Origin: Alkalilimnicola ehrlichii MLHE-1
GTDB lineage: Bacteria > Pseudomonadota > Gammaproteobacteria > Nitrococcales > Halorhodospiraceae
Direction of reading: 5' to 3'
NCBI RefSeq assembly: GCF_000014785.1
Contig: NC_008340.1
Coordinates: 3,090,001-3,122,000, forward strand
Length of the DNA stretch: 32,000 bases
Shown here: positions 1-32,000 of the stretch, in pieces
Position numbering within the stretch: position 1 is the first letter of the stretch
Layout of the letters: each line of letters starts with the position of its first letter
Notes under the pieces: generated by a model
The model's input: the letters and a program-made list of their open reading frames with translations, nothing else
Databases searched by the model: none
What the model was told of the DNA's origin: nothing
Translations under genes and position numbers: made by a program

Positions 1-928
1 CAGAATAAAAGACCTTGCTGGAGAAACTCAGCCGGTCACTGGCCTGGAAGGCATGGGTGAGGTCCCACTTCCAGTAGTTCACGGAGATGTTGTTGTCCTT
101 GCGCCCCTCACCGAGCCGGCGCTTGCCGCGCGGATCGATGGCGAAGTCCTCGGGGGAGAGGTTGCTCTCATCGTAACCGTCGGAGCGCTCCCGAAAGTGG
201 AGAATCGACGTCCGCAGATCGTGCCGGGCATTCACGTCCCAGTCGAAGCTGGCGTAGAAGTCGTCGAACTGGTGCTCCTCGGTATCAAACACCCCGTCCG
301 AATTGGCCCCGGTATAGGCCAGCACCACGCCCACGTCGTCCACGGTACGCCGGTGCATCAGGTGGCGTTTGAAAGTGCCCTGATTACCCCCCGCCAGTTC
401 CACCGTGGTCTCCGGCGTGGGCGTGGCCTGCTTGTTGCGGAAGTTGACGATGCCGTGGTTGTTCAGCGGCCCATGGATCAACTGCCCCGCGCCCTTCAAT
501 ACCTCCACCCGCTCCAGGCGCTGCATGGGCGGCGTGTAGTGGGCACTGGGGTCCAAGTAGTTGCTGGCGCTGATCGGCGAACCATCCTCCAGCAGCAAGG
601 TCTTGCGGGAGCGCCGGGGCGGCGCGCCACGCACGCCGATGCCGCTACGCAGGCCCAGGGCATCATCATCAATGGTCCTGACGCCGGCGACGAAATCAAA
701 GGCATCGTGCAGGGTGAACGGCCGCAGCGCCTCGAAGTCGAGATCGGTGAGCACCGAGGCCGCGCCGGGCGTATCAGCCACCTCATCGAGCAGCAGCGCA
801 CGCACCTGCAACGGCTGCAGGGCGCGGACGGCGCCGGCGGTCTCGTCCTCAGCCAGGGCCGCGCCGGCGGCTGGCAACAGGCTCAGGCCGGCAGTCAGAC
901 AAATCAGGGAATGGGTCTTGCGGTCCAT
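1..928 (-). CDS. TonB-dependent outer-membrane receptor, N-terminal ~309 codons (C-terminus lies beyond the window edge)
   Basis: Absent from the ORF track because it has no stop in the window. Reverse-strand reading from the ATG (cat at 926-928), preceded by SD GAGGAGGAG, gives MDRKTHSLICLTAGLSLLPAAGAALAEDET (signal peptide). A TonB-box-like LQPLQVRA and plug-domain motifs follow (GIGVRGAPPRRSRKTLLLEDG, LERVEVLKGAGQLIHGP). The frame I hand-translated is open down to base 2. The + ORF 53..976 is its antisense shadow. Confidence 0.8.
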   Translation of the reverse strand, partial: MDRKTHSLICLTAGLSLLPAAGAALAEDETAGAVRALQPLQVRALLLDEVADTPGAASVLTDLDFEALRPFTLHDAFDFVAGVRTIDDDALGLRSGIGVRGAPPRRSRKTLLLEDGSPISASNYLDPSAHYTPPMQRLERVEVLKGAGQLIHGPLNNHGIVNFRNKQATPTPETTVELAGGNQGTFKRHLMHRRTVDDVGVVLAYTGANSDGVFDTEEHQFDDFYASFDWDVNARHDLRTSILHFRERSDGYDESNLSPEDFAIDPRGKRRLGEGRKDNNISVNYWKWDLTHAFQASDRLSFSSKVFYS

Positions 929-1195
929 ACGGGGTCTCCTCCTCTCACCCACGATTTCTGGTTTCGTATGGATTGAGTGTGCCCCCTGGAAGGCGCGCAT
1001 GACATAGGAGAAATTCCTGATCGCACAGATTGTTAAGGGGACGCACAGCGGTCTGGGGAAGGGCATAAAAAGCGACGCACATCCCTGTGCGCCGTCAAAG
1101 GCACGGCGTGAGCCGGAAGCACCCGATACACCGGTCACGGACCCGTGTGGGCCCCAGGGCGGGGCCCGCCGCTTCACTAGGAGGAGCGAAGAGGA

Positions 1196-2440
1196 TCAGA
1201 AGAACAGAATGGCACCCAGGGCCACGTTGTCCTCGCGATTGTCGTCACCCGCATGGTTCTCGGCCTTGGTCCGGGTGAACTCGGCGACCAGGTTCAGGTT
1301 CGGCGTGATCGGATGGTACGCGCCCACGATCACCGAGCTGTTGCGGTCAAGCAGGGTATCGGGATCGCCGTTGTTTTGGTCCAGGTTGCTTTCCCCGTAA
1401 CTCAAACCGAGCTTGGTGCCCAATCCCGGCAGGGTGTAGGTGCCCTGCAGCATGAAGCCGTCAGAGTCGCGGCGCGTCCCATCCGCGGAGGCGGCTTGGT
1501 GGAGAAACGCCGTGGTGCCGATGCCCTTGCCTTCGTAGTAGTAGGCGACGCCCTCGAAGCCGGCGATGCCCGCCTTGACGCCCAGGTCGAACCCGGTGGC
1601 GCGGAAGTCATCGAAGCTGCCGTCCCGGTCATCCACCTTCTGGTTGATGAACCCGGCCCAGACGCGGCCACTGACATCCCGAGCCGTCCAATCGTAAGTG
1701 ACTTTGCCCTCGACCGCCGGGCTGGTCTTTTCCCCCACCGCAGCTAGGGAGTTGTCACCCGGCGCGACGGTGAAGGGATCGAAGGGATCAGTGGCGCCGA
1801 TCACAAAGCCAAAGCCGTTGAAATCGGGCGAGGCGTAGCTGATCTGCGCCTTCCAGTCCGCGTAGAGATAGCCGTTGCCGACCCGACCCAAGGAGGTGTT
1901 GCCACCCCCCAGGGTGATATCGGAGACCGTGCCCACCCCCAACAGGCTCATATCGGAGAGGATGGCATCGGAGCCGAAGATCCCCAGGTCACGCCCGAGC
2001 TTGAAGGTACCGATGCGCTCATTGCCCACGGTCAGGAAAACCTGACGGAAGTTCACGTTGCCGAAGCCCAGCCCAGTGTCCGCCGAACCGGCGACGGAGA
2101 CCGCGTCCCCGCCATCCACACCCGGCCAGTAGCTGACATAGGCCGCGATATCGAGGCCGTTCTGGGTGGTGGAGGCGCCGATGCCGAGCTTCGCTGGCAG
2201 AAAACCGGTTCGGATATTGGCGCGCCGGTCGCTCTCCGCGGCGTCCGTGCAGGCCAGGCCGCCCTGGACGGTCGCCGCATCGCTCTCGCAACGGGTGTTC
2301 GTGTAATAGGCATTGACGTTGCCGTCGAAGGTCAGGGTCCAATCACCGGCCTCGACCTCGATCTGCGCCTGGGCGGCGGAGGCCAGCAATAGGCCCGCCA
2401 TACCTGCAGCCGTGGCCACTGGAGTGGTAAAACGTCGCAT
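1196..2440 (-). CDS. Outer-membrane general porin (beta-barrel)
   Basis: 414-aa ORF with signal peptide ...LLLASAAQAQ. Alternating Gly/Tyr/Asp-rich strand pattern, aromatic C-terminus ...ALGAILFF, SD GAGGAGA 8 nt before the ATG. Confidence 0.8.
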   Translation of the reverse strand: MRRFTTPVATAAGMAGLLLASAAQAQIEVEAGDWTLTFDGNVNAYYTNTRCESDAATVQGGLACTDAAESDRRANIRTGFLPAKLGIGASTTQNGLDIAAYVSYWPGVDGGDAVSVAGSADTGLGFGNVNFRQVFLTVGNERIGTFKLGRDLGIFGSDAILSDMSLLGVGTVSDITLGGGNTSLGRVGNGYLYADWKAQISYASPDFNGFGFVIGATDPFDPFTVAPGDNSLAAVGEKTSPAVEGKVTYDWTARDVSGRVWAGFINQKVDDRDGSFDDFRATGFDLGVKAGIAGFEGVAYYYEGKGIGTTAFLHQAASADGTRRDSDGFMLQGTYTLPGLGTKLGLSYGESNLDQNNGDPDTLLDRNSSVIVGAYHPITPNLNLVAEFTRTKAENHAGDDNREDNVALGAILFF

Positions 2441-2558
2441 GGTTGCATTCTCCTCTAGGGGTTCGGCGTATCACTTTTTTCGTTATCGCCGTGGTTCAAT
2501 TGTTTTGTGGTTGGCTACCAGCCCCACGCTTCCCTCGTGTGATAACGCCGAACCCTAA

Positions 2559-2574
2559 AGCAGCGACCATGCCA
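2559..2574 (-). promoter_or_regulatory. Candidate sigma-54 (-24/-12) promoter for the porin gene
   Basis: The reverse complement reads TGGCAT-GGTCG-CTGCT. GG and GC have the canonical spacing of TGGCAC-N5-TTGCW. It lies ~120 nt upstream of the porin ATG at 2440. The -12 element is CTGC rather than TTGC. Confidence 0.45.
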
Positions 2575-2658
2575 ACAACCAAAATCCCTACAGACACCAA
2601 CACTTAATACATAGCTGCCGGCTCAGCCAGTTGGCCTTATGTACCCATGACAACACAG

Positions 2659-2809
2659 TGTGACACCCACTATTCACAGGAATGCCACACCATTAGGATG
2701 CAGGTTCGGTGACTAAACCCCACACCCACAATGGGGCGATCACTGTTGTCCCGGCCATCGAAACCCCGGTGTCACAACTCATCGGGAAACTGTGCCATCA
2801 GCGTGACAC
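2659..2809. promoter_or_regulatory. Cluster of GTGACAC/GTGTCAC elements plus an ACTGTGCCAT-CAGCGTGACA box; candidate enhancer (UAS) for the sigma-54 activator
   Basis: TGTGACAC at 2659-2666. GTGTCAC at 2769-2775 and GTGACAC at 2803-2809 form a 7-bp inverted repeat with a 27-bp spacer. ACTGTGCCATCAGCGTGACAC lies at 2789-2809. The cluster sits between two divergent -24/-12 promoters, and a related box recurs at 7303-7337. Confidence 0.4.
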
Positions 2810-2872
2810 TTGCTGCGACAACAACTGCCCAGCAACTCGACATCAGGCCGATATTCAGTGGGTTACACAGGA

Positions 2873-2888
2873 TGGCCCAACCCTTGCT
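2873..2888 (+). promoter_or_regulatory. Sigma-54 (-24/-12) promoter for aldehyde dehydrogenase
   Basis: TGGCCC-AACCC-TTGCT matches TGGCAC-N5-TTGCW with correct GG/GC spacing. It lies 137 nt upstream of the ATG at 3025. A sigma-54 activator gene is present in the window. Confidence 0.65.
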
Positions 2889-3024
2889 CTCTCCATCGCT
2901 GAGTCGGCAGGGTCGGCGTTGAACGGGCCCCCCGCACCGCCCCCCCGACCCGAGGCCTCCCGTCGAAGGGCTCAGGCCGAATACAGCAGATAACAAACCG
3001 AATGATGCGATCGAGGAGACAGTA

Positions 3025-4545
3025 ATGATCTACGCAAACCCCGGTGAGCGCGACGCGAAAGTCCAGTTCAAACCCCGCTACGGAAACTTCATCAATGGCG
3101 AGTGGGTAGAACCGGCCAGTGGCCAGTATTTTGAGAACATCACCCCGGTAACGGGAGAAGTATTCTGCGAAGTCGCCCGGTCCAATGCCGATGACGTGGA
3201 ACGCGCCCTGGACGCGGCCCACGCCGCCAAAGATGCCTGGGGGAAAGCGTCGGTGACCGAGCGTGCCAACGTGCTGCTGAAGATCGCCGATCGCATGGAG
3301 GCCAACTTGGAGCGCCTGGCGGTGGCCGAGACCTGGGACAACGGGAAGCCCGTGCGTGAAACCCTCAACGCCGATCTCCCGTTGGCCATTGATCACTTCC
3401 GCTACTTCGCCGGGGCCATCCGGGCCCAGGAAGGCGGTATCAGCGAGATCGACCACGACACCATCGCCTACCACTTTCATGAGCCGCTGGGCGTGGTGGG
3501 GCAAATCATCCCCTGGAACTTCCCGCTGCTGATGGCCACCTGGAAGATCGCCCCGGCCCTGGCTTGTGGCAACTGCATCGTGCTCAAGCCCGCCGAGCAG
3601 ACACCGGCGTCCATCCTGGTGTTGATGGAGTGCATCCAGGACGTGCTGCCCCCGGGGGTGCTGAACGTGGTGAACGGCTTCGGTGTCGAGGCCGGCAAGC
3701 CGCTGGCCACCAGCAACCGCATCGCCAAGGTGGCGTTCACCGGCGAGACCACCACCGGGCGGCTGATCATGCAGTACGCCGCCGAGAACATCATCCCGGT
3801 AACCCTGGAGCTGGGCGGCAAATCGCCGAACATCTTCATGGCCGACGTGATGGACCAGGATGACGACTTCCTGGACAAGGCCATTGAGGGGATGACCCTG
3901 GCGTGCCTGAACCAGGGCGAGGTCTGCACCTGTCCCTCGCGCGCGCTGATCCAGGAGGACATCTACGACGATTTCATTGCCAAGGTGATCGACAGGTTCA
4001 GCATGGTGAAACAGGGCAACCCGCTGGACACCGAAACCATGATCGGGGCCCAGGCCTCCTCCGAGCAGATGGAGAAGATCCTGAGCTACATGGACATCGG
4101 TCGGCAGGAAGGCGCCGAGTGCCTCATCGGCGGCGACCGCGCCGAGATCGGCGGTGATTTCCAGAACGGCTACTACGTGCAGCCGACCCTGTTCCGCGGC
4201 CACAACAAGATGCGCATCTTCCAGGAGGAGATCTTCGGCCCGGTGGTTTCCGTCACCACTTTCAAGGACGAGGCCGAGGCGCTGGAGCTGGCCAACGACA
4301 CCCTCTACGGCCTGGGGGCCGGTCTCTGGAGCCGCAGCGCACACACCACCTACCGCATGGGCCGGGCCATCCAGGCCGGCCGGGTGTGGACCAACTGCTA
4401 CCACCTGTACCCGGCCCATGCCGCCTTTGGTGGTTACAAGCAGTCCGGCATCGGGCGGGAGAACCACCAGATGATGCTGGAGCACTACCAGCAGACCAAG
4501 AACCTGCTGGTGAGCTACAGCCCCAAGGCCATGGGCTTTTTCTAA
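3025..4545 (+). CDS. NAD(P)+-dependent aldehyde dehydrogenase (acetaldehyde dehydrogenase, AcoD/ExaC-like, 506 aa)
   Basis: 506 aa with SD GAGGAGA. N-terminus ...[16 protein letters not shown] hallmarks include PWNFPLLM, catalytic-Glu motif ELGGKSP, catalytic-Cys region [11 protein letters not shown] and EEIFGPV. Its length and N-terminus are typical of the 506-aa ethanol/acetoin-associated ALDH group. Confidence 0.93.
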
Positions 4546-4558
4546 GCTGACGTCAGGC

Positions 4559-4590
4559 GCGGGCGGCGTAAAGCCGCCCGCTCGCTTTCC
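4559..4590 (+). terminator. GC hairpin with a weak T-tract after the aldehyde dehydrogenase (partial terminator/attenuator or mRNA stabiliser)
   Basis: GCGGGCGGC-gtaaa-GCCGCCCGC is a perfect 9-bp stem (4559-4581), followed by tcgctttcc. Confidence 0.45.
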
Positions 4591-4660
4591 CGACGACCGG
4601 TCCTGCCGGCGCCGTCCTCGAAGAGGGGCACCGGCCGGTCCGACACCAGGAGGCAGGCGC

Positions 4661-5041
4661 ATGAGTCATTCCCCCGTATCCCGCGTCACCGCCACCGAGG
4701 CGGCGCTGGAACTCATCGACGAACTGCGCGCCCAGCATGGTGAGTTAATGTTCCACCAGTCCGGCGGCTGCTGCGACGGCAGCTCACCCATGTGTTATCC
4801 GAGGGGCGAATTCCGCATCGGTCAGAGCGACATCTTGCTCGGCGAGATCGGTGGCTGTCCTTTCTACATGAGCGAGTCCCAATTCGAATACTGGCAACAC
4901 ACCCACCTGATTATCGACGTTGTGCCCGGCCGTGGCGGCATGTTCTCGCTGGAGGGCCCCACGGGCAGACGTTTCCACACCCGTTCAAGGCTGTTCACCG
5001 ATGCCGAATGGACGGCATTGCAAGCGCAGGAGGGCCGCTGA
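4661..5041 (+). CDS. DUF779 family protein (commonly paired with aldehyde dehydrogenases)
   Basis: 126 aa with SD CAGGAGG. Motifs FHQSGGCCDGSSPMCY and VVPGRGGMFSLEG match what I recall of DUF779. Its position directly downstream of an ALDH is the classic context. Confidence 0.8.
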   Translation: MSHSPVSRVTATEAALELIDELRAQHGELMFHQSGGCCDGSSPMCYPRGEFRIGQSDILLGEIGGCPFYMSESQFEYWQHTHLIIDVVPGRGGMFSLEGPTGRRFHTRSRLFTDAEWTALQAQEGR

Positions 5042-5107
5042 GCGCAGGCGGTCTACCCCAACTGACAGAACTAAGGTGCCCCCACTAGAGGCGCCGGAGA
5101 ATGATCT

Positions 5108-7174
5108 ATGCGACCACTGACCCCATACCCCACCCTGGGTGTTCTCTCATCCCTGATCCTCGGCACCGCGGGCACCGCCGTGGCCGACACCACCCCATCG
5201 GCCGAGGCCTTGGAGCCTATCCAGGTCACCGCACCGCGCCTGGAGCGGGATTGGCTGGCAAACCCATCCGCCGTCGGCGTGCTCACGCCGGAGGACATCC
5301 AGCCCGGGCACCAGAATCTGCAGATGGATGAACACCTGAACCGGATCCCCGGCCTACAGATGCAAAACCGCTACAACTTCTCCCAGGATTTGCGGGTCTC
5401 CATCCGCGGCTTTGGCGCGCGCGCGCCCTTCGGTATCCGGGGGCTGCGGGTAATCGTGGACGGGATCCCCGAAACCCTCCCCGACGGGCAGTCCCAAGTG
5501 GACGCCATCGACCTGGAATCGCTGCACCAGGCCGAGGTCATCCGCGGCCCCAGCTCAACCCTTTACGGCAACGCCGCGGGCGGCGTGCTCGATCTCCGTA
5601 CCCAAAGCGGCCGGGATATCGACGGCGCCGCGGTCAAGCTGGATTACGGCAGCGACGACTTCCGGCGCATCGGCCTCAAGGCGGGCGGCGGCCAGGGGCC
5701 TTGGGAGTACAGCGTCAGTACCTGGGATATGCGCTACAACGGCTACCGGGATCACAGTCGGGTGGAGAAGCGCCTGTTCAACAGCAAGCTGGCCTATGAA
5801 TGGGCTGATGGCGGACGCCTGGAGACCATCGTCCGCCTGTTGGATGCCCCGGACACCCAGGATCCGGGCTCCCTGACCCTGGACCAAGTGGATGAGGACC
5901 GCCGGCAGGCACGCCCCGAGTCAAAGGCACTGGATGGCGGCCAGTCCGCCGAGCAGCAGACGGTGGGCCTGGTCTACTCGCGTCCCATGGCCGCCCAGGA
6001 CGAAATCACCCTGCGCGCTTTCTACACCCGCCGCGATTTCGGCAATCGACTGCCCTTCGAGAGCGGTGGTCAGGTTCAGTACGAGCGCGACTTTTACGGC
6101 CTGGGCGGCCAATACACCCATCTCAACGAAGTGATGGGGCGCCCCGCCCGGCTCGGCGTAGGCTTCGACGCCGAGGAACAGCGCGACGACCGCCAGCGCT
6201 TTGACAATCTGGCCGGCGGGGCGCGCGGTGACCAGACCTTCGACCAGCGGGAAAAGGCGCGGACCCTGGCGCTCTTCAGCCAGGGCGATCTCGCCCTGAC
6301 CGACCGGTTGGACCTCGTCTTCGGAGCGCGCTTCGACCAACTGCGCATCGCCGTCGATGACCGATTCCAGCCGATGGGTGAAGACCGCTCCGGGCGTGAG
6401 ACCTTCAACGAGTGGAGCTACAGCACCGGTCTGAGCTACCGCTGGGCCCGCGCCCACCAGATCTACGCCAACGTCGGCACATCCTTCGAGAGTCCCACCT
6501 TCACCGAGTTCGCGAATCCCGACGGTGGCACCGGGTTCAATCCCGACCTGAAACCCGAAAAGGCCGTCAACTACGAGCTGGGCGCCAAGGGGTTCATCGG
6601 CGATCACAGCCGTTACGAGCTGTCGCTTTACACCATTCGCGTCCGCGATGAGATCGTTAATTTCCAGCGGGACGCCGGTCGCGACTTCTACGAGAACTCA
6701 GGCCGTTCCCGCCGTAACGGCCTGGAACTGGGCCTGGAACACCGCCCCGCAGACCAATGGGTCCTGACCGCCGCCTACACCTACACCGACTTTGAGTTCC
6801 GCGACTTTGAAGACCGGTTCGGTAATGACTTCAGCGGCAACGCCTTCCCCGGCGTCCCGCGCCAACAGTTATTCGCCGAGGCGGCGTGGCAGGATCGCGA
6901 GGGCCGCTTTGCCGCCCTGGATGTCGTTGCCGTTGACCGGCAGTACGCGGACAACGCCAACGAGGAGCGGGTATCGGGCTACGGGGTCGCCAACCTCCGC
7001 GCCGGCACCCGGCTAAGGCTGCAGGGCCTGGAGGTCTCGCCCTATGTGGCGGTGAACAACCTTTTCGACAAAGAGTACTTCAGCAACATTCGCATCAATA
7101 CCTTCGGCGGGCGCTTTTATGAGCCCGCCCCCGAGCGCACTGTCTTCGCCGGCGTTACCATCCGCCCCCGATAG
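5108..7174 (+). CDS. TonB-dependent receptor, YncD/PqqU-like subfamily (candidate PQQ or metal-chelate importer)
   Basis: 688 aa. Signal peptide ...GTAGTAVA, TonB-box-like EPIQVTAPR. Plug region PGLQMQNRYNFSQDLRVSIRGFGARAPFGIRGLRVIVDGIPETLPDGQSQ...VIRGPSSTLYGNAAGG. C-terminal NLFDKEY...GRFYEPAPERTVFAGVTIRPR. The subfamily call rests on remembered resemblance to E. coli YncD and is not computed. Confidence 0.85.
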   Translation: MRPLTPYPTLGVLSSLILGTAGTAVADTTPSAEALEPIQVTAPRLERDWLANPSAVGVLTPEDIQPGHQNLQMDEHLNRIPGLQMQNRYNFSQDLRVSIRGFGARAPFGIRGLRVIVDGIPETLPDGQSQVDAIDLESLHQAEVIRGPSSTLYGNAAGGVLDLRTQSGRDIDGAAVKLDYGSDDFRRIGLKAGGGQGPWEYSVSTWDMRYNGYRDHSRVEKRLFNSKLAYEWADGGRLETIVRLLDAPDTQDPGSLTLDQVDEDRRQARPESKALDGGQSAEQQTVGLVYSRPMAAQDEITLRAFYTRRDFGNRLPFESGGQVQYERDFYGLGGQYTHLNEVMGRPARLGVGFDAEEQRDDRQRFDNLAGGARGDQTFDQREKARTLALFSQGDLALTDRLDLVFGARFDQLRIAVDDRFQPMGEDRSGRETFNEWSYSTGLSYRWARAHQIYANVGTSFESPTFTEFANPDGGTGFNPDLKPEKAVNYELGAKGFIGDHSRYELSLYTIRVRDEIVNFQRDAGRDFYENSGRSRRNGLELGLEHRPADQWVLTAAYTYTDFEFRDFEDRFGNDFSGNAFPGVPRQQLFAEAAWQDREGRFAALDVVAVDRQYADNANEERVSGYGVANLRAGTRLRLQGLEVSPYVAVNNLFDKEYFSNIRINTFGGRFYEPAPERTVFAGVTIRPR

Positions 7175-7193
7175 CGCCCCACCAGTCCTCCGG

Positions 7194-7235
7194 CCCCCTG
7201 TTCCGGCCCCACCGGACAGGGGGTCCTTTGCTTCC
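7194..7235 (+). terminator. Rho-independent-like terminator after the TonB receptor
   Basis: CCCCCTGTTCCGG-cccca-CCGGACAGGGGG is a 12-bp stem with one bulged T (7194-7223), followed by tcctttgcttcc. Confidence 0.55.
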
Positions 7236-7302
7236 GGGGTGCCGGCCACAGCAACCCGATAAAGGTGCCTGTCTCCCGCCTGTAACAGCCCCGGCCCGGC
7301 CG

Positions 7303-7337
7303 ACTGTGCCATTCCTGGGACACTGCAGCGTGACAGC
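7303..7337. promoter_or_regulatory. Candidate UAS upstream of the PQQ-ADH promoter, related to the box at 2789-2809
   Basis: ACTGTGCCAT (7303-7312), then GGGACAC, then CAGCGTGACA (7326-7335). Both decamers ACTGTGCCAT and CAGCGTGACA are shared with the aldehyde dehydrogenase upstream region. The box lies ~130-160 nt upstream of the -24/-12 promoter at 7466. Confidence 0.4.
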
Positions 7338-7465
7338 CCCGATTTCAGCCGGTTCGCGACCCGACGCCGGCCCCCCATCGCCAAGGACAGCCCCCTCGCC
7401 ACGGCCCCGCCCCGCGTCATTCTGACGCACCTTGAGCGCCATCTCCGAGCACCCAAACGCAGAGC

Positions 7466-7481
7466 TGGCATAGCTGTTGCT
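7466..7481 (+). promoter_or_regulatory. Sigma-54 (-24/-12) promoter for the PQQ alcohol dehydrogenase operon
   Basis: TGGCAT-AGCTG-TTGCT is a near-perfect match to TGGCAC-N5-TTGCW. It lies 80 nt upstream of the ATG at 7561. Confidence 0.75.
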
Positions 7482-7560
7482 TGAAGGACGTTGCGGGCTG
7501 GCCACCAAGCCATCCAATTGCCTGGCAACGAAAAAAGAGATGAGAGGAGAAAGGCGAACA

Positions 7561-9369
7561 ATGACTACCGTAAAGCACAACCTGCGCATAGCGCTGATCC
7601 CGGCCACCGTGGCCGCCGTCGCCCTGGGGGCCGGATGCGCCACCGCGGGCAGCCACGGAAACGGGGACTTCCCCGAAAGTATCACCCAGGCGATGATCGA
7701 CGCCGACTTCCACCACAACGACCGCATCCTGACCTACGGCCAATCCCCCGAAGGACAGCGTTACAGCACCCTGGACAAGATCAACCGGGACAATGTGCAC
7801 GCCCTCACCCCGGCCTGGGCCTACTCCTTCGGCGGTGAACAGCAGCGGGGCCAGGAAAGCCAGACCCTGGTGTATGACGGCGTGATCTACGTGACCGGCT
7901 CTTACTCCCGCATGTGGGCGGTGGATGCCCGCACCGGCGAGCGGCTCTGGCAGTACGCCCACCGCCTGCCCGACGGCATCATGCCCTGCTGTGACGTGGT
8001 CAACCGCGGCATGGCCCTCTACGACGACCTGGTCATCTTCGGCACCCTGGATGCGCAACTGGTGGCCTTGGACCGGCACACCGGCCGGGTCCGTTGGCGC
8101 GACCGCATCGCCGACTACCGGGCTGGCTATTCCTACACCGCCGCACCGATGATCGCCAACGATCTGTTGATCACCGGCAACTCCGGAGGCGAGTTTGGCG
8201 CCGTCGGCGAAGTGCAGGCCCGCGACCCGAAGACCGGCGACATCGTCTGGACCCGCCCGGTGGTGGAAGGTCACATGGGCACGCTGCCGGATGGCAGTGA
8301 GACCATGACCGGCGAGCTGAACGCAACCTGGGAGGGTGAGGCCTGGAAGACCGGCGGTGGCGCCCCCTGGCTGGGCGGCACCTATGACCCGGAGCTCAAC
8401 CTGATCTACATCGGCACCGGCAACCCGGCCCCGTGGAACGCCCACGCCCGCCCCGGTGACAACCTCTACACCTCCGCCACCGTGGCCCTGGATGCCGACA
8501 CCGGGGAGATCGTCTGGTACTACCAGACCACCCCCAATGACCACTGGGATTACGACGGCGTCAATGAGCTGGTGCTGTTCGACTACGAGCACAACGGTGA
8601 GACCGTCAAGGCCGGTGCCAAGGCCGACCGCAACGGCTTCTTCTACGTGATGAACCGGGAGAACGGCGAGCTGCTGCTGGCCGAACCCTTCGTGGAGAAC
8701 ATCACCTGGGCCAGCCATATCGACATGGAGACCGGGCGCCCGGTCGAAATCGAGGGCGGCCGCCCGGGCAACCCGGCCGACATGGAGGGCGACCGGGGCG
8801 AGGCCGTGACCGCCCAGCCGGCCTTCCTTGGCGGCAAGAACTGGAGCCACATGTCCTACAGCCAGCGCACGGGCCTGTTCTATATCCCCTCCAACGAGTG
8901 GGAGATGGAGATCTGGAATGAGCCGGTGGACTACCGTCGCGGTGCCGCTTACCTGGGTGCCGGCTTCACCATCAAGCCCATCTACGACGACAAGGTCGGC
9001 GTACTGCGCGCCCTCGACCCGGCCACTGGCGAGATTGTCTGGGAAGTGCCCAACCGCTCGCCGCTCTGGTCCAGCGTGCTCACCACCGCCGGCGGCCTGG
9101 TCTTCTACGGCACCCCCGAGGGCCACCTGAAGGCCATGTGCGATGAGACCGGGGAGGAGCTCTGGAGCTTCCAGACCGGTTCCGGGATCGTCGGCCAACC
9201 GGCCACCTGGGAGATGGACGGCGAACAGTATATCTCCGTGGTCTCCGGCTGGGGCGGCGCGGTGCCGCTCTGGGGCGGGGAGGTGGCCCCGCTGGTCCGC
9301 CATATTAGCCAGGGCGGCATGCTCTGGACCTTCAAGATCTCCGACCTGGCCGCGGAGGCCGGCCTGTAA
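7561..9369 (+). CDS. Periplasmic PQQ-dependent alcohol (ethanol/methanol-family) dehydrogenase, type I quinoprotein, with the lanthanide-type D-x-D signature
   Basis: The track ORF starts at 7477. I prefer the ATG at 7561 (SD GAGAGGAGAAAGG), which gives [31 protein letters not shown] as signal. The vicinal disulfide motif PCCDVVNRG is at C143-C144 (7987-7992). [13 protein letters not shown] aligns with MxaF TPHDEWDYAGVN. Propeller W-motifs occur throughout. Confidence 0.92.
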
Positions 9370-9387
9370 GGCCGAGCCCGCACGAAG

Positions 9388-9414
9388 GGCCCGGTGCCGC
9401 CGCAGCACCGGGCC
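9388..9414 (+). other. Perfect 10-bp intercistronic stem-loop between the ADH and cytochrome c genes
   Basis: GGCCCGGTGC-cgccgca-GCACCGGGCC. No clear U-tract follows (gttctgg). Likely a processing/stability element or partial terminator. Confidence 0.5.
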
Positions 9415-9469
9415 GTTCTGGCCCGGCGCCAGCATGCAGTGACCTTCAACGTATTAACGGTGCAACACC

Positions 9470-9916
9470 ATGGCTACTAGAACGACTAAGCGACTTCTGC
9501 AGACCGCCGTGGCCGGCGCGATGCTTGCGACAGGGATGGCCCTCTTCGCCCATGGCGATGTGAACCCGCAACCGGTGGATACCGGCGACCTACCGGAACT
9601 GGACGACTGGAAACTGGAAAACCCCTTTCGCGACGCCGATGAATCTACGCTCAACGAGGCCATACGCATCGGCGAGCGCGGCTACCAGGCCAACTGTGCC
9701 GTCTGCCACGGTCTCGGCGGCGCCTCCGGTGGAATCGCCCCGGACCTGCGCCTGCTGGAACCCGGCTTCGACGACGAATACTACGTTCAGACGGTTCGCA
9801 AGGGTCGCGGCGCCGGCATGCCGTCGTTCGACGGCGTACTGAGCCAGGAGGCCATCTGGGCCATTTACACCTGGCTGAACACCATGCACGAGGAGGCGAT
9901 GGATGAATACTACTGA
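9470..9916 (+). CDS. Cytochrome c550-type electron acceptor for the quinoprotein dehydrogenase (ExaB/PedF-like)
   Basis: 148 aa. Signal peptide ...MALFA/HGD. A single heme motif CAVCHG (9695-9709) and a distal Met in GRGAGMPSF. It sits immediately downstream of the PQQ-ADH. Confidence 0.85.
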   Translation: MATRTTKRLLQTAVAGAMLATGMALFAHGDVNPQPVDTGDLPELDDWKLENPFRDADESTLNEAIRIGERGYQANCAVCHGLGGASGGIAPDLRLLEPGFDDEYYVQTVRKGRGAGMPSFDGVLSQEAIWAIYTWLNTMHEEAMDEYY

Positions 9917-10919
9917 TCTGATCAAGGCCGGCCGCCTGGCCGCCACCGCCGCCCTCTGCGGTGCCACGCTGTTCGCCGGTAGCGCGAACGCCGAGCGGCT
10001 GCACGAGATCCGCGACCGCGGCACACTGACCGTTGCCCTGTACAACGACTTCGGGCCCTACTCCTGCGTCGGCACCGGCGGCGAGCTGATCGGGGTTGAC
10101 GTGGCCCTGGCCCGCGCCCTGGGCGAGAAGCTGGACCTGAAGGTGGAGCTGGCCGGCTTCGGCGCCCAGGACAGCATGGACCAGGACCTGGCCCTGCTGC
10201 AGGACGAACAGGCCGAGGACGAGTGGGACGAGGCCCTGCTCGAGCGCGCCCCCGACCTGATGATGCACGTACCGGTGGACCCCGTCTTCCAGGAGCGCAA
10301 CGCCGATTACGACATCATGGGCGCCTACTTCCACGAGGCCATGGCGGTGCTCTACGACCGCGAGGAAATCGGCGATCTGGGGTACTCGGTGAACACCCCG
10401 GACCCGTTCGATGGCCTGCGCGTGGGTGTGGAGATGTACACCTACTCCTACACCATGCTCACCAACGGCTTTGACGGCCGCCTGCGCTCCGGCGTGGTCA
10501 ACCACAAGAACGTGCCCGAAGCAGTGGAGGCCCTGCTTGCCGGTGAGACCTCCGCGGTTTTCGCACCGCGCGGCGAGCTTCAGAGCGCCCTGGCCGCCTT
10601 CCCCGAACCGCGCACCAGCCTCGCCCTGAGCGAGCTGCGCGACCTGTTCCGCACGGACCGGGTGCGTAGCGACTGGGACGTGGGCATGGCCGTCAAGGCC
10701 GGCAACCCGGAGCTCTCCCGGGCAGTCGAGGAGGCCATGGCACAACTGGTGGCCGACGGGACCGTGGAGCGTATCTTTAACGAATACGGCATCGCCTGGG
10801 TGGGCCCGGGGGAGGAGTACCGCCTAGCCCGCAACGGCAATGGCCCCGCGGGCGTGACCCGCACCGGCCTGGAACGCGCGCAGCTCTGCCGGGCAACAAT
10901 GCCGGCCGGACTGTACTGA
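9903..10919 (+). CDS. Periplasmic family-3 substrate-binding protein, MoxJ/MxaJ-like (quinoprotein-dehydrogenase-associated)
   Basis: 338 aa. It overlaps the cytochrome c stop by 14 nt, which suggests coupling. Signal peptide ...FAGSANA, then RDRGTLTVALYNDFGPYS typical of PBP type-2 domains. An acidic insertion DSMDQDLALLQDEQAEDEWDEALLER is present. No cognate permease or ATPase is adjacent. Confidence 0.7.
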   Translation: MNTTDLIKAGRLAATAALCGATLFAGSANAERLHEIRDRGTLTVALYNDFGPYSCVGTGGELIGVDVALARALGEKLDLKVELAGFGAQDSMDQDLALLQDEQAEDEWDEALLERAPDLMMHVPVDPVFQERNADYDIMGAYFHEAMAVLYDREEIGDLGYSVNTPDPFDGLRVGVEMYTYSYTMLTNGFDGRLRSGVVNHKNVPEAVEALLAGETSAVFAPRGELQSALAAFPEPRTSLALSELRDLFRTDRVRSDWDVGMAVKAGNPELSRAVEEAMAQLVADGTVERIFNEYGIAWVGPGEEYRLARNGNGPAGVTRTGLERAQLCRATMPAGLY

Positions 10920-10951
10920 GCACCCGCGTCGAAACCCTGGGAGGATGCGCC

Positions 10952-11719
10952 ATGAGGGTATCCCCGCACTTGCTACCCCTTTGCTTGCTTCTGGCAGCGG
11001 CGCTGGCGGCTCCGGCCGCCGCTGGCGTCGAGGAGGATCCACTGGGTTCGCCGGGCTGGCACTTGTCCAAGGCCCGCTATTTCCAAGGCGAAACTTATGT
11101 CTTCGCCCACGACAAGGTCCAGGTGATTGCACCGGATAGTGCCGAGGACACCTTCCAGGTCCCCGGTTTCGTCCGCGTCGAGGGGCTGGGCAACGTACGG
11201 CGGCTGATGGTCTTCACCGACCTCAACCCCATCCCGAAGATCCTCGACATGGAGATACCGCGCGGCGCGCCCAATGTGGGCTTCCGGTTCAAAGTCGAGC
11301 AGGCGACGGCCCTGCGGGCCGCGGCACAGACCGAGGACGGCGTCTGGCACCTGGGGGGCACCTGGATCGACGCTGCCGGCGGCGGCTGCAGCGCACCGAG
11401 CATCGCCAGCGCCGATCCAGCCTGGGAGAGCCGGTTGGGCGAAATCCGCGGCCGCACCTGGCAGCGGGAGGGCAGCCAACGGGTGCGCTTCAGCCTCCTG
11501 CACCCCATGGATACCGGGCTTGCCCCTGGAATCCCCGAGTTTTACCTGGAAGAGCTGGAGGTCCGGGACGGCAATGACCAGACGCTGGCCCGCATGGAGA
11601 TCCACGCCTCCATGTCGGAGAACCCCCATCTGACCCTCGACCTGGAGCACCGGGGTACAACACGACTGGTCGGTCGTGATAACAACGGCAACCGCTTCGA
11701 GGGGACCCTGCAGCCATGA
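10952..11719 (+). CDS. Fused SoxY-like/SoxZ-like periplasmic carrier protein with an internal GGGC cysteine motif (quinoprotein-associated)
   Basis: 255 aa with SD GGGAGGA and signal peptide ...AAPAAAG. The N-domain ends in WIDAAGGGCS (Cys146, codon 11387-11389), resembling the SoxY C-terminal GGC carrier motif. The C-domain has SoxZ-like LLHPMDTG and SMSENPHLTL. Cys146 is the only Cys outside the signal peptide. Confidence 0.7.
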   Translation: MRVSPHLLPLCLLLAAALAAPAAAGVEEDPLGSPGWHLSKARYFQGETYVFAHDKVQVIAPDSAEDTFQVPGFVRVEGLGNVRRLMVFTDLNPIPKILDMEIPRGAPNVGFRFKVEQATALRAAAQTEDGVWHLGGTWIDAAGGGCSAPSIASADPAWESRLGEIRGRTWQREGSQRVRFSLLHPMDTGLAPGIPEFYLEELEVRDGNDQTLARMEIHASMSENPHLTLDLEHRGTTRLVGRDNNGNRFEGTLQP

Positions 11720-12693
11720 TGGAATACCCACTGCAAGCGCCTTTCCTTCGGCTGGCGGCGATGGCGCTAGGCCTCCTGACCATTGGAGCTGCCAACGCGG
11801 GGGGAATCTTTTACGGCCTGCAGCCGCAGCAGGTCGCCGATGGGGTGTACATCTTCGAGGGTCGCCAGGAACACTTCACCCGGCGCAATGGCGGCAATAT
11901 CGTCAACACCGGCTTTGTGATCACCAGCGCCGGGGTGGTGGTATTGGACACCGGGCCGTCCCGGGCCTACGGGGAGGAGATGCGCCGCGCGATCGCACAA
12001 GTCACCGATCAACCCATCCACAGTGTCTACCTGACCCACCACCACCCCGATCACTTTCTGGGCAACCAGGCCTTCGAGGATGTCCCCATCTGCGCCCTGC
12101 CCTACACCCGCGAGATGATCGAGCGGGACGGCGAGGCGCTGCTGGACAACATGTATAACCTGCTCAGCGGCTGGATGGGCGGCACCTATGTGGTGGCGCC
12201 GGATTGCACCGCCGAGCCAGGGCCTGTCACCGTAGGCGAACGCACGCTTGAGGTCATCGCCGGCGCCGGGCACAGCGGCCCCGAGGCCTCTGACCTCATG
12301 CTCCACGACCAGCGCAGCGACACCCTGTTCGCCGGCGACCTGGTCTTCTACGACCGGGCGCCCACCACCCCCCATGCGGACCTCTCCCGCTGGGTCGCGC
12401 TGCTCCATGAGTTGGAACGGGAACTGCCCCGAACACTGGTGCCAGGTCACGGCCCCGTCACCCGCGACGTCGAGGCCGTGCTGCAGACCCGTGACTACGT
12501 GGAGTGGCTCGCCTCCGCCCTGCGCGAAGCGGCGGAACAGGGCCTGGACATGGCCGAGGCACTGGAGTTGGAGGTGCCGGAACGCTTCCGCCATCTGGCA
12601 GTGGTGGACGAAGAACTGCGCCGTTCGGTGGCGCACCTGTACCCGGGTTACGAAACCCAAGCATTGAACCAAGTCATTGATGGTCTGCAATAG
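11716..12693 (+). CDS. Periplasmic metallo-beta-lactamase-fold zinc hydrolase (quinoprotein-cluster-associated)
   Basis: 325 aa. ATGA overlap with the upstream stop. Signal-like N-terminus ...LTIGAANAGG. HxHxDH motif THHHPDH (12037-12054). Downstream GAGHSG and LVPGHG are metal-ligand-like His. Confidence 0.8.
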   Translation: MMEYPLQAPFLRLAAMALGLLTIGAANAGGIFYGLQPQQVADGVYIFEGRQEHFTRRNGGNIVNTGFVITSAGVVVLDTGPSRAYGEEMRRAIAQVTDQPIHSVYLTHHHPDHFLGNQAFEDVPICALPYTREMIERDGEALLDNMYNLLSGWMGGTYVVAPDCTAEPGPVTVGERTLEVIAGAGHSGPEASDLMLHDQRSDTLFAGDLVFYDRAPTTPHADLSRWVALLHELERELPRTLVPGHGPVTRDVEAVLQTRDYVEWLASALREAAEQGLDMAEALELEVPERFRHLAVVDEELRRSVAHLYPGYETQALNQVIDGLQ

Positions 12694-13318
12694 CCGCCAC
12701 CATCGCGAGGGCAAGGGGTGGCGCCGCTCAGGCACCGTGCCGGCCCTGGTCGTTTGCGGGCTACTGCTCAGCGGGTTGCTAATCCCGGGTGTGGCCGCGA
12801 CGGTGGACGATGCCGATGACCCCATCTGGCACCACCCGCACATCAACGCCGAGGGTTACCGTTATGCCCGCTACCGCGCCGCGACACCGGACTCTGTGCC
12901 GGAAGGGGAGACGGTGGATACCGGCCGTGCACAAGCCCTCTGGGCCGCCGGGGAGGTCGTGGCCATCGATGTGATGCCGGTCCTCGAACGGAAAGGACCG
13001 GACGGGAAGCCGGAGTGGGTGGTGCTGGAGGAACGCCGGCACATTCCCGGAAGCATCTGGCTACCCAACGTGGGCGCGGGGCGGCTGAGCCCAGAAATGG
13101 AGGCCTGGTTCGCCGATGCCCTGGCGGAGTTGACCGCCGGTGATAGCAACCAGCCGCTCCTCTTCTACTGCATCACGGATTGCTGGATGGCCTGGAACGC
13201 GGTGCGCCGCGCGGCCGCCCTGGGTTACACCTCGCTCTACTGGTACCCGCCGGGGGCGGATGGCTGGCAGCGGGCGGGGCTGCCGACGGAACCTGCCCAA
13301 CCGAAACCACGACACTAA
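12680..13318 (+). CDS. Periplasmic rhodanese-like protein with a C-x3-C-W motif (PQQ-catabolism-associated CXXCW-type family)
   Basis: The track ORF starts with TTG at 12677. The ATG at 12680 overlaps the MBL gene end. Signal peptide ...LLIPGVAATV. Motif LLFYCITDCWMAWNAVRRAA (Cys164/Cys168/Trp169, 13169-13186). The family assignment is from memory of genomic-context families. Confidence 0.6.
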   Translation: MVCNSRHHREGKGWRRSGTVPALVVCGLLLSGLLIPGVAATVDDADDPIWHHPHINAEGYRYARYRAATPDSVPEGETVDTGRAQALWAAGEVVAIDVMPVLERKGPDGKPEWVVLEERRHIPGSIWLPNVGAGRLSPEMEAWFADALAELTAGDSNQPLLFYCITDCWMAWNAVRRAAALGYTSLYWYPPGADGWQRAGLPTEPAQPKPRH

Positions 13319-13327
13319 CAGGTCATT

Positions 13328-13636
13328 ATGCGCACAACCAACCACTTGGCCCTTGCCATGACCCTGCTGCTCGCCGCCGGCCCGGCCCTGGGCGATGACG
13401 GGGCAGACGGTGCGGAGCGCTACCGTGACGGCATGATCGGTCGCATTGAGGCCTATGCGGTCTACAAGATGGGGGATTACGAAGGCGCCTTCCGCCGTTT
13501 CCTCCAGATGGCCCTGGCGGGGGACCCGGCCGCCATGGAACAACTGGCCACCCTCTACGAGCGCGGCCAGGGTATGGCGGCCCCGGATCCAGTGGCGGCA
13601 GAGGCGTGGCGCGGACGGGCCCGGGAGGCCGACTGA
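13328..13636 (+). CDS. Small secreted Sel1/TPR-like repeat protein
   Basis: 102 aa. Signal peptide ...AAGPALG/DD. Sel1-like repeat LAGDPAAMEQLATLYERGQGMAAPDPVAAEAWRGRA. The SD is weak. Confidence 0.55.
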   Translation: MRTTNHLALAMTLLLAAGPALGDDGADGAERYRDGMIGRIEAYAVYKMGDYEGAFRRFLQMALAGDPAAMEQLATLYERGQGMAAPDPVAAEAWRGRAREAD

Positions 13637-13831
13637 TGAACCGAACATGGATATAAAATATATTCTTTTTCCGACCAACTATACAGTCGGCGTAAAAGTC
13701 CGGTTATAGTAACCGAACAGGGATAATAAAAAGGTGCACGAAGCCGACCAAAACGCTTTACAACGCCTTTCGAAGCGGTACCGGTGCCCCACCAGAACAA
13801 CAGTCACAGGGGCGACCGGCAGGAGGAGAGA

Positions 13832-15820
13832 ATGTCATCGATTATCGCCCCGATCTCCTTGGGACGCGCCTCTGAGGGCGGATACCCCAGCCCCCTCCCG
13901 GGCGACAAGGCGCAGCGCCTCATTTCCAAGAGTTGGCAGCGTTGTCAGGCCTACGGCCTCGACCCCCGCAAAAAGCCAAAGGACGCCAACGTGCTGGAAG
14001 GCCCGCAGGTAAAGGAAGAGCGGGAGCGTCACGGCGAGCTGCTGAAAGTGGCCAACGCCGAGATGCACAGCCTTTACCAGCAGGTCTCCGGGTCCGGCTG
14101 GTCCCTGCTGCTCACGGACAACCGCGGCGTGATCCTCGACTACGTGGGAGACCCGAACCTGCGGCGTGAATTCCGTTCGGCGGGCCTGTGGCTGGGTGCC
14201 GACTGGAGTGAACGCCACGAAGGTACCAACGGCATCGGCACCGCCCTCACTGAGAGCCGCCCGGTGGCAGTACTGCGGGACCAGCACTATAAGGCGTGTC
14301 ACCACGCGCTGAGCTGTTGCGGGGCCCCCATTCTGGACGCCAACGGCCAGGTGATGGCCGTCCTGGACGCCTCCACCGTGAACGGCAATCAGACGCCGGA
14401 GACCCAGAGCCACACCCTGGCACTGGTCACCCTGTCCGCCCAGTTCATCTCCAAGTGGCGGTTCCTGGAGGAATTCTCGGATGCCATCATCATCCGCTTC
14501 CACAGCCGCTGCGAATATGTCGGTCTGATCAATGACGGTGTGCTGGCGGTCTCCCGGGACGGCACCATCGTTGGTGCCGACCACAACGCCTGCGTCTTCC
14601 TGGGACTCCCCGACCGGCATCGCCTCATCGGCTGGCCCATTGACCAGGTCTTGGACATCCGTCCGGAGATCCTGGTGGAACGGGCCGAACGCCCGTACCT
14701 CCCCTACTGGGTGCTCACCACGGCCCAGGGCACCCAGTTGCACGCCCGTATCCAGCTGGGGCACACAGCAGCGGGCCGCCGGGCGGCGGAACAGCCCGCC
14801 CGCCCCGTACCGGTCCAAAGCCGCAGTGCCAGTCAACCCCGCGATCACCGCGCCACGCTCTGCACCCTGGAGGCACTCAAGGGCAATGACCCGCGCATGG
14901 CGCGCAACGTTAACCGGGCCTACCGGATCATCGATAAGGACATCCCCATCCTGTTGAACGGCGAGACCGGCACCGGCAAGGAACTGTTCGCCCGCGCCGT
15001 GCATACGGCCAGCAGCCGCAGGGACGGCCCCTTCGTTGCCGTGAACTGCGCCTCGATACCGGAGCCCCTGATCGAGAGCGAGCTGTTCGGCTACAAGGGT
15101 GGCGCCTTTACCGGCGCCGACCGCAACGGGCGCAAGGGCAAAATCCTCCAGGCCCACGGCGGCACGCTGTTCCTGGACGAGATCGGGGATATGCCGCTGG
15201 AACTGCAGGCCCGCCTGCTGCGGGTCCTGGAAGAGCGCGAGATCGTGCCCATCGGCGGTGACAAACCACAGGCGGTGGATGTCTACCTGGTCTCGGCGAC
15301 TCATCACAACCTTCCGGAGCTGGTGGCCGAGGGGCGCTTTCGGGAAGACCTTTACTACCGACTCAACGGCCTCACCCTGACCCTACCCCCGTTGCGCGAC
15401 CGGGCTGACTGCCAGGATGTCATTCGCTGCATCCTGCGACTGGAGAGCGATGGCCGGGTGGATATCGATCAGGCGGCGTTGGCGGTGCTGCGCAACCATC
15501 CCTGGCCCGGCAATATCCGCCAGCTACGCAACGTGCTGCGCACCGCCGTTGCGCTCAGCGATGGCGAGACGCTCACGGTGGAAGACCTGCCCGACGATGT
15601 GCTGGATGCCGCTGAGACAGCCGGCGACGACCAGGTGATAGAGGGCACCTGCACCGGCGGCGGCGACCCGTTGGCCAACGCCGAGCGCCGGGCACTCCAA
15701 GCCGCCCTGGAGCAGCACGGCGGCAACGTCAGCCGCACTGCGGAGAGCCTGGGCGTGAGCCGTAACACCCTCTACCGGAAGATGCGGCGGCACGGTCTCG
15801 GCGGCGCCCGCGGCGGCTGA
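13832..15820 (+). CDS. Sigma-54-dependent transcriptional activator, AcoR-like (N-terminal GAF-type sensor, AAA+ core, Fis-type HTH)
   Basis: Start moved to the ATG at 13832 (SD AGGAGGAGAG). Walker A GETGTGKE, sigma-54 contact loop GAFTGA (15101-15118), ESELFGY and Walker [10 protein letters not shown]-terminal [25 protein letters not shown]. Confidence 0.9.
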
Positions 15821-15864
15821 GGGCTGAACGCGCCCGCGCGCCGCCGGGACCGGTAACAACGCCA

Positions 15865-17112
15865 TCAGTGGGCGGGCTCCAACCGATAGAGCCCCCCCGA
15901 CTCCTCATCCGTGAGCAGGTAGAGCCGGCCGTCCGGCCCCTGCCGCACATCCCGGATGCGCCCGAGGGTGCCGTCGAGCAGGAGCTCCTCGTGGACCACG
16001 CGGTCGCCCTCCAGCACCAGCCGGTGCAAGCGCTCCTCGGCCAGCGACCCGGCAAACAGATCGCCCTGCCAGCCCGGCACCTCATCACCGCTGTAGAAGG
16101 CGAGCCCTGAGGGGGCCATAGAGTAGTCCCAGTAGTGGACCGCCGGGGTCACGCCGGGGGCGGACCGGCCAATGCCGACCTGCTCGTCGGTGGAGTACTC
16201 GGTGCCGTAGGCCACTTGGGGCCAGCCGTAGTTGTTGCCGGGCTCGATCCGGTGGATCATGTCGCCGCCCCGGGGCCCGTGCTCGCTGGTCCAGATCTCA
16301 CCGGTCTCCGGGTGGATGGCCAGGCCCTGGTTGTTGCGGTGACCGAAGGAGTAGATCTCCGGCCGCAGGTTGCCCGGCGCCATGCCCACCAGCGGGTTGT
16401 CCTCGGCGGCGCCACCATCCTCGTTGAGGCGGATCATGGACCCGGCCGGATCGGTCAGATCCTGCGAGGGGGCGCGCAGGCCGCTGTCGCCGATGGAGAA
16501 GATCACGGTGCCGTCGCCCGGAAAGACGATCCGCGAGCCGTAGTGCCGGCCCGGGGCGGTGCGGGGCATCTGCACGTACAGCGTCTCCAGGTCGGTGAGC
16601 TGGCTGCCGTCGTCGCTCAACCGCGCCCGGGCCAGGGCGGTGCCGCTGCCAAACTCGGCGTCGCCGATGACCGCGTCCGGATCCCCCGGGCTGGAATAGG
16701 TCATGTAGATCCAGCCGTTGTCCTCGTAATCGGGGTGGACCGCCAGATCGAGCAGGCCGCCCTGCCAGCTCGCCTCCAGGGCCAGACCGTCGCGCTCCTC
16801 GGGGTTCACCCGGGGGGTATTACCCACGCGGGTGATGTCATCGCCATCCACCAGCCAGAGGCGGCCGGGGCGTTCGGTGACGAGCTTGCGGCCATCGGGC
16901 AGCCAGGCCACCGCCCAGGGGTGCTCCAACCCCTCCAGCACCTGGACGACATCAAAGCGGGCCTGCTCGCTCTCGACCCCGGCGGCCACCACCTGGTCAC
17001 TGCGACTGACCTCCGCCAGCGCCGACAGGCTGGTCACCAGCAAGACCGCTGGGACCGCTGCCCCGACTACGCAGCGGGCTGGGGTCGTAAGGAATGAACC
17101 AGGCTGCTGCAT
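15865..17112 (-). CDS. Soluble PQQ-dependent sugar (glucose/sorbosone) dehydrogenase, YliI/Asd-like beta-propeller
   Basis: Start trimmed to the ATG at 17112 (SD GAGGAGG), giving MQQPGSFL... with signal ...LSALAEV. Motifs LEHPWAVAWLPDGR, GGLLDLAVHPDY, FSIGD, GHRNNQGLAIHP, EHGPRGGD, NYGWP and GRIRDVRQGPDGRLYLLTD. Confidence 0.85.
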   Translation of the reverse strand: MQQPGSFLTTPARCVVGAAVPAVLLVTSLSALAEVSRSDQVVAAGVESEQARFDVVQVLEGLEHPWAVAWLPDGRKLVTERPGRLWLVDGDDITRVGNTPRVNPEERDGLALEASWQGGLLDLAVHPDYEDNGWIYMTYSSPGDPDAVIGDAEFGSGTALARARLSDDGSQLTDLETLYVQMPRTAPGRHYGSRIVFPGDGTVIFSIGDSGLRAPSQDLTDPAGSMIRLNEDGGAAEDNPLVGMAPGNLRPEIYSFGHRNNQGLAIHPETGEIWTSEHGPRGGDMIHRIEPGNNYGWPQVAYGTEYSTDEQVGIGRSAPGVTPAVHYWDYSMAPSGLAFYSGDEVPGWQGDLFAGSLAEERLHRLVLEGDRVVHEELLLDGTLGRIRDVRQGPDGRLYLLTDEESGGLYRLEPAH

Positions 17113-17203
17113 GGTGCCTCCTCGGGTAGACCTATTGCCGGAATGTAACGGATAGCATAGCCACCCGACACCGGTCCGACAGGACGCCGCCCTTGGGAGG
17201 GGC

Positions 17204-18010
17204 TCAGTCCGCGTTGGGGAAGAACAATCGCTCGCCACGCAGGGTGTAGCGGGCGATGGCGCTCTGCCCGGTCTCGGAGAGCAGCCACTCGTGCCACTGC
17301 CGGGCCCGTTCGTGGTTCAGGTGGGGATGGCGTTCGGCGCTCAGCAGCAGGGTCCCGTACGGGTTGTGCAACGCCTCATCCCCCTGGAACAGGATCTCGA
17401 GACGCTGGCGGTTATCGAAGGCGACCCAGGTGGCGCGGTCCGACAGCACATAGGCATCCATGGCGGCGGCGGTATTGAGGGTGGGCCCCATACCGCCGCC
17501 CAACGCCCGGTACCAGCGCCCGGAGGGCGCGATACCGGCCGCTTGCCACAGCCGCTGCTCCGCCCGGTGGGTACCGCTGTCGTCGCCGCGGGAGGTGAAA
17601 GGCGCGCGGGCCCCGGCGATGCGCTGCAGGGCATCGGCGATGTCGTCGGCATGGCCCACATCCGCAGGGTCGTCTGCCGGGCCGATGAGGACAAAATCGT
17701 TGTACATCACATCGCGCCGCTCGACCGCATAACCGGCCTCGACAAAGGCCCGCTCACCGACAGGGTCGTGGACCAGCAGGCTGTCCACATCACCCCGCCG
17801 GGCAAGGGCGAAGGCCTGGCCGGTGCCCACGGCGATCACCCGCACGTCGATGCCCGTCGCCTCTGAGAATTTCGGGATGATGTGCTGGAACAGGCCGGAC
17901 TGCTCGGTGGAGGTGGTGGAGGCCAGGGTGATGTAATCCCGCGCCTGGGCCGTGCCCGCCAGAGTCAGCGCGGCCAGGCCGATGAGGATCCAACAAACGC
18001 TTCTGATCAT
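17204..18010 (-). CDS. tupA: Tungstate(/molybdate)-type ABC transporter periplasmic binding protein
   Basis: Start trimmed to the ATG at 18010 (MIRSVCWILIGLAALTLAGTAQA). ITLASTTSTEQSGL...VIAVGTGQAFALARRGDVDSLLVHD...RRDVMYNDFVLIGPADDPA matches the remembered TupA pattern (TTTS-type anion motif). Confidence 0.7.
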   Translation of the reverse strand: MIRSVCWILIGLAALTLAGTAQARDYITLASTTSTEQSGLFQHIIPKFSEATGIDVRVIAVGTGQAFALARRGDVDSLLVHDPVGERAFVEAGYAVERRDVMYNDFVLIGPADDPADVGHADDIADALQRIAGARAPFTSRGDDSGTHRAEQRLWQAAGIAPSGRWYRALGGGMGPTLNTAAAMDAYVLSDRATWVAFDNRQRLEILFQGDEALHNPYGTLLLSAERHPHLNHERARQWHEWLLSETGQSAIARYTLRGERLFFPNAD

Positions 18011-18070
18011 CCCCTGCCCTGTCGCCACGCTGCGCCCCTCCAAGCCGGCGCCCGGTCCGACGACCGGGCG

Positions 18071-18850
18071 CTACCAGACCAGCTCGCCCCGGGTGAAGGC
18101 GCGCGCCTCCGGGCTCCGGGGCCGTTCGAAAAAGTCCGCGACCGGCGTACGTTCCAACAGCCGACCGCCACAGATGAAGACCACCTCATCGGCCAGACGC
18201 CGGGCCTGGCCCAAGTCGTGGGTGGTCATCACGATCCGCGTGCCCCGGCGGTCGAACCCCGCCACCGCCTCCTCCACCGCCTTGGTGGCGGCCGGATCGA
18301 GCGCGGCGGTGGGCTCGTCCAGGAACAGCACCTCCGGCTCCAACGCCCAGGCCCGCGCCAGCGCCAGGCGCTGCTGTTCGCCACCGGAGAGCACCCGCGC
18401 CGGCCGCCGCGCCAGCGGCGCCAGCCCGAACCGGGTCAGTGCGGCCATGGCCCGCTCTCGCCGTTGACGCCGGCGGTAGCCCTGCGCCGCGAGGGCAAAG
18501 GTCACGTTGGCCAGTGCCGAGCGGCGCAGCATCACCGGACGCTGGAACACCATGGCCTGCCGGCGGCGCCGCTCCTCGGCCCGGCCTCCCCGGGGGCCGC
18601 GCCAGACCAGCTCCCCCTCGGTGGGCGTCAACAGCCCGTGGCAGATGCGCATCAGCAGGCTCTTGCCGGCCCCATTCGGCCCCATGACGATGGTCTTGCC
18701 GCGCCCGCCGATCCGCAGATCGACCCCCTGGAGCAGGGGCTGCCCCCGGTGGCGAAAGCCGATGCCCTTCAACTCCAGGGGCAGCAGGGCCGACTCGACC
18801 CGCCCGGCGGACTCCGGGCCCGGCCCCGCGTCTGACACTGGCTGCAACAT
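18071..18850 (-). CDS. tupC: ABC transporter ATP-binding protein of the tup system
   Basis: Walker A GPNGAGKS, signature LSGGEQQR, Walker B LFLDEPT. I prefer the ATG at 18850 (GGGAGG SD 7 nt upstream) over the track's GTG at 18856. Confidence 0.75.
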   Translation of the reverse strand: MLQPVSDAGPGPESAGRVESALLPLELKGIGFRHRGQPLLQGVDLRIGGRGKTIVMGPNGAGKSLLMRICHGLLTPTEGELVWRGPRGGRAEERRRRQAMVFQRPVMLRRSALANVTFALAAQGYRRRQRRERAMAALTRFGLAPLARRPARVLSGGEQQRLALARAWALEPEVLFLDEPTAALDPAATKAVEEAVAGFDRRGTRIVMTTHDLGQARRLADEVVFICGGRLLERTPVADFFERPRSPEARAFTRGELVW

Positions 18851-18852
18851 GT

Positions 18853-19551
18853 TCACGCCTCCCGCCGCTTGGCCGCCTCACTCACCAGGAAGGCGACGCC
18901 GTTCACGACCGCCACCAGGGTCAACAGGATGATGCCCAAACCCAGCGCCAGGGCGAGGTTACCCCGGCTGGTCTCCAGGGCGATGGCCGTCGTCATCACC
19001 CGGGTCACGCCGTCGATATTGCCGCCGACGATGAGCACCGCCCCGACCTCCGCGCTGGCCCGACCAAAGCCGGCCAACACCACCGTGATCAGGCTGAAGC
19101 GGGCATCCCACAACAGGGTGGGGATGGCCCGCCCCTTGGTGACCCCCAGCGACCCGAGCTGCTCGCCGTACTCCTGCCACAGGTCCTCAATCACCTGGCG
19201 GGAGAGCGCGGCGATGATGGGCAGCACCAGCACCACCTGGGCGATCACCATGGCGGTGGGGGTGAACAGCAGCCCGAACGGCCCCAACGGCCCGGCGCGG
19301 GAGAGCATCAGGTAGACCGTCAGCCCCGCCACCACCGGTGGCAGCCCCATGAAGGCGTTGAGGACCACCACGATCAGGCCCCGGCCCGGGAACCGCCAAA
19401 GCGCCACCACCGCCCCCAGGGGCAGTGCGATCAAGCTGGCGATCACCACCGCGGTCAGCGAGACCTGCAGGGAGAGGCTGACGATGCCCATCAGGGCCGG
19501 GTCAAGCCCGACGATGAGTTCCCAGGCGGTGGCGAAAGCGTTCGGCTGCAT
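18853..19551 (-). CDS. tupB: ABC transporter permease of the tup system (BPD-type inner-membrane component)
   Basis: Hydrophobic ~232 aa. Start taken as the ATG at 19551 (MQPNAFATAWELIVGLDP...) rather than the GTG at 19593. No clear SD for either start. Directly followed by the ATPase gene. Confidence 0.7.
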   Translation of the reverse strand: MQPNAFATAWELIVGLDPALMGIVSLSLQVSLTAVVIASLIALPLGAVVALWRFPGRGLIVVVLNAFMGLPPVVAGLTVYLMLSRAGPLGPFGLLFTPTAMVIAQVVLVLPIIAALSRQVIEDLWQEYGEQLGSLGVTKGRAIPTLLWDARFSLITVVLAGFGRASAEVGAVLIVGGNIDGVTRVMTTAIALETSRGNLALALGLGIILLTLVAVVNGVAFLVSEAAKRREA

Positions 19552-19732
19552 GACCAGGAAAGATAGTCGGAAAACGGCTGCACTGGGGCACACAGTCTGC
19601 CGACAACCGCTGCATCATGAAATGGAAACAGCCTTACAACGCGAATATGCAGGATAAGGGGCGGCCACCGCCGGCAGCGCGGGCGATGGCCGAAGCCGAG
19701 AGGAGAGGTGGATCAAGGGCGGGCGGGGGCCG

Positions 19733-19933
19733 TCACACCGGACGCTCCTGCTTGAACCCCAGCTTGCGCAGCACCGCCATCGCCGGGCACCAGCCAGAGA
19801 ATGCGGATTGCAGCAGGTTCAGCCCGACGAAGGCGGTGAACAGCAGCCAGGCCTCGTGGTGAGCGTAGGCCAGCACCACGGTGAGCAGCACGAAGAAGCC
19901 GGCGAGCATGCGAAGTCCAGCGTTTACGGTCAT
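19733..19933 (-). CDS. DUF2892 (YgaP-like) small membrane protein
   Basis: 66 aa with two hydrophobic helices. The characteristic LLQSAFSGWCP motif is near the C-terminus. Confidence 0.7.
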   Translation of the reverse strand: MTVNAGLRMLAGFFVLLTVVLAYAHHEAWLLFTAFVGLNLLQSAFSGWCPAMAVLRKLGFKQERPV

Positions 19934-19978
19934 CGGTCATATCTCCCTAATCATCAGTCTCAGGAACGGCGCATCGGT

Positions 19979-21352
19979 TCAGAACCGGAAGCGCACGCGG
20001 GCATAGAGATTGGAATCCCGCTTGAACTGCCCGTAGAACGTATGGCGGTCCTTGCCGCCAAAGAGGTTGCCGCCGAAGGTGTAGGTAACGGCATCCGAGG
20101 CGCGGTAGCGGACGCTCGGACGCAGGTAGTAATCCTCGTCGGCGGGCGAGAGGTAGCTGAACAGCGACCAGATCAGATCGTCGCGCCACATGGAATAGGT
20201 CAGCCGGACGGTGACGACATCCCGGTAGGCCTCCGGCAGGTAGTCCTCGTCGGCCATCCAGCGCGCCTTCAGTTCATCGTGGTCCTGCAGCCGTTCGGCG
20301 TAGTACTGCAGGCCCAGATCGAGGTTGGCGATCAGCTCCCGGGTGTACCCCAGGAGAAACCGCACCTGGGAGTTGGGCACCCACGGTGCTGCCTTGCCGT
20401 CGCGGTTATCCACCGAGTCGTAGTAACCGATCTCGGCATTACCGATACCGCCGGCCACCGGGGCCCGCACACTGGCGCCGTAGGCGTTCAGCCGGGCGTG
20501 GGTGAGACGCGGCTGGTCCGCGGTGCCGATCTGCTCGCTGGGCTGAGGGAAAAAGCCGCGGTAGAGATAACCGGCCAGCTCCACCCCACCGACCCGCCGG
20601 GAGAGGCGGGCGGCCAGCTCGCCATCGTCCGGGAAGTCGTCCGGGGCAGTGGCGGGCAGCGACTCGGCGGTGCGCGCCCCGGTGGCGGGATCGAAGTAGG
20701 ACAGGCGATCGCCGTCGACGAAGCGGTCCGGCTCGAACACCGGGGTCCAGACCACGTCCAGGGTGACGGCGTCGCCGTACCAGGTCCCGCGCAGGGCATC
20801 GGAGGGGGCCTGCAGGTAGTCCTCGTCGCGGCCGGTCAGGAAGGATTCGAAGTCCTTGGGGAACAGATCGTTGACGAAGAGCAGGTCCCCCGTGCCCCAG
20901 GAGAGGATCTGCCGCCCGGCCCGGACATCCAGCCGGTCGCCGACGGGGAAGCTGACCCGGGCCTCGCGCAGCTCACCGCGCAACTCTTCGTCGACGCCGT
21001 CGGCCACCCCGTCGGCACGCACCCGGAAGCGGTAACGGCGCCAGTCGCCGCGCATGTCCAACTGCAGGCGGGCCTCGGCCAGGTTGTAGTCCTTGTCGGT
21101 GACCCGGTTGTTGCGGATGTGATGCCCCCCGGCGGCCTCGAAAAAGCCTTCGAGGTCGAAGGGCAGCCCGCTCTCCTCCTCCCAAGGGTCGTCCTCCCAG
21201 GGGTCATCGTCCCAGGACTCCTCCCCCCAGGCGTCGTCCTCCCACAGGTCGTCGCCCTGGGCGAGCGCCACCGGCGACCCCACGCCGAGCAGGACCGACA
21301 GCGCAACCGCGGCGATGGGCGCCGCCGCCCTGACCGTCTGATGGCCCGGCAT
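19979..21352 (-). CDS. Uncharacterised outer-membrane beta-barrel protein (DUF1302/alginate-export-like) with an acidic Trp-repeat N-terminus
   Basis: Start taken as the ATG at 21352 (SD GGGAGGTGA). Signal peptide ...SPVALAQG. GRQILSWGTGD motif, alternating strand pattern, C-terminal ...YARVRFRF. The family name is tentative. Confidence 0.6.
   Translation of the reverse strand: MPGHQTVRAAAPIAAVALSVLLGVGSPVALAQGDDLWEDDAWGEESWDDDPWEDDPWEEESGLPFDLEGFFEAAGGHHIRNNRVTDKDYNLAEARLQLDMRGDWRRYRFRVRADGVADGVDEELRGELREARVSFPVGDRLDVRAGRQILSWGTGDLLFVNDLFPKDFESFLTGRDEDYLQAPSDALRGTWYGDAVTLDVVWTPVFEPDRFVDGDRLSYFDPATGARTAESLPATAPDDFPDDGELAARLSRRVGGVELAGYLYRGFFPQPSEQIGTADQPRLTHARLNAYGASVRAPVAGGIGNAEIGYYDSVDNRDGKAAPWVPNSQVRFLLGYTRELIANLDLGLQYYAERLQDHDELKARWMADEDYLPEAYRDVVTVRLTYSMWRDDLIWSLFSYLSPADEDYYLRPSVRYRASDAVTYTFGGNLFGGKDRHTFYGQFKRDSNLYARVRFRF
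21167..21253 (-). repeat. Five in-frame pentapeptide repeats x-W-[DEG]-[DE]-[DE] (15-nt periodic DNA repeat) at the mature N-terminus of the beta-barrel protein
   Basis: The protein reads DD-LWEDD-AWGEE-SWDDD-PWEDD-PWEEE-SG, with Trp at residues 37, 42, 47, 52 and 57. The + strand shows periodic CCA(G/A)GG...GTCGTC units. Confidence 0.85.
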
Positions 21353-21357
21353 GGCGA

Positions 21358-22212
21358 TCACCTCCCGCGCAACCAGTCCCGCGGCGGATTACGCAGGCTG
21401 CGCTCGCTGAACACCGCGGCCGGGATCCCCAGATCGTATTCCACGCCCCGGAACTGCACCAGGGTGTGCCCGCCGCTCTCCAGGTCGTCCACCCGCATGC
21501 GCATGGCGGTGGGATAACCATCCACCTCCCGGATGTCGGTGCTGGCGATACGCCGGTACACCTCGCCATCCTGATCCTCGTACTCGATCCGCACCGGCAG
21601 GTCGGTGGCCCGGTCGATCCAGGTGGTGTAGGCGGCGAACTCCACCGAGCCGGGGTCCCGGGGAGTGGAACGCAGCACGTAGTACTCGTCGGTGACCTCC
21701 TGCAGGGTGTGCTCGTCGTCCTCGAGATGCCGCCCGGAGACATCCTCGTAGAAGACGTGCGAGCCGACGAAGCTGGTGCGCTTGTCGCCGGGTGCGATGC
21801 GCCGCACCAGGTCCATGTCCGGCAGATAGAGCCAGCGATCGTCATCGGCCCCCGGGTGCTTTTCCACCAGGAAGACCACGTTGCGGTACTCTGAGGGCCG
21901 GCTGAAGACCACCAGGTAGTGCTGCTCACCCCCCGCCTCCACGTCGCGGCGCAGGATGGTGAACTGGCGGGTCTGCTCCCGGCCCCGGCCATCGACAATG
22001 AGCATGCGGGCCTCGGTACGGCCGTCATTGCCGGCGTAGTAAGAGGCGTTGTTGGCCCGCTCCACGATCTCGGCGGCGGTGGGCGGCTCGTCGGCGTGGC
22101 CGGCGAGCGGCAGCGCAAAGAGGGCCAGGGCCAGCGCGGCGGCGCGCAGCCGTCCCACCACCGGGGCCAACCGGGGCCGGCGCAGGCAGTGAACAGGAAC
22201 AATGTGGCTCAT
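21358..22212 (-). CDS. LolA-like periplasmic 'outer membrane lipoprotein-sorting' family protein
   Basis: The track ORF (525 aa) runs into the RND gene. Trimmed to the ATG at 22212 (SD GGGAGG), giving MSHIVPV... with signal ...ALFALPLAGHA. AEIVERANNASYYAGNDGRTEARMLIVD...QFTILRRD...RWLYLPDMDLVRRI is typical of LolA-like (DUF1329-related) proteins. Confidence 0.65.
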   Translation of the reverse strand: MSHIVPVHCLRRPRLAPVVGRLRAAALALALFALPLAGHADEPPTAAEIVERANNASYYAGNDGRTEARMLIVDGRGREQTRQFTILRRDVEAGGEQHYLVVFSRPSEYRNVVFLVEKHPGADDDRWLYLPDMDLVRRIAPGDKRTSFVGSHVFYEDVSGRHLEDDEHTLQEVTDEYYVLRSTPRDPGSVEFAAYTTWIDRATDLPVRIEYEDQDGEVYRRIASTDIREVDGYPTAMRMRVDDLESGGHTLVQFRGVEYDLGIPAAVFSERSLRNPPRDWLRGR

Positions 22213-22235
22213 AACGGGACCTCCCATAGCGAGTG

Positions 22236-24818
22236 TCAGGCCCCCCGCCCCGTGGCGCGCGGAAAGAGCACGGGGTGGGCGTAGGCGATCAGGGCCGGTA
22301 GGGCGAACAGGGTGACCACCGCAGAGGCGGCCATGATGCTGGCCAGGAAGATACCCACCGTGACGTAGGGCATCAGCGGCGCGGCCAGCAACGGCAGGAA
22401 GCCGACGGCGATGACCACGGCGTTGCGGGTGATGGCGCAGGCGGGCTCCTGGAAGACCCGGTCCAACGCCAGGCGCCAATCGCCCACCTCGTCCAGGGCC
22501 ATGCGGCAGCGCTGGATGAAGTGGATGGCGAAGTCCACCGACAACCCGATGGACAGCGAGGACAGCACCGCCACGGGCATGTCGTAATCCTTGCCGACCA
22601 ACCCCATGACGCCGTAGATGGCGGCGATGGTGACCGTGAGCGGCAGCATCGCCAGCGCCCCCACGGTGATGGAGCGGAACAGGCCGATCATCATCAGGAG
22701 CACGACGACGAAGGCGGAGAGCAGGGCGAGGAGCATGCCGGCCACCATCTCCCCCTGCCAGACCAGGTTGATATAGGTGGCGCCGGCCCAGTCCCACTCC
22801 ACCCCCTCGGGCGGCGGATTGTCCGCGATAAAGGCATCCACGGCCTCCAGCACCCGCCCCATGTCCTGGTTGTCGCCGCTGGGGAGCTGCAGCCAGATAT
22901 TGGCCTCGGTGAAATCCGGGGTCACGAAACGCCAAAGATCGTGCGGGCGGTGCGAGCTCTGGAAGCTCAGCAGCGCCTGCGAGACGCCACCGGCGCTCGC
23001 CGGCAGCCGGTAGTCCTCCGGCTCACCGCTGACCAGCTCACGGTTGATGGTCTTCACCAGGTCCGCCAACGAACCGGCCTTGCCGATGTGGCCGCCGGCC
23101 TCCAGGTGGGCCTGCAACGCCGCCATCCAGGCCAGATGCCCGGGCTTCTGGAAGGCGCGGCTGTCCGTTCGGGCCGCCTCCACGAGGTCGAGCAGCCGCT
23201 CCCAATGGACCGCCTCGTCCAGGTCCACCGTGAACAGCAGGTCGTCGATCTCCACCGCCAGGCGCTCCAACCGGTCCCCCAGCGGGGCCTCGCCCCGGTG
23301 GGCCGCCCACAGCGCCTGCCAGCGGTCGCTGATGCCGAAGCCCTCGGCCTCCGCCTCATCGACAATCGCCTCAGCGCGGGTGCGCAGCTCGCTCTCCAGT
23401 GCGTCCTGGCCGGTCTGGCGAAGGCGCAGGTAGGCCTCGTAGGTGCCGGAGAAACGCTCGTTGAGCACGCTATCGGCGATCCGGATGTCGTGGCTGGACT
23501 TGAACCAGCGGGTGGGGTTGTCATTGATCTGGATCTGAGAGATGCCGTAGACGGCCACCACCACCAGCACCGCCAAGCCCCCGAGGACGAATCCACGGTG
23601 GCGGACGGCCTGGCGACCACCGGCCTGCAGCACGTGGCACAGCCTGGCGGTGCTGCCCGCCTCGCCATCCTGGGCCGTGCGCGTGGACATCCTGTCCAGG
23701 GCACGGCGCGGCAGCGCGGCGGTGTAGGCCGGGATGAAGGTCAGGGTCAAGACCAGCGCCACCAGCACCCCGAAGGAGATGAAACCGCCGAATACCTGCA
23801 CCGGCGGGATGGGGGTGAACAGCAGCGAGGCGAAGCCGACGCCGGTGGTCAGGGCGGTGAACAGCACGGGCTTGAACAGCCGGTCCATGACCCCGCGCAT
23901 CACCGCCCGCGGGTCGTCACCGGGCCGGTAGCGGTCGGCGAAGTTGGAGAGCACGTGGACCGAGGCGACCACCGCAATCGGCATCAGGAAGATCGGGATC
24001 ATGGAGCTCATGATGTGCACGGTGAAGCCCGTGCCGATCAGCAGCCCCATGGTGGAGATCACCGTGGCCATGGCCAGCAGCATGGGGGCCACCACCATGG
24101 GCACGCTGCGGAAGAAGTAGAGCATCACCAGGAAGATGATCAGCCCCGCCAGCGGCGCGGAAATGGCCATCTGCTGGAACATCTCCACACCGAAGGTATC
24201 CTGCGCCACCGGCTGCCCGGTGATATGGAAGGCGTCATCCACCCCCAGCCCGTCGATCACGGCGCGGATCTCCTGAGCGATCCGGTGGCTCTGGTCCTTG
24301 CTTTCCACCGGCACGAAGATCGCCGCCGCCGTGCCGTCTTCCGAGGCGAGCGTGCCCTGATACATGGGCAACCGGGCCACTGCGGTGCGGATGCGCTCCG
24401 CCTCTGCCGGGGTGGCCGGCGGCGCGGGGATCAGCCAATCGTAGTCGATGGTGCCGGGAGCGGCCTGCTCCACATTGTCCACCGCCGCCATGGAGAGCAG
24501 ATCACGGCTCACCACCCCGTCGATCTGCTCGATGGCGCGGGTCAGGTGGTAGTGGGCGGCCAGCGACTCGGGGTTGAAGACGCCGTCGGCGTGGACGTCG
24601 TTCACCTGGCCGACGACGATCATGTCGTGGAGGTTGAACTGGGTCTGGACCTGATTGTGGAGCACCCGGTCCGGCTGGTCCGCCGGCAGCATGTTCTCGG
24701 GATCGGTGTCGATCTGGATGCGCGGAATCATTGCACCCAGGACCACCACCATCAGCACCATGGCGGCGAAGATCCACCGGCGGTGGTCCATACACCAGTC
24801 CGTCAGCCGTGCACCCAT
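22236..24818 (-). CDS. RND-superfamily transporter, MMPL/HpnN-like (no adaptor or TolC partner adjacent)
   Basis: 860 aa with SD GGGAGGAT. Two blocks of ~6 TM helices separated by large soluble loops. N-terminus ...IQIDTDPENMLP and repeated SxDFAIHF-type motifs (LSVDFAIHF). Confidence 0.8.
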   Translation of the reverse strand: MGARLTDWCMDHRRWIFAAMVLMVVVLGAMIPRIQIDTDPENMLPADQPDRVLHNQVQTQFNLHDMIVVGQVNDVHADGVFNPESLAAHYHLTRAIEQIDGVVSRDLLSMAAVDNVEQAAPGTIDYDWLIPAPPATPAEAERIRTAVARLPMYQGTLASEDGTAAAIFVPVESKDQSHRIAQEIRAVIDGLGVDDAFHITGQPVAQDTFGVEMFQQMAISAPLAGLIIFLVMLYFFRSVPMVVAPMLLAMATVISTMGLLIGTGFTVHIMSSMIPIFLMPIAVVASVHVLSNFADRYRPGDDPRAVMRGVMDRLFKPVLFTALTTGVGFASLLFTPIPPVQVFGGFISFGVLVALVLTLTFIPAYTAALPRRALDRMSTRTAQDGEAGSTARLCHVLQAGGRQAVRHRGFVLGGLAVLVVVAVYGISQIQINDNPTRWFKSSHDIRIADSVLNERFSGTYEAYLRLRQTGQDALESELRTRAEAIVDEAEAEGFGISDRWQALWAAHRGEAPLGDRLERLAVEIDDLLFTVDLDEAVHWERLLDLVEAARTDSRAFQKPGHLAWMAALQAHLEAGGHIGKAGSLADLVKTINRELVSGEPEDYRLPASAGGVSQALLSFQSSHRPHDLWRFVTPDFTEANIWLQLPSGDNQDMGRVLEAVDAFIADNPPPEGVEWDWAGATYINLVWQGEMVAGMLLALLSAFVVVLLMMIGLFRSITVGALAMLPLTVTIAAIYGVMGLVGKDYDMPVAVLSSLSIGLSVDFAIHFIQRCRMALDEVGDWRLALDRVFQEPACAITRNAVVIAVGFLPLLAAPLMPYVTVGIFLASIMAASAVVTLFALPALIAYAHPVLFPRATGRGA

Positions 24819-25019
24819 TCAGATCCTCCCATTGCTTTCGCTTGCCGACGGCCCAAAGCGGGCGCGAGTGACATCCGCACAGGCAGAGTCCTGCCAGGCG
24901 CCCGGAATTTATATCACGTTTCTCTAATATATAATAGGGATCGCCCCCCTGCCACACCGACAACGCCGCCTCAGCACGCTATCATCGGGCCTGTCCACGC
25001 CGGCATAGTGACGACCGAC

Positions 25020-25922
25020 ATGACCTCCAACGGCCTGCCTACCCACCCGCGCTATCTGACCACCGATGAGGTGGCGGCGTACCTCCGCCTCAAACCGCGC
25101 AAGGTTTACGACCTGGTCCGCCAGGGGCTCATCCCCAGCACCAAGGTGACCGGGAAACTGCTGTTCCCGCGCGAGGTCATCGACCTGTGGATCATGAACC
25201 ACCTGGAAGGGGATCAACGCAGCACCCGGCCGGCGCCACCGGTGCTGGCCGGCAGCCAGGATCCGCTGCTGGATTGGGCCCTGCGCGAGTCCCGCACCGG
25301 CCTGGCCACCCTCTGCCGGGGCAGCGCCGATGGGGTACGGCGCCTGTTAGAAGGCGAAGCGATGGCGGCCGGCATGCACATCCTCGATCCGGAGAGCGGC
25401 GACTACAATGTACCGGCCCGCCTGGGCCTGGGCGGTATGCGCGATCTGGTGATCATTCGCTGGGCACGCCGCCGTCAGGGGTTACTGCTGGCCCCGGGTA
25501 ACCCCAAGGGTATCCATGCGCTCGCCGATCTGATCCGGCCGGGGCTGCGCATCGCCCACCGGCAATCGGAGGCCGGCGCCGATACCCTATTCCGGTGGCT
25601 GCTGGACCAGGCCGGTATCGACCGCGCCCGGCTGAATCTCACCCAGCACCCGGCCCTGTCCGAGGATGATCTGGCGCTGTCGGTGCGCCAGGGGGAGGCC
25701 GACACCGGCGTGGCGGTGGAGGCCGCGGCCCGACGGCACGGCCTGGATTTCCTCCCGCTGCACTGGGAGTGCTTCGACCTGGCCATGCGCCGACGCAGCT
25801 ACTTTGAACCGCCGGTTCAGGCATTGGTGCGCTTCGCGGGCGACCCGCGGCTGCAGGCCCATGCAGACGAGATGCAGGGCTACGACCTGAGCGACCTCGG
25901 CCGTGTCGTTTTCAATGCCTGA
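25020..25922 (+). CDS. Transcriptional regulator: excisionase/MerR-type HTH fused to a periplasmic-binding-protein-like (oxyanion-binding-like) domain, TunR-like architecture
   Basis: Only the last ~300 codons of the 1133-aa track ORF are credible. MTSNGLPTHPRYLTTDEVAAYLRLKPRKVYDLVRQGLIPSTKVTGKLLFPREVIDLWI is an HTH_17-type domain. The remainder resembles PBP_like domains fused to Mo/W-related regulators. Confidence 0.6.
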   Translation: MTSNGLPTHPRYLTTDEVAAYLRLKPRKVYDLVRQGLIPSTKVTGKLLFPREVIDLWIMNHLEGDQRSTRPAPPVLAGSQDPLLDWALRESRTGLATLCRGSADGVRRLLEGEAMAAGMHILDPESGDYNVPARLGLGGMRDLVIIRWARRRQGLLLAPGNPKGIHALADLIRPGLRIAHRQSEAGADTLFRWLLDQAGIDRARLNLTQHPALSEDDLALSVRQGEADTGVAVEAAARRHGLDFLPLHWECFDLAMRRRSYFEPPVQALVRFAGDPRLQAHADEMQGYDLSDLGRVVFNA

Positions 25923-25939
25923 ACCGCGCGACCGGGTGG

Positions 25940-26404
25940 CTAGAAAGGAATATCGTCCTCAAAGGCGCCCGCATCGTCACCCATGTTGTCCTGCCGGCCG
26001 CCCCGGTCATCCGCCGGCCGCCCGCGGGACTGCCCGCCGCCGGAGCCACCCATGTCACCCGCGCCGCCCCGGCTGTCCAGCATCTGCATATCGTTGGCGA
26101 CAATCTCTGTGGTGTAGCGGTCCTGGCCGTCCTGGCCCTGCCACTTGCGGGTCTGCAGCCGGCCCTCGATGTAGACCTTCGAGCCCTTGCGCAGGTACTC
26201 ACCGGCGATTTCGGCGAGCTTGCCGAAGAAGACGATGCGGTGCCACTCGGTGCGCTCCTGTTGCTCACCCGACTGCTTGTCGCGCCAGGTGTCGGTGGTG
26301 GCCAGGCGGACATTGGTGACCGCACTGCCGTTGGCGGTGTAGCGCACCTCCGGGTCCACGCCCAGGTTGCCGATAAGGATGACTTTATTGACGCCTCGTG
26401 CCAT
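25940..26404 (-). CDS. ssb: Single-stranded DNA-binding protein
   Basis: [23 protein letters not shown]...[37 protein letters not shown], a Gly-rich linker and the acidic tail DDIPF. Confidence 0.97.
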
Positions 26405-26574
26405 GACTGCTTACTCCTGAAGATGATGACCGGCGGGGTGCCGGGTGGTTAACGTCCCTGTTGAGCCCTTCTCAGCGGCCCACTGCCTGGTCCGCGGGTA
26501 CCCCGGCGGGTGTGATCGGCCCCGGACTGGCCTGACAATCTACCGTTTTTCCCCCGACCATTAAACCCGCCCGC

Positions 26575-27795
26575 TCAGCCGGAACCCTCTGAAGCGCGGG
26601 GCGTGCCCACCGGCAACGGCGCCCGCTGGCCCCGCGCCAGCAAGGCCCAGAGCGACACCATGGCAGCACACCCCAGCATCACCCCCACCGGCCCGAAGGC
26701 CCCGGCCAGGATCCCGCCGAACAGGCCGCCGGCAAAGGCCCCCAGAAACTGGGCCGAGGCATACACCCCCATGGCCGCGCCGCGGGCCTCGCCGGGCGCG
26801 AAGCGGGACACCAGCGAAGGCATCGCGGCCTCCAGTAGATTGAAGCTGACGAAGTAAAGCCATAAGGCCACCAACCAGACCGCGACCGGCGCGGCCATCA
26901 GCAGCCCCAGGCCCATCAGCCCCAGGGCCATGGCGGTAACCGCCAGCGGGATCAGCCGGTGCATGGCGCCGCGGCGCTCGGCGATGATGAGCAGCGGCAG
27001 CATGCCCGCCACCGAGGTGATCAGCAGCGGCACCCAGACCCGCCAGTGCTGGGCCGCCTCCAGTCCGAAGCGGGCCTGGATGAGCAATGGCAGGGCCACA
27101 AAGATGCCGGTGAGCGCCGCGTGCAGCACGAAGATGCCCACGTTCAGGCGCATCAGGTCCGGGTCGGTGAGGCTGCGCCGCAGGCTGCCGGAGACCGCCG
27201 ACTGGGCGGGTCGCGCCGGGCGGGGCATGCGGGCGACAATCACCAGCCCCACCAGCGAGGCCCCCGCGGTGAGCCAGAACAACCCCTGCAGCCCGCCTAG
27301 GGCGGTGAGCGGGGGCGCCACCATCAGCGCCAGCAGGAAGGCCAGCCCCACGCTCATGCCGATGGCGGCAAAGGCGCGCGCCCGGTGGGTCTCGCGGGTG
27401 ACATCGGCGGCCAGTGCCATCACCGCCGCGGCGATGGCCCCGCCCCCCTGCAGGGCCCGCCCCAGGATCACCCCCCAGATGCCATCCGCCGTGGCCGCCA
27501 CCACGCTACCGATGGCGAATACCACCAGTCCGGCCGCAATCACCGGTTTCCGGCCCCAGCGGTCGGAGGCCATGCCCATGGGGATCTGGAGACAGGCCTG
27601 GGTGAGCCCGTAGACACCCAGAGCCAGGCCGATCAACAGCGGGGTCGCCCCCTCCAGGCCGGGGGCATAAAGGGCGAAGACCGGCAGGATCAGGAACAGG
27701 CCGAACATGCGCAGGCCAAAGACCCCGGCCAGACCCATGGCGGCACGGCGTTCGGCGGCGTTGAGCGGCGTCTTGGCGGCGGTCCGGGCAGACAC
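26575..27795 (-). CDS. MFS transporter (the uvrA-ssb-linked MFS gene common in gammaproteobacteria)
   Basis: 406 aa with 12 predicted hydrophobic segments and the MFS loop motif [10 protein letters not shown]. The track start is a GTG, so the exact start is uncertain. Confidence 0.8.
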
Positions 27796-27910
27796 AGTGG
27801 AGCGTTCCGTTGGCGGTGGACAGGCGCGATATACTAGCAGGTTCGTTGCAAATCCCCAGCAGCGACCCCGGACACTCCCTCATCCCGCAAGGAGGAGCCC
27901 CAGCGCAGGC

Positions 27911-30733
<2,823 letters not shown>

Positions 30734-30796
30734 CCCCCGGCCACGGGGCAACGCTGCGGCGCCGGGGTGGATCGATGATGTCGCGCACCCCGGTGG

Positions 30797-31585
30797 TCAG
30801 GGCCCTGCCTGTGTCGCGGCCGCCCGCACCAGGGCGCGGAAAAGGGCGCGCTGCTCGCGCCGCTGTGGGAGGTACTCCGGGTGCCACTGGACACCCAACA
30901 ATAGGGCACCGCCGTCGCCCTCCACCGCCTGCACCACGCCGGTCCGCTCCCAGGCCGCCGCCTTCAGGCCCTCACCCAGTTCGGCGATGGCCTGACGGTG
31001 GAGGGAGTTTACCCGCGTATGGGGCCCCAGCCAGCGATAGAGCTGGGCGTCGCGCCGCACCGTCACCCGCTTATAGGGCCAAATGCTGTGTACCTGCGGG
31101 CTCTCCTGATAGAAGCTGCTCAGATCCTGGTGCAGGGAGCCGCCCATATAGACATTGAGCAACTGTGCACCGCGACAGATGCCCAGCACCGGCACATCGC
31201 GGGCCAGTGCGTCCGCCAGCAGGCGCCACTCCACCCCGTCGCGACCGCGATCCCCCCGCGGCCCCGGGCTGATGCTGAGCAGCCAGCGCAACAGATAAAG
31301 CACCGGCAGCAAGAGCCAGGAGAGCAGAAACCGCCACCACACCGTCCTGCCCCGGCGCAACTCCCCGGGCTCCACCCGCTCCTCGCCATAGAGGCCCGGA
31401 TCGACATCCGCACCACCGCCCAGGATCAAGCCGTCCAGGGGCCGCGGCGGCGCCGGGCGGGCCGGGGTGATCCGGCAGGGCCGGCCACCGGCCAGCCACA
31501 CCGCCACGGCGGTCATCAGCCAGGCCGCCGCCCCGCCGCGGTCCGGCCCGGTGACGCCAATCAGCGGTCGAGTCGGGCGAGGCAT
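30797..31585 (-). CDS. Class-I glutamine amidotransferase / peptidase C26 (gamma-glutamyl-GABA hydrolase-like) with an internal hydrophobic insertion
   Basis: Start taken as the ATG at 31585 (MPRPTRPLIGVTG). Nucleophile elbow GICRGAQLLN, His region GVQWHPEY and LHRQAI. An insertion TVWWRFLLSWLLLPVLYLLRWLL lies between the GGGADVDP strand and the catalytic Cys. Confidence 0.75.
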   Translation of the reverse strand: MPRPTRPLIGVTGPDRGGAAAWLMTAVAVWLAGGRPCRITPARPAPPRPLDGLILGGGADVDPGLYGEERVEPGELRRGRTVWWRFLLSWLLLPVLYLLRWLLSISPGPRGDRGRDGVEWRLLADALARDVPVLGICRGAQLLNVYMGGSLHQDLSSFYQESPQVHSIWPYKRVTVRRDAQLYRWLGPHTRVNSLHRQAIAELGEGLKAAAWERTGVVQAVEGDGGALLLGVQWHPEYLPQRREQRALFRALVRAAATQAGP

Positions 31586-32000
31586 TGGTCCACGTGCTGT
31601 ATCCAGCGATGCTCGGTGAGGCTGAATCCGCGTGCCCACCAGTCGGCCATCAGTTGCCCCAACCGCTGCGGGTCATCCGCCAGCCGCTCCACCATCAGCC
31701 AGTCGCGCCACGGCCGGGCGATACGCCAGTCGGGGTCGTCCACCAGACAGTTGGGCAGGCGATAGTGCCAAGTGGGTCGTGCCTGGGTGAGTGGGTCGTC
31801 CGGCAGCGCCCGGCGCACCCGGCCGGGGTCCACGTGGGCCAGCAGCGGCATCAGGTCCAGGCTGCGGTTACGGGTGGTATTGAAGGCCAGAAACTCGTCG
31901 ATGAAGGCACCGAGCCCGGGGCAATACCCGGGCTGGAGCAGCCGCCGGACGTACTCGGCGGGAAAGTCCTGGATGAACGGGGTGAGCCGGCGCACCGCGT
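31561..32000 (-). CDS. Hypothetical protein (C-terminal part; may continue past the window edge)
   Basis: The ORF is open to within 5 nt of the window end. Codon usage is like its neighbours, and it overlaps the downstream amidotransferase start by 25 nt. I recognised no family. Confidence 0.4.
   Translation of the reverse strand, partial: AVRRLTPFIQDFPAEYVRRLLQPGYCPGLGAFIDEFLAFNTTRNRSLDLMPLLAHVDPGRVRRALPDDPLTQARPTWHYRLPNCLVDDPDWRIARPWRDWLMVERLADDPQRLGQLMADWWARGFSLTEHRWIQHVDQCLARLDR

Follow-up and report, generated by a model that had tools for sequence, protein, structure and literature searches.

EatR of Pseudomonas aeruginosa is described in a review (PMC5821096) as an enhancer-binding protein (EBP) that senses acetaldehyde and activates, in an RpoN-dependent manner, a -24/-12 promoter lying before the gene for an ExaC-like aldehyde dehydrogenase (ALDH). 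An AcoR-like EBP gene also adjoins exaC in R. solanacearum, where growth on ethanol requires rpoN1 (PMC4676750), and exaA of Azospirillum is reported to be sigma-54-dependent (cited in PMC6115532). For Alkalilimnicola ehrlichii MLHE-1 itself, a putative RpoN promoter has been described upstream of the arx genes (PMC5908839).

The window examined here is the whole 32,000-nucleotide stretch of A. ehrlichii MLHE-1 DNA (NC_008340.1, positions 3,090,001 to 3,122,000). Judged from its sequence, its genes for periplasmic alcohol oxidation probably form a sigma-54 regulon of three transcription units, driven by a locally encoded activator. The control scheme is an ordinary example of one known in other bacteria, as sigma-54 control of an ExaC-type ALDH and of a PQQ-ADH has already been published.

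Sigma-54 promoters are defined by GG and GC dinucleotides at a fixed spacing (TGGCAC-N5-TTGCW), and transcription is expected to begin some 12 nt beyond the GC element. A preliminary description of this DNA had pointed out three such matches, and all are present where it placed them, with GG-N10-GC in each:

2574-2559, minus strand: P_porin, candidate sigma-54 -24/-12 element TGGCATGGTCGCTGCT, 15.9 bits, second in the window
2873-2888, plus strand: P_aldh, candidate sigma-54 -24/-12 element TGGCCCAACCCTTGCT, 14.5 bits
7466-7481, plus strand: P_adh, candidate sigma-54 -24/-12 element TGGCATAGCTGTTGCT, 18.3 bits, top of the window

The 3' end of the element lies 118 nt from the porin ATG at 2440 (minus strand) for P_porin, 136 nt from the ALDH ATG at 3025 for P_aldh and 79 nt from the PQQ-ADH ATG at 7561 for P_adh, so that the range of 80-140 nt given earlier is now 79-136 nt, with the correct orientation in 3/3 cases. 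Transcription start sites (TSS) are predicted near positions 2548, 2899 and 7492, respectively, and the leaders would then be about 108, 126 and 69 nt long. Of the three leaders, only that of the porin gene has a somewhat better predicted fold than shuffled sequences (z = -2.6). A search against Rfam found no match to a known RNA element in the window, and an A-rich motif of the Hfq/Crc type was also considered; AACGAAAAAAG is common to two of the leaders but does not fit AANAANAA. The promoters had also been said to lie in DNA of lower GC content. This is true of 2401-2700 (0.51) and, to a small degree, of 2701-3000 (0.61), but not of the region upstream of the ADH gene, where the value is 0.68 and the window as a whole averages 0.67.

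The genes downstream of the three elements, with the operons to which they are assigned, are as follows:

1196-2440, minus strand: outer-membrane beta-barrel ("porin") gene, apparently monocistronic
3025-7174, plus strand: predicted P_aldh operon, with gaps of 115 and 66 nt
3025-4545, plus strand: ExaC acetaldehyde dehydrogenase, 973 bits (cut-off 900)
4661-5041, plus strand: DUF779 gene, P_aldh operon
5108-7174, plus strand: PqqU-like TonB-dependent receptor, P_aldh operon
7194-7233, plus strand: GC-rich hairpin, CCCCCTGTTCCGG / CCGGACAGGGGG followed by TCCTTTGCTT, between the ALDH operon and P_adh
7561-13636, plus strand: predicted P_adh operon, genes overlapping or at most 100 nt apart
7561-9369, plus strand: PQQ-ADH, P_adh operon
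9470-9916, plus strand: cytochrome c550 PedF, P_adh operon
9903-10919, plus strand: substrate-binding protein, P_adh operon
10952-11719, plus strand: SoxYZ-like carrier, P_adh operon
11716-12693, plus strand: relay metallohydrolase, P_adh operon
12677-13318, plus strand: CXXCW rhodanese-like protein, P_adh operon
13328-13636, plus strand: small Sel1-like ORF, P_adh operon

The porin assignment comes from a weak OMP_b-brl match only, and a search for PDB relatives of this protein found none; its homologues frequently adjoin EBP genes, and the gene is followed by a terminator-like hairpin at 1094-1073 (minus strand). The extents of the operons are predictions from the sequence, and the same gene order is found in relatives, both for the P_aldh operon (L166 and L170) and for the P_adh operon (L083 and L170-L172). 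The hairpin at 7194-7233 probably terminates the ALDH operon, which it would separate from P_adh; it was not called by a strict terminator scan, and the equivalent position in L166 is occupied by another hairpin together with TTTTCTGATT. The proposal that the whole pathway is RpoN-dependent is supported by the three predicted promoters; the accessory genes and the TonB receptor are included solely from their operon-like spacing.

A heuristic sigma-54 weight matrix, with frequencies based on the Barrios consensus, places these elements at ranks 1-3 among the 64,000 strand positions of the window (both strands). The loose pattern TGGC-N8-TGCW occurs nine times in the window against 3.4 expected, and there are three sites of at least 14 bits against 0.63 expected per dinucleotide shuffle. 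If such sites are also required to lie on the sense strand and no more than 200 nt before a start codon, about 0.05 are expected (Poisson P ~2e-5). Further matches of at least 13 bits were treated as chance occurrences, one at 11720 at the junction of the SoxYZ-like and hydrolase genes, one at 27098 within a gene for an MFS transporter, and two at 424 and 2400 that fall within ORFs by their coordinates.

Equivalent sites precede the corresponding genes in relatives. They are found 46-90 nt upstream of the PQQ-ADH gene in 6/6 relatives (L166 and L169-L173; 15.8-18.3 bits), and ALDH orthologues have a site of 14.9 bits in L170 and 16.4 bits in L173. Porin homologues with equivalent -24/-12 sites occur in L172 (17.0 bits), L086, L089, L090, L092, L093 and L095. 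More widely, -24/-12 sites are present at homologues of the ALDH, PQQ-ADH, cytochrome c and porin genes that lie beside EBP homologues in Pseudomonas, Janthinobacterium, Methyloversatilis, Variovorax and others. In L166-168, where the ADH is 97% identical, the -24/-12 element and a 19-mer upstream of it (described below) stand out as conserved blocks in intergenic DNA of about 70% identity, and the P_adh element forms an island in which one spacer base is changed and both flanks have diverged. This footprint covers the P_adh region, as the contigs with 91% and 84% identical activators and a 97% identical ADH end before the porin-ALDH spacer. Another Alkalilimnicola genome encodes an ADH that is 83% identical.

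P_aldh is the weakest of the three elements and has TGGCCC in place of TGGCAC. A score of 14.5 bits is reached somewhere about 0.6 times per shuffled window, and at least one of the matches, most plausibly P_aldh or P_porin, could be a chance or non-productive site, with the genes transcribed from unrecognised promoters of the sigma-70 type. No consensus-like sigma-70 match was detected in 900-16000, but this is weak evidence because promoters of high GC content fit the E. coli consensus poorly, and the genome is 67% GC. We nevertheless regard this explanation as very improbable. The TGGCCC-N5-YTTGCT form recurs before ALDH orthologues at other loci (L004, L005, L007 and L024, with 15/16 bases identical in L005), and TGGCAC-type sites precede those of L170, L173, L011, L015 and L028; the sites of the porin homologues at seven other loci score 15-17 bits, and the joint placement of the three best sites in the window has a probability of only about 2e-5.

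A 19-bp motif, TGTGNCAT-N4-GNGACAC, with GTGACA as its core half-site, is found upstream of both P_aldh and P_adh. It and the related features of the two promoter regions are:

2659-2677, plus strand: degenerate enhancer-like copy TGTGACACCCACTATTCAC, with GTGACA at 2660-2665, centred at about -119 from the predicted P_porin TSS
2770-2775, minus strand: inverted GTGACA half-site (TGTCAC on the plus strand), between the divergent promoters
2791-2809, plus strand: candidate enhancer (UAS) 19-mer TGTGCCATCAGCGTGACAC, centred at about -99 from the predicted P_aldh TSS and -252 from that of P_porin
7305-7323, plus strand: candidate P_adh enhancer 19-mer TGTGCCATTCCTGGGACAC, centred at about -178 from the predicted TSS, 100% conserved in L166-168
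7330-7335, plus strand: additional GTGACA upstream of P_adh, centred at about -160 from the predicted TSS
7414-7428, plus strand: perfect palindrome GCGTCA-TTC-TGACGC, at about -71 from the predicted P_adh TSS, a second conserved island in L166-168 and unique in the window

The sequences ACTGTGCCAT and GTGACAC are common to the 2791-2809 site and the region upstream of P_adh, and the 2791-2809 19-mer is identical at 16/19 positions to a site in L169, TGTGACATGAACGTGACAC. The copy at 2659-2677 is weak evidence because it has four mismatches to the 19-mer pattern; its first nine bases are those of the site upstream of the L086 porin promoter. The window contains 12 GTGACA hexamers, four of them within the two enhancer zones. 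Across six loci, with a motif for which the window was in part the source, GTGACA or TGTCAC occurs 14 times in the zones from -260 to -30 against 0.96 expected (about 15-fold, P ~3e-12), and in 1.95 Mb of loci 14 of the 36 matches to the 19-mer pattern (up to two mismatches) are followed, 30-300 nt downstream, by a sigma-54 site scoring 13 bits or more. No IHF-like site (WATCAANNNNTTR, allowing one mismatch) was found in either promoter region, including the DNA between enhancers and promoters. The two divergent promoters had been thought to share an enhancer region, and the spacer between them does contain one consensus 19-mer. It adjoins P_aldh, however, and two more GTGACA half-sites and the degenerate copy lie nearer P_porin; each promoter may therefore have a site of its own rather than one shared between them.

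The presumed activator is encoded at the end of the gene cluster:

13832-15820, plus strand: gene for an enhancer-binding protein of the AcoR/EatR/DhaR/MimR type, with an AAA+ domain containing GAFTGA, an HTH_8 domain and a MimR_N/GAF-like N-terminus

The GAFTGA loop, already recognised in the preliminary description as intact in an AcoR-like protein, is specified by nt 15101-15118. The protein matches Sigma54_activat (PF00158) at 4.8e-67, with both Walker A (GETGTGKE) and Walker B motifs located, and residues 630-669 match HTH_8 (PF02954) at the C-terminus. Its N-terminal sensor is assigned to MimR_N (PF26965) in the precomputed annotation of the 100% identical A. ehrlichii MLHE-1 protein and close relatives, and residues 28-182 match the N-terminus of DhaR in the PDB (4lrx, E 1.5e-6). 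No match to a phospho-receiver domain (Response_reg) was found in this protein with Pfam. Neither an EatR nor an AcoR model is among the 25 NCBIfam matches listed, so the protein cannot be called an EatR orthologue on this evidence, and every equivalog match listed is below its cut-off (e.g., DhaR 305 against 551 and PrdR 316 against 795). The aco genes are absent from the window, and an acetoin regulon under a true AcoR was rejected. The nearest relatives of the activator in the set of species-representative genomes are only 46-47% identical.

Taken together, the scoring statistics, the conserved sites before orthologous genes, the upstream motif and the syntenic activator uphold the earlier reading, and the assignment of the three elements as sigma-54 promoters is well supported at the level of sequence. 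The rpoN gene lies outside the window; indirect signs of it in the genome are the activator with its intact GAFTGA loop and the putative RpoN promoter of the arx genes (PMC5908839). It is a separate matter which protein activates them. The promoters could be real and yet respond to an EBP encoded elsewhere (e.g., of the NtrC or CbrB type) or need a LuxR-type co-regulator, with the local activator controlling only part of the genes. In Azospirillum, exaA is reported to require a LuxR-type regulator as well as sigma-54 (cited in PMC6115532), and genes for LuxR-type response regulators and kinases lie beside the PQQ-ADH gene in L084, L169 and L173, so a second regulatory layer may be encoded elsewhere in the genome. 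The conserved palindrome at 7414-7428 lacks an assigned binder, and the enhancer copy nearest P_porin is degenerate. Against this, LuxR-type genes are absent from the window (no GerE/LuxR response regulator or HisKA_3 kinase among the 30 window ORFs scanned against Pfam), a common motif lies upstream of P_aldh, P_adh and orthologous promoters, and in all close relatives whose 3' end is kept (L081-L083 and L170-L172) the activator gene again closes the cluster. A remote EBP or an additional co-regulator is, on balance, unlikely, and we infer that a single protein, the activator encoded at 13832-15820, drives all three promoters.

Under control by this local activator, sigma-54 RNA polymerase would form a closed complex at the -24/-12 elements. 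The activator would bind to the GTGACA-based sites (consensus TGTGNCAT-N4-GNGACAC) about 100-180 bp upstream of the predicted start sites, and sensing of an inducer by the MimR_N/GAF-type N-terminus would lead to ATP hydrolysis and, through the GAFTGA loop, to opening of the promoters. P_porin would then drive the monocistronic gene for the outer-membrane channel; P_aldh, which is divergent from it, ExaC, the DUF779 protein and the PqqU-like TonB receptor; and P_adh, the PQQ-ADH, cytochrome c550 and the accessory genes of the "quinoprotein relay". By analogy with EatR the inducer is most likely acetaldehyde, which would make the system a product-induced feed-forward loop, although the alcohol itself might take this role.

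No current view is overturned by these results and no long-standing question is opened, but they provide a regulatory map of alcohol oxidation in a haloalkaliphilic arsenite oxidiser, consisting of three predicted promoters, candidate operators and one activator. They also suggest that, outside Pseudomonas, the PQQ-ADH/ExaC module is commonly tied to sigma-54 and an activator of the EatR/AcoR type, and not to LuxR-type two-component cascades. We tentatively raise a broader possibility, namely that in many Gamma- and Betaproteobacteria the 19-bp site serves as the operator of a widespread, as yet undescribed family of sigma-54 activators that respond to aldehydes or alcohols. If so, this family would co-ordinate a lanthanide-type PQQ-ADH, ExaC, a dedicated porin and a TonB receptor for cofactor uptake, and would replace the LuxR-type cascades studied in Pseudomonas; in L084 and L169 it would rank above LuxR-type two-component systems, the operons of which carry sigma-54 promoters too. 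A conserved operator motif could also aid regulon annotation and the design of aldehyde- or alcohol-responsive biosensors.

In its gene content, the cluster resembles the exa/ped clusters of Pseudomonas, with a PQQ-ADH, cytochrome c550 PedF, an ExaC/PedI ALDH, a periplasmic binding protein and accessory genes (PMC12997753, PMC6115532). Those clusters are governed by LuxR-type regulators and kinases (ErbR/AgmR, EraSR and PedS2/PedR2), whereas the window has none of these and instead three units with predicted -24/-12 promoters. The contrast with ErbR/EraSR and PedS/PedR control drawn in the preliminary description is correct at this locus, but it is not novel. A. brasilense Sp7 offers a parallel, as its exaA is reported to be a methanol/ethanol-family PQQ-ADH gene transcribed from a sigma-54 promoter, and the neighbourhood includes genes for PedF cytochrome c, a substrate-binding protein and a CXXCW protein; it differs in the LuxR-type co-regulator described there, while the window cluster encodes an AAA+ activator with GAFTGA and no LuxR-type protein. 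In R. solanacearum GMI1000, a predicted RpoN promoter likewise lies before exaC (Rsc3128) and an AcoR-like EBP (Rsc3129) is encoded beside it, a case that rests on prediction and an rpoN phenotype and is described without PQQ-ADH or porin units. A further system like the one proposed here is EatR (PA4021)/PA4022-eat-eutBC of P. aeruginosa PAO1, which, according to the review cited above, also combines an AcoR-type EBP without a receiver domain and a -24/-12 promoter immediately before the gene for an ExaC-like NAD+ acetaldehyde dehydrogenase. Compared with that regulon, the present one would be without ethanolamine lyase and would extend to the PQQ-ADH operon, the porin and the TonB receptor, and the activator gene is at the far end of the ADH operon rather than divergent from the ALDH gene. 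The window activator and its Pseudomonas homologues share only about 45% identity, yet in the Pseudomonas loci with the EatR layout (L004, L005 and L007) the ALDH promoter is of the same TGGCCC type, with a TGTCAC-containing site upstream as in the window, and Pseudomonas EatR-like loci have GGTACAAAGTGTCAC at an equal distance from the promoter.

Three -24/-12 elements, before the porin, aldehyde dehydrogenase (ALDH) and PQQ alcohol dehydrogenase (ADH) genes, had been picked out in the preliminary description, and all are present as described, in canonical GG-N10-GC register at 3/3 sites. Their distances to the start codons (118, 136 and 79 nt) bear out the 80-140 nt claimed.

Features of the window (promoter scores are from a heuristic sigma-54 matrix)
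1196-2440, minus: outer-membrane beta-barrel ('porin'), weak OMP_b-brl match
2574-2559, minus: P_porin, predicted promoter, TGGCATGGTCGCTGCT; 118 nt to ATG 2440 (minus strand); 15.9 bits
2659-2677: degenerate candidate enhancer copy, ~-119 from the porin start
2770-2775: inverted half-site between the divergent porin and ALDH promoters
2791-2809: consensus 19-mer, candidate enhancer, ~-99 from the ALDH start
2873-2888, plus: P_aldh, predicted promoter, TGGCCCAACCCTTGCT; 136 nt to ATG 3025; 14.5 bits
3025-4545, plus: ExaC acetaldehyde dehydrogenase, 973 bits (cut-off 900)
4661-5041, plus: DUF779
5108-7174, plus: TonB-dependent receptor; nearest model PqqU, 439 bits, far under the cut-off of 1200
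7466-7481, plus: P_adh, predicted promoter, TGGCATAGCTGTTGCT; 79 nt to ATG 7561; 18.3 bits
7561-9369, plus: PQQ methanol/ethanol-family dehydrogenase (PQQ-ADH)
9470-9916, plus: cytochrome c550 PedF
9903-10919, plus: substrate-binding protein
10952-11719, plus: quinoprotein-associated SoxYZ-like carrier
11716-12693, plus: relay zinc hydrolase
12677-13318, plus: CXXCW rhodanese-like protein
13328-13636, plus: small ORF
13832-15820, plus: sigma-54 activator, preceded by an AT-rich gap

The matrix, whose frequencies follow the published consensus YTGGCACGrNNNTTGCW, is a ranking device only, and it places these sites as the top three on both strands of the window. Dinucleotide shuffles yielded 0.63 sites of at least 14 bits each; sense-strand zones up to 200 nt upstream of start codons make up about 8% of strand positions, and the Poisson probability of three such sites within them is ~2e-5. 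For the loose pattern TGGC-N8-TGCW, 9 matches compare with 3.4 expected. By coordinates, the remaining matches of at least 11 bits all lie within an ORF or at a gene junction, annotation having been compared for 11720 and 27098 only. The ADH ORF is listed from 7477, an in-frame TTG upstream of ATG 7561, which GAGAGGAGAAAGG precedes.

A terminator-like hairpin (1094-1073) lies downstream of the porin gene. The ALDH-DUF779-receptor unit, with gaps of 115 and 66 nt, closes with a GC hairpin of 12 bp and then TCCTTTGCTT (7194-7233); at the equivalent position a close relative carries another hairpin plus a T-run. From ADH to the rhodanese-like gene, neighbors overlap or are separated by at most 100 nt. 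No sigma-70-like match was found in 900-16000 (2.1 expected), a weak negative in a genome of 67% GC. The PQQ-ADH has a D-Y-D-G motif (8548-8559, residues 330-333) with an extra Asp two residues past the catalytic Asp, a mark of lanthanide-dependent enzymes of the XoxF/PedH/ExaF type. Since a receptor closest to the PQQ importer PqqU is predicted to be co-transcribed with ALDH, uptake of the cofactor or of a lanthanide chelate may also belong to the regulon.

The porin and ADH leaders (2441-2558, minus strand; 7492-7560) have AACGAAAAAAG in common, plus a AGAGGAGAA Shine-Dalgarno region, and may form a post-transcriptional control element; neither matched Rfam. In the porin leader, 2555-2545 pairs with 2469-2459 in a long-range stem of 11 bp, and shuffled sequences fold less well (z = -2.6); the ADH leader is nearly all conserved in three metagenomic contigs with ADH 97% identical (L166-168). 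Downstream of the activator, minus-strand genes (15865-24818) encode a glucose/sorbosone dehydrogenase of the PQQ type (GSDH), a phosphate-binding-like protein alongside an ABC ATPase, and a DUF1302/LolA-like/MMPL transporter set; their order is matched in one related locus (L081), and no strong sigma-54 site was found for them.

Contigs L166-168 cover the ADH upstream region and end before the porin-ALDH spacer. In them the P_adh element, CTGGCATAGC[T/A]GTTGCT, survives as an island in substantially diverged intergenic DNA, the sole change falling in the spacer. Five further loci with ADH 70-80% identical by tblastn (L169-L173) each carry a site of 15.8-18.1 bits 46-90 nt before PQQ-ADH; two of them (L170, L173) also have sites upstream of ALDH, and L172 has one of 17.0 bits before a porin (57% identical) divergent from a receptor-ADH unit. 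Among 80 loci retrieved via the activator, TGGC-N8-TGC recurs 20-140 nt upstream of activator-adjacent homologues of ALDH, PQQ-ADH, cytochrome c and porin. P_aldh's unusual TGGCCC variant is also found in three Pseudomonas loci, one of which (L005) is identical to it at 15/16 bases, and in one Variovorax locus, which argues that this weakest-scoring site is real. Metagenomic porin homologues often lie near activator homologues, several with sites ~130 nt upstream. About fifty metagenome contigs of ~1.3 kb (L110-L160) carry a porin homologue alone, with 40-110 nt 5' of the start codon and little past the stop. They resemble assembled transcripts from a monocistronic gene expressed at a high level. 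A -24/-12 motif is absent from all of them, which would be the case for contigs starting at the transcription start.

The gene at 13832-15820 does encode an AcoR-like enhancer-binding protein, as had been proposed: it has Sigma54_activat, a Walker motif, an intact GAFTGA loop and HTH_8, with an N-terminus of the MimR_N/GAF kind weakly resembling the DhaR sensor domain. It has no receiver domain, matched no named NCBIfam equivalog, and is 100% identical to an Alkalilimnicola ehrlichii MLHE-1 protein. The 195-nt spacer before it (13637-13831) is strikingly AT-rich and includes GATATAAAATATATTCTTTTT; since it has no sigma-54 match, the gene is probably expressed constitutively from its own promoter.

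The ALDH and ADH upstream regions have the words ACTGTGCCAT and CAGCGTGACA in common, and the 19-mers TGTGCCATCAGCGTGACAC (2791-2809) and TGTGCCATTCCTGGGACAC (7305-7323) agree at 14 positions; the derived pattern has no other match in the window. In L169, TGTGACATGAACGTGACAC lies at equal distance from the ADH promoter and is identical to the ALDH site at 16/19 positions; in Pseudomonas EatR-like loci, GGTACAAAGTGTCAC precedes the ALDH promoter by ~100 nt. The core GTGACA/TGTCAC is not over-represented in the whole window (12, 13.4 expected), where 4 of the 12 copies fall within the two enhancer zones; in the -260 to -30 zones of six loci (2.3 kb) it occurs 14 times against 0.96 expected (P ~3e-12). 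Of the 36 matches to the 19-mer pattern (up to 2 mismatches) in 1.95 Mb of DNA from the loci, 14 have a sigma-54 site scoring 13 bits or more 30-300 nt downstream, and 8 of these 14 are independent of the seed sequences, the motif being partly derived from the window itself. The enhancer region suggested to be shared by the porin and ALDH promoters is plausible, given the candidate sites between them, and one proximal site per promoter fits equally well. A perfect palindrome unique in the window, GCGTCA-TTC-TGACGC (7414-7428), lies at about -71 relative to the predicted P_adh start, within a 29-nt block 100% conserved in L166-168 between diverged flanks, and may be a site for a second regulator.

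Taken from sequence, it is quite likely that these are three sigma-54 promoters activated by the local AcoR/EatR-type protein, which would switch them on when bound at GTGACA-based sites. The leading guess for the effector is acetaldehyde, since EatR of P. aeruginosa, which turns on an ExaC-like ALDH from a -24/-12 promoter, senses acetaldehyde (PMC5821096); the alternative is an alcohol sensed directly. Use of sigma-54 in the MLHE-1 genome is indicated only indirectly, by a putative RpoN promoter reported upstream of the strain's arx genes (PMC5908839), rpoN lying outside the window.

The enzymatic module is the same as that of Pseudomonas exa/ped, but its control differs, as had been claimed, the window encoding no LuxR-type response regulator or kinase. 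Both systems are present in some relatives: in related Ectothiorhodospiraceae (L084, L169), a LuxR-type response regulator/kinase operon adjoins PQQ-ADH, the kinase having a LapD_MoxY_N sensor domain like the lanthanide-sensing MxaY/PedS2. Because a sigma-54 site precedes this operon (L084, 7315-7330, 13.2 bits; L169, 9633-9648, 16.1 bits), the two may be arranged in a hierarchy. The kind of control seen here is already known, and the wiring was expected from the activator gene beside the cluster; what is added, modestly, is an operator consensus and a view of how widespread the arrangement is. In R. solanacearum, an AcoR-like Rsc3129/ExaC pair is found and rpoN1 is needed for growth on ethanol (PMC4676750), and exaA of A. 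brasilense is sigma-54-dependent, as cited in PMC6115532.

Follow-up and report, generated by a model that had tools for sequence, protein, structure and literature searches.

A PedH/ExaF-type PQQ dehydrogenase with predicted lanthanide dependence in a ped/exa-like gene cluster of a probable Ectothiorhodospiraceae-like gammaproteobacterium

Lanthanide-dependent quinoprotein alcohol dehydrogenases carry an Asp residue two positions after the catalytic Asp, whereas their Ca2+-dependent relatives have Ala or Ser there. PedH (PP_2679) of P. putida KT2440, which bears this Asp, is active with lanthanides only and is inactive without them; in its crystal structure, the published Pr3+ ligands are E199, N281, D323, and D325. 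ExaF of Methylorubrum extorquens AM1, a methylotrophic alphaproteobacterium, is a lanthanide ethanol dehydrogenase with the same essential Asp (D319). Published mutagenesis (XoxF1 D320A and ExaF D319S) shows that the Asp is necessary for lanthanide function, which is distinct from its being sufficient. The XoxF enzymes (6DAM, 6OC5, 4MAE), with their methanol-specific physiology, also have the Asp, and the Ca2+ type I enzymes ExaA of P. aeruginosa (1FLG) and PedE have Ser at this +2 position.

A gene of this family was found in the window, i.e., the whole 32-kb stretch of DNA analysed here. Its open reading frame spans positions 7477–9369 (+ strand), with the likely start at ATG 7561 and GAGAGGAGAAAGG just before it. 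The 602-codon frame is uninterrupted and has a strong coding composition (GC3 0.87). In the NCBIfam profile search, the product scores 773 bits against TIGR03075 (cut-off 480). The top PDB sequence match is PedH 6zcw with 780 bits (60% identity over 545 residues), compared with 702 for ExaA and 391 for XoxF. The levels of identity with PedH (60.1%) and ExaA (59.1%) are nearly equal, while XoxF 6dam is 43% identical, and the identity with MxaF, obtained from the Foldseek comparison of folds, is about 32%. The AlphaFold model has a pTM of 0.86; its top Foldseek match is 6zcw (TM 0.94), and ExaA has the same fold (TM 0.91). Thus, the profile, the model, and the Foldseek matches all indicate the eight-bladed beta-propeller fold typical of PQQ methanol and ethanol dehydrogenases. 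The closest relatives are proteins of Alkalilimnicola ehrlichii (83%) and of a Logan metagenome (97%); the 97%-identical orthologue, with the same synteny, is present in three metagenome runs. An exact-match look-up of the dehydrogenase yielded no recorded protein. The source is probably an Ectothiorhodospiraceae-like gammaproteobacterium. The gene and its sites, all on the + strand, are as follows:

7561–9369, + strand: PQQ-dependent alcohol dehydrogenase of the PedH/ExaF (Asp) type, 602 aa (TIGR03075, PDB match, AlphaFold/Foldseek)
7561–7638, + strand: N-terminal export signal (hydrophobic), ending in a lipobox-like LGAG followed by C26
7987–7992, + strand: Cys143-Cys144, vicinal disulfide of quinoprotein alcohol dehydrogenases (ExaA C105-C106)
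8191–8193, + strand: Glu211, metal ligand, preceded by Gly210 (PedH E199, ExaA E179)
8422–8424, + strand: Asn288, metal ligand (PedH N281, ExaA N266)
8545–8559, + strand: W-D-Y-D-G motif, W329 to G333 (WDFDG in PedH, WDFSG in ExaA, WDYDG in XoxF, WDYAG in MxaF)
8548–8550, + strand: Asp330 (GAT), catalytic base and metal ligand (PedH D323, ExaA D316, MxaF D303, XoxF D327)
8554–8556, + strand: Asp332 (GAC), predicted extra lanthanide ligand (PedH D325, chain D299; XoxF 6dam D329)

The first-pass annotation had reported the motif and the D332 codon at these same positions, and both the coordinates and the numbering match exactly when counted from ATG 7561. The 13-residue segment around the motif spans 8530–8568, with W329 at 8545–8547, Y331 at 8551–8553, and G333 at 8557–8559. 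The MxaF segment with which it had been compared is genuine: it is FGYQKTPHDEWDYAGVN of PDB 1w6s, with D303 and A305, while 1h4j is the D303E mutant of MxaF at the same site. The claimed distribution of residues at the +2 position was also found, with Asp in PedH and XoxF, S318 in ExaA, and A305 in MxaF. In the alignment with the sequence of the 6zcw structure, E211, N288, D330, and D332 fall on E173, N255, D297, and D299 of the PedH chain, the numbering of which is converted to full-length E199, N281, D323, and D325 by adding 26. The alignment that had been proposed as a check therefore places D332 inside the metal site, on PedH D325. The role ascribed to this Asp as the Ln3+ determinant of XoxF and ExaF is supported by the published substitutions mentioned above.

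All 120 best database homologues have Asp at the position of D332, and in the 38-sequence alignment the columns of D332, E211, N288, D330, and C143–C144 are invariant, the Cys pair also being invariant in 42/42 aligned sequences. Because of this conservation, and given that GAC is two bases away from the Ser codon AGC, Asp332 is neither a chance substitution nor a sequencing error. All the catalytic and PQQ-site residues are conserved, Arg357 is present, and the substrate-pocket residues F422 and W571 are the same as in wild-type PedH. The window protein is identical with PedH in all four metal-ligand residues, in the cysteine pair of the disulfide, and in the Phe and Trp of the pocket; unlike PedH, which has WDFDG, it has WDYDG and a lipobox-like signal peptide. 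Judging by this sequence pattern, the protein may be a lipoprotein at Cys26; residues 1–35 have a pLDDT below 50 in the AlphaFold model.

The distinction between Asp-type and Ser-type enzymes is not confined to one residue. They are separated by 21 alignment columns, and the dehydrogenase is Asp-type at 21/21. One of these columns is position 210, which is Gly in XoxF and all the Asp-type enzymes and Asp in the Ser-type ones. ExaA has the same disulfide and the same three ligands (Glu, Asn, and Asp) as the window protein, and likewise has cytochrome c550 and ExaC as partners, but it carries Ser instead of Asp at +2 and differs consistently in twenty more columns (e.g., GDEFG versus GGEFG in the window protein). 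In a simple neighbour-joining tree with 200 bootstraps, the Ser-type clade (ExaA and five WDFSG paralogues) leaves out the dehydrogenase in 200/200 replicates. The type I clade is monophyletic, with XoxF outside it (200/200), and within it the dehydrogenase and sequences from Alkalilimnicola and Ectothiorhodospiraceae form a separate subclade (200/200). All the Asp-type sequences form one clade in 121/200 replicates only, and therefore the placement of the dehydrogenase rests on the site patterns more than on the topology. Other family types have different characters: the Ca2+ ExaA/PedE type has Ser/Thr at +2, the position of D332, and belongs to the Ser-type clade; the dehydrogenase does not cluster with XoxF1-5; and the MxaF type has Ala at +2 and a small subunit MxaI, while profile searches recognised no MxaI-like gene within the 32-kb window.

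Apparently, the gene product is a typical representative of the established PedH/ExaF family, in which this Asp is common to every close relative, and the earlier reader was right in this respect. Of the "ethanol/methanol-family" enzyme that had been suggested, the ethanol type of PedH and ExaF is retained (60% identity with PedH; the likeness to ExaF is by description, not sequence), and the XoxF (43%) and MxaF (about 32%) types are not; the lanthanide dependence is predicted from the sequence.

The surroundings of the gene contain the following features:

1196–2440, − strand: porin-like outer-membrane protein, often found beside such dehydrogenase genes (weak OMP_b-brl match)
2873–2888: sigma-54-like element before the ExaC gene
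3025–4545, + strand: acetaldehyde dehydrogenase ExaC, the PedI equivalent (NF050026, 973 bits, cut-off 900)
4661–5041, + strand: DUF779 protein, partner of ExaC-type aldehyde dehydrogenases (PF05610, 171 bits)
5108–7174, + strand: TonB-dependent receptor resembling the PQQ importer PqqU (NCBIfam, PDB matches, PQQ-binding signature)
7192–7225, + strand: GC-rich hairpin 3' of the receptor gene, probable terminator between the receptor and the dehydrogenase (RNA fold)
7466–7481, + strand: TGGCATAGCTGTTGCT, an element resembling a sigma-54 promoter (-24/-12), located about 80 bp 5' of the start codon
9470–9916, + strand: cytochrome c550 PedF, predicted electron acceptor (TIGR04494, 167.5 bits, cut-off 122; CAVCH haem motif)
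9903–10919, + strand: PedG/MxaJ-like periplasmic binding protein (PF00497)
10952–11719, + strand: SoxYZ-like accessory protein (TIGR04557, 215.6 bits, cut-off 140)
11716–12693, + strand: quinoprotein relay system zinc metallohydrolase 1 (TIGR04558, 392.7 bits, cut-off 300)
12677–13318, + strand: PQQ-dependent catabolism-associated CXXCW motif protein, start codon uncertain (TIGR03865, 185.4 bits, cut-off 128)
13784–15820, + strand: sigma-54-dependent transcriptional activator, candidate regulator of the cluster (PF00158, 225 bits, and HTH_8)

This neighbourhood is a ped/exa-like ethanol oxidation cluster, the module order of which is as in the P. putida ped cluster. The accessory module of the PedH locus (PedF, PedG-like, SoxYZ-like, metallohydrolase, and aldehyde dehydrogenase) is found here as well. 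The PedG-like gene occupies the position of pedG and is syntenic in nearly all the related loci, and PedF-like and PedG-like genes also flank exaF. Many related loci have the DUF779 gene alongside that of ExaC. Homologues of the porin-like protein (30–39% identity) adjoin the dehydrogenase gene in about 25 of them, and the P. putida cluster contains the porin PP_2662. The N-terminal signal and the PedF model on the next gene point to periplasmic export and to a cytochrome c550 partner of its own, respectively. In contrast to the PedH locus, the vicinity of the dehydrogenase gene contains neither a PedE partner nor PedS2/PedR2 or PedA1A2BC genes, and a PqqU-type receptor gene lies next to it. 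Profile searches of the window revealed no recognisable lanthanide uptake or sensing genes of the lut, lanM, pedA1A2BC, or pedS2R2 types. Two candidates for such a function were considered unsupported. The small 102-aa protein at 13328–13636, considered as a periplasmic carrier of lanthanides, bears a signal peptide and a repeat resembling Sel1/TPR, but it shows no obvious metal-binding loop and has no Pfam or NCBIfam match. The ABC transporter at 17204–19593 (TupABC-like), as a PedA1A2BC-type lanthanide importer, scores 106 bits with the PQQ-system ATPase model (cut-off 302), and its binding protein and permease resemble tungstate or molybdate types.

The statement of the first-pass annotation that no Ca-type paralogue is seen in the window is correct, since a tblastn search of the whole window with the protein itself and four reference enzymes yielded a single gene. 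No second eight-bladed PQQ dehydrogenase was found by tblastn in the 32 kb; the other parts of the genome lie beyond the window. The missing nearby Ca-type paralogue is typical of such loci: a WDFSG paralogue within 10 kb occurs in only 5 of 80 related loci.

The receptor directly upstream of the dehydrogenase probably imports PQQ, judging by its sequence. Its best NCBIfam match is PqqU NF041535 with 439 bits, below the equivalog cut-off of 1200, a threshold set for close relatives among the enterobacteria. The top PDB matches are PqqU 6v81 and 9c4o (352 bits, full-length alignment). The signature of E. coli PqqU is Y/F/W99, R304, and R365 (Munder et al., PMC12124388). The receptor retains the PQQ-binding residues F108, R309, R362, R525, Q93, and Q130, corresponding to Y/F99, R304, R365, R536, Q84, and Q121 of E. 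coli PqqU (YncD; 6V81, 9C4O); the first three were seen in both pairwise and multiple alignments, also in the L002 and L081 orthologues. Unlike the E. coli protein, to which it is about 35% identical, it has Gln in place of K274, and its gene is located directly beside that of a PQQ enzyme. According to a 2026 preprint, LutH-type lanthanide transporters resemble PqqU without its PQQ-binding residues; as the receptor keeps these residues, its reading as a LutH-type lanthanide TonB transporter was rejected in favour of PQQ import.

Promoter-like elements similar to that at 7466–7481 precede the dehydrogenase orthologues in four related loci (L001, L002, L003, and L081), and homologues of the activator are located near the dehydrogenase gene in six (L001, L002, L008, L011, L017, and L038). 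A promoter scan of 7100–9550 revealed no sigma-70-like site. The hairpin at 7192–7225 has a folding energy of −43 kcal/mol (z = −3.05); a simple terminator scan of 7100–9550 found nothing and left this hairpin unflagged. The local regulator appears to be the sigma-54 activator acting with the conserved sigma-54 promoter, unlike the PedS2/PedR2-type system of the PedH locus. The receptor, the sigma-54 promoter, and the activator are absent from the first-pass annotation.

Taken together, the gene at 7561–9369 very probably codes for an exported PedH/ExaF-type ethanol dehydrogenase, an eight-bladed PQQ quinoprotein with a lanthanide at its active site and with local partners. The active site would contain PQQ and a trivalent light lanthanide held by Glu211, Asn288, Asp330, and the extra carboxylate of Asp332. 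Asp330 would serve as the catalytic base, and the lanthanide as a Lewis acid polarising the C5 carbonyl of PQQ. The electrons would be accepted by cytochrome c550 PedF, whose gene follows immediately downstream, and the aldehyde dehydrogenase ExaC, whose gene lies upstream, would oxidise the aldehyde product. Transcription probably starts from the sigma-54 promoter and would be driven by the activator, and PQQ is probably supplied by import via the PqqU-type TonB receptor.

A Ca2+-dependent ethanol dehydrogenase resembling ExaA/PedE, or an enzyme accepting either metal, in which the Asp would not impose lanthanide dependence, is rather improbable. Such a reading could draw on the almost equal identities with ExaA and PedH and on the moderate bootstrap value for Asp-type monophyly, as well as on literature data that XoxF1 and PedH made without lanthanides can bind Ca2+. 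According to the same literature, however, Ca2+-bound enzymes with this Asp have little or no activity, and no characterised Ca-type family enzyme among those compared has Asp at this position; the states of the discriminating columns and the exclusion from the Ser-type clade likewise argue against it. A XoxF-type lanthanide methanol dehydrogenase serving methylotrophy is less probable still. XoxF shares the extra Asp ligand, the Gly before the Glu ligand, and in 6dam the exact WDYDG motif, and the c-type cytochrome and MxaJ/XoxJ-like binding protein that follow the gene recall xoxFGJ clusters. Nevertheless, XoxF enzymes show 37–43% identity, fall outside the type I clade, and would not account for a cytochrome scoring above the PedF cut-off or for the acetaldehyde dehydrogenase in the cluster; in addition, the window contains no formaldehyde-handling or C1-assimilation genes. 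That the motif persists in a decayed or non-functional gene copy is extremely unlikely. No point supporting such decay was found, and the intact frame with its coding composition, the conserved catalytic and PQQ-site residues, the syntenic orthologue in three metagenome runs, and the conserved promoter element all speak against it.

A broader proposal starts from the PedH/ExaF-type reading and is offered as a doubtful conjecture, unlikely to hold in full. The host, an Ectothiorhodospiraceae-like and possibly haloalkaliphilic bacterium, would rely for ethanol oxidation on a pair of scavenged cofactors, with nothing to fall back on: the lanthanide-type dehydrogenase would be the only one genome-wide, with no Ca-type paralogue, PQQ biosynthesis would be lacking, and PQQ would be supplied through the PqqU-type receptor, whose Lys274-to-Gln replacement might allow co-import of a PQQ–metal complex, all under sigma-54 control.

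Knowledge of the enzyme family is unchanged by this locus, as the Asp signature is already an accepted marker carried by thousands of sequences. What is extended is predicted rare-earth use, to an Ectothiorhodospiraceae-like lineage, for which no paper on lanthanide alcohol dehydrogenases was found in the literature searched. With a PQQ receptor, a lanthanide-type dehydrogenase, a cytochrome, accessory proteins, and a sigma-54 activator side by side, the locus also provides a compact setting for asking how an organism that is not a methylotroph provides such an enzyme with its two cofactors.

The G+C content of the window is 67%, and the open reading frame of the PQQ alcohol dehydrogenase spans 7477-9369 (+). 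Its likely start codon, ATG 7561, follows GAGAGGAGAAAGG and yields a product of 602 aa. Translation of the ORF confirmed the coordinates, residue number and sequence reported for the motif in the first-pass annotation: the surrounding 13-residue segment is encoded at 8530-8568, the span 8545-8559 corresponds to W329-D330-Y331-D332-G333, and the D332 codon is GAC (8554-8556). The MxaF segment used there for comparison is genuine; PDB entry 1w6s has ...QKTPHDEWDYAGVN..., in which the two residues are D303 and A305; in 1h4j the same position carries the D303E mutation.

The signal peptide of the dehydrogenase (7561-7638, +) terminates in the lipobox-like LGAG/C26. This pattern is common to the homologue P0001, and that of P0008 is similar (VAAGC), whereas most dehydrogenase homologues have ordinary Ala-x-Ala cleavage sites. 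Judging from the signal sequence, the enzyme may be lipid-anchored.

A MAFFT alignment of 42 sequences was used to examine the metal site. It combined the window protein with 32 homologues from the database, four sequences of solved structures and five Ser-type paralogues of related loci.

Metal-site residues in the window protein, PedH (chain numbering), ExaA and XoxF (6dam)
Metal ligand Glu: window E211; PedH E173; ExaA E179; XoxF E197
Metal ligand Asn: window N288; PedH N255; ExaA N266; XoxF N285
Catalytic Asp: window D330; PedH D297; ExaA D316; XoxF D327
Position +2: window D332; PedH D299; ExaA S318; XoxF D329

The full-length numbering of PedH is offset from the chain numbering by 26; the PedH residues are therefore E199, N281, D323 and D325, which are the Pr3+ ligands in 6ZCW (2024 review). 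Since D332 aligns with the Pr3+ ligand D325, a position outside the metal site can be rejected. At the +2 position, the type II enzyme 1kv9 carries Thr. The alignment also shows conservation of the vicinal disulfide (C143-C144) and of R357, the PQQ-site Arg.

A homologue search yielded 7,993 sequences at E <= 1e-50, and Asp occupies the +2 position in all of the best 120 of them (120/120), where the motif takes the form WDFDG, WDYDG or FDFDG. The D332 column is invariant in the 38-sequence alignment A1. Whole-protein identity does not discriminate between PedH (60.1%) and ExaA (59.1%). Asp-type and Ser-type enzymes are set apart by 21 alignment columns, and the window protein is Asp-type at 21/21; one of them is Gly210, just ahead of the Glu ligand, a position occupied by Asp in Ser-type enzymes and by Gly in XoxF as well. 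In a neighbour-joining tree (200 bootstraps), the Ser-type clade of ExaA and five WDFSG paralogues, the group of the window protein with P0001-P0009 (Alkalilimnicola ehrlichii, Ectothiorhodospiraceae and metagenome sequences), and all type I enzymes were each monophyletic with 200/200 support; a single clade of every Asp-type sequence received 121/200 by this simple method. On this support, the window protein clearly belongs neither to the Ca-type clade nor to XoxF, while its position relative to PedH among the Asp-type enzymes is less certain.

The protein passes TIGR03075 (PQQ-dependent methanol/ethanol-family dehydrogenases; NCBIfam) with 773 bits against a cut-off of 480. Among all PDB sequences, the top matches are PedH of Pseudomonas putida KT2440 (6zcw, 780 bits; 6zcv, 774 bits), followed by the Ca-type ExaA of P. 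aeruginosa (1flg, 702 bits), with XoxF 6dam (391 bits), the type II quinohaemoprotein dehydrogenase 1kv9 (378) and MxaF enzymes (~300) lower. The AlphaFold2 model, based on a 38-sequence alignment, has a mean pLDDT of 80.6 and a pTM of 0.86; Foldseek against the PDB placed PedH 6zcw first (TM 0.94, 59% identity) and ExaA second (TM 0.91). Two pocket residues altered in the engineered PedH 6zcv are in the wild-type state (F422 and W571), which suggests a PedH-like alcohol substrate range. No identical copy of the protein was found in the public collection. The closest relative, with 97% identity and the same synteny, comes from three Logan metagenome runs; further near relatives belong to A. 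ehrlichii AK92 (83%) and an Ectothiorhodospiraceae MAG.

PedE has Ser at the +2 position and PedH has Asp, PedH being active only with lanthanides (PMC5487730). The D320A substitution in XoxF1 abolished La3+ coordination and activity, D319S in ExaF abolished efficient ethanol oxidation with La3+, and enzyme produced without lanthanide bound Ca2+ with little or no activity (bioRxiv 10.1101/2020.02.25.964783). Asp is treated as a family signature, and a wide distribution of genes with it has been reported (PMC11845868). The cited papers show Asp to be necessary for lanthanide function; its sufficiency and the lanthanide behaviour of the window protein we infer. The ligand alignment and the 21/21 columns support the original reading of a lanthanide-type Asp in this enzyme, with dependence as a prediction. 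Within the library searched, no paper tied the Alkalilimnicola/Ectothiorhodospiraceae lineage to lanthanide alcohol dehydrogenases.

Pfam and NCBIfam scans of the window gave the following gene map.

Genes around the dehydrogenase
2-1195 (-): TonB receptor fragment
1196-2440 (-): porin-like outer-membrane protein
3025-4545 (+): ExaC acetaldehyde dehydrogenase (973 bits, cut-off 900)
4661-5041 (+): DUF779 protein
5108-7174 (+): TonB-dependent receptor
7561-9369 (+): PQQ alcohol dehydrogenase
9470-9916 (+): cytochrome c550 PedF (167.5 bits, cut-off 122)
9903-10919 (+): PedG/MxaJ-like binding protein
10952-11719 (+): SoxYZ-like carrier
11716-12693 (+): quinoprotein relay zinc metallohydrolase 1
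12677-13318 (+): CXXCW motif protein
13328-13636 (+): small exported Sel1-like protein
13784-15820 (+): sigma-54 activator

The setting is a conventional ped/exa-type cluster, the same module as pedE-pedF-pedG-PP_2677-PP_2678-pedH-pedI of P. putida (PMC12997753); unlike the latter, it is headed by one Asp-type dehydrogenase. The row of accessory genes ends with 13328-13636, whose 102-aa product carries a signal peptide plus a Sel1/TPR-like repeat and matches no Pfam or NCBIfam model. Homologues of the porin-like protein (30-39% identity) adjoin the dehydrogenase gene in ~25 related loci from several orders. In P. putida, the ped cluster includes an alcohol porin, PP_2662, to which the porin-like protein may correspond.

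The absence of a Ca-type paralogue from the window, as first described, holds: tblastn with the window protein, PedH, ExaA, XoxF and the type II enzyme found this gene only. A divergently transcribed WDFSG paralogue lies ~4-6 kb upstream of the Asp-type gene, on the opposite strand, in 5/80 related loci (L014, L016, L047, L059 and L066; Marinobacter, Marinobacterium). This pair resembles PedE/PedH; none was found near the Asp-type gene in the window or its three closest relatives (L001-L003). At the locus level, a lone Asp-type gene is the common arrangement among the 80 related loci, and the genome beyond the window may still carry a paralogue.

Directly upstream of the dehydrogenase is the TonB-dependent receptor (688 aa), whose best model is PqqU (439 bits, below the equivalog cut-off of 1200) and whose best PDB matches are E. 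coli PqqU 6v81 and 9c4o (352 bits). PqqU is defined by Y/F/W99, R304 and R365 (Munder et al., PMC12124388), and the receptor has F108, R309 and R362 there; R525, Q93 and Q130 match R536, Q84 and Q121 of E. coli PqqU, and Gln stands in place of K274. The orthologues in L002 and L081 show the same pattern. Lanthanide TonB transporters are described as PqqU-like but without the PQQ-binding residues (2026 preprint); as these are present, a role as lanthanide importer was rejected, and the receptor is probably a PQQ importer beside a PQQ enzyme gene. No pqq biosynthesis genes were found within the window. The pairing of receptor and dehydrogenase is limited to the closest relatives (L001, L002, L081-L083). 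The PqqU survey paper, which included 8 Ectothiorhodospirales genomes, reported finding PQQ enzymes in none of them.

A sigma-54 -24/-12 promoter-like element, TGGCATAGCTGTTGCT, is located at 7466-7481 (+), ~80 bp ahead of the dehydrogenase start codon, with equivalents upstream of orthologues in L001, L002, L003 and L081; a second lies upstream of exaC at 2873-2888 (+). A scan of 7100-9550 revealed no sigma-70-like site near the gene, and a stable hairpin (7192-7225, z = -3.05) follows the receptor gene. Together with the downstream activator gene (13784-15820, +), whose N-terminal 360 residues have no assignment, this points to sigma-54 control of the cluster, in contrast to the PedS2/PedR2 lanthanide switch of P. 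putida.

Further along, 15865-17238 (-) encodes a six-bladed soluble glucose/sorbosone dehydrogenase-like PQQ protein (best PDB matches 7cdy and YliI 2g8s). It has Met (GGDMIHRIEPGNNYGWP) for the Glu of the GGDE..NYGWP stretch conserved in three solved homologues; in YliI this Glu is a Ca ligand. Many six-bladed PQQ enzymes have been proposed to bind lanthanides (2026 preprint). A three-gene, tungstate TupABC-like ABC transporter (17204-19593, -) separates the PQQ genes from a cluster of RND genes; its scores fall under the equivalog cut-offs (TupA 191 vs 400 bits; TupB 156 vs 320 bits). The stretches 19979-24818 (-) and 25940-30733 contain genes for a DUF1302-like outer-membrane protein and an MMPL/HAE3-type RND transporter and, after these, ssb, an MFS transporter gene and uvrA. 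With its annotated start, the uvrA ORF overlaps the MFS gene; the true start is probably near residue 69.

The window protein adds one member to PedH/ExaF, a known family of ethanol dehydrogenases with predicted lanthanide dependence. Its metal site is ordinary: the Asp signature is already established and is universal among its relatives (best 120 of 7,993). The modest points of interest are the adjacent PqqU-type receptor, the indicated sigma-54 control and the possible lipoprotein signal.

Follow-up and report, generated by a model that had tools for sequence, protein, structure and literature searches.

What does a protein built like the substrate carrier of sulfur oxidation do in an operon for oxidizing alcohols? 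The question is raised by positions 10952 to 13636 of a 32,000-nucleotide stretch of the Alkalilimnicola ehrlichii MLHE-1 genome (hereafter, the window), which form the 3' part of an ethanol-oxidation operon. The three proteins at issue, a SoxYZ-like carrier, a metallo-β-lactamase (MBL)-fold hydrolase, and a CXXCW protein, belong to a genuine module that occurs widely, already has names in the databases, and has been treated in earlier publications. As to function, we tentatively favor a Sox-style covalent relay on Cys146 of the carrier that would serve the dehydrogenase, with the hydrolase releasing the bound group and the CXXCW protein providing redox upkeep.

Gene order and coupling

The operon runs from a PedH-like PQQ alcohol dehydrogenase (ADH) through cytochrome c550 and a PedG-type binding protein to the SoxYZ-like carrier, the SoxH-like hydrolase, and the CXXCW protein. 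With their surroundings, the features of the window are as follows:

3025 to 4545, + strand: cytoplasmic acetaldehyde dehydrogenase ExaC (NF050026)
4661 to 5041, + strand: DUF779 protein (DUF779 score, 170.9 bits)
5108 to 7174, + strand: TonB-dependent receptor, PqqU-related (NF041535, under the equivalog cut-off)
7466 to 7481, + strand: sigma-54-type -24/-12 promoter-like element TGGCATAGCTGTTGCT (consensus match only)
7561 to 9369, + strand: type-I PQQ alcohol dehydrogenase, PedH-like (TIGR03075)
9470 to 9916, + strand: cytochrome c550 PedF/ExaB, electron acceptor of the ADH (TIGR04494)
9903 to 10919, + strand: family-3 periplasmic binding protein, PedG-type (Pfam SBP_bac_3)
10952 to 11719, + strand: fused SoxY-SoxZ-like carrier, with Cys146 in an invariant AGGGC as candidate carrier residue (TIGR04557)
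11716 to 12693, + strand: SoxH-like MBL-fold hydrolase with a complete binuclear metal site (TIGR04558)
12677 to 13318, + strand: rhodanese-fold CXXCW protein, C165-I-T-D-C169-W (TIGR03865)
13328 to 13636, + strand: small, putatively secreted 102-aa protein with a weak single Sel1-like repeat (Pfam Sel1 below cut-off)
13784 to 15820, + strand: sigma-54-dependent transcriptional activator (Pfam Sigma54_activat, HTH_8)

The sequence-only reading had described four genes, with overlapping or near-abutting frames, in a run behind the ADH, and the coordinates bear this out: all four lie on the + strand, 3' of the ADH, cytochrome c, and binding-protein genes. The carrier and hydrolase genes overlap by 4 nt, and the CXXCW gene overlaps the end of the hydrolase gene by 14 to 17 nt, the range reflecting a start at 12677 or at 12680, the latter implied by a length of 212 aa in RefSeq. 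These three genes are translationally coupled. A 9-nt gap separates the CXXCW gene from the 102-aa open reading frame, which had been taken for a Sel1 repeat protein and fourth member of the set. This did not hold: the Sel1 match falls below the Pfam cut-off (14.8 bits against 30.7; E = 0.045), there is no NCBIfam match, and homologues occur in two of 80 related loci (L001 and L039), placing the protein outside the conserved module. Antisense and alternative-frame open reading frames of positions 10952 to 13636 have no Pfam match, and no Rfam family is present there. N-terminal sequences, together with low-confidence N-terminal helices in the structural models, suggest that the module proteins are secreted.

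The upstream genes place the module beside a quinoprotein. The ADH scores 773 bits against TIGR03075 (cut-off 480), carries both the lanthanide-type Asp (W-D-Y-D-G) and a vicinal Cys pair (P-C-C-D), and has as its closest solved relatives 6zcw/6zcv (E = 1e-233), which we take to be PedH, followed by ExaA (1flg). Its start is probably ATG 7561, given a Shine-Dalgarno sequence. The cytochrome c550 gene product matches TIGR04494 (167.5 bits; cut-off 122). The binding protein matches Pfam SBP_bac_3, and its homologues hold the same position in 48 of the 62 loci compared below. It had been called MoxJ-like, a likeness that proved to be one of position only: as a TIGR03871 member it reaches 17.5 bits against a cut-off of 212, and PDB chains of MxaJ gave no match to it at E ≤ 0.01.

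Three conserved families beside quinoprotein dehydrogenases

The carrier exceeds the curated cut-off of TIGR04557 (215.6 bits against 140) and contains both Pfam SoxY (86.9 bits) and SoxZ (36.8 bits), with the hallmark positions AED, NP-P, and HPMDTGL retained. Of the only two cysteines in its translation, C11 belongs to the signal peptide and C146 to AAGGGCSAPS, so the earlier view of a SoxY-SoxZ fusion with a single mature cysteine stands as read. Furthermore, AGGGC, and hence Cys146, is invariant in 90 of 90 carrier homologues (44 to 79% identity), across which A141 and G143 to C146 do not vary. In the AlphaFold2 model (pLDDT 92.9), Cys146 lies between two beta-sandwiches in a lower-confidence loop (142 to 155) of small residues, A-x-G-G-G-C-S/T-x-P-S. 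The parallel drawn with Sox systems is supported by the best Foldseek matches, SoxY 2ox5 and 4uwq, the latter a SoxYZ-SoxB complex. The carrier falls far short of the true SoxY model (TIGR04488, 35.6 bits against 125) and is also below the cut-off of TIGR04490 (28.6 bits against 76).

In canonical SoxY, substrates ride on an arm cysteine. Like the window carrier, canonical SoxYZ has these folds and hallmark residues and a single Cys preceded by a run of glycines just past the final SoxY strand, and a metallohydrolase gene beside the carrier and a thiol-redox partner are likewise part of the Sox system. The differences are that SoxY ends in a C-terminal GGCGG, whereas in the window Y and Z are fused and the Cys is internal (GGGC-S-A-P-S), and that the oxidoreductase partner in the window is a PQQ alcohol dehydrogenase. 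As redox partner, the window encodes a rhodanese-fold CXXC protein, whereas SoxS and SoxW, which keep SoxY active, are periplasmic thioredoxins.

The hydrolase, predicted earlier to be a zinc MBL-fold enzyme with an HHHPDH motif, proved true to both fold and family (TIGR04558, 392.7 bits against a curated cut-off of 300; Pfam Lactamase_B, 65.7 bits; model pLDDT 95). The motif reads H108-H-H110-P-D112-H113 in the translation, and 62 homologues show no change at any of the seven binuclear ligands (H108, H110, D112, H113, H186, D208, and H245). Structurally, the hydrolase is closest to an uncharacterized MBL from Burkholderia (8d2z), chlorothalonil dehalogenase, B1/B2 beta-lactamases, and alkylsulfatases; in JGI, several of its homologues carry the label "uncharacterized sulfatase."

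The expected rhodanese-like protein with CITDCW was also recovered (TIGR03865, 185.4 bits against a curated cut-off of 128; Pfam Rhodanese, 34.1 bits). Its C165 aligns with the active-site-loop Cys of the rhodanese YgaP, and the second Cys of the motif lies four residues after this catalytic position. Among 29 homologues from related loci, conservation of C165, D168, C169, and W170 is 98% or higher, and the protein is probably a thiol:disulfide or sulfur-transfer partner.

In 62 loci with adequate flanks, a hydrolase homologue lies immediately 3' of the carrier in 61, the module has a type-I ADH no more than 10 kb away in 60 (two modules have none in that range), and PedF is found in 57, so the co-occurrence with quinoprotein dehydrogenases that the sequence-only reading called for was found. 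That reading had named missing SoxY/SoxZ folds, a variable GGGC cysteine, and the want of such co-occurrence as grounds for refutation, and none of the three was observed. The ADH has the lanthanide-type Asp in 54 loci, and six have a Ca-type ADH alone. A CXXCW gene is within 10 kb in just 25 loci and directly behind the hydrolase, as in A. ehrlichii, in 15; in Pseudomonas it is about 5 kb away on the opposite strand.

The trio thus corresponds to the quinoprotein relay system (TIGR04557/TIGR04558/TIGR03865), with which it shares the SoxY-SoxZ fusion with an internal GGGC Cys, the HxHxDH hydrolase, the CXXCW motif, and the siting beside PQQ-ADH, cytochrome c550, and binding protein. There is no essential difference; the window adds the small nonconserved 3' open reading frame. 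In RefSeq, the carrier and hydrolase of A. ehrlichii already bear quinoprotein relay system names, and the third protein is called only a "rhodanese-like domain-containing protein." The trio has been discussed as PP_2677, PP_2678, and PP_2666 of P. putida KT2440 and as the clade "SoxYZ-S2" of Thiodiazotropha symbionts. Full-text literature searches for biochemistry of the three families returned annotation-level mentions and hypotheses only, in keeping with the statement in the sequence-only reading that they are named from genome context. What our analysis adds are the 62-locus linkage counts, the structural neighbors of the hydrolase, and the CXXCW fusions described below.

A proposed covalent relay or possible upkeep of the dehydrogenase

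How might such a module work? In the relay, which builds on the coupling, family assignments, invariant motifs, folds, and genomic linkage shown above and whose chemical steps we infer throughout, the Cys146 thiol on its slender loop would take up a covalent adduct and show the bound group to the active sites of partner proteins. The adjoining binuclear hydrolase would then cut the Cys-X bond and restore the free thiol, while the CXXCW protein would maintain the thiol/disulfide state of the carrier in the oxidizing periplasm and possibly the Cys-Cys ring of the ADH as well. This logic of a carrier plus a releasing hydrolase finds support in a precedent from Campylobacterota, where SoxH-like hydrolases have been proposed to free sulfate from SoxY-bound adducts.

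For ADH-linked modules, the most economical X would be an aldehyde-derived acyl group: a thiohemiacetal on Cys146 would be oxidized by PQQ to a thioester and hydrolyzed to the acid. This scheme, put forward in the sequence-only reading, is plausible. Hydrated aldehydes are substrates of PQQ-ADHs, and ALDH and GAPDH use a thiohemiacetal-to-thioester route. The invariant binuclear site, the small-residue loop, and the operon shared with ADH and cytochrome were counted in its favor. The proposed logic is that of glutathione-dependent aldehyde detoxification, in which a thiol adduct becomes a thioester that is released by hydrolysis, except that the thiol would be a periplasmic protein Cys and the oxidant PQQ. 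Glyoxalase II and the window hydrolase have the MBL fold and HxHxDH...H...D...H ligands in common, but the latter is not a glyoxalase II member (TIGR03413, 21 bits against 200.8), and no glyoxalase II is among its best 50 structural matches. This counted against the acyl scheme, as did upstream ExaC and the minimal phenotypes that, according to a review, module homologues of P. putida gave on alcohols in RB-TnSeq assays run without lanthanides.

These and other points weigh on the relay more broadly. ExaC (NF050026, 973 bits; cut-off 900) and the DUF779 protein provide the usual way of disposing of the aldehyde that the ADH produces. PedE and PedH reportedly oxidize aldehydes in vitro without any carrier, and PedH is reportedly active when made in E. 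coli. SoxY bears its cysteine on a free C-terminal arm; Cys146, in an internal loop, would be limited in how far it can reach into the buried funnel of the ADH. The absence of biochemistry from the literature searched, the two modules without an ADH, and the presence of CXXCW near only 25 of 62 modules were counted against it too.

A close rival is that the module acts on the enzyme and not on metabolite flux, in maturation or repair of the ADH active site. We regard this as somewhat less likely than the relay. The CXXCW oxidoreductase would form, open, or re-form the strained Cys171-Cys172 ring stacked on PQQ (C143-C144 when counted from the mature start), either in the course of cofactor loading or afterwards, with a binding protein as a chaperone keeping the pocket open; the carrier Cys would clear PQQ or the ADH cysteines of adducts or mixed disulfides and would itself be cleaned by the hydrolase. 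In representatives of five independent 50%-identity clusters (P0287, P0299, P0346, P0377, and P0396), CXXCW is joined to a MoxJ-family binding protein that exceeds the TIGR03871 cut-off. In P0269 and P0274 it is fused to a thioredoxin-like CQFC domain, and such a domain is fused to or adjoins CXXCW in L024, L027, L011, L013, and L016. In one case (L083), the fusion partner of CXXCW is an entire ADH, the joined protein having no second signal peptide, and the gene lies directly 3' of ADH, cytochrome c, binding-protein, SoxYZ, and MBL genes. The thioredoxin-like and ADH fusions were counted for the relay as well. Together, these fusions lend indirect support to the alternative that had been offered in the sequence-only reading, upkeep of the ADH disulfide.

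The idea is favored by a review, which also reports that P. aeruginosa, with the Ca-type enzyme only, is without the module, pedG, and pedA1A2BC; the module tracks lanthanide-type ADH, and weak mutant phenotypes in the lack of lanthanides would suit an accessory role. In addition, MxaJ has been shown to open up the pocket for PQQ in MxaF, where PQQ binding is accompanied by a rebuilding of the Cys103-104 ring region (PMC12276312). As in MxaJ/XoxJ maturation, the gene that follows those of the ADH and cytochrome encodes a periplasmic binding-protein homologue, and MoxJ-family proteins carry the fused CXXCW domain in other loci. Nevertheless, the binding protein adjoining the carrier lies outside the MoxJ family, and Mxa maturation has no known thiol carrier or hydrolase. 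Because TIGR03871 is probably PedA1 of a lanthanide-linked ABC system, the CXXCW fusion to it may point to that system and not to an ADH chaperone. Ca-type enzymes have the same Cys-Cys ring and mature without the module, Ca-type ADH alone or no ADH accompanies it in six and two loci, respectively, and PedH expressed in E. coli is reportedly active, its activity appearing once PQQ and La are supplied. Finally, maturation offers no natural role for the strictly conserved hydrolase, the steadiest partner of the carrier, to which the relay assigns release.

Sulfur, cofactors, and regulation

Given that all three families belong to the sulfur-oxidation toolkit, the module could instead protect against, or process, sulfur nucleophiles: sulfite, thiosulfate, or sulfide would attack PQQ or the disulfide of the ADH, which is strained. 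Sulfur would be taken up by the rhodanese-like protein and the carrier as a Cys146 persulfide or S-sulfonate, and the SoxH-like hydrolase would release it in the manner of a SoxB-like thiosulfohydrolase. The hydrolysis of SoxY-S-sulfonate that has been proposed for SoxH-like proteins, the alkylsulfatases among the hydrolase's structural neighbors, and the sulfatase labels fit this account, and many hosts are sulfur oxidizers (Alkalilimnicola, Thiodiazotropha, and Thiothrix). In L027, the module adjoins SoxF/FccB-like, SoxY-like, and SoxZ genes with no ADH nearby, although this is one case. In Hyphomicrobium denitrificans, thiosulfate is reported to inhibit growth on methanol but not on formate. 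We nonetheless judge this account improbable: the module is conserved equally in Pseudomonas, Thauera, Azoarcus, and other non-sulfur-oxidizers, the carrier is far below the true SoxY model, and soxAX, soxB, and soxCD are absent from the annotated open reading frames of the window. Moreover, a CXXC motif replaces the usual CRxGxR-type rhodanese loop.

Very improbable, in our estimate, is that the module handles PQQ or a lanthanide on its way to the ADH, for example by forming a reversible thiohemiketal between Cys146 and the C5 carbonyl of PQQ or by having the MBL protein hydrolyze a lanthanide chelator. Nucleophiles do add to PQQ C5, the association with lanthanide-type ADHs is strong, and the binding protein found joined to CXXCW is probably a PedA1-type one. 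A TonB receptor also lies directly upstream of the ADH in the window, and TonB receptors are present in 11 related loci; because its NF041535 score (438.9 bits) is under the equivalog cut-off of 1200, we regard it as related to PqqU without assigning a substrate. Against trafficking, the invariant carrier residues are the usual SoxY/SoxZ hallmarks with no acidic metal-binding motif standing out, release of a lanthanide would not need thiol chemistry, and Ca-type ADHs stand alone in six loci.

Whatever its chemistry, the operon is probably regulated by the sigma-54-dependent activator encoded just downstream, which has a Sigma54_activat domain (225 bits) and an HTH_8 domain. The promoter-like element about 80 nt 5' of the ADH start codon has one mismatch to TGGCAC-N5-TTGCW, a pattern that at up to two mismatches gave 17 matches where 15 are expected by chance. 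Homologues of the activator are found near the module in several related loci.

The operon and its dehydrogenase

The three genes studied here belong to a module that is already known and named, and the window adds no new kind of object. They encode a fused SoxY-SoxZ-like carrier, a SoxH-like metallo-beta-lactamase (MBL) fold hydrolase and a rhodanese-like protein with a CXXCW motif, each of which is 100% identical to an Alkalilimnicola ehrlichii MLHE-1 protein. RefSeq names for the carrier and the hydrolase are exactly the quinoprotein relay family names, while the CXXCW protein is named only as a "rhodanese-like domain-containing protein." For the biochemistry of the three families, and for the homologues of M. 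extorquens, the literature searched, which left most subscription journals outside, yielded annotation and hypotheses only. This agrees with the claim of the sequence-only reading that the families were named without demonstrated biochemistry. A 2026 review of the ped cluster describes PP_2666, PP_2677, and PP_2678 as uncharacterized, absent from P. aeruginosa, and conserved with lanthanide-dependent alcohol dehydrogenases (ADHs), with minimal RB-TnSeq phenotypes under lanthanide-free conditions. That review suggests disulfide formation or cofactor stabilization, or the shielding of PQQ from sulfur nucleophiles. In addition, a 2024 study of symbiont SoxY proteins named the carrier clade SoxYZ-S2, linked it to PQQ-ADH, soxH, and rhodanese, and went no further than suggesting a possible role in carbon metabolism.

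Gene row of the window
3025-4545 (+): ExaC aldehyde dehydrogenase
4661-5041 (+): DUF779 protein
5108-7174 (+): TonB-dependent receptor
7561-9369 (+): PQQ alcohol dehydrogenase (ORF from 7477; likely start ATG 7561 with Shine-Dalgarno)
9470-9916 (+): cytochrome c550
9903-10919 (+): family-3 periplasmic binding protein
10952-11719 (+): SoxY-SoxZ carrier
11716-12693 (+): MBL hydrolase
12677-13318 (+): CXXCW protein
13328-13636 (+): fourth ORF
13784-15820 (+): sigma-54 activator

The frames behind the ADH overlap or nearly abut, as had been noted from the sequence: the carrier and hydrolase genes share 4 nt, the hydrolase and CXXCW genes share 14-17 nt, and a gap of 9 nt precedes the fourth ORF. 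The value of the window lies in a compact, fully coupled operon, with all three genes overlapping or abutting, that makes a good experimental template. Its ADH matches TIGR03075 (methanol/ethanol-family PQQ dehydrogenase) with 773 bits (cut-off, 480), and cytochrome c550 matches TIGR04494 (PedF) with 167.5 bits (cut-off, 122). A W-D-Y-D-G motif places an extra Asp two residues past the catalytic Asp of the ADH, and the best PDB matches are 6zcw/6zcv, which we take to be PedH structures, ranked above ExaA. Judged from its sequence, the enzyme is predicted to be a type-I PQQ alcohol dehydrogenase of the lanthanide type (PedH/ExaF type), a feature that went unmentioned in the sequence-only reading. 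Directly upstream, the TonB-dependent receptor at 5108-7174 (+) is a relative of the PQQ importer PqqU, but its 439 bits fall short of the equivalog cut-off (1200); what it imports may be PQQ or a lanthanide chelate.

Two candidate sigma-54 -24/-12 sites, differing from TGGCAC-N5-TTGCW at one position each, lie at 7466-7481 (+), about 80 nt before the ADH start, and at 2873-2888 (+), about 150 nt before exaC. Regulation by the sigma-54 activator (13784-15820) would be consistent with both; the total count of such matches is not above chance. No sigma-70 promoter or intrinsic terminator rose above background on the + strand between 7000 and 14000, and no Rfam family was found across the whole window. 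Antisense and alternative-frame ORFs within 10952-13636 were rejected as genes, given that they have no Pfam match and are typical of 66% GC DNA. Adjoining the operon on the opposite strand, 15865-19593 (-) encodes a second PQQ enzyme, a soluble glucose/sorbosone dehydrogenase (Pfam GSDH, 408 bits), and then an ABC transporter of the tungstate type that resembles TupA/TupB.

Two neighbors of the module had been described in terms that we revise. The fourth ORF, previously called a Sel1 repeat protein and counted as a fourth member, scores 14.8 bits against Pfam Sel1 (cut-off, 30.7; E=0.045; single repeat), has no NCBIfam match, and is not conserved across related loci; we remove it from the module. 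The binding protein was called MoxJ-like, a description that holds by position but not by family. Specifically, TIGR03871 gives 17.5 bits (cut-off, 212), positional counterparts in seven other loci also fall below that cut-off, and the PDB returned no MxaJ match at E<=0.01, on which grounds we reject membership in the MoxJ family.

The carrier and the hydrolase

The carrier matches TIGR04557 over the whole model (positions 1-226; 215.6 bits; cut-off, 140), with Pfam SoxY at residues 42-146 and Pfam SoxZ at residues 173-252. The only cysteines it contains are C11, which belongs to the signal peptide, and C146, within AAGGGCSAPS. Across 90 homologues (44-79% identity), A141 and G143-G144-G145-C146 are invariant, as are HPMDTGL (184-190) and the usual SoxY/SoxZ hallmark positions, and only small residues (G, S/T, A, P, S) flank Cys146. 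The structure model (pLDDT, 92.9) comprises two beta-sandwiches joined by a lower-confidence loop, 142-155, that holds Cys146; the closest structures are Paracoccus SoxY (2ox5) and the Thermus SoxYZ-SoxB complex (4uwq), with a TM of ~0.8 on the target. The proposal of a fused SoxY-SoxZ protein whose sole mature Cys sits at a conserved GGGC junction is thus borne out by domains, family model, structure model, and homologues alike. Canonical SoxY, in contrast, has a C-terminal GGCGG arm and a separate SoxZ subunit, whereas the carrier is fused, with an internal Cys followed by SAPS; the true-SoxY model TIGR04488 gives 35.6 bits (cut-off, 125) and the true-SoxZ model TIGR04490 gives 28.6 bits (cut-off, 76). 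No soxAX, soxB, or soxCD was seen among the annotated ORFs of the window. With the true-Sox models failing and no sox partner genes among those ORFs, we reject canonical sulfur oxidation as the task of the module here.

The earlier identification of an MBL-fold hydrolase with HHHPDH, putatively a zinc enzyme, also stands. The motif occupies residues 108-113, and TIGR04558 (quinoprotein relay system zinc metallohydrolase 1) matches with 392.7 bits (cut-off, 300), in agreement with Pfam Lactamase_B. Residues H108, H110, D112, H113, H186, D208, and H245, which together give a complete ligand set for a binuclear site, are invariant in 62 homologues. That all seven ligands are kept argues for a hydrolase over a mononuclear-iron dioxygenase, and we accordingly reject a persulfide dioxygenase. 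Glyoxalase II was rejected as well: TIGR03413 gives 21 bits (cut-off, 200.8), no glyoxalase II occurs among the 50 best Foldseek matches, and the two enzymes have only the generic ligand motif in common. Structures nearest to the hydrolase model (pLDDT, 95) are 8d2z, chlorothalonil dehalogenase (6uxu), and B2 and B1 beta-lactamases, with alkylsulfatases lower in the list. The closest solved relative, 8d2z, is an uncharacterized MBL-superfamily protein of Burkholderia cenocepacia. It lacks the HxHxDH motif, because SHYHAVRV stands where the window hydrolase has THHHPDHF, and it is uninformative on substrate. For SoxH-like hydrolases in Campylobacterota, the release of sulfate from SoxY has been proposed.

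Fusions of the CXXCW protein

The third protein matches TIGR03865 (PQQ-dependent catabolism-associated CXXCW motif protein) with 185.4 bits (cut-off, 128) and Pfam Rhodanese with 34.1 bits (cut-off, 22.2), and it carries CITDCW at residues 165-170, all of which fits its first description as rhodanese-like. C165, D168, C169, and W170 are conserved at >= 98% in 29 homologues from related loci. In an alignment with E. coli YgaP, a rhodanese, C165 stands opposite the Cys of the active-site loop, and the loop of the window protein reads C-I-T-D-C-W; the usual rhodanese active-site loop contains Arg.

Domain fusions of this protein are the main new evidence of our analysis. A word-indexed homologue search returned 24 matches and no fusions, which became visible only when 1.8 billion cluster representatives were searched exhaustively, yielding 1373 relatives. 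Among the best 150 of the 1373, with domains assigned by Pfam and NCBIfam, a TIGR03871 MoxJ-family binding protein is fused to CXXCW in five independent cases (cluster representatives P0287, P0299, P0346, P0377, and P0396). The same 150 include further CXXCW-thioredoxin fusions and one fusion to a complete PQQ-ADH. Judged by the gene table of P. putida, in which PP_2666 adjoins the lanthanide-linked PedA1A2BC system, TIGR03871 probably corresponds to PedA1 of that system. In the two related loci without an ADH, L024 (11697-12707) and L027 (11672-12670), CXXCW is extended at its C terminus by a thioredoxin-like domain that has a CQFC motif of its own, and the same domain is fused to or adjoins CXXCW in three Thiodiazotropha or Chromatiales loci. 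Finally, the CXXCW-ADH fusion, at locus L083 (6513-8705), follows ADH, cytochrome, binding protein, SoxYZ, and MBL, exactly the CXXCW position of the window; no second signal peptide occurs at its junction, which makes it a genuine fusion. Physical ties thus connect the CXXCW protein with domains of thiol-redox type, with accessory proteins of the ADH, and with the ADH.

Such ties would be explained if the module matures or repairs the ADH, a role close to the upkeep of the ADH Cys-Cys pair that was initially raised as an alternative. MxaJ opens the PQQ pocket of MxaF, and the Cys-Cys ring region is rebuilt upon PQQ binding (PMC12276312). Maturation or repair would also account for the association with lanthanide-type ADHs. 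Yet it leaves no job for the hydrolase, and heterologous PedH is active without the module genes, and we consider this role doubtful. A part in cofactor trafficking we regard as very improbable.

Related loci and a possible covalent relay

A scan of one genome per species found at least 539 relatives, from which 80 loci were fetched, mostly from Gamma-, Beta-, and Alphaproteobacteria. Counts refer to 62 loci, those flanked by 6 kb or more on each side, all of them closest relatives of the query. The hydrolase gene lies directly 3' of the carrier gene in 61 of the 62, and a type-I ADH lies within 10 kb in 60, while two have none. The expected co-occurrence with a quinoprotein dehydrogenase, in whose operon the carrier lies here, also holds in these related loci. 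In 54/62 loci, the ADH has W-D-[YF]-D-G, with the Asp that marks lanthanide-dependent enzymes; a Ca-type W-D-[FY]-S-G enzyme is the only one in 6/62. PedF is present in 57/62 and the binding protein in 48/62. CXXCW occurs within 10 kb in 25/62 and adjoins the hydrolase in 15/62. Clustering of all ORFs of the 80 loci recovered the module genes. Ten other clusters were annotated, five as ped-cluster accessory genes (ABC transporter parts, YVTN propeller, histidine kinase, ExbB-like) and five without a Pfam match, in a clustering that is noisy because antisense ORFs were sometimes picked.

An invariant single Cys on a slender SoxYZ loop, a co-inherited and fully liganded hydrolase, and constant placement beside a dehydrogenase and a cytochrome together point to covalent Cys chemistry with hydrolytic release. 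The same logic, a covalent adduct on the carrier Cys that is released by hydrolysis, applies to SoxYZ with SoxB. In its generic form, in which an adduct on Cys146 is freed by the hydrolase, we give this reading somewhat better than an even chance. Only tentatively do we go further and propose a covalent relay in which acyl is the likeliest adduct. The aldehyde-to-thioester scheme offered in the sequence-only reading is chemically sound and gives every component a role, and that interpretation is partly supported. The scheme falls short of specific support: the hydrolase is not glyoxalase-like, the Cys sits on an internal loop, a cytoplasmic ExaC is encoded nearby, and PedE and PedH oxidize aldehydes unaided. 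We found no earlier statement of the thiohemiacetal idea in the literature searched, which again left most subscription journals outside.

The most specific version would make carrier, ADH, and hydrolase a split periplasmic aldehyde dehydrogenase, which we think unlikely. Aldehyde leaving the ADH would be captured by Cys146, and the lanthanide-PQQ center would turn the carrier-bound thiohemiacetal into a thioester, passing two more electrons to cytochrome c550. The MBL enzyme would then hydrolyze the thioester, and the CXXCW protein would hold the carrier thiol reduced. If true, this version would distribute covalent catalysis of the ALDH/GAPDH type over separate proteins, and no quinoprotein was previously known to have a cosubstrate thiol borne on a protein. 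More generally, the function of the module would decide among a cosubstrate, a repair tool, and a shield against sulfur nucleophiles as the use that periplasmic quinoproteins make of such a thiol, and would account for the retention of these genes beside PedH- and XoxF-type enzymes. The lanthanide-type alcohol dehydrogenases that the module accompanies are important in volatile-carbon turnover, methylotrophy, and rare-earth biology.

Several loci depart from the common arrangement. At L027 (7404-9479), genes for a SoxF/FccB-like flavoprotein, a SoxY-like protein, and SoxZ stand directly upstream of carrier-hydrolase-(CXXCW-thioredoxin), with no ADH within 10 kb. Protection from sulfur nucleophiles by the module would match this one locus as well as the ancestry of the toolkit, but the module is widespread in non-sulfur bacteria, and we judge such protection improbable. 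Thiodiazotropha-type loci encode, between the binding-protein and carrier genes, a conserved secreted protein of ~189 aa that contains a pair of conserved cysteines (FLSMRPFKCLPHP...C), matches no Pfam family, and is absent from the window. In Nevskia/Panacagrimonas-type loci, a second, divergent PQQ dehydrogenase lies directly 3' of the hydrolase.

Additional genes in related loci
L011 9365-9931, L012 9321-9917, L005 9380-9934, and six other loci: ~189-aa secreted protein
L007 11826-13502: second PQQ dehydrogenase, 3' of hydrolase
L018 11793-13421: second PQQ dehydrogenase, 3' of hydrolase
L020 11724-13352: second PQQ dehydrogenase, 3' of hydrolase
L025 11748-13367: second PQQ dehydrogenase, 3' of hydrolase
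L045 8152-9786: second PQQ dehydrogenase, upstream of carrier

This second dehydrogenase shares ~31% identity with the ADH of the window, has WGYD[VL]A in place of WDYDG, and contains CCGP.

Follow-up and report, generated by a model that had tools for sequence, protein, structure and literature searches.

AmeABCD of Castellaniella defragrans joins an HAE3 RND pump to partners of the DUF1302 and DUF1329 families, and genetic evidence links it to monoterpene tolerance and dye efflux (PMC6394551). Both this system and the DUF1302/DUF1329/BNR/RND clusters found in Shewanella, Kangiella and Pseudomonas resemble the operon described here: an HAE3-branch RND protein is accompanied by an outer-membrane protein of DUF1302 type and a periplasmic member of the LolA superfamily. 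They have no classical MFP or TolC, and export of hydrophobic compounds is implicated (PMC6394551; bioRxiv 10.1101/072470). The MMPL / LolA3 / DUF1302 operons of Bacteroidota (P. gingivalis PG1175-81, Prevotella) display the identical three-part layout and order. LolA3 and the Prevotella carrier share 56% sequence identity; the LolA3 structure reveals a hydrophobic groove and the protein is not paired with LolB (PMC13103446). HpnN, associated with hopanoids, and MmpL3/4/5, associated with mycobacterial lipids and siderophores, are similar in that no TolC-type duct is needed. An inner-membrane motor, a periplasmic chaperone or bridge with a hydrophobic groove and an outer-membrane acceptor are also common to Lol, Lpt, Mla and the aryl-polyene/flexirubin export genes of the LolA-like plus MMPL type. 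A different kind of likeness is offered by the persulfide-responsive SqrR/BigR/HlyU/YgaV regulons (sqr, pdo/blh, rhodanese, ygaP). The searchable literature yielded no paper that assigns an RND/LolA-like/barrel module to them, and no experiment on a member of the exact subfamily considered here.

The window, a stretch of 32,000 nucleotides from Alkalilimnicola ehrlichii MLHE-1, carries on its minus strand three closely spaced genes encoding an RND protein, a LolA-like protein and a β-barrel, followed by a gene for a DUF2892 protein (Table 1). A preliminary description of the locus had noted the tight packing and good Shine-Dalgarno sequences of the first three, in agreement with the coordinates and with a GGGAGG ribosome site ahead of each start. 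The fourth gene was overlooked and, as a consequence, so was the connection with reactive sulfur. The operon is real, widely conserved and comprises four genes rather than three, with intergenic gaps of 23, 5 and 45 nt and a ribosome-binding site at each. The barrel gene has an alternative GTG start at 21361, overlapping the stop codon of the preceding gene. A promoter scan of positions 19500-25100 placed sigma-70-like sites only upstream of the RND gene (three against 0.6 expected), all in the divergent promoter region, and no terminator-like site was found after the barrel or DUF2892 genes. A domain search detected no HlyD/MFP or TolC/OEP domain in any gene of the window.

Table 1. Positions of the operon genes and upstream elements in the window
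Feature	Coordinates	Strand	Product	Remarks
RND gene	24818..22236	-	860 aa	
LolA-like gene	22212..21358	-	284 aa	ATG start; gap to RND gene 23 nt
Barrel gene	21352..19979	-	457 aa	ATG start; gap to LolA-like gene 5 nt
DUF2892 / YgaP-like_TM gene	19933..19733	-	66 aa	45 nt past barrel gene; GGGAG ribosome site
Divergent promoter region	24819..25019			AT-rich island ~24905-24937; from sequence and promoter scan
Degenerate palindrome copy TATTAGAGAAACGTGATA	24912..24929	-		2 mismatches; 93 nt upstream of RND start

On sequence criteria the RND protein is an MMPL / HAE3-like permease, matching Pfam MMPL (3e-33) and, under the family cutoff, NCBIfam HAE3 TIGR00921 (2.9e-52). The hydropathy profile predicts TM1, a periplasmic loop of ~180 residues, TM2-6, TM7, a second loop of ~265 residues and TM8-12. 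Four titratable intramembrane residues, His268, His288, Asp762 and His766, are at least 95% conserved in 65 orthologues, and the Ilyobacter orthologue shares 43% identity over the full length. The HpnN reading of the preliminary description is rejected: the HpnN models give 92 and 30 bits, where 752 and 1100 respectively are required. The MmpL model cutoffs are likewise far from being reached; HpnN and MmpL3/4/5 genes are not grouped with a LolA-like carrier and barrel, and hopanoid or mycolate genes are absent here.

The second product is modelled as a secreted periplasmic LolA-fold carrier. It matches PF17131 (LolA_like) at 2e-52 and has a signal peptide (...LAGHA/DEPP); it lacks a lipobox, and its mature part is free of cysteine. 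Its sequence matches in the PDB are 9tp6, 4z48 and 3bk5. The first of these, P. gingivalis LolA3, is the closest solved structure (TM 0.83 to the AF2 model, pLDDT 82.6). Many homologues also have DUF1329 matches.

The third product is, according to its AF2 model (18 strands, pLDDT 83.4), an outer-membrane β-barrel, of a short family distantly related to DUF1302. Foldseek aligns the model with MOMP, OmpF and AlgE-type porins at TM ~0.5. A signal peptide precedes a disordered, acidic, Trp-rich segment; the sequence, which has no cysteine, includes AGRQILSWGTGD and terminates in ...YARVRFRF. The invariant columns of the family alignment define a motif, GRQ(I/V)LxWGTGDLLFxNDLFPKD, in the loop that follows strand 5. 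The family extends to 533 clusters at E<=1e-30. The A. ehrlichii protein scores only 21.2 bits against the DUF1302 model (cutoff 23.2), which is matched by 13 of 24 family members. Family matches, models and domain search agree with the earlier proposal of an inner-membrane RND protein, soluble LolA-fold carrier and outer-membrane barrel lacking adaptor and TolC, and the models show the barrel and LolA fold whose absence would have refuted it. The kinship to the DUF1302/DUF1329/RND clusters likewise holds.

The fourth product, a two-helix inner-membrane protein, belongs to PF11127 (YgaP-like_TM/DUF2892; E=3.8e-13). An invariant Cys-Pro pair (Cys49, Pro50) is, together with Gly12 and Gln42, strictly conserved among 49 domains. 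The gene lies inside or adjoins the operon in 25 related loci in addition to the window, and was not seen in 42 of 80. In Azospira H2S raises expression of a DUF2892 gene 10-fold, and there too SQR is co-operonic with an RND pump (PMC5358917).

All 71 related loci with enough upstream DNA retain the RND, LolA-like and barrel genes on one strand and in this order, so the grouping is not due to chance. The co-occurrence, whose absence would have counted against the preliminary description, is almost universal. The module occurs in Gammaproteobacteria, Planctomycetota, Desulfobacterota, Nitrospirota, Bacteroidota, Myxococcota, Fusobacteriota and other phyla. It differs from Ame-type systems in having a PF17131 carrier of ~280 residues rather than a DUF1329 protein of ~450, and a barrel of ~430-460 residues, only at the DUF1302 threshold, rather than ~600. 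It has no BNR/Ycf48-like propeller, is ordered pump, carrier, barrel, possesses the added DUF2892 gene, and has sulfide-response genes as neighbours instead of catabolic islands. The Bacteroidota proteins are only 21-27% identical to those of the window; their operons are linked to a pair of ABC exporters and to a TetR regulator, are induced by iron starvation (PMC10434189) and lack DUF2892, ArsR and SQR. In Lol, Lpt and Mla the motor is an ABC transporter, as opposed to a proton-driven RND protein, and LolB, LptDE or MlaA-OmpC takes the place of the 18-strand porin-like barrel. There is no match to any family of these pathways or of the aryl-polyene/flexirubin genes.

The genes that recur beside the module in related loci have to do with sulfur. 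In 39 of 80 loci an ArsR-family gene adjoins it or has only a gene for sulfide:quinone reductase (SQR) in between. These ArsR proteins have HlyU, SqrR, NolR and BigR as their best PDB matches, and only homology and the positions of their cysteines place them in the persulfide-sensing clade; 30 of the 39 have both cysteines that align with Cys41 and Cys107 of SqrR. In six loci the operon also takes in a type I SQR gene (6e-147 to the A. ferrooxidans enzyme), which shares the strand of the pump gene and precedes it by 0-93 nt. Further neighbours are persulfide-dioxygenase-like MBL proteins, a CoADR-rhodanese and a regulator of the CsoR/CstR family. The association of two-Cys ArsR genes with those for SQR, PDO-like proteins and DUF2892, the membrane domain of YgaP, resembles the persulfide-responsive regulons. 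We caution that many loci are from related Oceanospirillales, so these counts exceed the number of independent observations, and that 26 of the 80 have no sulfur-linked neighbour within 3 kb. The window departs from the regulons in that no ArsR or SQR gene adjoins the module. Its sole local regulator is the molybdate/tungstate-type HTH-PBP protein, for which the TupABC-like transporter past the operon is the most plausible target.

In 23 loci a TATTAG-N6-CTAATA palindrome precedes the RND gene by 23-165 nt. Within the window only the degenerate copy in the A. ehrlichii promoter region matches, with two of 12 specified positions deviating, against 0.02 matches expected. That expectation comes from whole-window shuffles, and in this AT-rich promoter chance matches arise more easily than the shuffles imply. 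The copy is a candidate operator for an SqrR-type repressor encoded elsewhere. On balance, the conserved neighbours of the orthologous group, rather than A. ehrlichii itself, favour a tie between the module and the sulfide/persulfide response.

We infer the direction of transport and the hand-over steps as follows. The proton-driven MMPL/HAE3-like pump would take up a hydrophobic molecule, either from the inner membrane or from that membrane's outer leaflet, and pass it to the hydrophobic groove of the soluble LolA-fold carrier. The carrier would traverse the periplasm to the DUF1302-related barrel, which would free the molecule at or outside the outer membrane; the small Cys-Pro DUF2892 protein may be an accessory inner-membrane component. 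That the operon encodes an exporter built from these three envelope parts is probable. Since the mature carrier and the barrel have no cysteine, non-covalent carriage of a hydrophobic cargo fits better than a persulfide relay. The sulfide-sensing and sulfide-oxidising genes of related loci suggest that this cargo may be elemental sulfur instead of a solvent or membrane lipid, conceivably S8 or long polysulfanes formed in the membrane by sulfide:quinone reductase.

Other cargoes should be considered. The preliminary description, sound in architecture, kinship and co-occurrence, used nearby solvent (alcohol) genes and the divergent HTH-PBP regulator as functional clues. Of these, the alcohol genes might point to an AmeABCD-like tolerance pump expelling alcohols, aldehydes and solvents for the PQQ-alcohol/aldehyde oxidation genes, whose PQQ-ADH cluster is 4-17 kb from the module. 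The AmeABCD components are related and have a monoterpene-tolerance phenotype, which qualifies the otherwise roughly correct statement that no substrate is established for such systems (PMC6394551), and aromatic or terpene catabolic islands often hold DUF1302/DUF1329 genes. However the argument from context fails, as PQQ-ADH, aldehyde dehydrogenase and quinoprotein-relay genes, the HTH-PBP regulator and the TupABC-like transporter adjoin the module in none of the 80 related loci. In the window itself a sigma-54 activator, a GSDH gene and the TupABC-like transporter intervene between alcohol genes and module. With sulfur-related rather than catabolic genes recurring beside a module that lacks the Ame-type BNR/Ycf48-like component, solvent efflux is quite improbable. 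Export to the outer membrane of one of the cell's own envelope lipids (a hopanoid, an ornithine lipid, another lipid found there or a 'cell-wall component'), as for HpnN and MmpL3 or as Price et al. proposed for DUF1302/DUF1329/BNR/RND, is unlikely. Characterised HAE3/MMPL relatives do move lipids and HpnN and MmpL give weak matches, DUF1302/DUF1329 mutants have pleiotropic phenotypes, and acyl chains are ligands of the LolA fold. Against this, the HpnN scores are far under the cutoffs, lipid-biosynthesis genes are absent from the window and the recurrent neighbours, and those neighbours are stress-responsive persulfide-type repressors rather than housekeeping genes. Kangiella has the module as well as the DUF1302/DUF1329/BNR/RND cluster, and the two are therefore separate systems.

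The position of the operon between the HTH_17-PBP_like regulator and TupA/TupB-like genes raises the question of metals, in the form of a lipophilic metallophore, metal sulfides or thio-molybdate/tungstate. Metal sensing is the classical role of ArsR-family proteins, MmpL4/5 export siderophores, the distant Bacteroidota triad and two ABC exporters are up 13-223-fold under iron starvation (PMC10434189), and the Azospira authors proposed metal-sulfide export by sulfide-induced RND pumps. Yet the regulator and Tup-like genes accompany the module in no related locus, the ArsR neighbours bear the SqrR/BigR cysteine pair and not known metal sites, no siderophore-biosynthesis genes were found nearby, and the Bacteroidota pump is just 21-25% identical; a metal cargo is decidedly improbable. 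The NCBI name 'outer membrane lipoprotein-sorting protein' and the LolA-like fold might imply lipoprotein sorting, with the adjacent genes unrelated. This is scarcely credible given strict synteny with pump and barrel, which indicates a dedicated system, and a match to PF17131 rather than canonical LolA. Neither LolCDE nor LolB was found nearby, and LolA3 has no LolB pairing, its deletion producing no lipoprotein-related phenotype (PMC13103446, PMC11885536).

We tentatively regard the four-gene operon as an RND export route without adaptor or TolC that forms part of a reactive-sulfur response, with zero-valent sulfur the likeliest cargo. Taken alone, the identification of lipophilic zero-valent sulfur as that cargo is possible but doubtful. 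The cargo may vary among subfamilies, since the distant Bacteroidota triad responds to iron starvation and not to sulfide (PMC10434189). The sulfur reading accords with the fact that A. ehrlichii, dominant in sulfur-producing bioreactors, forms sulfur by oxidising sulfide (PMC10807427). If zero-valent sulfur is exported by this route, the envelope would be detoxified and sulfur laid down extracellularly.

Three tightly packed genes encode an RND pump, a LolA-like carrier and an outer-membrane barrel, and each has GGGAGG ahead of its start codon. At the protein level the window shows 100% identity to Alkalilimnicola ehrlichii MLHE-1. Coordinates, spacings, these ribosome-binding sequences, the C-terminal RVRFRF of the barrel and the family matches all bear out the preliminary description of this triad. 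A fourth gene, with the ribosome site GGGAG, is placed inside the supposedly empty 385 nt beyond the barrel gene. Its product matches YgaP-like_TM/DUF2892 (PF11127) with an E-value of 3.8e-13 and 49.8 bits against a cutoff of 25.3 bits, has two hydrophobic segments by hydropathy, and carries a Cys-Pro pair (C49-P50) that is invariant across 49 related domains. A scan of 19500-25100 detected promoter-like sites in one place only, the intergenic stretch ahead of the pump gene, and no terminator-like site after the barrel or DUF2892 gene. Given also how closely the fourth reading frame follows, the genes most likely form a four-gene operon. The two closest related loci (L001 and L002) have an ArsR gene behind the barrel gene; the plus-strand reading frames at this position in the window are not ArsR, and the gap holds the minus-strand DUF2892 gene.

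Genes of the module in the window
Gene	Position	Strand	Product	Spacing
RND pump	24818..22236	minus	860 aa	
LolA-like carrier	22212..21358	minus	284 aa	23 nt after RND gene
Barrel	21352..19979	minus	457 aa	5 nt after LolA-like gene
DUF2892	19933..19733	minus	66 aa	45 nt 3' of barrel gene

Opposite the pump gene runs a plus-strand open reading frame of 1133 aa (22521-25922), a real gene only in its last 300 or so codons, 25020-25922, which encode a regulator. Other very long antisense frames also oppose real genes and are by-products of the 67-70% GC content.

The pump matches Pfam MMPL (PF03176) in two stretches (3e-33, 115.6 bits, cutoff 20.5 bits). Hydropathy gives 12 transmembrane helices in a 1+5 / 1+5 layout, with large periplasmic loops at residues 35-217 and 430-695. 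The top NCBIfam match is HAE3 (TIGR00921, E=2.9e-52), at 177.7 bits under the curated cutoff of 351.9, which suggests a divergent branch near HAE3; comparison with the PDB returned only weak matches to Dispatched and MmpL4/5. Four residues placed in the membrane, His268, His288, Asp762 and His766, are retained by at least 95% of 65 orthologues, a pattern consistent with proton coupling.

The secreted carrier matches LolA_like (PF17131; 2e-52, 177.9 bits, cutoff 30 bits) and its AF2 model (pLDDT 82.6) has an open β-sheet fold. The model superposes on Porphyromonas gingivalis LolA3 (PDB code 9tp6, recently crystallised; TM 0.83), in line with the preliminary naming of a LolA-like protein, and on a DUF1329 protein (4z48, TM 0.78), 3bk5 (TM 0.77) and 3buu. 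The window carrier has no match to DUF1329 (PF07044) at E<=0.01. Precomputed PF07044 matches accompany those to PF17131 in many close homologues, and the carrier family is therefore related to DUF1329 but distinct from it. LolA3 itself displays a hydrophobic groove and fails to bind LolB, and it has been assigned no function (PMC13103446); deletion of lolA3 in Flavobacterium gave no lipoprotein-related phenotype (PMC11885536).

The barrel, which ends in RVRFRF and carries AGRQILSWGTGD, scores 21.2 bits against DUF1302 (PF06980), for which the cutoff is 23.2, over profile positions 148-406 of 541. DUF1302 is matched by 13 of 24 aligned homologues, at best with 6e-8, and the NCBI name is 'DUF1302 family protein'. 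An AF2 model built from 24 homologues (pLDDT 83.4, pTM 0.79) predicts with confidence a barrel, of 18 strands, in line with the earlier reading of the gene. Comparison of the barrel profile with PDB sequences gave no relative, and Foldseek retrieved only generic porins of 16-18 strands (MOMP, OmpM1, OmpF, AlgE) with TM values of about 0.5. The most conserved segment of the family, GRQ(I/V)LxWGTGDLLFxNDLFPKD, is located in the long loop after strand 5 and we infer that it folds into the barrel lumen.

Residues 1-59 of the barrel are disordered in the model and cover the signal peptide together with an acidic, Trp-rich segment. The latter (21175-21270, residues ~28-60) is the repeat DDLWEDDAWGEESWDDDPWEDDPWEEE. 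Repeats of the DDWGDDxW type are retained at the N-terminus of gammaproteobacterial orthologues, PALPPGL-type proline repeats replace them in Planctomycetota, Hydrogenedentes and others, and N-terminal extensions of up to ~350 residues occur in some family members. The Trp-rich repeat may serve as a tether on which the carrier or the pump docks.

Relatives of the barrel are present in at least 586 species genomes, and a library of 1.84 billion proteins contains 533 clusters (50% identity) at E<=1e-30. Neighbourhoods were counted over the best 80 loci among these genomes and compared by BLAST clustering, with Pfam searches on cluster representatives. Nine loci are cut by contig ends; in all 71 with enough upstream DNA the RND, LolA-like and barrel genes follow one another in that order on one strand, so the expected co-occurrence of the three is found. 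The loci occur in Gammaproteobacteria (Halorhodospira, Thioalkalivibrio, Halomonas, Marinospirillum, Neptuniibacter, Spiribacter, Kangiella, Woeseiaceae), in Nitrotoga, Rhodocyclaceae, Desulfobacterota, Myxococcota, Nitrospirota, Nitrospinota and Planctomycetota, and further in Bacteroidota, Gemmatimonadota, Hydrogenedentes and others. The same three genes in a different order are found on a megaplasmid of Ilyobacter (Fusobacteriota), where the pump is 43% identical over its full length. There the module (L081, Ilyobacter polytropus pILYOP01, 2381-11522) directly follows selD, yedF, DUF3343 and a gene for a CoADR-like flavoprotein. This arrangement, in which yedF encodes a sulfurtransferase-like selenium protein, is a single observation that hints at a selenium as well as a sulfur link.

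The commonest neighbour of the module is a gene for an ArsR-family regulator of ~110 residues, present in 39 of the 80 loci either directly beside the module or with only a sulfide:quinone reductase (SQR) gene between. Its best solved relatives are HlyU, SqrR, NolR, BigR and YgaV. An α2 cysteine in 30 of the 39 regulators and a C-terminal cysteine in all of them align with Cys41 and Cys107 of SqrR; this type of cysteine pair is the persulfide-sensing site established for SqrR, BigR, HlyU and YgaV. In six loci the pump gene is preceded on its own strand, at a distance of 0-93 nt, by a type I SQR gene (6e-147 to the A. ferrooxidans enzyme); in a seventh the SQR gene is divergently oriented. DUF2892 directly follows the barrel gene in 16 loci, separates the pump gene from the carrier gene in six from Planctomycetota, precedes the pump gene in three and is within 3.5 kb in about 13 more; it is absent from the Ilyobacter locus and from a Prevotella locus considered below. 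Other neighbours are a CsoR/CstR-family repressor, persulfide-dioxygenase-like MBL proteins, and ArsR-rhodanese, MBL-rhodanese and CoADR-rhodanese fusions. At least one sulfur-linked gene is within 3 kb of the module in 54 of the 80 loci, many of them from related lineages, and none in a third. The association with reactive-sulfur genes is non-random. In some loci other sulfur-type regulators replace the two-cysteine ArsR: in locus L022 (4300-4565) the gene for a CsoR/CstR-family repressor (PF02583) lies 13 nt ahead of the pump gene, and in L007 (~1460-4500) an SQR-pump operon is preceded by a gene for an ArsR-rhodanese fusion.

In 23 loci the palindrome TATTAG-N6-CTAATA, with up to two mismatches, is found 23-165 nt ahead of the pump gene; in three of them no ArsR gene is adjacent. 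The window, which has neither an ArsR repressor nor an SQR gene adjacent to the module, contains exactly one match in 32 kb, where 0.02 would be expected. This copy, with two mismatches and 93 nt upstream of the pump start, is degenerate and falls within an AT-rich promoter. These genomic patterns suggest that the module may be a member of an SqrR/BigR-type persulfide regulon, with the ArsR gene adjacent in 39 of 80 orthologous loci and not in the window.

Published work connects several of the components with sulfide. In Azospira suillum a DUF2892 gene ranks with the most abundant transcripts under H2S, with approximately 10-fold induction; SQR there shares an operon with a classical RND pump, and this operon is sulfide-induced and has a fitness effect (PMC5358917). 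A. ehrlichii oxidizes sulfide to sulfur and is dominant in haloalkaline biodesulfurisation reactors (PMC10807427). The Ectothiorhodospiraceae excrete elemental sulfur and do not store it inside the cell (PMC8877833). The searchable literature yielded no link of an RND/LolA-like/barrel module to sulfide, persulfide or SqrR.

The module's immediate surroundings in the window had been read as solvent or alcohol metabolism together with a divergent HTH-PBP regulator, and neither is sustained as a context for the module. No PQQ-alcohol or aldehyde-dehydrogenase gene is among the recurrent neighbour clusters of the 80 loci, and the HTH_17-PBP_like regulator, the TupABC-like genes and GSDH, considered as partners of the module, are found in none of them. 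The regulator (HTH_17 plus PBP_like, PF12727; 25020-25922, plus strand) shares an AT-rich promoter island with the pump gene. The export operon separates it from a TupA/TupB-like oxyanion ABC transporter (17204-19593, minus strand), and it looks as if insertion of the operon has parted the regulator from its likely target. Further away (3025-13318, plus strand) is a complete PQQ 'quinoprotein relay' island encoding an aldehyde dehydrogenase, a TonB-dependent receptor, a PQQ dehydrogenase of the methanol/ethanol family (TIGR03075, 773 bits), an SBP_bac_3 protein, a SoxYZ-like carrier (TIGR04557), relay zinc metallohydrolase 1 (TIGR04558) and a CXXCW rhodanese-like protein (TIGR03865). The island is sulfur-like in appearance and belongs to an alcohol dehydrogenase system; its SoxYZ-like, MBL and rhodanese genes (10952-13318) were rejected as a local sulfur link since TIGR04557, TIGR04558 and TIGR03865, all above cutoff, mark a PQQ-dehydrogenase quinoprotein relay. 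Between the island and the GSDH-family (PQQ glucose/sorbosone) dehydrogenase (15865-17238) lies a gene for a 678-residue sigma-54 activator (13784-15820, plus strand) with a long N-terminal sensor region, for which the closest full-length NCBIfam resemblance is DhaR.

Is the module a version of a system already described? The earlier suggestion of an HpnN-like hopanoid transporter fails, with scores far under the cutoffs (TIGR03480, 92.4 bits against 751.85; NF052374, 30.4 against 1100) and no hpn or shc among the window genes. Tripartite efflux of the HAE1 type is ruled out as no HlyD-family membrane-fusion protein or TolC/OEP channel is co-encoded, as previously noted; such Pfam domains are absent from every window gene and from the recurrent neighbours in the 80 loci. 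As for a canonical Lol pathway, the carrier has no Pfam or NCBIfam match to LolA, true LolA structures give TM values of just 0.35-0.41 against its model, and the window has no Lol genes, neither LolCDE nor LolB. The module belongs to none of these three, HpnN, tripartite RND efflux or the Lol pathway. The architecture proposed at the outset, of inner-membrane pump, carrier and outer-membrane barrel, holds.

Of the systems described so far, AmeABCD and the DUF1302/DUF1329/BNR/RND clusters (PMC6394551, bioRxiv 10.1101/072470, 10.1101/2020.07.04.188060) come closest, and the module differs from them in its carrier family, shorter barrel and regulatory context. Nor is it that four-gene system; a COG4447 BNR/Ycf48-like periplasmic propeller gene is found neither in the window nor in the top recurrent neighbour clusters, and the fourth gene is the additional DUF2892. 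Kangiella has both the module and a DUF1302/DUF1329/BNR/RND system, and the two are therefore paralogous. A distant version in Bacteroidota has the layout ABC-ABC-MMPL-LolA3-type carrier-DUF1302. This MMPL/LolA3-type/DUF1302 operon is induced by iron starvation, and operons so annotated rise 13- to 223-fold in P. gingivalis and P. intermedia (PMC10434189). It follows that the architecture is a reusable chassis, its cargo probably differing from one subfamily to another. In Prevotella nigrescens (L082, 1-8107) the operon carrier is 56% identical to P. gingivalis LolA3. This identity and the operon composition indicate that LolA3 is probably the carrier of an ABC-ABC-MMPL-carrier-DUF1302 export system and not a lipoprotein chaperone.

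We have, then, a conserved operon with no adaptor or TolC, whose products are an MMPL-type pump, a secreted protein of LolA fold, a barrel resembling porins and a small membrane protein with a Cys-Pro pair. In the mechanism we propose, a proton-driven pump would pull a hydrophobic cargo out of the inner membrane, the carrier would shield it through the periplasm and the barrel would let it go, with DUF2892 helping at the inner membrane; rising sulfane sulfur would induce expression through an SqrR-type repressor. Lipophilic zero-valent sulfur from SQR is a tentative candidate for the cargo, one we hold to be possible and still rather unlikely. It is the most economical choice: it is membrane-soluble, needs no cysteine relay and must exit the cell in these organisms, and a cargo of this kind matches a mature carrier and a barrel that contain no cysteine. 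The fuller proposal is somewhat more doubtful: that the module might be the missing machine taking a hydrophobic zero-valent chalcogen (S8 or polysulfane sulfur, perhaps elemental selenium in view of the Ilyobacter selD-yedF genes) over the periplasm and outer membrane, with the LolA-like protein as a soluble chaperone for sulfur and the small Cys-Pro protein DUF2892 feeding or gating the pump.

The route by which elemental sulfur produced at the inner membrane exits a Gram-negative cell is an old question in sulfur microbiology. If true, the proposal would explain the deposition of extracellular elemental sulfur by Ectothiorhodospiraceae, Alkalilimnicola, Thioalkalivibrio and many SQR-bearing heterotrophs. 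There is an industrial side also, since extracellular sulfur is the product of haloalkaline biodesulfurisation by A. ehrlichii and Thioalkalivibrio. Whatever the cargo, the module represents a compact RND envelope route in which a soluble LolA-fold carrier and a porin-like barrel replace adaptor and TolC, and the orphan families PF17131, short DUF1302 and DUF2892 are joined with the solved LolA3 in one working hypothesis. With the fourth gene and the link to reactive sulfur, what was an orphan module becomes a concrete candidate for sulfur export that is open to genetic test.

What the first reader, a model, noticed from the sequence alone, without database searches (positions are those of the whole stretch)
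21167..21253. Strictly periodic acidic tryptophan pentad repeat (LWEDD-AWGEE-SWDDD-PWEDD-PWEEE) at the mature N-terminus of the barrel protein
Directly after the predicted signal cleavage (ALAQG), five Trp residues occur at exactly 5-residue spacing. Each is followed by 2-3 Asp/Glu, giving about 17 acidic residues in 27 (hand count). The DNA shows the matching 15-nt periodicity. I do not recognise this as a named motif. It could be a cation-binding tail for Ca2+ or Ln3+, which is notable given the Ln-type ADH nearby. It could also be a docking peptide for the LolA-like partner, or a periplasmic plug. The repeat number may vary between strains.
Basis: seen in the sequence. Interest (0 to 1): 0.5.

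Follow-up and report, generated by a model that had tools for sequence, protein, structure and literature searches.

The report
Acidic tryptophan tail on outer-membrane barrel
The repeat is real: it is a floppy, very acidic, tryptophan-studded tail at the start of an outer-membrane pore protein, conserved with variable copy number across the close relatives sampled, and it most likely acts as a fishing line for the periplasmic lipid-carrier protein encoded next to it (not tested).

Summary
On the minus strand, residues 36-65 of the 460-aa ORF 19979..21361 read GDD-LWEDD-AWGEE-SWDDD-PWEDD-PWEEE-SG. They follow a Sec-type signal peptide ending ALA. There are 16 acidic residues in 27, no K/R, and a 15-nt DNA period.

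The protein is a DUF1302-like outer-membrane beta-barrel from Alkalilimnicola ehrlichii MLHE-1. It is the last gene of an operon: HAE3/MMPL RND pump, then a LolA-like periplasmic protein, then the barrel.

AlphaFold2 models the barrel confidently and leaves the tail disordered.

The tail is typical of its clade. Of 216 close relatives, 203 carry at least 2 acidic Trp motifs, and the commonest W-W spacing is 5. Copy number ranges from 0 to 5, and a relative in the same 90%-identity cluster has 4. More distant clades carry other acidic extensions at the same position.

MlaA lipoproteins of Marinomonas and relatives carry (DSWGDE)n tails. This is the position where E. coli MlaA uses an acidic flexible tail to recruit the lipid carrier MlaC.

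The best reading is therefore a multivalent bait for the LolA-like carrier. This is inferred, not shown. Metal binding, plug and filler readings are weaker. I rate it a new variant of a known kind, of moderate interest.

The parts
21167..21256 (-). Acidic tryptophan pentad tail at the mature N-terminus of the barrel (G36-G65: GDD LWEDD AWGEE SWDDD PWEDD PWEEE SG). Predicted disordered and periplasmic.
   Evidence: Translation. TRF period 15, 5.1 copies. pLDDT below 50 for residues 25-49 and about 60 for 51-60 of the 457-aa model. Conserved in 203 of 216 relatives.
21260..21361 (-). Signal peptide of the barrel protein (GTG start at 21361, or ATG at 21352 as annotated by NCBI). Cleavage is inferred after ALA (A34).
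   Evidence: Sequence. AF2 helix 11-23 covers the hydrophobic region. Homologues show AxA followed directly by the acidic tail. The NCBI protein starts MPGHQ.
19979..21166 (-). Short linker (LPFDLE) plus the DUF1302-like outer-membrane beta-barrel domain, including the stop codon.
   Evidence: AF2 mean pLDDT 88.4, above 90 from about residue 63. Foldseek best TM-score about 0.52-0.53, to AlgE. Pfam DUF1302 scores 21.3 bits, below its cut-off of 23.2. NCBI names it 'DUF1302 family protein'.
21358..22227 (-). LolA-like (PF17131, TP_0789-like) periplasmic protein with a signal peptide and no lipobox Cys. Its stop overlaps the barrel's GTG start (GTGA). Proposed binding partner of the tail.
   Evidence: Pfam E 2e-52. 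PDB relatives 9TP6, 4Z48 and 3BK5. Start region. Found directly upstream of the barrel in 68 of 68 loci with enough flank.
22236..24818 (-). HAE3/MMPL-type RND inner-membrane transporter, first gene of the operon.
   Evidence: Pfam MMPL E 3e-33, NCBIfam TIGR00921 (HAE3) E 2.9e-52 but 177.7 bits, below that model's curated cut-off of 351.9, so it is a related RND pump rather than a scored HAE3 member. Found upstream of LolA-like in 55 loci.
24926..24955 (-). Sigma-70-like promoter match upstream of the RND gene. A candidate operon promoter by consensus match only.

Best explanation
The pentad repeat is the intrinsically disordered, strongly acidic, Trp-studded N-terminal extension of a DUF1302-like outer-membrane beta-barrel. 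It hangs into the periplasm. The barrel is the outer-membrane end of a three-gene envelope system (HAE3 RND pump, soluble LolA-like carrier, barrel) that presumably moves a hydrophobic or amphiphilic molecule.

Shown here: the repeat exists, it sits at the mature N-terminus, it is predicted disordered, the W-acidic composition is conserved while copy number drifts, and the synteny with the LolA-like and RND genes is invariant.

Inferred: each (D/E)(D/E)(P)W(G/A/D/E)(D/E)(D/E) unit is a short linear docking motif, and the array works as a multivalent 'fishing line'. It would capture the LolA-like carrier (or the pump-carrier complex) and hold it at the periplasmic mouth of the barrel for cargo hand-over. 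The acidic residues would steer and the Trp side chains would provide the hydrophobic contacts. This is the same logic as the acidic flexible C-terminal tail of E. coli MlaA, which recruits the lipid carrier MlaC.
For: - The repeat and its position are confirmed.
- AF2: the barrel has pLDDT above 90, while tail residues 25-49 are below 50. The tail is therefore flexible and not packed against the barrel.
- Conservation: 203 of 216 relatives have at least 2 acidic Trp. W-W spacing is 5 in 205 of 325 intervals. Among the 120 first hits, P is enriched at -1, G/D/A at +1 and D/E at +2/+3, and the last W lies 11-14 residues before the first strand in 106 of the 116 that have an acidic Trp.
- Composition and motif are kept while copy number changes, even inside one 90%-identity cluster (5 versus 4). 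This is typical of functional disordered motif arrays.
- Synteny: the LolA-like gene is directly upstream in 68 of 68 informative loci, and the RND gene is upstream in 55. The stop and start codons overlap in the window.
- The acidic W...W pattern occurs in no other ORF of the family loci.
- Other clades carry different extensions at the same place (EPALPxGL repeats...SFLETLPFELH). These are also acidic with interspersed hydrophobic residues, and 95% are net negative.
- Independent recurrence: 92 of 120 MlaA homologues around Marinomonas/Maribrevibacterium carry 2-7 DSWGDE-type repeats in their C-terminal tail, and more distant ones carry acidic F/Y tails.
- Experimental precedent: the E. coli MlaA tail, through D243/D244/D247/E251 and I241/L245/I248, is flexible, binds MlaC on its own (KD about 57 uM) and is required for recruitment (10.1101/2022.06.08.495403; PMC10245069).
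- W-acidic motifs in disordered tails are established docking motifs elsewhere: kinesin light chain (PMC5450233) and WalK-WalR (PMC9087282).
- AF-Multimer complexes of DUF1302 barrels with LolA-superfamily partners have been reported (PMC13499233, PMC10866462).
Against: - No binding was tested or modelled.
- The LolA-like partners in the W-acidic clade are themselves net acidic (mean -6.8, against +2.5 in clades without acidic Trp). There is therefore no global charge complementarity.
- The one strongly basic conserved element of the partner, its C-terminal ERSLRNPPRxWLxR, is equally conserved where the Trp tail is absent.
- Four of the 120 first hits, and about half of the broader metagenome sample, have no acidic Trp. 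The system therefore works without this particular motif.
- Part of the acidity could be halophile adaptation.
- Acidic-Trp repeats also occur in many unrelated proteins and non-coding repeats.
Confidence: 0.42

Rival explanations
1. Cation-binding tail. The clustered carboxylates chelate Ca2+, Mg2+ or lanthanides in the periplasm, storing or delivering them or stabilising the outer membrane. The Trp residues would be incidental or act as packing elements.
For: There are 16 D/E in 27 residues and no K/R. The host is a haloalkaliphile, and soda lakes are poor in free divalent cations (general knowledge). A PQQ alcohol dehydrogenase with the Ln-type WDYDG signature and a TonB-dependent receptor lie in the same window.
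Against: - There is no EF-hand, lanmodulin or RTX-type loop pattern in the tail (sequence).
- The ADH is 12 kb away, behind SoxYZ, a sigma-54 regulator, a sugar dehydrogenase and an ABC transporter.
- The Thioalkalivibrio locus has the tail but no PQQ enzyme nearby. The one locus with a PQQ neighbour lacks the tail.
- What is conserved is Trp plus acidic residues at fixed spacing, with Pro at -1. Chelation alone does not explain that.
- The invariant partner is the LolA-like/RND pair, not any metal-related gene.
Confidence: 0.13
2. Auto-inhibitory plug or gate. The acidic tail folds back into the barrel lumen from the periplasmic side and is displaced when the loaded carrier arrives.
For: The N-terminus of a barrel is periplasmic and lies next to the pore mouth. 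N-terminal plugs exist in FadL and TonB-dependent receptors (general knowledge). The barrel has many conserved Arg residues.
Against: AF2 with 88 sequences leaves the tail at pLDDT 40-49 with no secondary structure, while the barrel is above 90. Inward-facing strand residues inferred from the model are charge-balanced (20 R/K against 19 D/E), so the pore is not electropositive. Copy number from 0 to 5 is hard to reconcile with a fitted plug.
Confidence: 0.08
3. Non-specific low-complexity extension. It could be an entropic spacer, a solubility tag that keeps the unfolded barrel from aggregating during periplasmic transit, or halophile-type acidic filler that expands and contracts by slippage. 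No dedicated partner is involved.
For: Copy number changes quickly. The whole clade is marine or halophilic, and its periplasmic partner is also acidic. Similar repeats occur in many unrelated proteins, including cytoplasmic ones such as the Obg C-terminus. Other clades use quite different sequences at this position.
Against: Trp is the rarest residue, yet it is kept at 2-5 copies in 94% of 216 relatives, with preferred spacing 5, Pro at -1 and a fixed distance to strand 1. No other ORF in the family loci shows the pattern. The same motif type sits exactly on the MlaA tail, which is known to be a functional binding element.
Confidence: 0.22
4. Docking onto a different periplasmic machine, for example the TolB beta-propeller or a TPR protein. 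Colicin E9 does this with a disordered Trp/acidic/Gly-rich TolB-binding epitope.
For: The only support is a resemblance recalled from memory. The ColE9 TolB box (...DGSGWSSENNPWGG...) looks like ...GDDPWGEE.... Canonical DUF1302/DUF1329 clusters include a beta-propeller (BNR/Ycf48-like) protein.
Against: Nothing was tested here. This three-gene variant has no propeller or TPR gene.
Confidence: 0.07

Closest known systems
DUF1302 (PF06980) outer-membrane barrels of the DUF1302-DUF1329-BNR-RND (AmeABCD / PP_0765-0766) systems
   Same: A predicted outer-membrane beta-barrel with an AlgE-like fold, encoded with a LolA-superfamily periplasmic protein and an HAE3-type RND pump. NCBI already names the protein 'DUF1302 family protein'. 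The function of the family is still unknown.
   Different: At 457 aa the window protein is about 150 aa shorter than AmeA (605 aa) and scores below the Pfam cut-off. Its partner is the about 240-aa PF17131 (TP_0789-like) protein, not the about 450-aa DUF1329. There is no BNR/Ycf48-like gene. An acidic-Trp tail has not been described for the family in any of the papers read.
Acidic flexible C-terminal tail of MlaA that recruits the periplasmic lipid carrier MlaC (E. coli)
   Same: A terminal, flexible, acidic segment with essential hydrophobic residues. It sits on an outer-membrane lipid-transport protein, faces the periplasm and recruits a soluble lipid carrier. In Marinomonas-type MlaA this tail consists of acidic-Trp repeats of the same kind as here.
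   Different: It is a different protein family (PF04333 lipoprotein against a beta-barrel). The tail is C-terminal rather than N-terminal. The E. coli tail becomes a short helix on an NTF2-like carrier, whereas the partner here would be LolA-like. Binding is unproven for the barrel tail and also for the Marinomonas MlaA tails.
W-acidic short linear motifs (kinesin light-chain TPR ligands; WalK C-terminal tail)
   Same: Trp flanked by Asp/Glu inside a disordered region, acting as a protein-docking motif, often in more than one copy.
   Different: Those cases are eukaryotic cytoplasmic or Gram-positive cytoplasmic, with unrelated partners. Only the physico-chemical logic is shared.
AlgE alginate export barrel
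   Same: The closest solved fold by TM-score (about 0.52-0.53). Like the barrel here, it is an outer-membrane export barrel.
   Different: 11-13% sequence identity. AlgE has an electropositive pore for a polyanion and a TPR lipoprotein partner (general knowledge). It has no acidic-Trp tail, and the lumen inferred here is charge-balanced.

Membership tests
DUF1302 (Pfam PF06980) | Match to the family HMM at or above the gathering score | tested here: not met
   21.3 bits against a cut-off of 23.2, covering only profile positions 148-406 of 541. Some homologues do carry a precomputed PF06980 hit. The protein is a distant or short relative rather than a scored member.
DUF1302 (Pfam PF06980) | Large outer-membrane beta-barrel with an AlgE-like fold | tested here: met
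   AF2 gives a barrel with pLDDT above 90. Foldseek TM-score is about 0.52-0.53 to AlgE, the same closest solved fold reported for DUF1302.
DUF1302 (Pfam PF06980) | Encoded with a LolA-superfamily protein and an HAE3 RND pump | tested here: met
   The partner is PF17131 rather than DUF1329, the BNR protein is absent, and the pump's TIGR00921 (HAE3) score of 177.7 bits is below that model's cut-off of 351.9.
MlaA-type carrier-recruiting tail (works-like comparison) | Flexible acidic terminal segment with hydrophobic residues on the periplasmic side of an outer-membrane lipid-transport protein | tested here: met
   for the barrel. for MlaA.
MlaA-type carrier-recruiting tail (works-like comparison) | Direct binding of the tail to the soluble carrier | not testable with these tools
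It needs AF-Multimer or biochemistry.
MlaA lipoprotein family (PF04333) | Match to the MlaA HMM | tested here: not met
   The barrel has no MlaA hit. The similarity is confined to the tail type.
EF-hand / lanmodulin-type metal-binding loops | A 12-residue DxDxDG-type loop (with Pro at position 2 in lanmodulin) | tested here: not met
   No such pattern in GDDLWEDDAWGEESWDDDPWEDDPWEEESG (read directly). No Pfam metal-binding domain.
Kinesin-light-chain W-acidic motif | [LM]-[DE]-W-[DE] ligand of a KLC TPR domain | tested here: not met
   The pentads read (L/A/S/P)-W-(E/G/D)-(D/E)-(D/E), and the protein is a bacterial periplasmic one with no KLC. Only the general motif logic is shared.

The most novel reading that the evidence does not exclude
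Acidic-tryptophan repeats are a general periplasmic 'docking code' in marine and halophilic Gammaproteobacteria. Unrelated outer-membrane lipid-transport proteins (DUF1302-like barrels at the N-terminus, MlaA at the C-terminus) have independently acquired multivalent W-acidic tails. These tails would capture their soluble lipid carriers (LolA-like, MlaC). The Trp side chains would probe or occupy the carrier's hydrophobic cavity, selecting the empty or loaded state or triggering cargo hand-over.
Probability: 0.2. Interest if true: 0.7.

Novelty: new variant of a known kind. Interest (0 to 1): 0.42.

Why it matters
The DUF1302/LolA-like/HAE3 systems are widespread, give phenotypes in fitness screens and are induced on hydrophobic substrates in some bacteria. 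It is not known how cargo crosses the periplasm or how the soluble carrier finds the outer-membrane barrel.

A conserved, disordered, multivalent tail at the barrel's periplasmic end is a concrete and easily testable candidate for that missing link. Peptide binding, tail deletion and W-to-A changes would all address it.

MlaA proteins of the same bacterial groups carry the same kind of repeat on the very tail that recruits MlaC in E. coli. This suggests a shared solution for carrier capture at the outer membrane. If confirmed, it would also give a simple sequence signature for finding such hand-over sites in uncharacterised envelope systems.

Tried and rejected
- A phmmer search with the 30-aa tail alone against 1.8 billion representatives found nothing.
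It therefore gives no frequency. It did show that the pattern is not family-specific: it appears in actinobacterial C-terminal WDDDD tails, archaeal EEEW mini-ORFs, an Obg C-terminus and non-coding tandem repeats.
- Charge complementarity with the LolA-like partner was tested and not found. The partners in the W-acidic clade are net acidic.
- An electropositive pore that could hold an acidic plug was tested indirectly and not found.
- I looked for the Thalassolituus TOL_3188 'porin', which is induced on n-C28 next to an MMPL+LolA-like protein (PMC6304351). A search seeded with an Oceanospirillaceae member did not surface it, so the link to alkane growth remains an unverified lead.
- NCBIfam gave no family for the barrel.
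- The long + strand ORF 19808..21517 opposite the gene is a high-GC artefact (GC 67%).
Full report
OBSERVATION

The finding lies on the minus strand. ORF 19979..21361(-) encodes a 460-aa protein (457 aa from the ATG that NCBI uses). Its N-terminus reads VIAMPGHQTVRAAAPIAAVALSVLLGVGSPVALA|QGDD-LWEDD-AWGEE-SWDDD-PWEDD-PWEEE-SGLPFDLEGFF.

Five Trp residues sit at exactly five-residue spacing. The 30-aa tail has no Lys or Arg. Tandem Repeats Finder reports a 15-nt period over 21177-21253, with 5.1 copies and 75% matches.

The repeat follows a typical Sec signal peptide: a basic residue, a hydrophobic stretch and an A-L-A site. Homologues start their acidic tail 0-3 residues after an AxA-type site. 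The repeat is therefore at the mature N-terminus, not in the leader.

A relaxed acidic W...W pattern occurs nowhere else in the six-frame translation of the window. In 82 loci of the family it occurs in no ORF other than the barrel (31 matches against 0).

GENE AND OPERON

The protein is identical to the 'DUF1302 family protein' of Alkalilimnicola ehrlichii MLHE-1. Pfam DUF1302 matches weakly, at 21.3 bits against a cut-off of 23.2. NCBIfam gives nothing.

Two genes lie upstream on the same strand:
- A LolA-like PF17131 protein (21358..22227, E 2e-52). It has a signal peptide and no lipobox cysteine, and its stop overlaps the barrel's GTG start.
- An HAE3/MMPL-type RND pump (22236..24818). Its NCBIfam HAE3 match (177.7 bits) is far below that model's cut-off of 351.9.

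A promoter-like site lies upstream of the pump.

The order pump, LolA-like, barrel is conserved in Thioalkalivibrio and in a metagenome contig. Among the 80 metagenome loci plus those two, every locus with enough upstream sequence has the LolA-like gene directly upstream (68 of 68). Fifty-five also show the pump.

This is a compact relative of the four-gene DUF1302-DUF1329-BNR-RND clusters:
- AmeABCD of Castellaniella (PMC6394551).
- The cofit genes in RB-TnSeq screens (10.1101/072470; 10.1101/2020.07.04.188060).

The biochemical function of these clusters is still unknown. No solved structure exists for them (PMC13499233).

STRUCTURE

AlphaFold2 with 88 homologues gives a confident barrel: mean pLDDT 88.4, and above 90 from about residue 63. 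It leaves residues 25-49 below 50 with no secondary structure.

Foldseek finds only generic porins. The best TM-score, about 0.52-0.53, is to AlgE, as reported for DUF1302.

Both termini of such barrels face the periplasm (established knowledge). The tail is therefore a flexible periplasmic appendage of up to about 10 nm (inference).

The five-residue period fits neither an amphipathic helix nor a strand. This argues for an array of separate short motifs rather than one folded element (inference).

CONSERVATION

Among the 120 best homologues, 116 have at least one acidic Trp and 113 have at least two. The counts in that sample are:
- The tails average 25 residues, with 9.4 D/E and 0.4 K/R.
- Around Trp, Asp dominates -2, -3 and -1 (Pro is second at -1), Gly/Asp/Ala +1, and Asp/Glu +2/+3.
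- The last Trp lies 11-14 residues before the invariant GF of strand 1 in 106 of the 116.

With a second sample, 216 sequences in all:
- 203 have at least two acidic Trp.
- The commonest spacing is five (205 of 325 intervals).
- The window protein is the only one with five Trp in strict register, so it is the extreme of a continuum.

A member of the same 90%-identity cluster reads LWEDD-AWEDE-AWGDD-PWEEE, which is four pentads. Twelve Halorhodospira sequences are nearly constant.

BEYOND THE CLADE

In the broader metagenome sample, 40 of 83 barrels have no acidic Trp. Some of these have almost no extension. Others have EP(A/S)LPxGL repeats or a ...SFLETLPFELH segment at the same position.

Ninety-five per cent of these extensions are still net negative and contain hydrophobic residues. 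Mean net charge is -4.0, against -9.5 for the Trp type.

The common denominator is an acidic, hydrophobic-studded, often repetitive periplasmic extension. The Trp pentad is the version used by a clade of marine, halophilic and alkaliphilic Gammaproteobacteria. Genera seen include Alkalilimnicola, Halorhodospira, Thioalkalivibrio, Marinospirillum, Marinobacterium, Amphritea, Neptuniibacter and Halomonas, plus Woeseiaceae MAGs.

THE MOTIF ELSEWHERE

It shows that such repeats are not unique. They occur as C-terminal WDDDD tails in Actinobacteria, EEEW mini-ORFs in archaea, an Obg C-terminus, secreted Firmicute proteins and non-coding tandem repeats.

The scan's hits included only a handful from Gammaproteobacteria. 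One of these is this barrel family (Amphritea). Two are MlaA lipoproteins whose C-terminal tail is made of acidic-Trp repeats (Pfam PF04333).

A follow-up search showed this is systematic. Ninety-two of 120 MlaA homologues around Marinomonas/Maribrevibacterium carry 2-7 DSWGDE-type units after the conserved YLQxR helix. More distant MlaA proteins (Halomonas, Ketobacter) carry acidic Phe/Tyr tails.

MECHANISM

In E. coli the equivalent MlaA tail (G227-E251) is invisible in crystal structures. It is acidic, needs both its acidic residues (D243/D244/D247/E251) and its hydrophobic residues (I241/L245/I248), and binds MlaC on its own with a KD of about 57 uM. The authors describe it as a bait that recruits the carrier to the outer-membrane complex (10.1101/2022.06.08.495403; PMC10245069).

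Disordered W-acidic motifs are docking motifs in other systems too (PMC5450233, PMC9087282). AF-Multimer places LolA-superfamily partners on DUF1302 barrels.

I therefore propose that the pentad array is a multivalent bait. It would capture the LolA-like carrier, or the pump-carrier complex, and concentrate it at the barrel mouth. This is an inference from anatomy, conservation, synteny and analogy. No binding was tested.

Evidence against the bait model:
- The partners in this clade are net acidic (-6.8 against +2.5 elsewhere).
- Their one conserved basic element, the C-terminal ERSLRNPPRxWLxR, is also present where the Trp tail is absent.

RIVAL EXPLANATIONS

Metal binding:
- The tail is very acidic, and the window does contain a PQQ alcohol dehydrogenase with the Ln-type WDYDG signature. 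Its best PDB hits are 6ZCW and 6ZCV.
- That gene is 12 kb away, behind unrelated operons, and is not syntenic elsewhere.
- The tail has no known metal-loop pattern.
- Chelation does not explain the conserved Trp, Pro and spacing.

Plug:
- AF2 does not dock the tail.
- The inward-facing residues inferred from the strand pattern are charge-balanced, 20 R/K against 19 D/E.
- Variable copy number is awkward for a fitted plug.

Filler, solubility tag or halophile adaptation:
- This explains the drift and the acidity.
- It does not explain retention of the rarest amino acid at preferred spacing in 94% of 216 relatives.
- It does not explain the parallel with the functional MlaA tail.

Another partner such as TolB rests only on a remembered resemblance to the colicin E9 TolB box.

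NOVELTY AND INTEREST

The protein family and the operon type are known but uncharacterised. The tail was not described in any paper I found or read.

It looks like a new variant of a known kind of element, the acidic flexible carrier-recruiting tail of an outer-membrane lipid-transport protein. The added observation is that the same W-acidic repeat type recurs on MlaA in the same bacterial groups.

Interest is moderate. The hypothesis is cheap to test and bears on how periplasmic lipid carriers find their outer-membrane stations. The mechanism remains unproven, and acidic-Trp repeats are a common low-complexity sequence type.

Noticed in passing
L032:4854-5639(+), L024:7585-7998(-); proteins P0135-P0254: MlaA/VacJ lipoproteins of Marinomonas, Maribrevibacterium, Bacterioplanes and relatives end in 2-7 acidic-Trp repeats (DSWGDE type). 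Ninety-two of 120 homologues have at least 2. More distant MlaA proteins have acidic Phe/Tyr tails. This is the tail that recruits MlaC in E. coli.
   Followed up: partly
L142, L153, L155, L170, L187, L188 (barrel N-termini): A different clade of the same barrel family carries tandem EP(A/S)LPxGL repeats at the position where the window protein has W-acidic pentads. Another clade has a conserved ...K(S/P)FLE(T/M)LPFELH segment.
   Followed up: partly
L040, L072, L076, L107 (also L005, L028, L029, L037, L100): Bathyarchaeia and Thermoprotei MAGs contain tiny ORFs of about 25-50 codons made almost entirely of EEEW repeats, for example ...FEEEEEWEEEDWEEEEWEEEEW followed by a stop. They recur in near-identical form in several genomes. 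Whether they are genes is unknown.
   Followed up: no
L023, L035, L038, L047, L105, L106: Several actinobacterial proteins end in WDDDD-type acidic-Trp C-terminal tails after Pro/Ala-rich linkers.
   Followed up: no
window 7477-9369(+), 5108-7174(+), 3025-4545(+): A PQQ ethanol-dehydrogenase-type enzyme with the WDYDG (lanthanide-type) signature, whose best PDB hits are 6ZCW and 6ZCV. Next to it lie a TonB-dependent receptor and an aldehyde dehydrogenase.
   Followed up: partly
window 17204-19593(-) and 25020-25919(+): A TupA/ModA-like binding protein (PBP_like_2), an ABC ATPase and a permease lie downstream of the barrel. An HTH_17+PBP_like regulator lies divergent from the RND gene. The three-gene envelope operon sits between what looks like an oxyanion (tungstate/molybdate-type) ABC transporter and a regulator of the type usually paired with it.
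   Followed up: no
window 10952-11719(+), 11716-12693(+), 12677-13318(+): A fused SoxY-SoxZ protein, followed by a metallo-beta-lactamase-fold protein and a rhodanese. This is sulfur-oxidation context, consistent with the host.
   Followed up: no
LolA-like proteins of window and L001-L202 (C-termini): The PF17131 partner has a nearly invariant basic C-terminal motif F(S/T)ER(S/Y)LR(N/R)PPRxW(L/I)x(R/K) in all clades. It has 28 R+K among its last 25 columns across clades... in practice 4-6 basic residues per sequence. It is a candidate interaction element whose partner is unknown.
   Followed up: no
PMC6304351 (Thalassolituus oleivorans TOL_3187/TOL_3188): An MMPL protein reported to contain a LolA-like domain, and an adjacent domain-less 'porin', are induced 42-fold or exclusively on n-C28 alkane. 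This may be the same kind of system with pump and carrier fused. Homology to the window operon could not be verified here.
   Followed up: partly
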